DNA of 30,444 nt from Planctomycetota bacterium (lineage in GTDB: Bacteria; Planctomycetota; MHYJ01; JACQXL01), in contig JASEHY010000001.1 in the NCBI GenBank assembly GCA_030018555.1, positions 1 through 30,444 of the forward strand, in the 5' to 3' direction. The notes beneath the pieces are model-generated. The model had not been told where the DNA came from. It made no database searches and saw only the letters and a program-made list of their open reading frames with translations. Positions within the stretch are counted from its first letter, which is position 1; every line of letters starts with the position of its first letter. Positions 1 through 30,444 of this stretch are shown piece after piece. The position numbers and the translations under genes are program-made.

Positions 1-429
1 CAAATTCTTTATCCTATTATCATCTTTAATATTATTTATATGGTGCACTTTTTCAGTTGGCTCAAGATATCTTCCTAAATACTTTTCTACTACTAATCTA
101 TGCTCAGCGACATATCCGCGATGTTTGGCAAAAGGATGTCCAAGATTTAGAATATAAACATATCCTCCTGAATTTCTGATTCTACCACCTTTCCAATTAT
201 GATGATTTTTTCCTCTATGTTGTAATCCATTTCTACGATTTATTTCTGTTATTACTTTTAATTGTTCTGGAGACCATTTTTTCCCCTTTCTTCCACTCGG
301 TTTTCCCTTAAGACTCTGACCATAACATTTACGACTACAATATTTTGATACCTTCCAGTAATTTTCTGAATAGAAATAATTTTTGGAATATTTTTTACCA
401 CAACTTGCGCAAGTTTTGAATTGTCTCAT
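1..429 (-). CDS. Free-standing HNH homing endonuclease (HNH_3-type), truncated at the window edge
   Basis: Not in the ORF track because it has no stop in the window. Manual translation from ATG at 429 (after GAGGA): MRQFKTCASCGKKY...SKYCSRKCY...NHHNWKGGR...GYVAEHRLVVEKYLGRYLEPTEKVHHINNIKDDNRIKNL. It has a Cys-rich N-terminus, a WKGG motif and the EHR...VHHIN..K.DNR..NL HNH core. Confidence 0.9.
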   Translation of the reverse strand, partial: MRQFKTCASCGKKYSKNYFYSENYWKVSKYCSRKCYGQSLKGKPSGRKGKKWSPEQLKVITEINRRNGLQHRGKNHHNWKGGRIRNSGGYVYILNLGHPFAKHRGYVAEHRLVVEKYLGRYLEPTEKVHHINNIKDDNRIKNL

Positions 430-447
430 ATATCCTCTTTTTGATAT

Positions 448-476
448 ATTTTACAACTCAATTATCAACTTGTCAA
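448..476 (-). promoter_or_regulatory. Sigma70-type promoter of the HNH gene
   Basis: Minus strand TTGACA (476-471), 17-nt spacer, TAAAAT (453-448), upstream of the RBS and ATG at 429. Confidence 0.75.
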
Positions 477-499
477 GTTAAATTATTAAGAATTAAAGT

Positions 500-775
500 C
501 TAAAATTCTACACGAATGCCCACCCGTATTTCCGTAGCAAGTTCGCTATTTGATTTTTGACTTATTCCTGCCTCCACAAATGGTATGAAAAACCTTGAGG
601 GCTTTTCTATCACCGTAACCCTTGAGCCTTTTTGGGCCACAACTTGCTGGGTCGGTTTATTAAAAGCAAACCACAAGCCCCATACGACGAGTCCTACCAA
701 TAAAAACCAAGGCAGGATACTGCCAAATCTTGCGGCAGAATGCTTTACTCGGTAACCGAGGGTATATTGAGACAT
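500..775 (-). CDS. Small membrane protein with an N-proximal TM helix and a C-terminal beta-signal-like end
   Basis: TM segment PWFLLVGLVVWGLWFAF; ends in RVGIRVEF. Confidence 0.7.
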   Translation of the reverse strand: MSQYTLGYRVKHSAARFGSILPWFLLVGLVVWGLWFAFNKPTQQVVAQKGSRVTVIEKPSRFFIPFVEAGISQKSNSELATEIRVGIRVEF

Positions 776-1002
776 TATTTCTTTTTTTCCTTATCCCATT
801 TTGGCACTAATAAAACGCAGATAATATCTTCCCAAAAAGTTAATTTACCTTCGCAAAAAACTCCATCAGTGCGAACTTGAAAACTATTTTTATCTGCCAT
901 TGGAATTTCCAATGCATCATCTTTGGTTTCTATATGAATAGCAAGATAAAATTTATCATAATCTTCAGTAAATTCCCTCTTTAAAGCTTCAGGTGGCATC
1001 AT
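775..1002 (-). CDS. Hypothetical protein
   Basis: 75-aa ORF tightly packed with its neighbours in the same operon. Confidence 0.6.
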   Translation of the reverse strand: MMPPEALKREFTEDYDKFYLAIHIETKDDALEIPMADKNSFQVRTDGVFCEGKLTFWEDIICVLLVPKWDKEKKK

Positions 1003-1312
1003 TTTGATAATCTCCTTGATAATCTCTTATACCTTTCTTTACGCCTTCCTCATATCCCTGTTGCCACCAAAATGGATTATCCCACCAATCAAAAATTCCT
1101 TCTGTATAATCGTAAAGAAAAAAATCATATTTTTGATTACAGTCAATTATCCCTTGTAGTGTATCTTGAATACTGTCGCATCCTTGTTCATATCCTATAC
1201 GGATTTGTTCACCATAATAAAAACAAAATCCACTAAATACTGCAAAGCAAAATAGAAAGATAAATAGTCTAAATCCTGTTAATTGTAAATTTTCCAATCG
1301 GATATACTTCAT
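989..1312 (-). CDS. Hypothetical single-TM protein
   Basis: Hydrophobic FRLFIFLFCFAVFSGFCFYYG followed by GYEQG/GYEEG helical motifs. Confidence 0.6.
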   Translation of the reverse strand: MKYIRLENLQLTGFRLFIFLFCFAVFSGFCFYYGEQIRIGYEQGCDSIQDTLQGIIDCNQKYDFFLYDYTEGIFDWWDNPFWWQQGYEEGVKKGIRDYQGDYQNDAT

Positions 1313-1317
1313 TTTTA

Positions 1318-1761
1318 TCAGAACTTTAGCGATATTTTAATAATACCTACGCCAGAAGCAAGGGTAACATCGGGGCTATTGAAAATATCTCTTACATACA
1401 AACCTATCGGATATAAGGTTATTGAAATTTTATCTTTTAACGGAAAGTCTATCGGCAGATATTTACCCAATGTTCCAAACTCTCTGCCTAACAACAATAC
1501 GCCATTAAAGACATTTGTATCGTAAGCCCCGCCCGCGTCTATGCTCCATCCTTCCAACAGAGCATTCCATTTACCGATACTTTCAACGGCCCTTGTCTTG
1601 GCTATTTCAAAAGTAGTTAAGTTTTTAACCTGTTTATGCTTCCATGAATAGACAAATCCTTGCTTAAGATTAACATTCATTTCCTCCGCCCTGCATAAAC
1701 CCACACAAACCGATAAAGCTAAAACGATTGCTACAAACACATAACTAATTTTTGCTCTCAT
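1318..1761 (-). CDS. Exported beta-rich protein, possibly outer-membrane
   Basis: Signal peptide MRAKISYVFVAIVLALSVCVGLCRA; amphipathic beta segments; C-terminal IKISLKF. Confidence 0.65.
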   Translation of the reverse strand: MRAKISYVFVAIVLALSVCVGLCRAEEMNVNLKQGFVYSWKHKQVKNLTTFEIAKTRAVESIGKWNALLEGWSIDAGGAYDTNVFNGVLLLGREFGTLGKYLPIDFPLKDKISITLYPIGLYVRDIFNSPDVTLASGVGIIKISLKF

Positions 1762-1949
1762 TTTACCTCCTCTTTCTCTTTTTCCTTAATATCTGTCCAC
1801 GATTGCCCTGCTACAAAAATACCAGCCAGAGCCAATACCATTCTTGTATATTCTGGTGCTTGATATTTTAAAATCACAGTAACTACAGAAACACATATAC
1901 CCATTATCGTCGCAAATATGAACCGTTTACCCATTAAATTGCCATTCAT
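1758..1949 (-). CDS. Holin-like small two-TM protein
   Basis: 63 aa with two hydrophobic helices, a GQSWTD turn and a highly charged tail (KEKEKEEVK), which is the typical holin architecture. Confidence 0.55.
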   Translation of the reverse strand: MNGNLMGKRFIFATIMGICVSVVTVILKYQAPEYTRMVLALAGIFVAGQSWTDIKEKEKEEVK

Positions 1950-1962
1950 CCTATCCCCCTCT

Positions 1963-2127
1963 CTACGCCCACCTGTTGATATGCGGAACTATCCTGCCCG
2001 CAAAGCCCATTTTTATACTTACCCCCTGAAAGTTTCTCTGGATAAAACCTCTACAAGCATAACATAGACGATAAATTTTTGTCCTGATTTTTGTCTGGCA
2101 TTTAAGGCATTTTCTATTTCCATTCAT
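1963..2127 (-). CDS. Small Cys4 zinc-finger-like protein (54 aa, below the ORF-track cutoff)
   Basis: Manual translation MNGNRKCLKCQTKIRTKIYRLCYACRGFIQRNFQGVSIKMGFAGRIVPHINRWA; it fills the gap between neighbouring ORFs. Confidence 0.55.
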   Translation of the reverse strand: MNGNRKCLKCQTKIRTKIYRLCYACRGFIQRNFQGVSIKMGFAGRIVPHINRWA

Positions 2128-2305
2128 CTTTTAACTCCTGCTTTGTGGGAATTTCTAATTCAGAATGATATTCAAATGATATGCCTTCCCAGTTACATCC
2201 AGCGCATAGGCATTTAATATACCACTTGCCGTCAACAAGTTCTTTAAACAGTCCTTGACGCTGATGAAAGGGGCAAGTTATTTCTACCCTTTTATTACTA
2301 TCCAT
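2114..2305 (-). CDS. Small Cys/His-rich hypothetical protein
   Basis: Track ORF 2114-2341; the more likely start is the ATG at 2305 (MDSNKRVEITCPFH...CLCAGC), preceded by AGGA. Confidence 0.5.
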   Translation of the reverse strand: MDSNKRVEITCPFHQRQGLFKELVDGKWYIKCLCAGCNWEGISFEYHSELEIPTKQELKDEWK

Positions 2306-2619
2306 AGCAGTCCTAATGTGACTATACTTATTATACCCCAAAGCCAGAATATACTATTTGTCGTTTCAATTCTTTTCTTCATACAGCCAGAATATATGCT
2401 GTCTTTGCTGTCTACTATTTTTTTGACTTCCTCTATTTTGTCGCATAAGAGCTTACGATAATCAGTAGTAGACTCCATCCAGTTATTTATGCGCTCCTCA
2501 ATTACTGCAATCTTATTGACTTCTTCCCGCAAGTTTTCTACCAACGCTTTAAGTTCGTGTAGGTCTTCAGCCATTCCTCTATAGTCCCTGCGCCTTTCTT
2601 CGCCAAAATACTCGCTCAT
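2284..2619 (-). CDS. Coiled-coil protein with a C-terminal TM anchor (XhlA/holin-associated-like architecture)
   Basis: Heptad-rich N-terminal part and C-terminal IFWLWGIISIVTLGLLWIVI. Confidence 0.6.
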   Translation of the reverse strand: MSEYFGEERRRDYRGMAEDLHELKALVENLREEVNKIAVIEERINNWMESTTDYRKLLCDKIEEVKKIVDSKDSIYSGCMKKRIETTNSIFWLWGIISIVTLGLLWIVIKG

Positions 2620-2810
2620 CTTGGCTCTAAAGTAATCTTAAACCTATTCGCCTTTGTCTTATCTAATCCGAGAAGTTCATTCACCATCACACAATCCCAG
2701 ACATCCATCAGAAACTTATTGCGGAATTTCTCTTCGGGATGGTCGTCATCAAATATAAGAAGCCATTTTAGATGTGGCTCGTTCCAGATAATTTTGAGAT
2801 GAAGGGTCAT
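2616..2810 (-). CDS. Hypothetical protein
   Basis: 64-aa ORF with ATGA overlaps at both ends (translational coupling). Confidence 0.6.
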   Translation of the reverse strand: MTLHLKIIWNEPHLKWLLIFDDDHPEEKFRNKFLMDVWDCVMVNELLGLDKTKANRFKITLEPR

Positions 2811-4474
2811 TGAATTATCCCAAATATATCATTAGCACCTGCGGGTTCTTGCCTTTGCACTGCGCCTATATCCTTATAGCCAGTGCTTAATGCCGCCTGA
2901 AATGCCCCAGGGAAACCTTCTGCCTTAAGATTAGTCCCAATGGCAAAATTCCTTCCCGTAGTTACCTGATATACGATATTTGCCGCCGTATTCTCTCCTG
3001 CGTCTAAATCAGTAGTAACCGTGGTCTGTGTATGTGAGGTTATCAAATACTGTCCTGCGGTTACGCCAGTTCCAGAAACAATATATATGAAGTCTTGGCT
3101 ATTCACTACATTGTTGAAATTTGCGCCTGCATCTGTTAAAGTTGAACCTGCATAAGTAGCGGTAGTGCCTGTAACCTGTGCAACAGAGGTAAAGGTAGGG
3201 TTAAGGGCTAAATCATTATCGCCTTTAGTAACATTGCTGACATCGGTATCATTATTGAAATAATCATTATAATCGTCATAGGTTACCGTCTGCCCTGCTG
3301 TGCCGTGAGAAGCACCTGTTGCAAAACCGTAAATGATATTATTGACAAACCTTGCATTAGACTGCCCAGCGGCGAGACTTATCCCTGTGCCTGTAGTATT
3401 TTCTGAACCATAAAGGGTGCAACCTTCTACTATTAGATTAGAGGTAGAGGCTGCCGTCATCTGTATCGCCGCAGTTACATGGCTATCAAAAATACAGTTA
3501 ATAATCGCAGGTGTCCCTGCTCCTGTGCCTGTCCACCTAAAACCAATATCGCTATCGTGCAGATATGAACCGATAAGATGTATATTGAGAGAACCTGTTA
3601 TGTCTAAACCTCTACCCCGATAAGAAATAAGCTCACAATCTAAAAGCAGAAGATTAGTAAATGTTGCCTGTGATAATCCCGCCCTGCCTGCGGTAGTAGA
3701 TGAATTAGTGAATTTGCAATTTACCGTTTTACTATTTGTCCCTGCGGAAAAAAGATAGCTTGCCGTTCCTGTAAGCTGAAGATTATAAAAATCAAAGTTA
3801 GTGCTTGAGGTAAATGAATTAGCCCCGCAGGCTATGGTTGGTCTTGAATTTCCCGCAGGGTTGTCTCCTCTTGTCGTTTTATATCCATAAATCCTTATAG
3901 GCGCAGTTGTCCCGCCTGTGCCTGCAATGTTGATGATTTCGCTGGGAGTAAAGGTAACAGTTGAGGTCGTATTGTTATTATAAAAATAAACCGTAACCCC
4001 ATCGGTAGTATTTGCCCCGCTAATCTCTTCAAAGAAATCATCTTCCAAAGAACCACCAACATTCAGGGCCCCGCCAATATAAAAAGTCCCCGCTGAACCA
4101 CTTAAAGAGGGTGCGGGAGTTCTATCAAGCACTAAGGTATTTGCGTCAGTAAAAGCAGTTATTTCATACCAACCAATAGTAAGATTAGTGCCTGCGGTAA
4201 TATGGATTACATTTCCTACTGCCGCTGAAGTGAATCCTCCCGTAGCAGAAGTTACGGTAGTTGACGGAGTAGTGCAAGCAAGGTCTGTGGCAGTCCATTG
4301 GGCGGCATTTTGCGTAGAATAATCTGTGCCGCTTGCCCCCGTTTTAAATCCTCCGCCGTTGACCATATTGGCTGTTGCAGTAGAGCGGAACTCAAAGATT
4401 ATACTGCTGCTCATCGTCGCAAAACATACTTGAGGAATAAATAACAAGACTAAAAATAAAAATATTTTCTTCAT
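2807..4474 (-). CDS. Tailspike/depolymerase-like right-handed beta-helix protein with signal peptide
   Basis: Signal MKKIFLFLVLLFIPQVCFA; Thr/Gly-rich; parallel beta-helix ladder (NCKF, DCEL, NCIF, GCTL, NNII) and a pectin-lyase-like tail ending DIGAVQRQE. Confidence 0.7.
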   Translation of the reverse strand: MKKIFLFLVLLFIPQVCFATMSSSIIFEFRSTATANMVNGGGFKTGASGTDYSTQNAAQWTATDLACTTPSTTVTSATGGFTSAAVGNVIHITAGTNLTIGWYEITAFTDANTLVLDRTPAPSLSGSAGTFYIGGALNVGGSLEDDFFEEISGANTTDGVTVYFYNNNTTSTVTFTPSEIINIAGTGGTTAPIRIYGYKTTRGDNPAGNSRPTIACGANSFTSSTNFDFYNLQLTGTASYLFSAGTNSKTVNCKFTNSSTTAGRAGLSQATFTNLLLLDCELISYRGRGLDITGSLNIHLIGSYLHDSDIGFRWTGTGAGTPAIINCIFDSHVTAAIQMTAASTSNLIVEGCTLYGSENTTGTGISLAAGQSNARFVNNIIYGFATGASHGTAGQTVTYDDYNDYFNNDTDVSNVTKGDNDLALNPTFTSVAQVTGTTATYAGSTLTDAGANFNNVVNSQDFIYIVSGTGVTAGQYLITSHTQTTVTTDLDAGENTAANIVYQVTTGRNFAIGTNLKAEGFPGAFQAALSTGYKDIGAVQRQEPAGANDIFGIIQ

Positions 4475-4905
4475 TCGTTTATGCGTTTCACTTTTATTCC
4501 CATTTCACTTATCAACCAATCGCCGTCGTCAGAGCCATCTCCTTTTTTTTGAGCTTTGAAATTCCTCTCAGAACAACCAATAATTACCCAGTCGGGTTTT
4601 TTAATTTCTACATTATCAAGATTACAGTTAATTAAGGTAATATTTTTAAGACCTTTAGGGAATACCTCAACTCTGCCTTTTGCTACTTCAATAGGAAGTT
4701 CTTGAGAAAAGCAAGAGCCAATAATAGTTGTTCCCTCTAACTCCGCAATATCAACATCCAATAATATCCTTCCTGTAAAATCTTTAAATGAGTATTTATC
4801 GTTATAGACAATATCTTGGCAATTTTTCCCATCAGGTTTACAATACTTGATTTGCCCCGCATAAGCTATTGAAGTCAACGATAAAAATATAATTAAAGTT
4901 TTCAT
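4471..4905 (-). CDS. Exported hypothetical protein, possibly fibre-associated
   Basis: Track ORF starts at 4935; the likely start is the ATG at 4905, giving signal MKTLIIFLSLTSIAYA. Confidence 0.6.
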   Translation of the reverse strand: MKTLIIFLSLTSIAYAGQIKYCKPDGKNCQDIVYNDKYSFKDFTGRILLDVDIAELEGTTIIGSCFSQELPIEVAKGRVEVFPKGLKNITLINCNLDNVEIKKPDWVIIGCSERNFKAQKKGDGSDDGDWLISEMGIKVKRINE

Positions 4906-4909
4906 AAAA

Positions 4910-6055
4910 TTATGTCCTATCCACCGTATAGTCAAAGGTTATAATAACACGAGTAGGAGTGCCTGAAACCGAGGTAGTATGCACGCCTATGTAATCTCCA
5001 CTATCTATTGTAGGGTTAGATAATGTGCCGTCATCGTTAGCATTTGTGCCAGCAGTTGAGGTAATATCGGTTGCCCCATCAACCCCTGCGCAAGTGCCGC
5101 CATTAGCATCGCATTCGTCCAAATGCCCGACCCAGTTTGTTCCGCCTACACAGAGAGCGTGGACTGCCTTAATCGTTACCGCATAAGGCATACGGATTGC
5201 CGCACCGTCTCCAGAGGCAGTGGGAGAGTTAATTATAATCGCTATAGGAGCATAATAAGGCAATACTCTTGGTGTTGCCCCGTATAATAATTGGTCATCA
5301 GTAGTATCTTGAGCTATCTCACCTGCGGCGTCTACCACTGGACTCGCACCATTAGGTATCGCAACCGAAGTAGTAAATGATGGCGATGTGCCAAATACTG
5401 CCGCACCTGTTCCCGTCTCATCTGTTAAAATGCCTGCTAATTCAGAAGAAGTATCTATAAGTCCGTTATGGGTAAGCGTAACATCAGCCACGATAGCATT
5501 GATTTCTGAATAGGTATCCATCTCATCGTCGTTATAGACTGCTATCGCACCTTCAGTCAATGCCGCCGCATTGAAAGTTCCGCTGGCCTGTAAGATTTCA
5601 GAGGCGTCTACTTTCAAGGTAACATCCGTGCCCGCAGGAGACGCTTCCCAGGCTATTCCTTCGGCATTATCTAATCTTATCGCCTCTGCGTCAGCAGGGT
5701 CGGTAGCGTCAATGGAAAGTGGAGCATTGAATAAGAAGTCTGTGCCGTCATAGTCAAGGGTTTTATCCCCGCCTACATTATTAAATGTAAGCGTTGTGCC
5801 TTGCGTGCCGTCAAAGCACGCTCCTGTAGTGCAATCGCCGACTGAGGTAACATCGCCTACGCCGCCTCCGCCTCCAGTGGTTACTGAACCCGAATAGTCG
5901 GCATTCTCGGTAAGCGTTCCATTAGTTACTTTAAGCTTCCAATATGCGCCAGAGGGTGCTCCGTCCTCTTCCTCGATTGTTAAGCGGCCGGGGATAGGTT
6001 GTGCGTAGGAAAGCGTAGAGAGAAATAGGAGGAAAAAAAGGATTAGCTTTTTCAT
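4910..6055 (-). CDS. Tail fibre/appendage-like protein with signal peptide
   Basis: Signal MKKLILFFLLFLSTLSYA; Gly/Thr/Asp-rich with ETGTGAAVFGTSPSFTT fibre-type repeats and a C-terminal beta-sandwich. Confidence 0.65.
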   Translation of the reverse strand: MKKLILFFLLFLSTLSYAQPIPGRLTIEEEDGAPSGAYWKLKVTNGTLTENADYSGSVTTGGGGGVGDVTSVGDCTTGACFDGTQGTTLTFNNVGGDKTLDYDGTDFLFNAPLSIDATDPADAEAIRLDNAEGIAWEASPAGTDVTLKVDASEILQASGTFNAAALTEGAIAVYNDDEMDTYSEINAIVADVTLTHNGLIDTSSELAGILTDETGTGAAVFGTSPSFTTSVAIPNGASPVVDAAGEIAQDTTDDQLLYGATPRVLPYYAPIAIIINSPTASGDGAAIRMPYAVTIKAVHALCVGGTNWVGHLDECDANGGTCAGVDGATDITSTAGTNANDDGTLSNPTIDSGDYIGVHTTSVSGTPTRVIITFDYTVDRT

Positions 6056-6375
6056 CCTGAATAACTCACTCTGATTGTTGCACTGGTAGAACTTACTCTT
6101 GTAGCTTTGAAGTTTTTAACATCAGAGGCATTATTCAGTTTAATTATATCCATAGGATTTGATAAATGCCCCCCTGTTGAGGTAGGATTTCCACCATCAA
6201 TGCGCCAGCGAATTTGAGCGGTTTCTATGGTAATGAGAGCGTTGACTGCGGTGTTTCCGTCAGTGTCAGTATATGATAAAGAAGTTAAGGATTTTACGGT
6301 ATCATCCACCGTAATTGACTCATAAGCAAATGCGGGAATTTGACCCGCTATGACATTTATAGGTGATTGCGCCAT
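6052..6375 (-). CDS. Small beta-rich virion-associated protein, no signal peptide
   Basis: 107 aa, RBS AAGGA, sits between the ejection genes and the fibre cluster. Confidence 0.6.
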   Translation of the reverse strand: MAQSPINVIAGQIPAFAYESITVDDTVKSLTSLSYTDTDGNTAVNALITIETAQIRWRIDGGNPTSTGGHLSNPMDIIKLNNASDVKNFKATRVSSTSATIRVSYSG

Positions 6376-6385
6376 AAGATTTTCC

Positions 6386-6414
6386 TTGACAGGTTAGGTT
6401 ACTTGTGGTTTACT
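6386..6414 (+). promoter_or_regulatory. Antisense sigma70-type promoter
   Basis: TTGACA (6386-6391), 17-nt spacer, TTTACT (6409-6414) with an extended -10 TG. Same CCTTGACA...TGGT(A/T)TACTTT frame as the promoter at 27598. Confidence 0.6.
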
Positions 6415-6420
6415 TTGGGT

Positions 6421-6477
6421 ATGGAAATTATATTTTGGTGTTTAATAATAGCAATAGGGTGGACTTTAGCGAGTTAA
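6421..6477 (+). CDS. Putative leaderless 18-aa hydrophobic micropeptide
   Basis: ATG 6 nt after the -10 element; translation MEIIFWCLIIAIGWTLAS*. Confidence 0.45.
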   Translation: MEIIFWCLIIAIGWTLAS

Positions 6478-7929
6478 TCTATTCACTAATTCATAAATTC
6501 CATATCCTATGGCCGTTCTACCTATCACCTTCTTTCCTATCATTTTTAACTCTTGTCGTTTTCTGAATTTATTCATATTAGTAATTATTCTTTGTGTATC
6601 TTCGTTTAATTCTTTAAGCCGATAGAATAAATTTTCTTTTCCCGCCTGTTGAGCCTTTCCGCCAAAAGCACTTAACAGTCTCCCCGTCTCCTGGGGTTCC
6701 CCCGTTTGGTCTATAACCATTCGTTTAATAACTTTAGTTAAACGATAAGTATCTGTTGCTTTTTTGTCAAGGTATTTAAGATATTCTCCCTCTTCTGTTC
6801 CTGCTAATGTTTTCTCTGTTATATTTTTAAGTTTAAAATATGCTTTAACTTTCCTTACTTGAACAGGAGTCAAATTAAACCCCTTCTTACCTCTCATCCA
6901 TACACTTTCGGGAATATCCTTTTGCAGAATATTTTTCACTTTTTGGACTGTATCCAAAGTGGCGGACAATTCAGATGGGCCACCTTCAAGCGGGTGTATA
7001 CCAGTCTTAAGCGTATTTATTATATCATCTGCTTCTTCTTTAGTTGCGCCCTTAAATAAACTATAAATTACATCCTTGAGTTCTGTCTTATTGACTTCCA
7101 TTTTACCTATGCCAATATCGTCGTATAAATAACGATATTCTTCTTGTATGCCCTTCACAGTATCATCGGCAACCTCAAGCGCCCTACGGGGTTGTTCTAA
7201 TATCCATTCCCTATTCATAATCTTTGGGACTTTATTACCTAAAGATTTGATATTCTCAATCGCTTTTACAAATCCTCTCTTGGCAGTTTCGCCAATAGGC
7301 GATTCCGCTATTTCTTTAGCAGTAGTTTTTATAATTTTACCTGCTTTCCCAAATTCTTTGCCTATTCCTTTTGTTATTACCTGGCCTTTAGCGGTTTTTC
7401 CTAAGAAACGGGCCGCAATTCCACCCGCATAAGTTATTGGGTCAGTAGCTACATCTAATGCCGTTCCCGCAAATACACTCGGAAAAGCCTTAGCGTAATC
7501 AACAGCCTGATTTCCTGTTAATTTTGGAGCAAACTTCCTATAAACTTCTTCTTGAAAAGTAGGAGCTTCTTCTGGTTTTTGGAATCCAGAAAGTGCCGCT
7601 AAAAATCGGTTCCTGTCTTTTGGCATTATTGCCGATCTTACTGCTCCGCCTGGCCGTGATAATGCGTGCTGAATATCTCCAAGTATGTTCTTTTGTCCAG
7701 GCTCAAACTCAGCTTGTGAAAGTGCTTGAGGGGTTAAGTATCTTACCGATTTAGCGGCGAATCGTTCCAGGGGATTGCGGCTTTCAAGCTTTCGTTTAAA
7801 TTCTTCTTTCCCTAACTGCTCTCTTTTTTCAGTATAAGAAAGCGGCTTCTTCGGAGCTTCCAAAATACCTTCATCAAGATAGGTTATCTTGCTTTTGGGC
7901 TTTTCTTCATCTAAATATGTAATAGGCAT
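6466..7929 (-). CDS. Putative DNA ejection (internal virion) protein 3
   Basis: Last of three alpha-helical ORFs after the nozzle/fibre/GNAT genes, as in P22/T7-type gene order; MPITYLDE-type N-terminus. Confidence 0.6.
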   Translation of the reverse strand: MPITYLDEEKPKSKITYLDEGILEAPKKPLSYTEKREQLGKEEFKRKLESRNPLERFAAKSVRYLTPQALSQAEFEPGQKNILGDIQHALSRPGGAVRSAIMPKDRNRFLAALSGFQKPEEAPTFQEEVYRKFAPKLTGNQAVDYAKAFPSVFAGTALDVATDPITYAGGIAARFLGKTAKGQVITKGIGKEFGKAGKIIKTTAKEIAESPIGETAKRGFVKAIENIKSLGNKVPKIMNREWILEQPRRALEVADDTVKGIQEEYRYLYDDIGIGKMEVNKTELKDVIYSLFKGATKEEADDIINTLKTGIHPLEGGPSELSATLDTVQKVKNILQKDIPESVWMRGKKGFNLTPVQVRKVKAYFKLKNITEKTLAGTEEGEYLKYLDKKATDTYRLTKVIKRMVIDQTGEPQETGRLLSAFGGKAQQAGKENLFYRLKELNEDTQRIITNMNKFRKRQELKMIGKKVIGRTAIGYGIYELVNRLTR

Positions 7930-9093
7930 TTAATCTATCCTTGCTCTGCGCCCGCTTATAAGCACTTCACCTTTAACCCCTGAAGCTTCCGCTTCTTGTT
8001 CAGAAGAAAAGGACGGGATGTTTCCTTCTTCTGGTCGCTGTCCGCTTATTCTTTTGCGTAACTTACTTACGGCAAACCCTGCATCGCTGAAATAGTTAAT
8101 GGTTATTTCCTGATTTCTCTCAATATCTTTCATAACATCAAGAGTTTTAGACAGAAATACTTCATTAGTATCTGTCGCTTTTGGATAGTTGGGAGCTAAC
8201 ATATTTAATTCAGGATAACCAGCCGCAACACCAGTAACCCACTTTCTATATTTTTGAAATGACCTGCCAATTGAAGATTTTAATGTGGCAAACTCTGCAC
8301 CTTTCATTTGTCCTAACATATCGGAAATTGCCCCTGGACGGGTAGAAAAACCAGGCCCCAACTGCAATCCTTCATTTTTCAACATCTGCATATTTTTATC
8401 TAAATCCTGCTTGGTTGACGACATTTCAGCCAAATCTCTGGCTTCTTTAGCGGGTAATGTTTTCTTTCTCTCAATGGTTGGTATTTGTTGTTTTATGCCT
8501 CTGATAGTTTGAGTGGTAGTCTTAATTATGTAATCATCTTTTTCTTCTTCAGGTATGCCCAATTTAGCAAGGGTATCTTTTTCGTTTGCCGTTACCTCTC
8601 CCGATTGTTCTAATGCCTGTAATTGTTTTTGTTTTATCTTTAATTCGGTAGATTTCAATTCACTCTCGGTAGTAGCTTTTCTCTGGTATTTTCCTTGTCC
8701 TGCTATTGCTTCAAATGGAGTCCCCCTAAAACTTACCTCGCCTGCTTCTAATGGAACTCCCTGTATAGTTTCTTCCTCAAAGACTGGCTTGCCCGCAATG
8801 CTGGAAATCTGCCTGCTGGGTATCTTAGTTAATTCTCCACCCAATATAGCTTTACCAAATTCTCTTTTGTTAGCTTCTTCGGTCTGAATTTTCTCTAATT
8901 CCTTACGATAATTATATTCATACTGCAATCCCGTTAGTGTTTTCTGTAATTCTGCCTCTTCTTTCTTGCGCTCCTTATCTTCTTGGTATCTCCTTGCCTG
9001 AGCCTCCCGAAATCGCCCCAGAATAACATTGAAAGGATTACCTTCGCTCTGTCTGCGTCCCGCCTCAATACCCTCTACAAATGGACTCGCCAT
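7930..9093 (-). CDS. Putative DNA ejection (internal virion) protein 2
   Basis: Helical, K/E/Q-rich, in the position of the middle ejection protein. Confidence 0.6.
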   Translation of the reverse strand: MASPFVEGIEAGRRQSEGNPFNVILGRFREAQARRYQEDKERKKEEAELQKTLTGLQYEYNYRKELEKIQTEEANKREFGKAILGGELTKIPSRQISSIAGKPVFEEETIQGVPLEAGEVSFRGTPFEAIAGQGKYQRKATTESELKSTELKIKQKQLQALEQSGEVTANEKDTLAKLGIPEEEKDDYIIKTTTQTIRGIKQQIPTIERKKTLPAKEARDLAEMSSTKQDLDKNMQMLKNEGLQLGPGFSTRPGAISDMLGQMKGAEFATLKSSIGRSFQKYRKWVTGVAAGYPELNMLAPNYPKATDTNEVFLSKTLDVMKDIERNQEITINYFSDAGFAVSKLRKRISGQRPEEGNIPSFSSEQEAEASGVKGEVLISGRRARID

Positions 9094-9102
9094 TTTTCTC
9101 CT

Positions 9103-10266
9103 TTAAAAATACTTAACCCTATCTCCTAATAAAGCAGGGTATTTCTTTTTAAGATTAGTTACGCTGCTTCCTGAAATCCCGCCCAATTCATCAAATACAT
9201 CGTATTCAGCTCCCGCCTTACGAAGCCCCGATAAGTCAGTAGGCGCACTCCCCCCAGGTGGGGTCTTCGGGGCAGTAGTAGGTAGATCTCCCAGATAATC
9301 TGCTCCAATCTGCCCGATTGCCGACAATCCTGCTTCGGCAGGAGAAATTATCCCACCCTTAAATCCTTCTATACCCATTCTACTCCGATAGCCTTCTGAA
9401 ATTGAGGGTTGATAGATACCTGCGGCTTGCGTAGCTACGGAAGCAGACCTGCCCTTTGATGATGCGCTGGCATTCTCCATAAGCTGTAAGAAATCCGATA
9501 GTTCAGCCCTTGAACGCTCTTTTTCGGTTAATGCCCGCTCTCCCACTGTTCCCGCTTCACCTCTTGCGCCTGAAGATAATGCTTGATAAGCTTGTATAGT
9601 TTGAAAGGCGTTAGATAATGACTGCTGCCGTGCTGCCTGTCTTTCTGCTGCTGATTTTATGGCTAAATCTACTCCTGCCCGGCCTAATTGCTCAAATCTA
9701 ATTCCGCCTTCAGGAGTGCCACCGAATACGCCCCGCCTATTAGCTTCGGCATTAACCATTTGTCTGGCTAATTCTAATTGCTGTGGTAAGGTATCTTCAA
9801 AAGTCCCGCCTGGGGTTTTCGCTTCGCCAAGTATTTGGTCTGCAAACGCTATCGCCGAGGGGCCTTCTTCTCTGAATAATTCTTCGCCTGTCTTGCCTTG
9901 TCTTGCGGCTATCTTATCTAAAAGCTGCCTTGTCTGTGGGCCAACCTCACGAAGCAACTCCTCGCCCAGCAATCCCGCTCTGCGCTCAAGTTCTTTTTGT
10001 TGTTTAGCCTCTAACCCCTCAGAAATCTTTATCGGTTGTTCGCCTTCAGGCAGTCCATATAACCTCTGTTCTCTGGCTAATTCCCCAGGGGTAAGTCCGA
10101 ACTTCTCTTCTAATCTCCGCTGTTCGGCTATTGCTGTTTGCTGTTGTTCCTTAACTAAATCTTCAGCTCTTTTTGCCGCTTTCTTTTTTTGGCTGGAGGC
10201 GATTGCTGAAGCCCCTGCCGTCGCAGCCGTAGCCGCAATTGCTATTGGAATCGCTATCGGAGGCAT
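9103..10266 (-). CDS. Putative DNA ejection (internal virion) protein 1
   Basis: Ala-rich hydrophobic start (MPPIAIPIAIAATAATAGASAIAS) followed by KKKAAK and a Q/A/G-rich helical body, typical of first ejection proteins. Confidence 0.65.
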   Translation of the reverse strand: MPPIAIPIAIAATAATAGASAIASSQKKKAAKRAEDLVKEQQQTAIAEQRRLEEKFGLTPGELAREQRLYGLPEGEQPIKISEGLEAKQQKELERRAGLLGEELLREVGPQTRQLLDKIAARQGKTGEELFREEGPSAIAFADQILGEAKTPGGTFEDTLPQQLELARQMVNAEANRRGVFGGTPEGGIRFEQLGRAGVDLAIKSAAERQAARQQSLSNAFQTIQAYQALSSGARGEAGTVGERALTEKERSRAELSDFLQLMENASASSKGRSASVATQAAGIYQPSISEGYRSRMGIEGFKGGIISPAEAGLSAIGQIGADYLGDLPTTAPKTPPGGSAPTDLSGLRKAGAEYDVFDELGGISGSSVTNLKKKYPALLGDRVKYF

Positions 10267-10664
10267 AACACTCCCCTACCTTTCCATATATTTAATTTAG
10301 ACATATCAGGGCTAAGCCAGGATATTGTCTTAGGGTTTTCCTTCCTAACCACTTCCCTTAACCCCCTTAAAATTATCTTTGCTCCGCCTGCTAACAGATA
10401 TAAAAAATGTATATTCTGACCTTTTTCACTTAACATCTGTAAAGCATCCTGTGGGTTATCTACTTTCATAAAACCATACTGAAGTTTCCATAGAGTATCA
10501 TCGGTAACCCGTGCATACATTGCCGCACCTAAAAACTTATCTCCGTCTTTTACCGTGATAACTTTATCTTCGTTCTTATCTAATAAACTCAATATCTGCC
10601 AATAGGCGAATCTATTTTTTAGCCCCGGATAGTTCTCATAGATGTATTTGGAAAGCTCAATCAC
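10254..10664 (-). CDS. Acyltransferase/GNAT-like small protein preceding the ejection genes
   Basis: Position matches the GNAT-like gene of podoviruses (T7 gp13-like slot); alpha/beta pattern. The fold call is inference. Confidence 0.4.
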   Translation of the reverse strand: MIELSKYIYENYPGLKNRFAYWQILSLLDKNEDKVITVKDGDKFLGAAMYARVTDDTLWKLQYGFMKVDNPQDALQMLSEKGQNIHFLYLLAGGAKIILRGLREVVRKENPKTISWLSPDMSKLNIWKGRGVLCLR

Positions 10665-11022
10665 TCAAGGCCTCCCCTAAGTTTTCCAAATCATCATCAG
10701 TCAAATTTAGCTTTTGTTTAATGGCGTTCTTTTTATCAAGTTTTTCCTGTTTCTCCTCTTGCTTAACCTTATCAAAATTATGTGTCTTGATTATGTCTGA
10801 TATGATTTTTCTCTCCTGCGCCGTAAGTTCTCTTTCGTTTAACTTAATTTCTATCTTATCCCCAACAGTATTCATATAACCTTGCTGGTTTTTACCAGAT
10901 AAAATAATCCCAGTAAAAAGCTCTATTTCCTTTAACAATTTATCAGCATAAAATCTATCTTTAGTAAATTCTTCAGCAAGGCATATACTTGTCAATAAAA
11001 AGAATACAATTAAAAATTTCAT
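10657..11022 (-). CDS. Tail fibre assembly chaperone-like protein with signal peptide
   Basis: Directly follows the fibre gene; C-terminal KQKLNLTDDDLENL helix; signal MKFLIVFFLLTSICLA. Confidence 0.55.
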   Translation of the reverse strand: MKFLIVFFLLTSICLAEEFTKDRFYADKLLKEIELFTGIILSGKNQQGYMNTVGDKIEIKLNERELTAQERKIISDIIKTHNFDKVKQEEKQEKLDKKNAIKQKLNLTDDDLENLGEALSD

Positions 11023-11030
11023 AACTCCTC

Positions 11031-11951
11031 CTATTTAAGTTCTATAACTTGCATTGTCCTCTCTACGCAAGTTCCCGTATTAGCACTTACCTTCCATTGC
11101 ATTTTCCAGGTATGAGAACCTACCCCAGGAGTAGAAAGAAAAGAACCCGCTAAGATTTGGTTATAACTTCCGGTTGATACCCGTGAAATTCTCTCAGTAG
11201 TTTGCTGGTCTGAACCGTCCAAATCTATTATAACCTGGGTTTCTCCTCCTGCTATATTATTATAAAAATCTCCACTGTAAATAACTAAACAAGGATTTGC
11301 GCCAGTAGTCAAGGTTACGGACATACTTAGTAAATCTACATAACTCGTAGAGGTTGTGGTCGTATCCGTTGTGTCTGACGCCTGTGATGATTGATGCGCC
11401 GATGCTATTAAAGTTCCGCTGGTTGGCAAAGTAACATTGGTCGCTCCCGTAGTTGTAAGAAGTAAAGTATTCCCTGCTGTTCCAAGAGGGATTATCCCAC
11501 CATTATCCTGAAAGGTTTGCGTCCTGTCCGCAGTCGGGTCGGTAATAGACAAGGTAGTTTCAAAAGTATTATCAGTAGTTCCTTCCATAATTAAAGAATT
11601 TCCGTGGATTACTATTGATGGGGCAACGCCATCGTCGGAGAATATCCAATAATTATTCGTATCATCATAACGCAAGAATGGCTTGTTGGTATCGGCATTA
11701 TTCGCCGAAACCTGCTTATTCCCAGAGGTGGCATCTCCCACAGAAAGTGTATTTGCGGTCTGGTCTATATCGTTATGGTCGTGGGCGTTAAACTTGGTAG
11801 AAACTTCATTATTGCGGGTATTTTCATCACTTGCGGTAATTGTTGTGCCATCGGTTGCTGAAGGCGTAATACTCATTGAATTTGAGGGCGCACATAGAAC
11901 TCTATTTGCAAATACTGTTACTAAGAATAATGCCAATAATAATTTTCTCAT
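11031..11951 (-). CDS. Tail fibre protein with signal peptide
   Basis: Signal MRKLLLALFLVTVFANRVLCA, then a GTTITASDEN...NAHDH fibre-anchor-like motif, a Thr-rich shaft and a beta-sandwich tip (TTSTSYVDL...HTWKMQWKV). Confidence 0.75.
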   Translation of the reverse strand: MRKLLLALFLVTVFANRVLCAPSNSMSITPSATDGTTITASDENTRNNEVSTKFNAHDHNDIDQTANTLSVGDATSGNKQVSANNADTNKPFLRYDDTNNYWIFSDDGVAPSIVIHGNSLIMEGTTDNTFETTLSITDPTADRTQTFQDNGGIIPLGTAGNTLLLTTTGATNVTLPTSGTLIASAHQSSQASDTTDTTTTSTSYVDLLSMSVTLTTGANPCLVIYSGDFYNNIAGGETQVIIDLDGSDQQTTERISRVSTGSYNQILAGSFLSTPGVGSHTWKMQWKVSANTGTCVERTMQVIELK

Positions 11952-11961
11952 AATTATTCTC

Positions 11962-12279
11962 CTATGGAATATCTGTTAATTGACTACAACGCCAAGTAGT
12001 AGAACTATCACTATTTTCACAATGATAAACATTCCCACCTGTTTGTAATTGTAATTGGTCTCCTTTCTTACCAGAACGACTGCCATCAGGATTAGTTTCT
12101 ACTACTTCTAATCTATGAAAGTTCGTGTATAATTCCTGAAGATATAATTGTTCAGCTATCGGCTCACCCGATAGTGGAGGCGGCGCAGAAATTTTGTCGG
12201 CATAAAGCGAAAAGCAGGTCGCTAAAATAATACCAAAAAATAGTCCCTTAAAAAATCTAAACACGGTCTCCCTGTTCAA
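11962..12279 (-). CDS. Small tail-associated protein with signal peptide
   Basis: Lies between the nozzle and fibre genes; hydrophobic LFFGIILATCFSLYA leader. Confidence 0.6.
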   Translation of the reverse strand: MNRETVFRFFKGLFFGIILATCFSLYADKISAPPPLSGEPIAEQLYLQELYTNFHRLEVVETNPDGSRSGKKGDQLQLQTGGNVYHCENSDSSTTWRCSQLTDIP

Positions 12280-13822
12280 GGTAAATCTCCCACCCTTTAA
12301 CTTCTACAGGTTCATCAAGGTTAGAATTTGAAAACTTTATTTGGTAGAAGTCTCCCTCTTTATTAACCTCTACCCTTCCGATAATAAGATTTTGCCCCCC
12401 ATACGCATCTACTCCAAAAACCGCAGTTCCCCACAAAGAACCGCTCCCCGCCAATGATATGCTTTCGGTAGTTCCTGTAGTCTCAAAATCTTTACGCATC
12501 TCGGCAACAAGATTATAATTGCCTTTCTGGTTAGCGAAAACCTTGAGCAATTTCCAGTCCTTTTGTGGTGATAATTCGGGGAAATAAAACTGTTTAGTTG
12601 TATAAATTGTCTCTATCGCTGTCCCTGCGTCATTAGTTCCCGAAGGATACTTATAAACAAATCCTCCGTAATCCCCGAAAACAAGCATATCCTTGCCTGT
12701 GCCATCATCGGCAACGGCGATAACGTTAGCGTTTATTCCCACGAATTTCGTCCAAGCAAGGTGAAAGGTATCAAAAGATAAGATACGATTATGAGTTTCA
12801 TTGCTTGATGTAGAAAAGGCAAGATAATAATCTTTGTCAAAGAGTTCTCCTACAACGTATTGAAAACGGTTAAAGTTCGCTCCATCAATAGTTCCTTGTA
12901 TCTTTGTAGAGATAAGTTTTATACCGATAGCTCCGTCATAAATATAAATATCGCCTTGTGATGAAACAAAAAAGAAATCATTTCCTATCCTTGAAATACT
13001 TTTCGGAGATAATGTTCCTACATTAGAAATCATCCTCTGGAGTTGAAAAGTATCTTTATCATCTCCTGATAATCTCCAGATAGAATAATCTTTCCAGATG
13101 TAGAGGGCGTCAAACCCTGGAACAATAGCCCTGATAACAGAACCATCGTTCGTTTCAATACTAACATTTCCACTTAATCCTGTAGTCCAATTTTCTATGT
13201 TCCCGACATCGGTAAAATAAAGCGTGGAAGGATTTGTATTATTCCCTGCGGCAAAACCCATCCGCTTATGATACGCAACCAATGTAGCGTTAGGCGGAGA
13301 ACCCGAAAGTGCGACAGCATTGCCTGAACCTGTCCATTTATAAGGCGCAGTAGTATTAAGCCCATCCTCAATAATAAGCGTATCTTCGCCAATAGCAAAC
13401 GAAGAAAGATTGTTACCTGTAATTGCAAAAGAAAGACTGCCTGTAATATCGTCCCAAGTTCCGTCTGGACCGCCGCCCACCTGATAATCCATCTTGCGGA
13501 TTTTGTCATCGTCAAATACTCCTATAAGATATTTTGTTCCAGAGGTAGGTTTGTAATACTTTATTCCTGTGCAGATGACCGAAGCCCCAAGCGTCGTAGA
13601 GTTCAACTTTGCCGAACCACCTCTTGTTTTCCAATTACCAGAAGTAGTAAAAACTACATTCTGCAAATCGCTGGCTTCGTTATCCTCTATAGCTATAGGG
13701 CTAAAAGCATCATTCATCCCGCCATTGTTATTAAAAAATGATGCCTTTACCCATTTAACTTCCGCAAAGGCATTACAGGTAATCAAGAAGAAAGAAAGTA
13801 ATAATGAAAGTATTTTCTTCAT
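12257..13822 (-). CDS. Tail nozzle/stabilisation protein (P22 gp10/T7 gp12-like beta-propeller) with signal peptide
   Basis: After signal MKKILSLLLSFFLITCNAFA comes the nozzle-type N-terminus (GGMND...IEDNEASDLQNV...GNWKTRGG), propeller blades (LYFTDVGNIENW, LYIWKDYSIWRL, VGTLSPKSISRIGNDFFF) and a C-terminal closing domain. Confidence 0.8.
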   Translation of the reverse strand: MKKILSLLLSFFLITCNAFAEVKWVKASFFNNNGGMNDAFSPIAIEDNEASDLQNVVFTTSGNWKTRGGSAKLNSTTLGASVICTGIKYYKPTSGTKYLIGVFDDDKIRKMDYQVGGGPDGTWDDITGSLSFAITGNNLSSFAIGEDTLIIEDGLNTTAPYKWTGSGNAVALSGSPPNATLVAYHKRMGFAAGNNTNPSTLYFTDVGNIENWTTGLSGNVSIETNDGSVIRAIVPGFDALYIWKDYSIWRLSGDDKDTFQLQRMISNVGTLSPKSISRIGNDFFFVSSQGDIYIYDGAIGIKLISTKIQGTIDGANFNRFQYVVGELFDKDYYLAFSTSSNETHNRILSFDTFHLAWTKFVGINANVIAVADDGTGKDMLVFGDYGGFVYKYPSGTNDAGTAIETIYTTKQFYFPELSPQKDWKLLKVFANQKGNYNLVAEMRKDFETTGTTESISLAGSGSLWGTAVFGVDAYGGQNLIIGRVEVNKEGDFYQIKFSNSNLDEPVEVKGWEIYLEQGDRV

Positions 13823-14943
13823 CGGTTATAAGAAATCGGCACACCATAATCCGCAGGCAAATTGTATCTCCTGCGGTTCATCGCAATATCATCTTGAGAG
13901 CGTCTTGGAAAAGACAAGCTTCTTGATATATTTCCAATTCTCGCCCACATCTCTTGTTTTTGAGCGTTAAACATCGCCTCTTGCTTTGTGGCCTCGTCTT
14001 TATCTTTGGTCATCCACGCCCAGATAAGGCCTGCGGTAATTAAGATATAGTGGTATTTTTCTGGAAGGTCAGGAATATCTTCGTCGTTTATCAGGGGAAA
14101 AGGTATTCTTTGATAGCGGAAATAAATGTTTTCTGCGGCATCGGGTATCGGGAAAAATTGTATTATATAATTATCAAGGTGTATAGTATAAGAAGTTCCT
14201 GCCGACACGGTAACGGAGAGTTTCTCATATATAGTTATCTGCGTATTGCTATCAACGGATTTTACGGTATAAACATTGCTTCCTATGGTAATCCTGCTCC
14301 CTCTGCCTAATCCCTCCACGCCTGTCCAAACAGTGCTTGAGCCTGTCAATACAGAAAGATTAACCGTTCCCGATAATGTTCCTGTGGTATAGGTATCAAG
14401 TTTAGTCCCCGATAAAATCTCAAAATCAGGGCTTCCTTTACTTTGTGGGGTAGGTTCATAAATATCAAACGCTGTCGGCTCAATACCTACCAAAGCAATT
14501 CCATTTTCTATCTGGCGCATTACTTTATAGACATCGCAGTCTGCGGGTAGGCGGTATTCATCCTTATAGATAGAAAAGGTCTTCCCCGCTTCCGTAGTTC
14601 CCTGATATGCCGCCTCAAGGGTTACTTCAGTAGTAGATACGAACGCCGAAATACGATAATAGGCGTTTTCACTGCCCATTCGTATTTTGCGCCCTACCAT
14701 AGCGGCAGTAAAAGTCGTTCCGCTTCCCGTTATCGTTTTTGAAGCATTAGTCGCAGTTACCGTTCCTGTTTCATAAGGGGCGATAGTAGCGATAAACCCT
14801 TCGGTCATTAAATAAGGCAGGTCAGCGGCGGTGAGCTTATCAAGCCCCATTTGAATAGAGTCCTTAATCAGCGCTCGCTGTCCTGTAACATTAGAGATGG
14901 ATTCTACCCTTGTATAAATCGTCGAGAACTGTAATCTTGGCAT
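13819..14943 (-). CDS. Head-to-tail adaptor (tail tubular protein A/P22 gp4-like) with two inserted beta domains
   Basis: Conserved ending FFPIPDAAENIYFRYQR...DIPDLPEKYHYILITAGL; gene lies immediately upstream of the nozzle; no signal peptide. Confidence 0.75.
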   Translation of the reverse strand: MPRLQFSTIYTRVESISNVTGQRALIKDSIQMGLDKLTAADLPYLMTEGFIATIAPYETGTVTATNASKTITGSGTTFTAAMVGRKIRMGSENAYYRISAFVSTTEVTLEAAYQGTTEAGKTFSIYKDEYRLPADCDVYKVMRQIENGIALVGIEPTAFDIYEPTPQSKGSPDFEILSGTKLDTYTTGTLSGTVNLSVLTGSSTVWTGVEGLGRGSRITIGSNVYTVKSVDSNTQITIYEKLSVTVSAGTSYTIHLDNYIIQFFPIPDAAENIYFRYQRIPFPLINDEDIPDLPEKYHYILITAGLIWAWMTKDKDEATKQEAMFNAQKQEMWARIGNISRSLSFPRRSQDDIAMNRRRYNLPADYGVPISYNR

Positions 14944-14952
14944 AGCGTCTCT

Positions 14953-15429
14953 TTATTTTTTCTTCGGTTTCTCTTCTTTAGGTTTTTCTTCTTTTGGTTT
15001 TTCACTCAATTCTTCTAACTTCTTTGTGTATTGTTCAATAAGCAGGCTTGCCTTGTGTTCTTTTTCAGAAGCTGTTGCTATTACTTTATCCGCACTTTTT
15101 TGCATATCGGATATTGACTTTCCCGTCTCCTGAAGCTTCGCCATTTGTTCTCTAATTGCCTCAGAGTCTTTTTCTCTCTGTTCAACAAGGGCTAACTTGG
15201 CCTGCGCTTCCTTAAGCAATTTATTAACTTTTACGATTTTCTCTTGGCACTCATCATCGCAACTCTGTTTCATCTGTGCGATTTCTTTATTCGCTCTATC
15301 TTGAGCGGAGATTATCTCTTTGGCTAATGTTTCTAATTCAGCATTTAACGCTATTTTGCGGCTTTCCTTAAGCTTAATTTCCGCATCAAGGGTTGATAAG
15401 TTCTGTAAATCTACCTCAATCTTAGACAT
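14953..15429 (-). CDS. Coiled-coil protein
   Basis: Continuous heptads and a C-terminal KPKEE repeat. Confidence 0.65.
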   Translation of the reverse strand: MSKIEVDLQNLSTLDAEIKLKESRKIALNAELETLAKEIISAQDRANKEIAQMKQSCDDECQEKIVKVNKLLKEAQAKLALVEQREKDSEAIREQMAKLQETGKSISDMQKSADKVIATASEKEHKASLLIEQYTKKLEELSEKPKEEKPKEEKPKKK

Positions 15430-16048
15430 TTGCCTCCTCCTTTTTCAATCCTAAAAAGTTTTCTTTTTCAATTTCAAATTTCCGCATATCGGAGTTAAGT
15501 TCGCCAATCCTATCGTTCCACCACTTCTCCTGTTGTTTTATTCCTTTCTCTCTGGCGACAAGGGATTGTTTTTCTGCTTCTATCTTCTCAAGCATTGCTC
15601 CCGCCTCGGCAATGGTAATCTTCGCTTCATTCAACTGGTCGTTTATAGATGTTTTGTAAATCTCAAAGTTAGCCCTCTGCTTATTTAGTTCGGATATTTT
15701 ACTTTCCAGCTCCATCGTCTTTTGTTCTCTGCGCTGAACTTCCAGTTCCCTATCGTTGATTTTGCGCTCAATAAGTTCGGCGGTGTCAATTCGCTTCTCG
15801 GCTTCAATTCTTTTTATCTCAATCTTTCTCTCTTCGGCGGCAAACTTATTATAAGTTTCGTTCTCGGAAACTTTATCCGTATATTCCTTTTTTACATCTG
15901 CGCTGTGTTTCTGCGCCTCAAGGTTGCTTAAGGTAATTTGAAGTTTTGAGATTTCTTCAGTAATGTTTTCCTTAATCTTTTTCAATGCGGCAATCTCGTC
16001 CAACTCTTTATTTACCCGCTCAATGTTTATTACTTTCTTTTCTTTCAT
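15422..16048 (-). CDS. Long coiled-coil protein
   Basis: K/E/I/L-rich heptads over nearly the full length. Confidence 0.65.
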   Translation of the reverse strand: MKEKKVINIERVNKELDEIAALKKIKENITEEISKLQITLSNLEAQKHSADVKKEYTDKVSENETYNKFAAEERKIEIKRIEAEKRIDTAELIERKINDRELEVQRREQKTMELESKISELNKQRANFEIYKTSINDQLNEAKITIAEAGAMLEKIEAEKQSLVAREKGIKQQEKWWNDRIGELNSDMRKFEIEKENFLGLKKEEANV

Positions 16049-16056
16049 ATTTCTCC

Positions 16057-17190
16057 TTATAATGTTTGCGCTTCAAGCGCTGATATATATATAATCCCTA
16101 CCAATGCAGTAGGAGCTAACCACAAGGGCGAATTAGTTACGCAAATAATCAAATAAGAAAGTAAACCGCTGATATACCCGATATTAAGCATATTCTTCTT
16201 TATCAGGATTATCTTCTTAGCCAATCCGCAAAGATAACCCATAACCAAAATAAACAAAAATATCCCACCATCGTGAAGAACCTGTAAGAACTCACTCTCA
16301 GCAAATAACGCTACCGAAGATGTATGGTCTGCATATTTTTTGACAGCGAAACTATTTAATCCATGTCCAGTAAAAGGTTTTAATATCCAATTATCTAAAG
16401 TTATCCGCCATAGTTCAAACCTACCCGAAGCCCGTAGGTAAGAAGGATTAAAATAACAAAATGTAATTCCAATAAGAATAACGCCGCATATTATCAATAC
16501 CGCTAATCTTGTTTTTTTAGTCATTATTAAATATGCCAAAAGCCCGATGATAAAAGCCGCCATTGACATCGTGCTGTCAATAAAAACCAAACATAAGAAT
16601 ATCGCCGCATAGAAAATCTTATATTTCAAATCCTTAAACATCAAACATAATGGAGAAATCATCGCTACAAAATTAGCGGTATTCATACTATTACCCATAA
16701 AAGTAATCATCTTATTACCGTGAAGCCACTTTAAGTCTTTAGTGAATATCTGGTCTAATCCGAGCCTCTGCAATAAGGCATAAATGCTAAAGACAAACGC
16801 CACCCAGCATAAAACCTTTGCTATTTTTACCCACCTGTCCAGATTATCAGTATACTCTACAAGGTCTTTAATTAAGAATATAGAAAGAATAATATTGAGC
16901 GTCGGAAGATAATTCCAGATATTCCAATTTACTTTCACCCCGCTCTTTGCCAAAACCAAAGGAAGATAAAAGTGATATGCAAAAGATAACATAAGATAAA
17001 TCAATACCAAACCAATCCATTTGTTTTTAAGAGTATTCAGCCGTTGTTTATCGGTAATAAAATTCACCCCCAAAAGTATAAACCCAAAAATAGAAAATGC
17101 GGCATTTTTTGGCATCCAGAAATTATCCACAGTATTGGGAATAGTAATTACCGAACAAAGTATAAAGGTAACTATTAACGCAATCCACAT
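16057..17190 (-). CDS. O-antigen ligase/O-oligosaccharyltransferase-like (Wzy_C-type) polytopic membrane protein
   Basis: About 11-12 hydrophobic segments with family-like motifs FWMPK, ALLQRLGLD, TFMGNSMNTANF, SGRFELW...KPFTGHGLNSF and EFLQVLHDGG. Confidence 0.8.
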   Translation of the reverse strand: MWIALIVTFILCSVITIPNTVDNFWMPKNAAFSIFGFILLGVNFITDKQRLNTLKNKWIGLVLIYLMLSFAYHFYLPLVLAKSGVKVNWNIWNYLPTLNIILSIFLIKDLVEYTDNLDRWVKIAKVLCWVAFVFSIYALLQRLGLDQIFTKDLKWLHGNKMITFMGNSMNTANFVAMISPLCLMFKDLKYKIFYAAIFLCLVFIDSTMSMAAFIIGLLAYLIMTKKTRLAVLIICGVILIGITFCYFNPSYLRASGRFELWRITLDNWILKPFTGHGLNSFAVKKYADHTSSVALFAESEFLQVLHDGGIFLFILVMGYLCGLAKKIILIKKNMLNIGYISGLLSYLIICVTNSPLWLAPTALVGIIYISALEAQTL

Positions 17191-17198
17191 ATTAAATC

Positions 17199-17223
17199 GG
17201 GAGGGGACGATTAGTCCCCTCCC
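17199..17223. terminator. Intrinsic terminator-like hairpin after the capsid and decoration genes
   Basis: Perfect 10-bp stem GGGAGGGGAC/GTCCCCTCCC with a 5-nt loop. The tail is TTGTTTTGTT on plus and GATTTAAT on minus. Confidence 0.65.
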
Positions 17224-17231
17224 TTGTTTTG

Positions 17232-17741
17232 TTAATCAGCACCAGTGGGGTCAACCCAAATAAATAAATAATCATCATCTGAACCTGAACCCGCTTCAAG
17301 CGCAATTCCCAAATTAGTGCCACCACCGATTGAACCAATCGTTCCGCTTGCAGTAGTTCCTACAGCAGTTCCGCTTGATACTGCATCAGAAGAATCAGCC
17401 GCTAACGCATCAATCGGCCCTTTCGTAACAACTACTACCGGAGTTTGGTTATCTGCGGCATACTTAACGCAACCGACAACTAATATGCTGTCAGCTGTAG
17501 CTAAATCTTCCACATACGCGCCAAGTGTAGTTCCCGCGGTTACTCCCGTTCCGTTTAAATCAAGAACAACAGCTTCACCGTGGGTAAGCCTATTACCGCC
17601 ATTATTAAAAAAAACAGCGGTTTCCTGCAACTGTCTATAATTAGAACCATCGCCACTTGCAGAACCCCAGGCAAAACACACTCCGTTAAACGCCAATACT
17701 TCGGCGAATAACAGAGCGATGAGCATACATAATTTTTTCAT
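17232..17741 (-). CDS. Capsid decoration/cement-like protein with signal peptide
   Basis: Follows the MCP gene. True start is the ATG at 17741 after GGAGG. Signal MKKLCMLIALLFAEVLAFNGVCFA, then a G/A/T-rich beta-clip-like body (VVGCV...VVVVTKG...GIALEA). Confidence 0.65.
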   Translation of the reverse strand: MKKLCMLIALLFAEVLAFNGVCFAWGSASGDGSNYRQLQETAVFFNNGGNRLTHGEAVVLDLNGTGVTAGTTLGAYVEDLATADSILVVGCVKYAADNQTPVVVVTKGPIDALAADSSDAVSSGTAVGTTASGTIGSIGGGTNLGIALEAGSGSDDDYLFIWVDPTGAD

Positions 17742-17755
17742 CTTATCCTCCATTA

Positions 17756-18729
17756 TTAGCTCCAAGTATCTGCGTTTAATAATGTGCCATTACGACCAAG
17801 GTTGGTCATAACGGCATTCCCCGCCCAGAGGACATAAGTTGCCAAATCGTCCTTAGTTTGGGATTTCACAAAATCACCTATCTCGGCATCTCTTCCTTCG
17901 CGCACAAATAAGCGGAAATACTTTTTTGCGTTCAGGAAATATCCGAAATTGGCAGGACAGGCATCATCAGCGAAAATCAACGCGCCTTTGTATGAAATAT
18001 TACCAAAGCCAGCATCAATCATTGCCTGGTCGCCTGCGCCTACGCCCATCAACGGAAGATTAACCTGAAAGGTTGAAGTCAACGCCCTTTCAAAGTTATC
18101 CATTGCCGCGCCTGTGAGGACAATAGTATCAATTGTCTCGTCATACCTTGTGGCTTGGCGAAACAATGTCCTCATAATGTTCAGGCCGTTGGTGGTAAAT
18201 GCGCTTGCAACATTACCCGACTGATGTCTCCACTTGGTTAATGTCGCCCTGCTTAAATTACCTACTGTTCCAGTTGTCGTGGAAGTGGTAAGCATATTCT
18301 GTAATCCTGTAATCGCCCGCAGATTAGTCTCATCAGCGGAAGAAAAAATACCCTCCGATGAACCACCGATACTTTCCCGCATTGCGATTTCCGCAGATTG
18401 CAGAAATAACTCCACGAGGTCAATCTCATTGCCTTCAGGGGTCTTAATCATATCAAGACCGCTGACCTGCACGGGGACCGCGATTTGCTTCCACTCATAT
18501 ATACAGCTTGTTGCTGGATCGCCCCTTACAGGCGTCAATGGGTCAAGGTCAGTATAACCCTGCGCCGTCGGAAGCTCCTTTAAGATGTTAAATCTTAAGT
18601 GAGGTTTTCCTCCAGTACGGATTATAGAACCAAGAGCCTTCAAGCGGTATAAGAGCGAAGTGCGGGTTGAGGCGTTATCAAATAACACCCCTTCCGCTTC
18701 GTCTGCCACGATTGAGAATATTCTTTGAT
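17756..18729 (-). CDS. Major capsid protein (HK97 fold), exon 2
   Basis: LFDN...LLYRLK, YEWKQIAVPVQVSG, GLQN, YKGALIFADDACP..GYFLN, LWAGNAVMTN are recognisable capsid motifs. The track start (GTG at 18709) has no RBS; the frame stays open upstream to the predicted 3' splice site. Confidence 0.88.
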
Positions 18730-19544
18730 CAGTATTGTTATCGCAATATTATTTAAATATTGCTTCCAGATATTGCTATCTGGCTCAGACTATCTCTTGC
18801 CTTATTATCGGCGGCGAGGCTCGTGCCAGGATTATTGTCCGCTTGGGACTCACCGGTAGTCGTTACACCTTCAAGGATATTGCTATCCAAGTTCGGCTCG
18901 GGATTGTCCAGAGCTTTTAATAAATTACTAAAAAGTTGGAGTTTCCCCGAATTCTTCGCCTTTTTTATAAGTAAAGAGGTTCTATGCAGTTCTTGGTGAC
19001 AACCTTTACACAAAACTATCCCATTCTTAACATCATACCTAAGTTCTCTATGAGTCTTAAATGGTAATATATGGTGCGCAACAAGAACCTTGTCATCAGA
19101 AAAGCAAATCTGGCATTGGTATCTATCTCTTTCTCGCACGGATTTACGCCAAGAGCTATAATCCATCCTTGTCCATCCGTATTCTTTATCCATTCTTTTT
19201 CTGCCAGCCTTCTGAAGCCCTAAAGAAATTTCCTTCCTATGTTCTAAGCTTAAAATCGCCCCTTTTTTCTTTAAACTTATTTTTTTCTTAGTTTCTTCAG
19301 AAAGATATTTACCTTTCCAATAAGCAGGATAAGATTTGGATTTTCTTGTCATACTCATTTTTTGCTTCGTTTCTTCAGTATGCTTAATCCCCAATCTTGT
19401 TTTATATCCTTTAGATCTAAAGGTTTGAGAACCCTTCAAGATATTAAGTTTAACCCGCATATCCTGACTTGCTTTTAAACCCTTATTCCACGGTATATTT
19501 CCTACTCTAAACATATCTTCCCCTTAGCTTAGGGAACTAAATTA
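18730..19544 (-). ncRNA. Group I self-splicing intron (IA-like, 815 nt) in the major capsid gene
   Basis: P1 AGGGAAU/GUUCCCU with a U.G wobble at the 5' splice site; P element AAUUCGGGGAAAC (18953-18941); Q GACAAUCCCGAGCCGAAC (18908-18891); R GAAGGUGUAACGACUA (18872-18857); S AAGAGAUAGUCU (18798-18787); P3 GGCGAAG/CCUCGCC; P8; GCAA-capped P9; omega-G at 18730. Splicing restores a 334-aa frame. Confidence 0.9.
18753..19514 (-). CDS. Intron-encoded HNH homing endonuclease with NUMOD3-like repeats
   Basis: PWNKG start; HTEETKQKMS/LSEETKKKIS/LSLEHRKEIS repeats; CQIC...AHHI...NGIVLCKGCHQELH HNH core. Confidence 0.9.
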   Translation of the reverse strand: MFRVGNIPWNKGLKASQDMRVKLNILKGSQTFRSKGYKTRLGIKHTEETKQKMSMTRKSKSYPAYWKGKYLSEETKKKISLKKKGAILSLEHRKEISLGLQKAGRKRMDKEYGWTRMDYSSWRKSVRERDRYQCQICFSDDKVLVAHHILPFKTHRELRYDVKNGIVLCKGCHQELHRTSLLIKKAKNSGKLQLFSNLLKALDNPEPNLDSNILEGVTTTGESQADNNPGTSLAADNKARDSLSQIAISGSNI

Positions 19545-19575
19545 ATTCCCTCGTAACGCTCAAATTTCCTGCCAT
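19545..19575 (-). CDS. Major capsid protein, exon 1 (31 nt)
   Basis: RBS AAGGAG, then ATG at 19575 (MAGNLSVTRE + T). It joins exon 2 to give MAGNLSVTREYQRIFSIVADEAEGVLFDN. Confidence 0.85.
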
Positions 19576-19628
19576 TTAAAGCTCCTTTGTTGGTTTTGAA
19601 GAAATGACAGGAAGTATTTTGTGAGATT

Positions 19629-20543
19629 TTACGCCCTACCAAGCCGTTCTTTTACCCGCTGTAAAATACTGCTTGCGGTTACTCTGCCTGCCTTATCTTT
19701 CACCAATTCACTCTTTGCGGTAAAAGAACCTCCAGCAGACGGAGAGGCATTGCGTTTCTTCCTGTCCAAATCTTCTTTTTCTTTTTTCTTTGCGTTATTG
19801 ACAATAGCAGTTTCAATCTCGGAATCATCAGCGAAATGATAGAGAAGTTTCTGCGCTGGCTGATTAGGATACTTCAATGACATTGCTTTAATGTCATCCC
19901 TGTATTTGCTAATCAAATCTACGCCAAACTTTTCCTCTAACTTTGAAAGCTGTCCCTCCACTTTTTCGTTATGCCCCACGGTTGAGGCATTCTTTAAAAG
20001 TGTAAGTTCTGCCTGAATTTTAGCGATTTTTTCATTCGCTATCTGTTCAGCGATTTCTTTAGCGTTCTCGGTAATGATTTCCTTAATTTCCATCAAGTCC
20101 TGCTTTACTGCTGGGTCAGAAGCTTCAGCAATGCGTTTATCTATCAGCTTAAGGTTTTTATCCGCTATTTCTGGCTTGGAAACCCTTCCTGCCTTATGGT
20201 CAGAATAAACCTTGTTCAAGGCCTCTTTGAGTTTTGGGTCTGCATCCATTTCATCAACTATGGCTTTCATACCCGCGACTCTTTCTTCCTGCGCCTTGAG
20301 GGCTTTCCTTTCATCAGCAAGTAACTGGGATTTTTTGGTATAATCTTTCCCCTGCTGCGCTAATATGATAAGCTCATCCTGCGTTACCTCTAAATCCTGC
20401 CCGTCAACCTTAATCTTAAATTTTGTTTCAGGCACAACAACAACTTCTCCCCTATTGTTAAACGGAAAGGGAAGAGTCTTGTTATTCCACCAAGATTGGT
20501 TTTGGGTCTTTTGTTCAGACTGCATTATAGCTTGGTCTGGCAT
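19629..20543 (-). CDS. Capsid scaffolding protein
   Basis: KVDGQDLEVTQDEL...GKDYTKKSQLLADERK scaffold motif; helical; directly upstream of the MCP gene. Confidence 0.85.
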   Translation of the reverse strand: MPDQAIMQSEQKTQNQSWWNNKTLPFPFNNRGEVVVVPETKFKIKVDGQDLEVTQDELIILAQQGKDYTKKSQLLADERKALKAQEERVAGMKAIVDEMDADPKLKEALNKVYSDHKAGRVSKPEIADKNLKLIDKRIAEASDPAVKQDLMEIKEIITENAKEIAEQIANEKIAKIQAELTLLKNASTVGHNEKVEGQLSKLEEKFGVDLISKYRDDIKAMSLKYPNQPAQKLLYHFADDSEIETAIVNNAKKKEKEDLDRKKRNASPSAGGSFTAKSELVKDKAGRVTASSILQRVKERLGRA

Positions 20544-20556
20544 TTTTCTCCTTTTT

Positions 20557-20580
20557 AAGACTTCCTTGCGGAGTGGTCTT
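20557..20580 (-). promoter_or_regulatory. GCAA-tetraloop hairpin just upstream of the scaffold RBS
   Basis: AAGAC-CAC-UCC-GCAA-GGA-A-GUCUU on the minus strand, followed by AAGGAG and the ATG. Confidence 0.4.
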
Positions 20581-20719
20581 ATTTCTTTTTGCGGTTATAC
20601 GGCTGTAAATTTCCTTCAGTAGCTGTCGGGCCTTCAATTATTCCCGATTTCACCTGTTTAATCCCACCCGCCCTGCTAATCTGCGTAGGATTAGACACCC
20701 TTTTAGGATTGCTTGCCAT
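20579..20719 (-). CDS. Small basic protein (46 aa, below the ORF-track cutoff)
   Basis: RBS AGGAGG, then MASNPKRVSNPTQISRAGGIKQVKSGIIEGPTATEGNLQPYNRKKK. Confidence 0.65.
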   Translation of the reverse strand: MASNPKRVSNPTQISRAGGIKQVKSGIIEGPTATEGNLQPYNRKKK

Positions 20720-20735
20720 TTCTCCCTCCTTCTTA

Positions 20736-20975
20736 TTATTTTTTAAGAGGAATTTTAGCCCCCTCTTTACGAGCTTTACTCAAAAGTATCGCTTTTCTCT
20801 GCTTCTCCGCCCTTGCCTTACCAAATTTCTTTTTCGTATGTGCAAGTATTTTCGGGGGATTTTCTTTTATCTCGTGTCCTACTTTTTCAAGGGTAGTTTT
20901 TATCCCCATATTATGCGGAGTCCCCTGCCCGTGCCTTAAGGAAATATGTCTATTTATTTCGGATAATCGCATCAT
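20736..20975 (-). CDS. Small Lys-rich protein of the head module
   Basis: Basic C-terminal half (HTKKKFGKARAEKQRKAILLSKARKEG); start uncertain (20975 or 20909). Confidence 0.6.
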   Translation of the reverse strand: MMRLSEINRHISLRHGQGTPHNMGIKTTLEKVGHEIKENPPKILAHTKKKFGKARAEKQRKAILLSKARKEGAKIPLKK

Positions 20976-21229
20976 TGTTTACCTCTTACGAAATTTAAAA
21001 TCCCACCCCTTGCAGGTTGAATTGCTGACGCTTGTTTTCTGGCAATATGATTATCCACGCCCTTCTTCGCAAACTCTAACATTCCATAACCGATTATCGC
21101 ATTGCTAACATTGGTCTCAAATCCGTATTCCCCTGTTTTGTCATTAAAAAATATCTTTATTAACTGATTGAATTGCGGAGCTTCGGGTTTTTCTATCTTT
21201 CCGTTTCCATTCTCTTCCATCGTTTCCAT
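20972..21229 (-). CDS. Hypothetical protein
   Basis: 85-aa ORF with RBS GGAGG, coupled to its neighbours. Confidence 0.6.
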   Translation of the reverse strand: METMEENGNGKIEKPEAPQFNQLIKIFFNDKTGEYGFETNVSNAIIGYGMLEFAKKGVDNHIARKQASAIQPARGGILNFVRGKQ

Positions 21230-21231
21230 CG

Positions 21232-21660
21232 TTACCTCCTGAATTTCAACCTGCCCCTATGTTTTTCCATTATCCGTTCTGCGCTTTCCCGTCTCTTAAT
21301 AATATCGCTTTCGGCATTTAACCTTTTCCTAAAATTTGCTTCCTGATGACACTCTTTTATGGAAGCATCCGCTAAATTATGATGTTTAAGTAAACTTTTA
21401 AACTGACCTTTTGAATGTATTGTTATCGGTTTTCCAAATAATTCCGTAGTGAAATTATACGATAAATCCTTGTCGGTATGGAATAACCCGATACCCCTGC
21501 TTTTAACTGACTTTTTGTTAAAGCATTCCTTGCAGAGAATATCGTCATTATATTTATACTGACCTTGCGTTTCTGACTTACACTCTACGCAAAGACAATC
21601 TACCCTTGTTTCACTTACCGCTACACTAAAAGTTTTCTCCTGCCAATTACATCCCCCCAC
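21232..21660 (-). CDS. Zinc-ribbon-containing protein downstream of portal
   Basis: CVEC...CKEC motif; this type of gene commonly follows portal genes in podovirus-like phages. Confidence 0.55.
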   Translation of the reverse strand: MGGCNWQEKTFSVAVSETRVDCLCVECKSETQGQYKYNDDILCKECFNKKSVKSRGIGLFHTDKDLSYNFTTELFGKPITIHSKGQFKSLLKHHNLADASIKECHQEANFRKRLNAESDIIKRRESAERIMEKHRGRLKFRR

Positions 21661-23680
21661 GATTACCCCCTACTCCAGGGGCACTCCTTACCCCTCCAAC
21701 TATGTCGGCGAACTCCGTAACCCCGCCCCGCCTTTGTTCTGGGGCAGTAGTTTGTGGGGCAATCTTGCTGTCGCCTTTCTGTGGTATTACCTGCGGATTT
21801 TTCATCTCATAATACTGTTTGGTTTTCATAATATGCTCATCCATCTGCGGAGTAATTTGTAACCCCAGAGATTGGTATGCCTGGCTATGGACCTGTAAAT
21901 GCAATAAACTATTTTCGTTGGGGCCTGGGATACAGGGAATACCCTTTAAAAGCAATTTATTTTCCTCTTGCGCCGTTTGAACTTCCTGTTCGTCATAACC
22001 CACAACCGCTCTGTCAATATCCTTAAAGTCAAACTTCTTAAGCAGCTGTGGAAGGATAATAGAGTCGTTTAATCTGTTGGGGAAGTTCGCTTTAATAATT
22101 CCCATTAAATCCATCCATTGCTTTCTTTCCACAGCTTCATCTTTTGCAGGACGGGTAGAACCTGCCTCTATCCTGAAAAGTAATTCTCTCTGCACAATCC
22201 TACGGGCTTCGTCAACATCTTCAGGCAGGGATGGCCACATTTCCTCTGTAGGCATTTCACCAATAATCTCGGCAACTCTTTCTCTTGGTATAAACTGCCA
22301 AATCATACCCGCTAAACCCTTGGCTATCATCACCGTAAAATCTTCAATAGTATCTACCTTCTCGGACTGACGAAGTAATGCGCCTGCCCTGACATTTTCG
22401 CTTTCGGTAGCGGTCTGTATGCCCTCAGAAGTTCCTAAAAGCTGGTTATACCCGCTTCTACGGATTAAGTCCTGAAGAATAATTTCCCTTAGCCTGTAAA
22501 AATCCTGCGGAAGCGCTGGCGGAGTAAAGCCCTTTACAGCGTTTTCAGTAATATCATCAAGCAGTATAAAGTCAACATCGCTTGCATTTTGTATTTTAGA
22601 GGCATCAGGTTCGCTTACCGCTCCTCTTTTACCCAAAAGCAATGTCCCTGCCCTTTTCCTGTGCCGTAACATTGCCGAGGAAATAAGGGAAATCTCTTTT
22701 AACTGCGGTATCATCGGCACAATATCCGAAAGCGGGAAGGCATTAGAATCTTCATCGGAGCGGGGTATCTCATTAAAGATTAAGGGATATATTGGGAATC
22801 CGTCTATAAAATAATCCCAATCTCCGTCATATAGAGAATCTTCGGTAAAGTTTTTGGCGAGGGTAATTCTTTTATGCGTAGTCCTGTCAAAGATATGGTA
22901 AAGGGTGATTTTTACAAGTTCTTCGTCCTGACCTTCATAGTTTCCACCTACACTCGGCAAAGCCTTCATATTGTAGGCACTAACAGGGCTAATCTTCGCT
23001 GAATTGGAAATCCTTAGCCCGCGGAGTCTATTTTTTACGCTCTTAAAAGACGGATTGGCCAAAATCTTATCAAGCGAAATGACTTGCTTCTTAATCAGAT
23101 AGGGACACTCCCTTATATCGTGATACCCGTCGGGAAAAAGCAAATCCCAGGGCGATAAATGACTTAAAAACACATCATCTTCTTTTATCGTTTCATCAAC
23201 TATACCCTGTTCCTCTTCGGTCTTTGTAACATTGCCTACATCTTTTAATTCAGGAAATTCCGCTTCTATTGTTTTTATCGCCTTTGACTTTTCGGTAAAG
23301 AGGAAATACCCTATCTCTATAAATCCTGGAGGCTGTAAGATACCGTCAATGATTGACTGTTTAATCTTCTTCTTGGCTTGCTTTTCATACCAGTAATGGT
23401 TTATTGCTAATTCCATTGTTTCAGCAAATTGGCCAAGGCGGGCGTTTTTTGTCCTGCAAAAGATATGCGGGTTACGGGCATAGATAGCGGAAACTAACAC
23501 CTGCATATATTCATAGACAAAATTAACTTCGCTGATTTCGGTATCACTTCGCACGGGAGAGCCGAAGAATGTTCCTGTGTATAATTTCATTATCTGCTTG
23601 CGCTCGTTGGTCTTGGTCGCCTGCAAATCTTCACAGCGCTGTATCCTGGCAAACCACAGTTTAATATCTTCAGGTTTCAT
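21647..23680 (-). CDS. Portal protein
   Basis: About 677 aa, between terL and scaffold. VNFV...LVSAIYARNP, QTATE...A..RQSEK, FRIEAGST and a Q/P-rich tail match P22-like portals. Likely start at 23680 (ATGA overlap). Confidence 0.88.
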   Translation of the reverse strand: MKPEDIKLWFARIQRCEDLQATKTNERKQIMKLYTGTFFGSPVRSDTEISEVNFVYEYMQVLVSAIYARNPHIFCRTKNARLGQFAETMELAINHYWYEKQAKKKIKQSIIDGILQPPGFIEIGYFLFTEKSKAIKTIEAEFPELKDVGNVTKTEEEQGIVDETIKEDDVFLSHLSPWDLLFPDGYHDIRECPYLIKKQVISLDKILANPSFKSVKNRLRGLRISNSAKISPVSAYNMKALPSVGGNYEGQDEELVKITLYHIFDRTTHKRITLAKNFTEDSLYDGDWDYFIDGFPIYPLIFNEIPRSDEDSNAFPLSDIVPMIPQLKEISLISSAMLRHRKRAGTLLLGKRGAVSEPDASKIQNASDVDFILLDDITENAVKGFTPPALPQDFYRLREIILQDLIRRSGYNQLLGTSEGIQTATESENVRAGALLRQSEKVDTIEDFTVMIAKGLAGMIWQFIPRERVAEIIGEMPTEEMWPSLPEDVDEARRIVQRELLFRIEAGSTRPAKDEAVERKQWMDLMGIIKANFPNRLNDSIILPQLLKKFDFKDIDRAVVGYDEQEVQTAQEENKLLLKGIPCIPGPNENSLLHLQVHSQAYQSLGLQITPQMDEHIMKTKQYYEMKNPQVIPQKGDSKIAPQTTAPEQRRGGVTEFADIVGGVRSAPGVGGNRGGM

Positions 23681-24054
23681 TTTCTTTCCCAATCTTCTAT
23701 GGTAATGTTATAAGGCACGCCGAGCCAATTACCTTCCTTATCTTTAGTAAGCAGGCTTACCGCCCAGATATGAAATACGGGCGGGTGCGCTTTTTGTTCC
23801 CACGCCCAGCTCTCGTATTGGTTCATCGGGCAATTATCTATCGGGCATACAAACGCATCTTCATTTTTAGGTTGCGGCACATCTTCGCTTGCGGGTTTAA
23901 AATCTTCGGCTTTTAATTCATCGCCAACCTTAATCTCGTCTTTCTGGTAATTATATAAATGCCTTTTGCAATGTGGGCAGTAAATAGGGATTTCAGCAAA
24001 TACTAATACAGCAGAAAATAGTAATAAAATAGTAGTTAGAAATAGTTTCTTCAT
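23677..24054 (-). CDS. Exported Cys-containing protein between terL and portal
   Basis: Signal MKKLFLTTILLLFSAVLVFA; CPHC and CPIDNC motifs. Confidence 0.65.
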   Translation of the reverse strand: MKKLFLTTILLLFSAVLVFAEIPIYCPHCKRHLYNYQKDEIKVGDELKAEDFKPASEDVPQPKNEDAFVCPIDNCPMNQYESWAWEQKAHPPVFHIWAVSLLTKDKEGNWLGVPYNITIEDWERK

Positions 24055-25724
24055 CCTCTCCCCGCAAATACAGCCCAGGGATTAGCTCTTGAGGCCGCCA
24101 ATCGCTCATCCCTTAATTTTGAATATTCACCGAAAGTCATCTCATCTCTGCTTTCAACAATCTTTACCTCATCAGGGGCAACCGTGCTTATTCTGTTTAT
24201 AAAAGTCATAGTATCCAGAAGGTCGTCGTGTTCACACAAAGGAAACTGTAACATCTCAAATTCCATTTCAGTCGTAAGGTCATACTTTCTGCTATCTGTA
24301 AAACTCATTCGTTCAATTACACCCTTTTGCGGCCAGAACCAGTTATGATTAGCATAATCAGGAATTATACTCCGTATCCTGTCCTCTTTGGAAACCATAG
24401 ATGAGCTAATCTCCTCTATGGTAAAAAACATCCTTTCTTTGCGCCTTGTTTCCTCCAGATAAAAGCAGTCCGTCTCTTGAAATCCCACCGCTTCCCATCC
24501 GCAGGATTTGATATTCCATTTCTTTGCCAGCGCAATCGCTAAATCAACCCTCTGTTTGGGGTCAAGTTTATCTCTTAATCCATCGGCGATAAACTTCTTT
24601 ATTCTATTATCGGATTTTACCAAGCCGATAATCACCATTACTGTCCAGTCGCTTCTTTTTTTCTTGCGGCTTGCGGGATCAACCAGAAGATAATAATTAC
24701 ATTCTCTTGGTAAGGCGGTGTAATACTGTATCATTTCTTTTTTAAACTGCATTCTTGCTGGGTCTTCAGGTTTCAAAAGATGCTGGCAATTATATACCCA
24801 GGGGGCTAATCCTGATTTTATAATAGCGATGTCGCTTCGTATAAATCTCTCGGTATGCGTCGGATTACCTAAACCGTCTTCAAGGGGTATTTCTATCAGT
24901 TTTATAGCAGGATCGTCTTTTTTCACCGAATATAAGTCGTTAAAATGATACCTTGTCCCGCTATAATCCTGAAGTTTATATTTCGGATTTGAAAAATGCC
25001 CAGCATTAAACCTGTCATCATAATCCCTTGTCTTCCTTAGCTGTTCTTTGGTAGAAACGCTATCCTGGTGTTCCATATCGTCCTTCTTTGATAGGTCCCA
25101 GTGCCGTCCGGTGATTTCCGTGCCTACGCCTATGGCCTCTATACTGTCTTCCGAGCGGCTGAAATCAGTTTTATTGGCTAATGAGAACCCGCCCAGATTA
25201 CCCCATTCCTTAGACTTGGGAATACATTCGGGGAAAAGAGTTTTAATCGGGGTATTCAGGAAGTAGCTTTTAACGACTTGCAGATTATCCGATGAGTTAG
25301 TCTGTATGTTATGCACCAGCACCATACGGATATTGGGGAAATTCAGCAGGAGTTGCAGGGAGTGAACCTTGATAACTATGGTCGTTTTATAAAATCCTCT
25401 ATGACAAAGATAAAGCCGTTGTATTCGTTCATCGAATTCCGTCTCCTCTGGTGTAAGCATAAACTCCGAAGGAGGATGAAGCCCAAGCCTTACTACCTGC
25501 CAATTCATAAGGCTTACTTCATCGCAGAAATCTTTAAACACACTCGGAAGCCGCTCAATCTCTTTATTTCCTGTAAGGCAACAAAGGTAATAAAGGTCAT
25601 TCCTGCAAAGCCAGCGGCGTTTATCCCGAAGAAGTATCCCTGCCACAGTTTCGGATTTTGCCATACGGATAGCTTCATCCCACTGTTGACATTTAGCTTC
25701 TATTGATTGACGGAGTTTATTCAT
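24051..25724 (-). CDS. terL: Terminase large subunit
   Basis: ATPase motif HRGFYKTT, GRHWD...DD, GTRYH..DLY, and RNase H-like nuclease YLLVDPA...SDWT, EAVGFQ, HDDLLD. Confidence 0.92.
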   Translation of the reverse strand: MNKLRQSIEAKCQQWDEAIRMAKSETVAGILLRDKRRWLCRNDLYYLCCLTGNKEIERLPSVFKDFCDEVSLMNWQVVRLGLHPPSEFMLTPEETEFDERIQRLYLCHRGFYKTTIVIKVHSLQLLLNFPNIRMVLVHNIQTNSSDNLQVVKSYFLNTPIKTLFPECIPKSKEWGNLGGFSLANKTDFSRSEDSIEAIGVGTEITGRHWDLSKKDDMEHQDSVSTKEQLRKTRDYDDRFNAGHFSNPKYKLQDYSGTRYHFNDLYSVKKDDPAIKLIEIPLEDGLGNPTHTERFIRSDIAIIKSGLAPWVYNCQHLLKPEDPARMQFKKEMIQYYTALPRECNYYLLVDPASRKKKRSDWTVMVIIGLVKSDNRIKKFIADGLRDKLDPKQRVDLAIALAKKWNIKSCGWEAVGFQETDCFYLEETRRKERMFFTIEEISSSMVSKEDRIRSIIPDYANHNWFWPQKGVIERMSFTDSRKYDLTTEMEFEMLQFPLCEHDDLLDTMTFINRISTVAPDEVKIVESRDEMTFGEYSKLRDERLAASRANPWAVFAGRG

Positions 25725-25831
25725 AAATAAAGGCGACCCTTGATAGCGTATCAGAAGAACCCGCTATTAGGTATCGCCTTAATTAGTATTCAGCCTTAAG
25801 GTTATTTAATTGCTAAAAATTCTTTTTCTGT

Positions 25832-26002
25832 TTATGTAAAATATTCTATTTCGTTACCAACAATATCCTCAAATGCTTCTCGTAACTCTTTACAGTTCTT
25901 CATTTCATCATTATTTTTATTCCAATCGCACTTTCTTTCGTGGCACTTAAACGCATATAGCAGGTGATGCCATTTTTCTAGAGGTATTTTAATCTTCTTC
26001 AT
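25832..26002 (-). CDS. Small hypothetical protein
   Basis: Track ORF 25832-26023; the likely start is the ATG at 26002 (MKKIKIPLEKW...). Confidence 0.45.
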   Translation of the reverse strand: MKKIKIPLEKWHHLLYAFKCHERKCDWNKNNDEMKNCKELREAFEDIVGNEIEYFT

Positions 26003-26135
26003 TTTTTTCAAATAGTTTCTCACGCCAATTTTTATCTATTTTATTCATAAACTTTTTATTCAAGCAAAATCCTTGTAGCTCTTTTTTATCTGTCTCAATA
26101 ATTTCAATCTTCTTCGCTAACAACCGTTTCTTCAT
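25989..26135 (-). CDS. Small basic hypothetical protein (48 aa)
   Basis: Manual translation MKKRLLAKKIEIIETDKKELQGFCLNKKFMNKIDKNWREKLFEKNEED; overlaps its neighbours in a chain. Confidence 0.35.
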   Translation of the reverse strand: MKKRLLAKKIEIIETDKKELQGFCLNKKFMNKIDKNWREKLFEKNEED

Positions 26136-26274
26136 CGCATCTGATAGGTTCTGGAGTGAGCGGATAAACTAAAATCACCCTGCTTTGGCCTCTTTTGATG
26201 AATGCCACCTTTACCTCTCCGCCCCTGTAGTATGCTTGCTTGCACTGTTGCCAAAGAACTTCCTTCCAATTCAC
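26104..26274 (-). CDS. Small hypothetical protein (56 aa, GTG start)
   Basis: GTGA overlap with the upstream ORF; MNWKEVLWQQCKQAYYRGG... Confidence 0.4.
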   Translation of the reverse strand: MNWKEVLWQQCKQAYYRGGEVKVAFIKRGQSRVILVYPLTPEPIRCDEETVVSEED

Positions 26275-26435
26275 CTATCCCTCATTTTCAGCCACCATTT
26301 AACCTTAAAAATGACAAGGATAGCAATTAAGATAATTATTAAATCTAAATCAAAGAGGATATAGGCGATTGCCCGCTTATACTGGTAGTTCTCTATAATT
26401 TTACAAAGAGCGTCTTTTAAAAAAAGAAAACTCAT
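26271..26435 (-). CDS. Small single-TM protein (54 aa)
   Basis: MSFLFLKDAL...LIIILIAILVIFKVKWW. Confidence 0.4.
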   Translation of the reverse strand: MSFLFLKDALCKIIENYQYKRAIAYILFDLDLIIILIAILVIFKVKWWLKMRDR

Positions 26436-26475
26436 ACTTCAAATTTATATTTTTTTTCTGAAAAAATTTTATTCA

Positions 26476-26499
26476 TTTTAGGAATTATTTTAGGAATTA
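26476..26499. repeat. Perfect 12-bp tandem repeat (TTTTAGGAATTA x2)
   Basis: Read directly at 26476-26487 and 26488-26499. Confidence 0.85.
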
Positions 26500-26648
26500 G
26501 GTTCTGAATTTTTGGTATATAAGGGGTGAGAGGGGGAAGAGACATATACCCCTCCCCTCCCCCAGACTCCCTCATCCTTACTCTGTTCAACCTCTAAGCG
26601 CAGAGCGTCTATTCTGCGCCTCAAATCCTCAAACTGTTCTACGGTCAT
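26490..26648 (-). CDS. Possible 52-aa ORF with a coiled-coil N-terminal half
   Basis: AGGT RBS, then MTVEQFEDLRRRIDALRLEVEQSKDEG; the C-terminal half runs through low-complexity DNA. Confidence 0.35.
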   Translation of the reverse strand: MTVEQFEDLRRRIDALRLEVEQSKDEGVWGRGGVYVSSPSHPLYTKNSEPNS

Positions 26649-26798
26649 CTATTACCTATCTGCAATACCTGCTATGTGCGTCCAGAGCGTCAAGGTTGCG
26701 TTATCTCTATGAAGTAGCCTTTGCTATGCCCAAAATTGCCGTTGAGCCTTACCCTATTAGAACGCAAAATAGAGGCACTTCGTATAATATATTTTATG

Positions 26799-27263
26799 TT
26801 AACTACACAGCGTCGGAGACCTTTCTTTTTCGCTGTCCAATACTACATCTTGTGTTATGTCTATTGGCATAGTTATGCGAGTATTTAGCAATCCCCGAAT
26901 ACGGCTCATTTCTTCTTTTTCCTCGTCGGTAAGGACGATTTTATGGGCTTCTGCAATACCGCAGATAAATTTAGCGATTGAGACGAGACAAGCATTCAAT
27001 GCTGAAGCATCTTTATTTTCTCTGGCCAATGCGCAAGCACTACGAAACTCCGTCAATAACCATTGTGGCGTTACATCGGCTAACTTTAATTCTGTCTCTA
27101 TTTCTTTCAAGCAACATTTTACCACAGGAAAATTGGCATCGCAGTGCCCATCCGCTACCTTCTCGGAGTAACCGGCGTTTTTTAAGGACTGTCTTATAGA
27201 TATACCGCGCAATAGACTTTCTTTAACTCTTGCCTTCCTTATTGGGTTTATCGTTACCGGCAT
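26799..27263 (-). CDS. terS: Terminase small subunit
   Basis: N-terminal HTH with SLKNAGYS motif; TPQWLLTEF oligomerisation-type helix; upstream of terL. Confidence 0.75.
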   Translation of the reverse strand: MPVTINPIRKARVKESLLRGISIRQSLKNAGYSEKVADGHCDANFPVVKCCLKEIETELKLADVTPQWLLTEFRSACALARENKDASALNACLVSIAKFICGIAEAHKIVLTDEEKEEMSRIRGLLNTRITMPIDITQDVVLDSEKERSPTLCS

Positions 27264-27468
27264 ATATTTTTATTGATGATGATATAGTTCGCCACAATTG
27301 AGGGGTGGCGAAAAATAATAGTTAGCTTACGGGCTAATCCGCTCTGCGATGGTATACCGTAGAGATTATCAGGGGCGCTGTGCTTATGGCGACGCGCATC
27401 AGCCGCTGCTTATTGCGGCTATTGCCCTGTTTTTTAGCCCAGCCAGCGCGCTGATTTTTTTCACCTCT

Positions 27469-27496
27469 AATATACCACATTTTATTATCTTGTCAA
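27469..27496 (-). promoter_or_regulatory. Leftward sigma70-type promoter for the terS/morphogenesis operon
   Basis: TTGACA (27496-27491), 16-nt spacer, TG-G-TATATT (27474-27469). Confidence 0.65.
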
Positions 27497-27597
27497 GCTG
27501 TTATCTGGTTTTTTGTTCTTGTCCGGATTGCCTTGTTATCCATAAATCTTTTTTTCCTCTTTTCTCGTCGCTGTCAAAAAATAAATAAAAATAATCC

Positions 27598-27625
27598 TTG
27601 ACACCGTGGTATGTTATGGTATACT
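27598..27625 (+). promoter_or_regulatory. Rightward sigma70-type promoter for the plus-strand cassette
   Basis: TTGACA (27598-27603), 16-nt spacer, TG-G-TATACT (27620-27625). Confidence 0.75.
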
Positions 27626-27653
27626 TTACATAGGTGGGAGAGAGAGAAATAAG

Positions 27654-27992
27654 ATGGAAAAAATAAGAATATATCATGTAATGCGACGGCAGTGGGATGG
27701 CCAAGATATTGCTCCGAAACCTGATAGAGCGCGCATCTGGGACGAGGATTACGGCGGCCATCCTACCGCGGCGGATGGGATATCGGTGCATACAGAGTTA
27801 GCGGAGGCCCAGCGAATGGCTGAGCGTTGGTGCGGCTCAGGCATCTGGGTATGGGGGATCGTCTCAGCTGAGATGTATCCTGACGAGTTCGCAGGGCGCG
27901 ATGGTGAGGGATACCTGACGGTGTATCGCATACCCGCACAGGCAGTGACTATAATCAAACCACAAAAAACCCACGGTCAGCCGCACCGATGA
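27654..27992 (+). CDS. Hypothetical protein, first gene of the plus-strand cassette
   Basis: The likely start is the ATG at 27654 after GGGAGAGAG; the track start at 27606 lies inside the promoter. Confidence 0.65.
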   Translation: MEKIRIYHVMRRQWDGQDIAPKPDRARIWDEDYGGHPTAADGISVHTELAEAQRMAERWCGSGIWVWGIVSAEMYPDEFAGRDGEGYLTVYRIPAQAVTIIKPQKTHGQPHR

Positions 27993-28013
27993 GCGGCACA
28001 GGGAGAAAATAAG

Positions 28014-28208
28014 ATGACATATACAATGATTAGCGCAGAATATGGACACGGAAAAGAAATTGAAAGTTTTGAATGTTCAAATCATCAAGAGGCGCGAAAG
28101 AAAATAGTCAACTCACAAAATAAATATGATTGTGTATTCGTCCGAACCACTACAAAGACGGGAAAAACTAAATCTTATTCAATGCCAGAGGTATATGCGA
28201 AATGGTAA
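28014..28208 (+). CDS. Small hypothetical protein
   Basis: RBS GGGAG; 64 aa. Confidence 0.6.
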   Translation: MTYTMISAEYGHGKEIESFECSNHQEARKKIVNSQNKYDCVFVRTTTKTGKTKSYSMPEVYAKW

Positions 28209-28567
28209 AAAATATAACTATCTTAATCTTTTTTTTCTTTGCCTCCCCTGCTTTTGCCGAGCCTCTCTGGCACAATTATAGCGATAGCCAAATTGTAGAG
28301 GCCATAGGCAAAGCGGAAAACAGCCGCAAATTTCCCTATGGAATTAAGAGCATAAATACACACTCTAACATTGCCTATGCCCGCAAGATATGCCTGCAAA
28401 GCGTCAAGAATGGGCGTAAGCGCTGGGAAAAGGCAGGGCGGCCTGTAGACCTTATAGAATATATCTCAAGACGTTATTGCCCGGTAAACGCTCCAGATGA
28501 TAATGGGACAAACCGTTTCTGGAGCAGAAATGTAAAAAACTTTTTGAGGAAAGGAGTAAAAAAATGA
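28202..28567 (+). CDS. Secreted lysozyme-superfamily (glucosaminidase/transglycosylase-like) protein
   Basis: Signal ending SPAFA; IVEAIGKAENS (candidate catalytic Glu), YGI, and RRYCP...N..W.RNV..F resembling glucosaminidase-like C-termini. Confidence 0.55.
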   Translation: MVKNITILIFFFFASPAFAEPLWHNYSDSQIVEAIGKAENSRKFPYGIKSINTHSNIAYARKICLQSVKNGRKRWEKAGRPVDLIEYISRRYCPVNAPDDNGTNRFWSRNVKNFLRKGVKK

Positions 28568-28686
28568 GAATTGAAAAATACGGCAGGTTCTGGGCTGTTT
28601 ATGATGGATTAGAGATATTAGTCTGTATCACAGTTTATAAAAAAGGCGCATTAGAAGTTATTAGGAGATTAACGATAAAAGAATAA
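28564..28686 (+). CDS. Small hypothetical protein (40 aa)
   Basis: ATGA overlap and AGGAG RBS; MRIEKYGRFWAVYDGLEILVCITVYKKGALEVIRRLTIKE. Confidence 0.6.
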   Translation: MRIEKYGRFWAVYDGLEILVCITVYKKGALEVIRRLTIKE

Positions 28687-28700
28687 AATAGGGGGCTAAA

Positions 28701-28835
28701 ATGTTACAAGCGCACCACACACTGGCATTAAACGAAGCAGAGGAAAAGCAATATCAGGAGCTAAAGAAAAAAGGGATAAAGCTCATTGAGATATTCCGGG
28801 CAGGATTAAAGCTGTATCAGGAAAAAAGGAAATAA
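28701..28835 (+). CDS. Small ribbon-helix-helix-like DNA-binding protein (44 aa)
   Basis: RBS AGGGGG; MLQAHHTLALNEAEEKQYQELKKKGIKLIEIFRAGLKLY shows a strand-helix-helix pattern. Confidence 0.45.
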   Translation: MLQAHHTLALNEAEEKQYQELKKKGIKLIEIFRAGLKLYQEKRK

Positions 28836-29049
28836 ACTTCTCGCACTTTTCAACCTGTATTCTGTTCGGCCTTCTCGGCTCAATATAGTATAAATGATTA
28901 GTCCTGCCGTATACGCACCAGATTATCTGTGCCTTGCCGTTCTTTTGCTTCTTTTCCCATATAGGGCCAATATCTCCAAATCGCTCGGTTACTTCATCGC
29001 TGTCCATTCTTTTGGTTTTTAGGTTATAGCAATCTACGCACCGGTGCAT
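28783..29049 (-). CDS. Cys-containing hypothetical protein
   Basis: CVDC at the N-terminus; last gene of the leftward operon from the right; overlaps the plus-strand cassette end convergently. Confidence 0.5.
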   Translation of the reverse strand: MHRCVDCYNLKTKRMDSDEVTERFGDIGPIWEKKQKNGKAQIIWCVYGRTNHLYYIEPRRPNRIQVEKCEKFISFFPDTALILPGISQ

Positions 29050-29053
29050 TTGT

Positions 29054-29332
29054 TTATTTTAAAACTTCTTTATTGGCTCTACTTATTGACTTTATTGATT
29101 TATATAACTTTTCTACCCATTTTCTATGATTATTCCCTAAGCAGGAAACATCACAAAGAATTTTTAAGCCAAAATCTTTATACATCAACGGAAATCCCTT
29201 GAAAAATTCATACTCATCCCTTCCTATGCCTTTATCGGCTAAAAATACTATAATTAGTTTAGAACTAATGGTTAAATCAAAGCTCTCTTGATATTCCGTA
29301 AATTGTTTTTTTGAGCATTTAACTATCTGCAA
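29054..29332 (-). CDS. Hypothetical protein (TTG start)
   Basis: AGGAG RBS 5 nt upstream of the TTG. Confidence 0.55.
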   Translation of the reverse strand: MQIVKCSKKQFTEYQESFDLTISSKLIIVFLADKGIGRDEYEFFKGFPLMYKDFGLKILCDVSCLGNNHRKWVEKLYKSIKSISRANKEVLK

Positions 29333-29334
29333 GT

Positions 29335-29481
29335 TTACTCCTTATTTCTATACTCAATAAGCCAGGCCCTTACCCTGATAAGTTCTTTAATCGCCTCATC
29401 ACAATTCTTTATTGCTTCATCGCATTTATCGTTAATGGCTTTTTCCTGCAATATCTCCTCTGCCTGTTTTATAATATCCAT
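29335..29481 (-). CDS. Small helical protein (48 aa)
   Basis: AGGAG RBS; MDIIKQAEEILQEKAINDKCDEAIKNCDEAIKELIRVRAWLIEYRNKE. Confidence 0.6.
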   Translation of the reverse strand: MDIIKQAEEILQEKAINDKCDEAIKNCDEAIKELIRVRAWLIEYRNKE

Positions 29482-29496
29482 AGGGTCTCCTTTTGT

Positions 29497-30264
29497 TTAA
29501 ACAAACATCTCCGTAACCGTATTAGCGATTCTTCTCTCCGCAATCTCGCAGTATTTTGGGGATAATTCTATGCCGATAAAGTTTCTGCCCAGCTCTTTAC
29601 AGGCAACTCCCGTTGTTCCTGAGCCCATAAAAATATCCATTATAGTATCGCCTGGATTACTATTAACTTCTATTAAATGTCGCATAAGTTTCAAAGGTTT
29701 TTCGGTGGGATGTTCAGTTTCTTTATATGCCGAAGCATTTGGGCTTAAGAAATAGTTAGACATATATTTTTGGTGTTTAAAATTCTTTAATTTACTCTTA
29801 CCTTTGCTGCCGACCCAGATATGTTCTGTCGCACTATTCCAATTTACTTTCCGAAAAGAAGGGACAGGATTAGTTTTCGCCCAGACATAAATGCAGCGAG
29901 ACTTTATATTATTCGCAGGAGCGAGCATTAAATCAAATAACCCTGTTTTTTGTTTATCAAAAAATATATAAATCCATGCTCCTTCTTTTAAAACACGACA
30001 GCATTCTTTAAACCATAAAGCAACCCAATCAAAATATTCTTTATCATTTTTCCATTTTCTGTCCCATTCTCCAAAATCCAACCCTATATTAGTCCTTCTT
30101 TTCCAACGGTATTTTTTTATATCACGATATATGGCTTTTCCTTCTTGACTAATATTATATGGTGGATCAGTAAGAATTAAGTCAATACTTTCATCTGGCA
30201 TAGTCTTTAACACTTCCAGAGCGTCTCCCTCCACAATCCTATTCATCCGAGGGGTCAGGGGCAT
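29497..30264 (-). CDS. Orphan N6-adenine/N4-cytosine DNA methyltransferase, beta class
   Basis: Motif IV LILTDPPY near the N-terminus and motif I DIFMGSGTTG near the C-terminus, with HPTEKP and GIEL; no adjacent restriction enzyme in the window. Confidence 0.93.
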   Translation of the reverse strand: MPLTPRMNRIVEGDALEVLKTMPDESIDLILTDPPYNISQEGKAIYRDIKKYRWKRRTNIGLDFGEWDRKWKNDKEYFDWVALWFKECCRVLKEGAWIYIFFDKQKTGLFDLMLAPANNIKSRCIYVWAKTNPVPSFRKVNWNSATEHIWVGSKGKSKLKNFKHQKYMSNYFLSPNASAYKETEHPTEKPLKLMRHLIEVNSNPGDTIMDIFMGSGTTGVACKELGRNFIGIELSPKYCEIAERRIANTVTEMFV

Positions 30265-30443
30265 TTTACTTTCATTATTCCTGTTCCGTATAGCATTATA
30301 TCTTTGTGCATTTTTCGGAATAGGGGTTTCATTTTGTCTAAATTATAAGAAGTAACTGCCGATAATACCATTTCTTCTTTAGACGGTCTTCCCTTGGTCT
30401 TATTTTTCTTTCTTACTCGGCAAAAGTAATCCTTTATACTGAT
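30255..30443 (-). CDS. 3' end of a hypothetical protein, truncated at the window edge
   Basis: Open frame ISIKDYFCRVRKK...GTGIMKVKCP* overlapping the MTase start. Confidence 0.5.
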   Translation of the reverse strand: MSIKDYFCRVRKKNKTKGRPSKEEMVLSAVTSYNLDKMKPLFRKMHKDIMLYGTGIMKVKCP

Positions 30444-30444
30444 A

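Follow-up and report, generated by a model that had tools for sequence, protein, structure and literature searches.

A WaaL/PglL-fold membrane protein gene is a conserved core gene in the head-tail module of an uncultivated podovirus clade

The gene for a 12-TM membrane protein of the Wzy_C family, which is called P0001 here, is a fixed and anciently conserved core gene of the head-tail module of an uncultivated podovirus clade, and is not a moron. P0001 belongs to a known superfamily, of which it represents a new variant restricted to phages. Its context is undescribed in the literature that we searched, where we met neither a Wzy_C gene within the structural module of a phage nor Sec-exported tail proteins alongside a Wzy_C gene.

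Results

Late module on the contig

The stretch of DNA analysed in this study (the window) is one entire contig of 30,444 bp from a 1.66-Mb MAG of 313 contigs. The minus strand carries nearly all long ORFs of the window, and together these form a late module of the podovirus type. On this strand, the TerL gene (24051-25724; phrog_38, 6e-52) is followed by a gene for a small protein with a Sec-type leader (the post-TerL protein) and then by the portal gene (21647-23692; P22_portal). A scaffold-like gene is located between the portal gene and an HNH/NUMOD3 endonuclease gene, which precedes the MCP gene (3′ exon, 17756-18709, minus strand; phrog_9953, 3.9e-28). Next on the minus strand is the gene for a decoration-like protein (17232-17741), which has an N-terminal Sec-type signal peptide (MKKLCMLIALLFAEVLAFNGVCFA/WG, where the slash marks the predicted cleavage site). 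After a GC-rich hairpin, the P0001 gene (16057-17190, minus strand) starts at an ATG and encodes 377 aa. The gene for coiled-coil protein 1 (15422-16048, minus strand; 208 aa) starts 8 nt past the stop of the P0001 gene and has its own AAGGAG Shine-Dalgarno (SD) sequence. It is followed, again on the minus strand, by the genes for coiled-coil protein 2 (14953-15429; 158 aa), an SU10-type adaptor (13819-14943; PF24175, 3e-13), a nozzle/tail-hub protein with a Sec-type signal peptide (12257-13822; …ITCNAFA/EVKW), a 105-aa protein with a Sec-type leader, and a fibre-like protein (11031-11951), which possesses a Sec-type signal peptide and a conserved mature N-terminus, AP(S/T)N(S/T)MSI. The portal, scaffold-like protein, MCP, both coiled-coil proteins and adaptor have no signal peptide. 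This minus-strand gene order agrees with the observation in an earlier note on this DNA that the gene lies directly after the decoration gene and is co-oriented with it in the structural operon.

No integrase was seen in the window, and it contains no glycan-synthesis or flippase genes and no Rfam match at the gathering threshold. A direct terminal repeat was not found on the contig. The model of the decoration-like protein is of low confidence (pLDDT 61.8); its matches in BFVD are to fibre and decoration N-domains with TM values below 0.5, which are suggestive only, and its match to Pfam XM1_gp53 is weak and under the cut-off.

Family and fold of P0001

The earlier note had read a polytopic Wzy_C-type protein from this gene, and the Pfam score, the 12-TM model and the match to the WaaL fold all confirm this reading. 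P0001 scored 42.5 bits against Pfam PF04932 (Wzy_C; gathering cut-off 31.7, E 7.5e-11) over residues 195-316. An AF2 model, for which an alignment of 24 sequences was the input, has 12 TM helices (pLDDT 85.9, pTM 0.87). In the topology of this model both termini are cytoplasmic and the Wzy_C loop, between TM9 and TM10, is periplasmic, in agreement with the positive-inside rule. When the model was compared with the PDB by Foldseek, the sole significant match was WaaL (7tpg_B; TM 0.60/0.57, probability 1.00, E 1.7e-5), and RodA was a distant second. Among the Swiss-Prot AlphaFold models, the top two matches were the protein O-OTases PglS and PglL of A. baylyi (TM by query 0.72); TuaE (0.65), WaaL (0.59-0.62) and Wzy (0.59) were lower. 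Sequence searches of the PDB with P0001 and with the family profile gave nothing at E up to 10, and P0001 had no match in NCBIfam (E up to 1) or PHROGs (E up to 0.01). The family profile did not match E. coli WaaL significantly by hhalign (probability 0.09).

A phage-restricted family at a fixed gene position

A word-indexed search gave 35 homologs besides the query with 36-71% identity, all of which were metagenomic. When 1.84 billion cluster representatives were scanned exhaustively with HMMER, 336 clusters (50% identity clusters) matched at E<=1e-3. The best 150 of the 336 clusters are mostly 340-420 aa, fragments aside, and PF04932 is present in most homologs. We read the genomic contexts of members at 55, 45, 41, 39, 29, 29, 27, 27 (P0096) and 24% identity, together with IMG/VR loci that were reached via the gene or via the nozzle. 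In every context read, the family was seen only on phage-like contigs. A search of IMG/VR for the gene gave only five loci, and no P0001 homolog was found in 50,697 records of GenBank phages. No relative, and thus no prophage copy, came out of a pattern scan of 185,579 species genomes.

Wherever the contig reaches, 13 loci and three gene tables show the same gene order, down to 24% identity: scaffold, MCP (about 311-333 aa across the family), decoration-like protein (about 157-208 aa), Wzy_C-like protein (about 363-400 aa), coiled-coil 1 (about 200-290 aa), coiled-coil 2, adaptor (about 372 aa) and nozzle (about 521 aa). The decoration-like gene is the upstream neighbour of the Wzy_C-like gene in every locus. 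On the other side, the overlap or near-abutment of the Wzy_C stop and the coiled-coil 1 start is conserved, and the two genes overlap in L004, L017, L018, L125 and L127. Identity to the window is 27-55% for the Wzy_C-like gene versus 54-82% for MCP, adaptor and nozzle. Judged from these identities, the Wzy_C-like gene evolves faster than the latter three, at a rate similar to that of the coiled-coil genes. The available DNA pairs are at most 55% identical at the protein level, where synonymous sites would be saturated.

The contig was binned with a MAG that holds three other Wzy_C genes, as might be expected if the P0001 gene were a recently captured host WaaL, namely a moron or a binning artefact. 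However, the proteins from these three genes (528-953 aa) are related to P0001 by domain only, and a BLASTP search with P0001 against all ORFs of the MAG, including the Wzy_C ORFs, gave a best E of 0.79. Furthermore, the relatives with a context read are all in the same phage module, the pattern scan of species genomes gave no match, and the GC content of the gene resembles that of the phage contig. Recent capture from the host is effectively refuted by these results. Clustering with recent host WaaL, which the earlier note had named as a test of its proposal, was not observed.

As for the host, the MAG has BamA, a fragment of LpxC and its own Wzy_C proteins, which point to a diderm bacterium that makes lipid-linked glycans. 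The RpoB fragment of the MAG shares no more than 61% identity with those of named genomes, of which the best are Planctomycetota MAGs. By these markers, the bin appears to represent a diderm from an otherwise unplaced lineage that is PVC-like. The GC content of the contig is 0.403 as compared with 0.430 for the rest of the bin, and blastn and short-blastn (spacer-like) searches with the contig against the rest of the MAG gave no match. The MAG is a putative host of the phage, the link between them being the binning only.

Hairpin upstream of the P0001 gene

The hairpin (17199-17223, minus strand; 10 bp with 8 GC, -22.7 kcal/mol, z -4.7) is located between the stop of the decoration gene and the ATG of P0001, and a short A/U-rich stretch separates it from the ATG. 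There is no SD sequence before this ATG: the sole GGAGG-like sequence is locked in the 5′ arm of the hairpin. Of the 12 related loci with DNA across this gap, 11 have a hairpin, which differs in sequence. All nine loci that were folded have it (-19 to -27 kcal/mol, some with good U-tracts), as do L125 and L127, and L019 has a 2-nt gap instead. The hairpin resembles a terminator or attenuator, and the P0001 gene is probably expressed at an attenuated level relative to the MCP and decoration genes. Thus, the hairpin and the SD-less start together suggest a low, enzyme-like abundance of P0001. The earlier note had described the gene as part of the operon and not as a separate moron that has a promoter of its own. 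We detected no promoter-like excess, and to this extent the description stands; however, the unit is not seamless, because the hairpin and the SD-less start intervene.

Signal peptides on virion proteins

The leaders consist of a basic n-region, a hydrophobic h-region and an A-x-A-like site. In the window, they are found on the decoration-like, nozzle, 105-aa, fibre and small post-TerL proteins, and further on the products of four ORFs (10657-11022, 4910-6055, 4471-4935 and 2807-4474). We compared the leaders with those of orthologs in L001, L003, L004, L012, L016, L018, L020 and L021. In the orthologs of the decoration-like, nozzle, 105-aa, fibre and post-TerL proteins, a leader is present and its sequence is not conserved. 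For ORF 4910-6055 the leader is kept in one ortholog (L001), and the other three ORFs are without an ortholog in the loci compared. Every decoration-like ortholog with an intact N-terminus has a leader, including the very distant ones in L019 and L127. TerL, portal, MCP, scaffold, adaptor and coiled-coil proteins are never leader-bearing.

A nozzle-based scan of IMG/VR gave 22 loci. The nozzle has a leader in seven of the seven nozzle-reaching loci that carry a Wzy_C-like gene (the window, L001, L003, L004, L018, L020 and L021). In contrast, 17 distant nozzle homologs, which are HMO-2011-like, have no leader and start straight at the GGLN…AI(A/E)DNE core. A Wzy_C-family gene was found in none of these 17 loci, of which just six extend at least 3.7 kb upstream of the nozzle. 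Gene-by-gene reading of L026, L033 and L039 revealed no polytopic gene between capsid and adaptor. Cultured relatives of the nozzle (from Puniceispirillum phage HMO-2011 and Roseobacter CRP phages) align only from residue 19-30 onwards. Thus, the Wzy_C-like gene and the leaders co-occur. In essence, one clade that has both is compared with one clade, the HMO-2011-like sister group, that has neither, and this amounts to one or two evolutionary events, not to many independent ones. The earlier note had made its proposal dependent on co-occurrence with exported structural genes, and such co-occurrence holds, at the level of about one or two events, for the seven nozzle loci and for all intact decoration-like orthologs. 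On the basis of these leaders, the structural proteins that bear them are predicted to be exported.

Active-site residues

The functionally important residues common to WaaL and PglL are R215, R288 and H338 of the E. coli protein (R224, R298 and H349 of PglL), and two Gly residues, G316 and G318, were called PglL-specific (PMC3643930). The His is the proposed catalytic base, PglS H324A having been used as an inactive control, and Arg residues were assigned to pyrophosphate handling (PMC12800693). Because hhalign to E. coli WaaL was not significant, we took the residue equivalences from a MAFFT alignment of 162 sequences, in which 161 family members and E. coli K-12 WaaL (b3622) are bridged by intermediates. 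In this alignment, P0001 lacks the catalytic His: Glu298 (16297-16299) aligns with H338 of E. coli WaaL, the counterpart of H349 in PglL and H324 in PglS. The motif around it is aligned without gaps (A-x-[NS]-E-F-[LI]-Q-…-G-G) and reads A-E-S-E-F-L-Q-…-G-G in P0001 versus A-H-N-E-F-I-Q-…-G-G in His-bearing members and L-H-N-E-I-I-E in WaaL. Arg257 (16420-16422) corresponds to R288 of E. coli WaaL and R298 of PglL; it is 100% conserved in the near clade, and a few family members have Lys. Thr207 aligns with R215 (PglL R224), where none of the 161 members has Arg; at this TM edge the alignment is less certain than at the His. P272-F-T-G275-H-G277 has the spacing of P313, G316 and G318 of PglL, and both Gly residues are invariant family-wide. 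The PglL_B residues H400, E404 and P406 (H-x3-E-x-P motif) were not recognised in P0001, which ends 19 residues past the last periplasmic loop (NSPLWL) and is devoid of the C-terminal periplasmic (Wzy_C_2) domain.

Two adjacent clades of 21 and 8 rows (29 of the 87 tree rows), the larger of which includes P0001, are without the His, and all other aligned members have it. The tree is compatible with loss of the His in a single event, although the branch joining both clades is weak. In the His-less clades, position 298 is occupied by E, T, A, L, Q, K, G, M or D, Glu being the commonest in the clade of P0001. This drift after the loss of the His argues against a selected replacement base. Nevertheless, R257, W261, G275, G277, N299, H306, G308 and G309 are conserved at 94-100% in the His-less clade. 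Judged from these residues, the periplasmic pocket of P0001 is not decaying despite the loss of the His.

Conserved cytoplasmic loops

In every subgroup of the family, the segments of lowest entropy are loop 4 (residues 107-125, …LVEYTDxLxRW), TM6 and loop 6 (SPLCLMFKDLRYK). The corresponding motifs in P0001 are LVEYTDNLDRW (residues 109-119) and SPLCLMFKDLKYK (residues 179-191), and nothing similar to them was found in E. coli WaaL in the alignment. Loops 4 and 6 are predicted to face the cytoplasm, both from the order of the helices in the model and from the positive-inside rule, as K/R-rich loops (2, 6, 8 and 10) are on the cytoplasmic side and the Wzy_C loop is on the opposite side. The conservation of loops 4 and 6 suggests that the family has a function or a partner of its own at the cytoplasmic face. 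Complex prediction of P0001 with the downstream coiled-coil protein gave a score of 0.00, which is evidence neither way.

Discussion

Comparison with known systems

Among reviewed proteins, the best structural matches of P0001 are PglL and PglS (N. meningitidis PglL; A. baylyi Q6FFS6 and Q6F7F9; TM 0.72), with which it has in common the Wzy_C core, the R298-equivalent R257 and the P-x-x-G-x-G motif. A further likeness is in gene position. For example, 21 of 31 pglL genes adjoin a co-oriented gene for the exported target (PMC3643930), and the P0001 gene likewise adjoins a co-oriented gene for an exported candidate acceptor. In contrast to PglL and PglS (548-568 aa), P0001 has only 377 aa and no C-terminal periplasmic domain. 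It differs from PglL in having Glu298 for the catalytic His, no equivalent of R224/R215 and no recognised H400, E404 or P406. Moreover, P0001 is phage-encoded and its candidate acceptors are virion proteins, whereas those of PglL are pilins. With WaaL (C. metallidurans 7TPG; E. coli K-12 b3622), P0001 shares 12 TM helices, the periplasmic loop between TM9 and TM10 and the R288 equivalent. Unlike WaaL, it has a shorter periplasmic loop (about 52 aa) and no equivalents of H338 and R215, its family-specific conserved motifs are cytoplasmic, and its gene is not in an LPS core or O-antigen locus but sits between the decoration-like and coiled-coil/adaptor genes in all loci.

O-antigen modifiers encoded by phages are well known from Pseudomonas phage D3 and the P22-like seroconversion modules. 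Wzy/O-antigen modifiers of the phage D3 type are polytopic proteins of the same superfamily and are accessory genes of lysogenic conversion. In contrast, the P0001 gene is a core late gene. Marine podoviruses of the HMO-2011 and CRP types have nozzle/hub homologs with 23-27% identity and a similar order of capsid, adaptor and nozzle genes; however, their nozzle is without a signal peptide and they have no polytopic gene between capsid and adaptor.

Possible functions of P0001

Periplasmic maturation of exported virion proteins, of the O-glycosylation type, is our best working model for P0001, and we give it somewhat less than an even chance. From the fold, family, synteny, co-occurrence with signal peptides and residue states of P0001, we infer export, donor, acceptor and any catalysis as follows. 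P0001 is an inner-membrane protein of the WaaL/PglL fold that is specific to this phage lineage, a large podovirus clade. The decoration-like, nozzle and fibre proteins of the clade are made with Sec signal peptides and would be exported, and the capsid, portal, terminase, adaptor and coiled-coil proteins are made without them. Most of the family would be O-oligosaccharyltransferases of the PglL type, moving a host undecaprenyl-PP-linked glycan en bloc to Ser/Thr residues of the exported proteins, the adjacent decoration-like protein being the prime candidate for the acceptor. Heads assembled in the cytoplasm would join the modified parts when the cell lyses. The conserved hairpin and the SD-less start may keep expression of P0001 low. 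The replacement of His by Glu298 in the subclade of the window means that this copy either uses a carboxylate or only binds the substrate: Glu298 might act in a pocket with the retained Arg257, P-x-x-G-x-G and Glu300, or the pocket may serve for substrate binding only. The earlier note had proposed O-glycosylation of the virion, and our results bear on this idea in both directions. It is favoured by the co-occurrence with leaders, the phage-only family, the ranking of O-OTases first among the structural matches, the P-x-x-G-x-G motif, the retained pocket residues, the pglL-like adjacency to an exported candidate and the lipid-linked glycans expected of the diderm MAG. It is disfavoured by Glu298 in place of the catalytic His, the drift at this position in the His-less clades, the family-wide absence of the R215 equivalent, the lack of the PglL_B residues and the C-terminal periplasmic domain, the absence of glycan-synthesis genes from the window, the small number of evolutionary events behind the co-occurrence, the host link by binning only and the dominance of conservation on the cytoplasmic face.

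The last of these features, together with the loss of the His, would be accommodated if P0001 were a non-catalytic, repurposed pseudoenzyme of the WaaL fold, which has a morphogenetic role as a platform or receptor in the membrane. Exported tail or decoration parts could, for example, be held by it at the periplasmic face, or its conserved cytoplasmic loops could dock a partner (filled heads, or the coiled-coil proteins, which are translationally coupled to it), bringing heads and exported parts together at lysis. The gene remains full-length and conserved in the 29 of 87 tree rows where the His is lost and the residue varies, the lowest entropy is at loop 4, TM6 and loop 6 with motifs that are absent from E. 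coli WaaL, and the overlap or near-abutment with the downstream coiled-coil gene, the product of which has no signal peptide, is conserved. However, the majority of the family, outside the two His-less clades, keep an invariant His-Asn-Glu/Asp, which is sensible only for catalysis or substrate binding. In addition, the periplasmic motif residues are near-invariant even in the His-less clade, and the abundance implied by the hairpin and SD-less start is low and enzyme-like. We regard a platform role as a serious alternative, albeit a somewhat less likely one than periplasmic maturation. P0001 could alternatively modify the host envelope late in infection by ligating or diverting a lipid-linked glycan onto the LPS core or another acceptor. 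The outcome would be receptor masking (superinfection exclusion, or prevention of re-adsorption of progeny to debris) or disturbed envelope synthesis that aids lysis. The WaaL/Wzy fold, the LPS genes of the diderm MAG and the existence of D3 and P22-like O-antigen modifiers in phages are consistent with such a role. Genes for seroconversion and exclusion are usually accessory and variable, and are found close to modules for attachment or lysogeny. In contrast, this gene is fixed at one head-tail position across a family diverged to 24% identity and is always beside an exported virion-type protein; no integrase was seen in the window, and the His is lost. Envelope modification is therefore improbable in our estimation. 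Some other or unknown role takes up the remaining probability.

Biological meaning

Periplasmic maturation of virion parts, our preferred reading, can be extended to the whole clade: the tail hub, fibres and capsid decoration would be exported by Sec and then coated with glycan by a viral PglL-like O-OTase in the periplasm before they are joined at lysis, and the enzyme in the subclade of the window would have a switched catalytic residue or would have become a non-catalytic assembly factor. This extended proposal is speculative, and we doubt that it is correct in full. The current view is that virions of tailed phages are assembled entirely in the cytoplasm, and the known cases of phage virion glycosylation, in mycobacteriophages, use cytoplasmic glycosyltransferases. 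The positional conservation of the gene, which is like that of the adaptor and nozzle, and its tie to virion signal peptides suggest that a step of morphogenesis takes place at the inner membrane or beyond it. If the proposal is true, no bacterial virus would previously have been found to glycosylate proteins en bloc, and virion maturation outside the cytoplasm would be new to Caudoviricetes. If P0001 and its relatives do glycosylate, bioconjugate work would gain O-OTases that are compact (about 375 aa) and differ in acceptor specificity from those in use, and phages would have a route to cloak themselves in host glycan. If they do not, the His-less clade would exemplify the natural conversion of a GT-C-type enzyme to a structural or assembly factor. 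The acceptor candidates and the natural His+ and His- variants are in hand, and they make either outcome testable with cloned genes.

Genome completeness and the MAG in which the contig was binned

At the contig end, positions 29497-30264 and 1-429 encode an N6/N4 DNA methylase (PF01555, 3e-48) together with a fragment of a second HNH-type endonuclease (HNH_3). The contig lacks a terminal repeat, and related contigs are longer, at 40.8 kb. Thus, the phage genome in the window is incomplete. The MAG in which the contig was binned, roughly 2 Mb in size, looks like a deep PVC-like lineage that is so far unplaced. Its RpoB fragment (contig C260) was at most 61% identical to the named genomes returned, and the best matches were Planctomycetota MAGs. 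Three other contigs of this MAG (C287, C285 and C21) encode, in total, three long Wzy_C-domain proteins of its own, with open frames of 528-953 aa; these proteins showed no kinship to the phage Wzy_C gene beyond the shared domain.

A possible intron in the capsid gene

The first ~17 residues (MAGNLS.TREY.RIFS…) of the major capsid protein (MCP), which are present in all orthologs, are missing from the window ORF (GTG at 18709). In between, in the region 18730-19575, there is an HNH/NUMOD3 endonuclease ORF (18753-19514, minus strand), and positions 18766-19024 match the Rfam Intron_gpI model at 36.2 bits, with an E-value of 2.3e-7 for a search space of 1.1 kb; the gathering score of this model, 50, is not reached. 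Together, the truncated MCP start, the endonuclease ORF and this sub-threshold match fit the idea that the capsid gene contains a group I intron with a homing endonuclease at 18730-19575 (minus strand).

Proteins with predicted export signals, and genes downstream of the fibre

A 387-aa protein (9103-10266), conserved in five related phage loci (L001, L003, L004, L020 and L021), is probably an internal or ejection protein. Its N-terminus is Ala-rich and hydrophobic without the look of a cleavage site, and its C-terminal stretch is rich in Pro, Thr and Ser. Between this gene and the fibre gene lies a small leaderless ORF (10254-10664), which has no Pfam match and whose sole BLAST ortholog is in L004; ORFs at the same position in L001 (16212-16685) and L003 (17285-17752) have precomputed Pfam matches to GNAT acetyltransferase families.

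Sec-type signal peptides were predicted on nine ORFs of the tail and decoration set (within 2807-24054). Six of the nine have orthologs in related loci (L001, L003, L004, L012, L016, L018, L020 and L021), where the leader is kept. No signal peptide was found on the capsid, portal, terminase, adaptor or coiled-coil proteins, in the window or in related loci. In L004, the counterpart of the post-TerL protein carries a lipobox-like LLSGC.

The predicted mature N-termini of the fibre (11031-11951), AP(S/T)N(S/T)MSI(T/S)P, and of the 105-aa protein (11962-12279), I(S/P)(A/S/T)PPPL, are both Ser/Pro/Ala-rich and strikingly conserved among divergent phages. Both segments might serve for docking or as sites of glycosylation.

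Follow-up and report, generated by a model that had tools for sequence, protein, structure and literature searches.

A cement-type phage protein with a conserved export-type leader, encoded between the capsid gene and a Wzy_C membrane-protein gene

The DNA analysed here, called the window below, is the whole of a 30.4-kb phage contig (30,444 nucleotides; JASEHY010000001.1 of assembly GCA_030018555.1, Planctomycetota bacterium). Directly 3' of the gene for an HK97-type major capsid protein, which ends with a TAA codon at 17758-17756, lies a gene for the 169-residue precursor of a cement or decoration-type protein (Table 1), and the same gene adjoins the 3' end of the capsid gene in about 20 relatives. 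A preliminary description of this DNA had placed an open reading frame with a strong ribosome-binding site after the capsid gene; both are borne out, by a GGAGG sequence in front of the ATG and by the match of the upstream gene to a capsid family. The same description held the gene to be part of a terminator-bounded unit. Of such a unit, the analysis bears on the downstream end, where a GC-rich hairpin starts 8 nt past the cement stop codon with the Wzy_C gene behind it. The position of the hairpin is kept in 12 relatives (L001-L009 and L012 among the loci), with stems that differ and have energies of -19 to -40 kcal/mol. The hairpin is probably a terminator, an attenuator or an end-protector stabilising the mRNA, and it probably sets a high expression of capsid and cement proteins relative to a low expression of the Wzy_C membrane protein.

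Table 1. Features of the capsid, cement and Wzy_C genes in the window, listed in the direction of reading.
Feature	Coordinates	Strand	Basis and remarks
Major capsid protein, exon 1 (MAGNLSVTRE, 31 nt)	19545..19575	-	Behind AAAGGAG; intact relatives begin MAGNLS...
Major capsid protein, exon 2, HK97-type	17756..18729	-	phrog_9953, E 3.9e-28; frame runs upstream of the GTG at 18709
Ribosome-binding site GGAGG	17747..17751	-	5-nt spacer to the ATG of the cement gene; read from the sequence
Precursor CDS of cement/decoration-type protein, 169 aa	17232..17741	-	ATG at 17741; stop codon counted in; ORF list and sequence
Signal peptide, residues 1-24	17670..17741	-	MKK, hydrophobic core, V-C-F-A; predicted signal peptidase I cut before W25
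Mature cement protein and stop codon	17232..17669	-	N-terminal arm, residues 25-48; beta-barrel cement domain, residues 49-169
GC-rich hairpin between cement and Wzy_C genes	17199..17223	-	10-bp stem with 8 G-C pairs; terminator scan
Wzy_C (WaaL/PglL-type) polytopic membrane protein, 377 aa	16057..17190	-	Pfam Wzy_C, 42.5 bits against a cut-off of 31.7

The capsid gene is itself interrupted, its two exons being parted by an intron that bears an HNH endonuclease gene, with HNH domains matched in the inserted open reading frame. The true N-terminus of the capsid protein, encoded by the first exon, contains no hydrophobic leader, in agreement with the earlier statement that this protein is leaderless. 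The capsid gene of one relative (L009, 8142-9950) is broken elsewhere, at an internal position, by a 248-aa open reading frame into parts of 265 and 72 aa, apparently through a second mobile insertion that arose independently in this gene family.

The cement-type precursor begins with MKK, continues with LCMLIALLFAEVLAF and ends its leader with V-C-F-A↓W (the arrow marks the predicted cut), including a hydrophobic stretch of about 15 residues with a hydrophobicity of 3.05 over 10 residues. The mature protein is predicted to begin with WGSASG, its N-terminal peptide starting WGSASGDGSNYR. Leaders were called from hand-scored features. The close family comprised 150 homologues at E≤0.01, and the counts cover the 120 that were listed. 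A leader is present in 120 of 120, and a site of the form [A/V/C]-[F/Y/W]-[G/A]↓W-G in 98; these W-type sites have A, V or C at -3 in 94 cases and G, A or S at -1 in 92. The remaining 22 proteins carry equivalent sites, e.g., V-C-F-A↓G-D-G or A-Y-A↓V-S, and the n-region has a net charge of +2 or +3 in 109 of 119 close homologues. An exhaustive profile search of 1.84 billion representatives returned 104 proteins. Of 103 distant representatives, 95 have the leader, and five of the eight without it are short fragments (63-128 aa). Among the best-scoring sites of 92 distant members, 85 have A at -1 and 80 have A or V at -3, with VRA↓E, AFA↓D and ANA↓A as examples.

Sec/signal peptidase I substrates are marked by a basic n-region, a hydrophobic h-region 10-15 residues long, small side chains at -3 and -1, and a +1 position free of proline; the window leader follows this grammar, which is kept over the wide divergence of the family. 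Lipoprotein, Tat and prepilin leaders were rejected, as no lipobox, RR or G↓F-x-x-x-E motif occurs in the family; Cys is found at -3 in just 16 of the 120 close homologues and at +1 in none. An internal start giving a leaderless form was likewise rejected, there being no conserved Met or start context. Pairwise identity in the close family is 41% in the leader, 72% in the segment just after the cut and 58% in the body of the protein; with a drifting leader joined to a constrained mature N-terminus, the leader thus behaves as a generic targeting signal. Judged by these patterns, it is a family-wide canonical Sec/signal peptidase I export signal, far beyond what chance would give. The cleavable-looking 24-aa leader noticed earlier in the window protein is therefore upheld, with canonical -3 and -1 residues in both the close and the distant sets.

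The AF2 model of the precursor, computed with 57 homologues, has a mean pLDDT of 85.9 and is low only near the predicted cleavage site, with values below 50 at residues 20-25. All top 50 Foldseek matches in the PDB are capsid cement, decoration or head-fibre-base chains, with a probability of about 1.0. The best is Haloferax virus HFTV1 (8qsy, TM 0.70 by target), and further matches include the capsid-stabilising protein of TW1 (5wk1_K), the base of phi29 gp8.5, Borrelia BB1, T1, Sf11, FCWL1, the cyanophage Pam3, and lambda gpD; DUF2190 proteins are among the AFDB-cluster matches of the cement domain. In viral and AlphaFold libraries the same domain serves as the trimeric base of longer fibre-like proteins, of both heads and tails. 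As the cement fold also serves as a fibre base, it does not by itself locate the protein on the capsid. In sequence comparisons, the window protein matches PF23982 (XM1_gp53) with an E value of 6.6e-4 at 20 bits, below the cut-off of 27 bits, and has no match to PF09956 (Phage_cement_2), which is matched (E≤0.01) by 12 of 61 diverse members of the family. Among the proteins retrieved with the family profile is P0191, which is leaderless and passes the Phage_cement_2 cut-off (27.6 bits vs 24). Sequence searches of the PDB with the close-family and wide profiles gave nothing relevant.

Prediction of the mature protein as a homotrimer gave an ipSAE of 0.92 (0.06 for the best control), a score that may partly be a memory of solved cement trimers and shows likeness, not binding; at least 94% of contacts were common to the runs and pLDDT was 89-90. 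Among solved homo-pairs 20 of 30 attained the ipSAE mark, as did 1 of 23 single chains. Many invariant columns of the family alignment fall in the predicted trimer interface. Decoration protein gp53 of phage XM1, with 160 residues, forms trimers at the threefold and quasi-threefold axes of the capsid (PMC10457771). The models support the view that the mature protein has the fold of trimeric capsid cement and decoration proteins, in line with the preliminary description, which had named it a decoration-type protein and proposed an AlphaFold trimer and a Foldseek comparison as checks. Two other family members, P0150 (459 aa) and P0186 (286 aa), have leader-bearing cement domains with long C-terminal extensions that match no Pfam family; they may be exported variants resembling head fibres.

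In fold, predicted homotrimer, length (about 145 mature residues), gene location directly after the capsid gene and conserved N-terminal arm, the protein resembles the structural group formed by PF09956, PF23982, TW1 Dec and lambda gpD. What sets the present family apart is a Sec leader of cleavable type, the frequency of paired cysteines and a Wzy_C gene that always lies next to the cement gene. To our knowledge, all studied cement proteins are leaderless and cytoplasmic.

Paired cysteines occur at two places in the alignment of 120 sequences. A Cys pair at positions 114 and 138 is found in 45 sequences, a single Cys at one of them in 8 and no Cys at either in 67; in place of Cys, these positions hold size-complementary pairs (A/I, I/A, V/A). 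At positions 96 and 102, 11 sequences have the pair and 2 a single Cys. On a FastTree phylogeny, positions 114 and 138 change 12 and 13 times, respectively, and their joint state 15 times, suggesting mostly joint changes; a phylogeny-controlled test of cysteine covariation had only two usable pairs and was underpowered. The covariation is suggestive of structural disulfides, one or two in many relatives, and these in turn would imply that the protein folds outside the cytoplasm, under oxidising conditions. Both the 114/138 and the 96/102 pair are missing from the window copy.

The gene behind the hairpin encodes a membrane protein of the family that includes WaaL and PglL. A polytopic membrane-protein gene follows every leader-bearing cement copy whose downstream gene is readable, at about 20 loci with a GC content of 34-57%, and was confirmed as Wzy_C in 10 loci, the window included. 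The pairing holds in three loci (L011, L012, and L096) where the cement protein is only about 30% identical, and in 12 of 13 IMG/VR contigs (34-57% GC), those with a visible downstream gene; all seven neighbours tested among the latter pass the Wzy_C cut-off, with 40-56 bits. Wherever enough flanking DNA is available, in relatives as in the window, a fixed order is seen: terminase, a small leader-bearing protein, portal, scaffold, capsid, cement gene, polytopic membrane protein, two coiled-coil proteins, SU10-type adaptor, a leader-bearing protein of about 520 aa and further leader-bearing proteins. A sporadic moron was rejected, the cement/Wzy_C pair being fixed in the operon.

Three leaderless relatives allow a comparison. 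In L013 a leaderless cement relative is followed directly by an SU10 adaptor and then by a nozzle-like protein that also lacks a leader, a Wzy_C gene being absent, and in L095 no membrane-protein gene follows the leaderless cement copy. In the Myxococcus phage Mx8, p49 (162 aa), an annotated virion structural protein whose gene adjoins the capsid gene, and p52 are both leaderless, again with no Wzy_C gene. The cement leader, the Wzy_C gene and the leaders of outer-tail proteins thus appear to occur together or not at all, on a leaderless sample of three. The obligatory Wzy_C pairing, with its absence in leaderless relatives, is the strongest clue and was overlooked in the preliminary description; the new result is the strict coupling of the cement leader both to Wzy_C and to the leaders of tail proteins. 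Mx8 is also the nearest cultured relative by capsid protein (p48, 28% identity), and the gene order of the window is like that of Mx8, with terminase, portal, scaffold, capsid, a small structural protein, adaptor and the large nozzle-like p52. Unlike in the window phage, p49 and p52 have no leader in Mx8, and no Wzy_C gene lies between capsid and adaptor. Profile comparison of the cement family with p49 gave no significant result.

The same division between proteins with and without leaders extends over the window. Terminase, portal, scaffold, capsid, adaptor, the coiled-coil proteins and three large internal-type proteins are leaderless, while leaders are borne by the cement-type, nozzle-like, fibre-like and spike-like proteins, a putative chaperone and a few small proteins. 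Relatives show the same partition, including IMG/VR contigs with leaders on the nozzle-like protein and on later genes. No leaderless duplicate of the nozzle-like or fibre-like proteins was found in the window, so either exported proteins become virion parts, or the leaders do not export. Identification of the nozzle-like protein rests on matches to phrog_3287, phrog_5107 and phrog_578 and on its position after the SU10 adaptor; AF2 did not confirm a nozzle fold (pLDDT 37, with a seven-sequence alignment). At the mature N-terminus of this protein (12257-13822, reverse strand), residues 21-36 (ASFFNNNGG) resemble residues 40-50 of the cement protein (AVFFNNGG), a likeness that was not seen in the distant clade and may be due to chance.

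The cement/Wzy_C layout is like that of the pilin and O-oligosaccharyltransferase pairs (pilA-pilO/tfpO, comP-pglL/pglS), where the gene of an abundant exported structural subunit has a Wzy_C-family membrane-enzyme gene directly behind it on the same strand. The window differs from the pilin pairs by its phage cement fold, by a signal peptidase I rather than a prepilin leader, and by a Wzy_C protein without the conserved histidine. Among pglL-type genes, 21 of 31 adjoin the gene of the target protein, and residues R215, R288 and H338 are functionally important in the WaaL ligase of E. coli (PMC3643930). Of 14 aligned phage Wzy_C copies, 11 have a W-R-H-x-H-N-E or A-H-N-E motif; H-N-E is kept in all seven copies of the distant clade, in L002 and L008, and, as H-S-E, in L003. 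The window protein has A-E-S there, and L001 and L009 have lost the motif too, a pattern indicating that the histidine presumed to be catalytic has been lost more than once. The Ser plus Thr content of the mature N-terminal arm (23.6% vs 21.6%) shows no clear enrichment. As a hypothesis for the clade, O-glycosylation of the cement protein is reasonable; lacking the conserved histidine, the window phage is a doubtful case. An additional small open reading frame with a hydrophobic N-terminus lies between the cement and Wzy_C genes in two distant relatives, L101 (6604-6867) and L109 (2388-2630), that of L101 having a lipobox-like L-A-G-C.

In mycobacteriophages, phage enzymes glycosylate proteins on the surface of capsid and tail. 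The glycosyltransferases there are cytoplasmic and their targets leaderless, whereas the candidate here is a periplasmic enzyme of the Wzy_C type that would act on exported proteins.

The window contig was binned with a genome of 1.66 Mb (estimated as 79% complete) whose RpoB is 73-74% identical to that of Planctomycetota/Candidatus Brocadiia MAGs. The link of the phage to this host is weak: no shared 18-mers that would suggest spacers were found between contig and bin, homologues of window genes elsewhere in the bin are methyltransferases only, and the tetranucleotide correlation of the phage contig (0.91, vs a median of 0.97) is the lowest of 38 large contigs. Searches of 185,579 species genomes, and of 50,697 phage records with four different family members, gave no relatives; the clade thus has no cultured or annotated member in these sets. 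It is present in IMG/VR and in many metagenome assemblies, one related contig coming from a municipal landfill metagenome. The GC spread of 34-57% implies many different hosts, and the architecture of leaders and Wzy_C gene is thus not tied to one unusual cell plan.

In the textbook view, tailed-phage assembly is wholly cytoplasmic and cement proteins are late additions made in the same compartment. The reading preferred here, to which we give a probability of about one half, is that the window protein is a trimeric cement protein of the Phage_cement_2, XM1 gp53 or TW1 Dec kind that is exported by the Sec pathway and decorates heads after the inner membrane has been breached. The precursor would be made in capsid-like amounts from an abundant capsid message closed off by the hairpin, cross the cytoplasmic membrane and be cut by signal peptidase I to give the WGSASG terminus. 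It would then fold and trimerise in the periplasm, acquiring one or two disulfides in many relatives, and there Wzy_C proteins that keep the catalytic histidine may O-glycosylate it. DNA-filled heads would meanwhile be assembled in the cytoplasm from the leaderless terminase, portal, scaffold, capsid and adaptor proteins. With the heads cytoplasmic, contact with the exported cement protein would be possible only when the inner membrane is breached, by holin lesions or at lysis, or by some earlier route. Holin lesions are far larger than a capsid, so no special transport would be needed. After the breach, trimers of the cement protein would bind firmly at the threefold sites of expanded heads. 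Finished capsids are bound in vitro by lambda gpD, phage L Dec and T4 Soc and Hoc.

Several features of the window itself speak against this explanation, namely the Pfam score below the cut-off, A-E-S in place of H-N-E in Wzy_C and the absence of the main cysteine pair. Because capsids are cytoplasmic, the route or moment of their contact with exported cement protein must also be assumed. The nozzle-like and fibre-like proteins face the same dilemma, which raises the odds that the cement protein is found on virions. The preliminary description argued that capsids must meet the exported pool, which is logically sound if the cement protein is on virions, and that the leader thereby discriminates between models of assembly. 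This second step does not follow, as periplasmic entry before lysis and mixing of compartments at lysis are not separated by it; entry of the whole capsid into the periplasm is compatible with the data and not required by them, since mixing at lysis would suffice. A more general proposition is that, in a large, uncultivated SU10/Mx8-like podophage clade infecting many hosts, cement, nozzle, fibre and spike proteins would be exported by Sec, folded oxidatively and, in most members, O-glycosylated by a PglL/WaaL-type enzyme of the phage, the gene of which is tied to the cement gene, and would then join filled, cytoplasm-made heads in the periplasm; in this full form it is tentative and, in our judgement, on balance unlikely to hold.

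A serious though unlikely alternative is that the protein is exported and never becomes part of the virion, the cement-fold trimer being a periplasmic partner or substrate of Wzy_C that acts on the envelope of the infected cell. Remodelling of surface glycans, exclusion of further phages or a periplasmic platform for exported tail parts would be possible roles. The inseparability of the cement/Wzy_C pair across deep divergence agrees with this, as do the leaderless relatives devoid of Wzy_C, the habit of PglL-type genes of adjoining the genes of their targets, the reuse of the cement fold beyond capsid decoration and the difficulty of squaring a periplasmic site with cytoplasmic capsids. Decoration of the capsid is better matched by the canonical position of the gene after the capsid gene, by expression signals of capsid level and by the module, which is fixed in the head-tail operon and is no variable add-on. 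The nozzle-like and fibre-like proteins, which bear leaders and have no leaderless copy, further argue that exported proteins reach virions anyway.

Assembly outside the cytoplasm before lysis appears improbable; filled heads would enter an enlarged periplasm, or dock at it, and receive cement, nozzle and fibres there. The Wzy_C-like protein and the two adjoining coiled-coil proteins might take part in such a process. It would account for the division between leaderless capsid-building and content parts and leader-bearing outer parts, and Planctomycetota, to which the genome binned with the contig is related, have an enlarged periplasm. There is, however, no known mechanism by which a capsid of about 60 nm could cross an intact inner membrane; the host link is weak on all the counts given above, and the occurrence of the same architecture over such a range of GC implies hosts of many kinds. 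Least probable is that the hydrophobic N-terminus does not serve export, being instead a tether to the membrane, an element for assembly or targeting that a phage protease removes, or an inefficient signal, with a cytoplasmic pool decorating the heads: export and cleavage are indeed read from sequence and ordinary cement proteins act in the cytoplasm, but the full signal-peptide grammar persists over wide divergence while the sequence drifts, no leaderless form has a conserved internal start, the paired cysteines point to an oxidising compartment, no motif of another leader class is present, and no prohead protease was recognised in the module.

Virion components carrying export or membrane-insertion signals are known from the coat protein of Inoviridae and from the membrane proteins of PRD1/PM2-type phages, which assemble at or beyond the inner membrane. 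The present phages resemble these in having export-type signals on putative virion components. Unlike the window phage, Inoviridae and PRD1/PM2-type phages are not tailed HK97-fold viruses and do not package DNA into cytoplasmic proheads. What is new, as read from the sequences, is a conserved exported-type cement protein across a wide clade, coupled to a Wzy_C gene and to leaders on tail proteins. If the signals work, these phages would have a different assembly topology, with completion of the virion in the periplasm or at lysis. Their virion surfaces would be stabilised by disulfides and possibly coated with glycans, with the exposed parts kept from cytoplasmic sensors, and the protein would offer a natural display scaffold that folds in the periplasm. 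Should the protein not be on virions, the family would still clearly exemplify the recruitment of a capsid-binding fold to a function in the envelope.

Among the small leader-bearing proteins, one with a C-P-x-C motif is encoded between terminase and portal in the window (23677-24054, reverse strand) and in four relatives (L002, 849-1193; L003, 1001-1375; L005, 4320-4694; L009, 3724-4068). It may be an exported protein of zinc-ribbon-like or thiol-active type.

Follow-up and report, generated by a model that had tools for sequence, protein, structure and literature searches.

We found that a phage major capsid gene in the window, as we call the whole 30,444-nucleotide stretch of DNA analysed here, is very probably interrupted at codon 11 by a mobile group I intron of the IA type. 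The initial annotation of this DNA had placed such an intron after only 31 nt of the gene, and that placement is upheld by colinearity of the spliced product with homologous proteins, by covariation of the guide sequence with the exon and by covariation within the ribozyme core.

The capsid gene and its splice junction

The gene is laid out as follows, with the intron assigned on homologue colinearity, Rfam family RF00028, a covariance model built from four introns at the same site (model R1, made from their cores) and covariation.

19582..19588, minus strand: capsid Shine-Dalgarno sequence AAAGGAG, 6 nt before the ATG, read from the sequence
19545..19575, minus strand: capsid exon 1, 31 nt with its ATG at 19575, encoding MAGNLSVTRE and base 1 of Tyr11
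18730..19544, minus strand: group I intron, 815 nt, subgroup IA-like, ending in omega-G 18730
17756..18729, minus strand: capsid exon 2, encoding the rest of Tyr11, residues 12-334 and the stop, assigned from PHROG 9953 and homologues

Joining 19545 to 18729, the splice originally proposed, yields a 334-aa capsid protein that starts MAGNLSVTREYQRIFSIVADEAEG (MAGNLSVTREYQRIFSIVADEAEGVLFDN). The insertion point falls between bases 1 and 2 of codon 11, the last base of exon 1 being the U of the splice-site U.G pair, and the predicted spliced junction in RNA/DNA runs ...ACGAGGGAAT joined to ATCAAAGAATATT..., with junction peptide AGNLSVTREYQR. Read without splicing, the frame gives MAGNLSVTRELI and then a stop, the UAG at 19539-19537 lying in the 3' strand of P1, just as the initial annotation had it. 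The product is a major head protein (PHROG 9953, E 2.8e-28), and tblastn weakly matches exon 2 to the major head protein of Mx8 and to the capsid protein of a Bradyrhizobium phage. The identification draws on PHROGs and these two phage matches; a Pfam search with the capsid protein returned no family at E<=0.01. A scaffold-like gene upstream ends at 19629 on the minus strand, and its spacing to the capsid ribosome site is equal in L127, a relative whose capsid gene has no intron.

Searches recovered 126 capsid homologues. Among the best 120 homologue clusters, 104 are uninterrupted, span 327-342 aa (two longer outliers, 337 and 475 aa, were set aside from this range) and share the N-terminal pattern of the spliced product. 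The closest homologue, P0002 (90% identity), is identical to the spliced window protein over its first 24 residues, and conservation across residues 1-17 is among the highest in the whole protein. Exon 1 differs from the intron-less allele in L127 at three positions, all three synonymous (AGG/CGA, GAA/GAG), which is an argument for continued translation of these 31 nt within a selected protein and for selection on exon 1 at the protein level.

Since the spliced protein is colinear with the 104 uninterrupted homologues, the alignment with intron-less capsid proteins that had been suggested as a check fixes the junction at omega-G 18730. At the DNA level the boundaries cannot slide either way, as the pre-intron base is T and the last intron base G, and the first intron base is T and the first base of exon 2 A. 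A second in-frame G at 18742 had been offered as a possible splice site abutting the P9.1 stem; it does abut P9.1 (18763-18743), but its use would insert NNTD, a sequence found in none of the 104 full-length homologues, and this rules it out.

The automatic gene call does truncate the protein, as was stated at the outset: the database entry for this contig, P0001, is a 317-aa capsid protein beginning at GTG 18709, and truncated calls recur in related contigs (P0051, P0066 and P0070). Database capsid entries of the window phage and at least four related metagenomic phages are thus 17 residues short, the intron having been missed by gene callers and being invisible to Rfam at default settings.

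Same-site variants, guide sequence and ribozyme core

Of six capsid homologues with truncated gene calls, five carry an insertion at exactly the same point; the remaining candidate, P0036, merely starts with GTG. The five variants are as follows, with the end of exon 1 and the matching guide given for each (for L002 and L005 where several contigs share an intron).

Window: 815 nt; full 253-aa HNH gene; exon end GGGAAU, guide GUUCCC
L002/L003: 826 nt; full 250-aa HNH gene; exon end GUGAAU, guide GUUCAC
L005/L006/L007: 678 nt; shortened 191-aa HNH gene; exon end AAGAACGU, guide GCGUUCUU
L128: decayed HNH gene, reduced to a 79-aa remnant of its start and end; exon end AGAGAAU, guide GUUCUCU
L004: 239 nt; no ORF; exon end CGUGAGU, guide GCCCACG, with one mismatch

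The intron occurs in 5 of about 110 capsid clusters and is lacking from the nearest relative, a patchy pattern of the sort expected of a mobile element. Patchiness, an intact HNH motif and the presence of full, shortened, decayed and lost endonuclease genes at one site are together classic signs of a homing cycle, and the five variants form a compact natural series of that life cycle which could be used in experiments. The contig L128 has two introns in one capsid gene (L128:2600-4800), of which the window has only the first: the first is at the window's site (R1 229 bits), and the second, which R1 matches at 4340-4530 with 78 bits, falls close to residue 247 of the capsid protein and carries an HNH gene of its own, 247 aa long.

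The 5' splice site is marked by a short hairpin.

19532..19550, minus strand: P1, exon bases GGGAAU (19550-19545) and intron bases UA (19544-19543) paired with UAGUUCCC (19539-19532), from the predicted minimum-energy fold

The P1 of the window pairs perfectly over 8 bp; in it the wobble pair U19545.G19537 marks the splice site and the in-frame leader stop occupies 19539-19537. The guide covaries with its own exon end in all five same-site variants, which is the behavior of an internal guide sequence. All five also share an exon 1 that ends in U, a U.G pair at the cut, an intron that ends in G, an exon 2 that starts AY and, at 1-5 codons inside the intron, an in-frame stop, which the capsid frame of the window reaches after two codons. 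Judged by eye, P10 has no more than 3 bp, and these are offset. In a separate observation, the guide bases UUCCC can alternatively pair with the endonuclease ribosome site AGGGGAA (19536-19518), a hairpin flagged by our terminator scan; similar pairings are possible in L005 and L128 and only weakly matched in L002. This hairpin is absent from the minimum-energy fold computed with or without exon 1; in RNA that has not formed P1 it might mask the start of the endonuclease gene.

Downstream, the 3' part of the intron folds into a group I core, and every element listed in the initial annotation (P1, P3-P9.1 and extra helices between P7 and the 3' strand of P3) is present. All elements are on the minus strand.

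18730..18965: ribozyme core, from RNAalifold on four same-site introns and covariation in 119 distinct members
18960-18956 / 18817-18813: P3
18951-18945 / 18903-18897: P4
18940-18937 / 18910-18907: P5
18935-18931 / 18918-18914: P5a
18896-18895 / 18869-18868: P6, hand-drawn from complementarity
18891-18884 / 18879-18872: P6a
18863, 18861-18857 / 18792-18787: P7, with C18862 bulged, hand-drawn from complementarity
18856-18853 / 18829-18826: P7.1
18849-18846 / 18840-18837: P7.1a
18812-18810 / 18801-18799: P8
18783-18766: P9
18763-18743: P9.1
18785-18784 / 18732-18731: P9.0, hand-drawn from complementarity

Run on four of the five same-site cores, RNAalifold recovers P3, P4, P5, P5a, P6a, P7.1, P8, P9 and P9.1, and 26 of 59 pairs show double compensatory changes. 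P7, added by hand as part of a putative P3/P7 pseudoknot, pairs A-[C bulge]-GACUA with UAGUC-U in the window and is invariant across the collected relatives, a set that was itself gathered by the P7 motif. Between P7 and the 3' strand of P3, P7.1 reads CCGG/CUGG in the window and CAGC/GCUG in relatives, and it encloses a P7.1a that appears as GUCC/GGAC, GUCU/AGAC, GACC/GGUC or GACGU/ACGUC; this covarying stem within a stem places the intron in subgroup IA. The AG/CU pairing of P9.0 cited earlier in favor of omega-G 18730 exists in the window and in L004, and is replaced by AA/UU in L002 and L005, the other two of the four aligned same-site introns, a two-against-two covariation that weakly supports P9.0. 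A few pairs of the window copy are imperfect: the sixth pair of P3 is A.C, and P6a contains two U.U.

A covariance-model search of the kind first suggested for this intron gave a divided answer. Rfam at gathering thresholds found no match in the window, Rfam on the whole assembly found none, and RF00028 found none in a whole-window search at E<=0.01. When only 1.1 kb was searched, however, RF00028 scored 36.2 bits, below its cut-off of 50, at E 2.3e-7 with end-to-end coverage of the model, and the alignment includes the J8/7-P7 motif AAGAGAUAGUC, which matches the Rfam consensus. The gathering threshold is a curation rule and not a structural feature. As judged from aligned sequences, the comparative evidence for a group I intron is much stronger than the Rfam result.

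Endonuclease gene, predicted mechanism and alternative readings

Most of the intron is filled by a frame that the initial annotation did not mention and that runs through the whole ribozyme core.

18753..19514, minus strand: homing endonuclease gene, 253 aa, NUMOD3 and HNH, identified by Pfam, PHROGs and homologous ORFs in L002 and L005

Its ribosome site is AAGGGGAAG at 19525-19517. The protein has NUMOD3 repeats at its N-terminus and an HNH nuclease at residues 134-181 (Pfam NUMOD3 31.8 bits against a cut-off of 20.4, HNH 27.0 against 21.4, HNH_2 28.2 against 21), and it matches HNH endonuclease families in PHROGs. It keeps the pattern CxxC...HH...N...CxxH...H as CQIC...AHHILPF...KNGIVLCKGCHQELH, with catalytic residues and zinc cysteines intact. 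The gene lies between P1 and P3, where P2 would be, and the ORF-less L004 has 5 nt there.

Past about residue 183 the frame and the ribozyme core occupy one and the same sequence, with the TAA stop in the P9.1 loop, so that some 70 C-terminal residues are dictated by the ribozyme sequence. L002 has a like arrangement, its frame crossing the entire core and ending at a TAA in the P9.1 loop, and the frame of L005 stops in P8. Overlap of an ORF with a ribozyme core is a known arrangement (PMC3984707, Figure 2b), and because of this overlap endonuclease translation and ribozyme folding would compete on one RNA molecule; such a frame could also hamper folding of the core, a point against the splicing proposed below. 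Two side observations concern the same overlap: a 3-nt indel in P7.1a keeps the endonuclease frame in the window, L002 and L005, and tblastn alignments of the window endonuclease with introns in the SU10-type capsid genes of L041, L049 and L106, and in the Mu gpT-like capsid gene of L089, extend into the core, to about residue 223. We found no sign of an intron-internal promoter for the endonuclease gene, promoter-like sites being no commoner than in shuffled sequence.

From this anatomy we infer splicing, endonuclease activity and homing along the following lines. A late pre-mRNA would carry the intron, and the guide GUUCCC would form P1 with GGGAAU, the final six bases of the exon, and present the U.G pair. 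The P3-P9 core would then bind guanosine at the G-C pair beside the P7 bulge and the RNA would be cut after U19545, whereupon omega-G 18730 would dock and the exons would join to give an mRNA for the 334-aa capsid protein. Ribosomes on unspliced RNA would halt after 12 codons at the UAG in P1, a position that would keep them out of the ribozyme, and translation of the endonuclease and folding of the ribozyme would exclude each other on a given RNA molecule. The enzyme, by analogy with other phage HNH intron endonucleases, would nick or cut capsid alleles that lack the intron, in co-infecting relatives and close to the insertion site, and repair would copy the intron in. On this account one more essential, very highly expressed late gene would depend on RNA self-splicing. 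We looked for RNA or DNA sequencing runs that include this region, and none was listed.

The ribozyme may be real by descent and yet belong to a copy that no longer self-splices, that depends on a host or phage factor, or that sits in a defective phage with a dead capsid gene, and we regard this as unlikely. The window core does have more mismatches than its relatives (the A.C in P3 and the two U.U in P6a), P10 is weak, the source of the contig is a metagenomic bin that is 79% complete, and decay does occur in this group, as the degraded endonuclease part of L128 illustrates. Those mismatches, however, are confined to a helix end and the peripheral P6a; all core helices pair, the change from CAGC/GCUG to CCGG/CUGG in P7.1 is compensatory, the P1 hairpin is perfect over its 8 bp and the HNH frame is intact. 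A dead capsid gene is likewise hard to square with an exon 1 peptide that is the same as that of intron-less homologues, its nucleotide differences being only synonymous.

It is much less probable again that nothing is spliced, a free-standing HNH gene having been inserted and the capsid protein being made from GTG 18709 as 317 aa without its first 17 residues. Gene callers chose this start in the window and in related contigs (P0001, P0051, P0066, P0070), and free-standing homing endonuclease genes beside capsid genes are common in phages (PMC10448857). Such a start would nevertheless drop residues that are among the best conserved, and would leave unexplained both the retention of a 31-nt exon 1 that has a ribosome site to itself and encodes a homologue-identical peptide, and a guide that tracks the exon in five variants. 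Nor would a free-standing gene account for the ORF-less 239-nt L004 at the same site or for about 235 nt of covarying group I core after the HNH domain. Least credible of all, we think, is some other kind of element: inteins, group II introns and programmed translational bypass are known routes to one protein across an endonuclease insertion, and nothing specific points to any of them here. An intein is excluded because the capsid frame stops two codons into the insertion; Rfam gave no group II match and no other significant family; and exon 1 ending in U, an intron ending in G and the guide pairing of P1 are group I anatomy.

The wider family, known systems and neighboring genes

The group I intron of the window has many relatives. 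A search with the 16-nt J6/7-P7 motif led to at least 119 viral contigs, in which 160 matches to model R1 are listed. Among 119 distinct sequences, 92.4% of structure cells hold standard pairs compared to 35-40% when partners are slid by 1-3 columns, and 58 of 59 pairs have changed on both sides, values attained in none of 500 shuffles; the alignment was fitted to the R1 structure, so pair counts lean towards that structure. The sole unvarying helix (columns 234-236 / 254-256) is an RNAalifold artifact over J6/7 and P7. The 3' tails align poorly across this wide family, with a G in the last column of 83 of the 119 rows.

We tallied host genes from the longest frame of at least 60 aa after each of 99 family members. 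Capsid hosts comprised SU10-type (18), P22 coat (3), Phage_capsid_2 (1) and T7 gp10A-like (1) genes, and other hosts were DNA polymerase A (8), tape measure (5), terminase (4) and polymerase B (2); one further family member lies in a Mu gpT-like capsid gene. Capsid is the commonest identified host gene of the R1 family in this motif-biased sample of the members listed, which suggests that in environmental phages capsid genes are a frequent rather than rare home for the family. More speculatively, these introns may form one large IA lineage that prefers capsid genes of unrelated families (SU10-type, P22-type, T7 gp10A-type, Phage_capsid_2, Mu gpT-type and Mx8-like), sometimes with several insertions per gene, and that keeps its HNH gene in the P1-P3 junction, translated through the core; we hold this broader reading only tentatively and think it rather doubtful. 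If true, it would imply a built-in switch between spread of the element and expression of the host gene.

Six contigs (L014, L085, L073, L109, L115 and L121) have 3-6 R1 matches within 1.5-3 kb each, with three in L085 and four in L014 beside capsid-type exons, four in L109 and six in L121. Flanking exons are capsid-type in L014, L073 and L085 (SU10-type in L014 and L073), and these contigs resemble the intron-dense genes reported for crAss-like Zeta phages.

Two cultured phages carry family members. In Pseudoalteromonas phage H101 (L130, record 8000-9500) R1 scores 73 bits at a place not annotated as an intron; an apparently truncated tape-measure CDS is succeeded by three matches, two of them strong and one marginal (11.5 bits), and then by a gene annotated as 'HNH homing endonuclease Phage intron'. 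In Alteromonas phage vB_AmaP_AD45-P1 (L129, record 42380-42630) an unannotated match of 66 bits lies beside a GIY-YIG gene. Both have the J6/7-P7 motif GAAGGUGYAACGACUA in common with the window and differ from it in host gene. Bacillus phage SP-15 has a short core match. Compared with isolate phages as a whole, the 2-kb region has no DNA similarity, and the ribozyme resembles them only in 50-nt core motifs.

The window intron is a further member of an already known kind of selfish element. A close parallel is mycobacteriophage LittleE (Cluster J), where splicing of a capsid-gene group I intron was shown by RT-PCR and N-terminal sequencing; a capsid-gene intron is also cited for lactococcal phage Tuc2009 (PMC3706429). 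Like the window, LittleE has an endonuclease-bearing group I-type intron in the major capsid gene of a tailed phage, with U at the end of exon 1 and G at the end of the intron, in a highly expressed gene whose product must rely on efficient splicing. Its endonuclease, however, is LAGLIDADG-related and encoded on the opposite strand, whereas that of the window is a NUMOD3 and HNH enzyme on the same strand, set between P1 and P3 and running through the core, and the hosts and capsid families are unrelated. In crAss-like Delta and Zeta phages group I introns are typical of the major capsid gene, with up to four interruptions in one gene (PMC7886860). These phages are metagenomic, as is the window, and group I introns with endonuclease genes similarly divide their capsid genes, in some cases at several points; their introns were recognized by protein domains rather than RNA structure (PMC7886860), and the window phage belongs to a different, podovirus-like lineage with a capsid distantly related to that of Mx8. 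The view that dependence of a capsid gene on splicing is less common thus fits the older isolate literature and does not fit environmental phages, given LittleE, the crAss-like phages and our R1-family tally.

In RNA structure comparable introns are those of T4 td, nrdB and nrdD and of Staphylococcus phage Twort orf142 (IA2), which share with the window an IA-type core with extra helices between P7 and the 3' strand of P3, an in-frame stop a few codons in that would keep ribosomes off the ribozyme, and a carried endonuclease gene. The genes that the T4 introns interrupt serve nucleotide metabolism, and the intron ORFs emerge as loops from P6 or P9 elements. In the window lineage, by contrast, an ORF stands in place of P2 and overlaps the core over its full length, and the helices added between P7 and P3 are the P7.1/P7.1a stem within a stem. 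Splicing of the T4 introns in vivo depends on translation of the upstream exon, with which the early stop in the window agrees; Sandegren and Sjoberg (2007) reportedly found this splicing to be coupled to translation.

Two features of the neighboring head module were also observed. A gene for a Wzy_C / O-antigen-ligase-like membrane protein (window 16057-17190) follows the capsid and decoration genes and stands in the same place in every related contig examined (L002, L005 and L127), so it is a fixed part of the module. Between the decoration-like and Wzy-like genes lies a perfect, GC-rich 10-bp hairpin (17199-17223) that is terminator-like on both strands.
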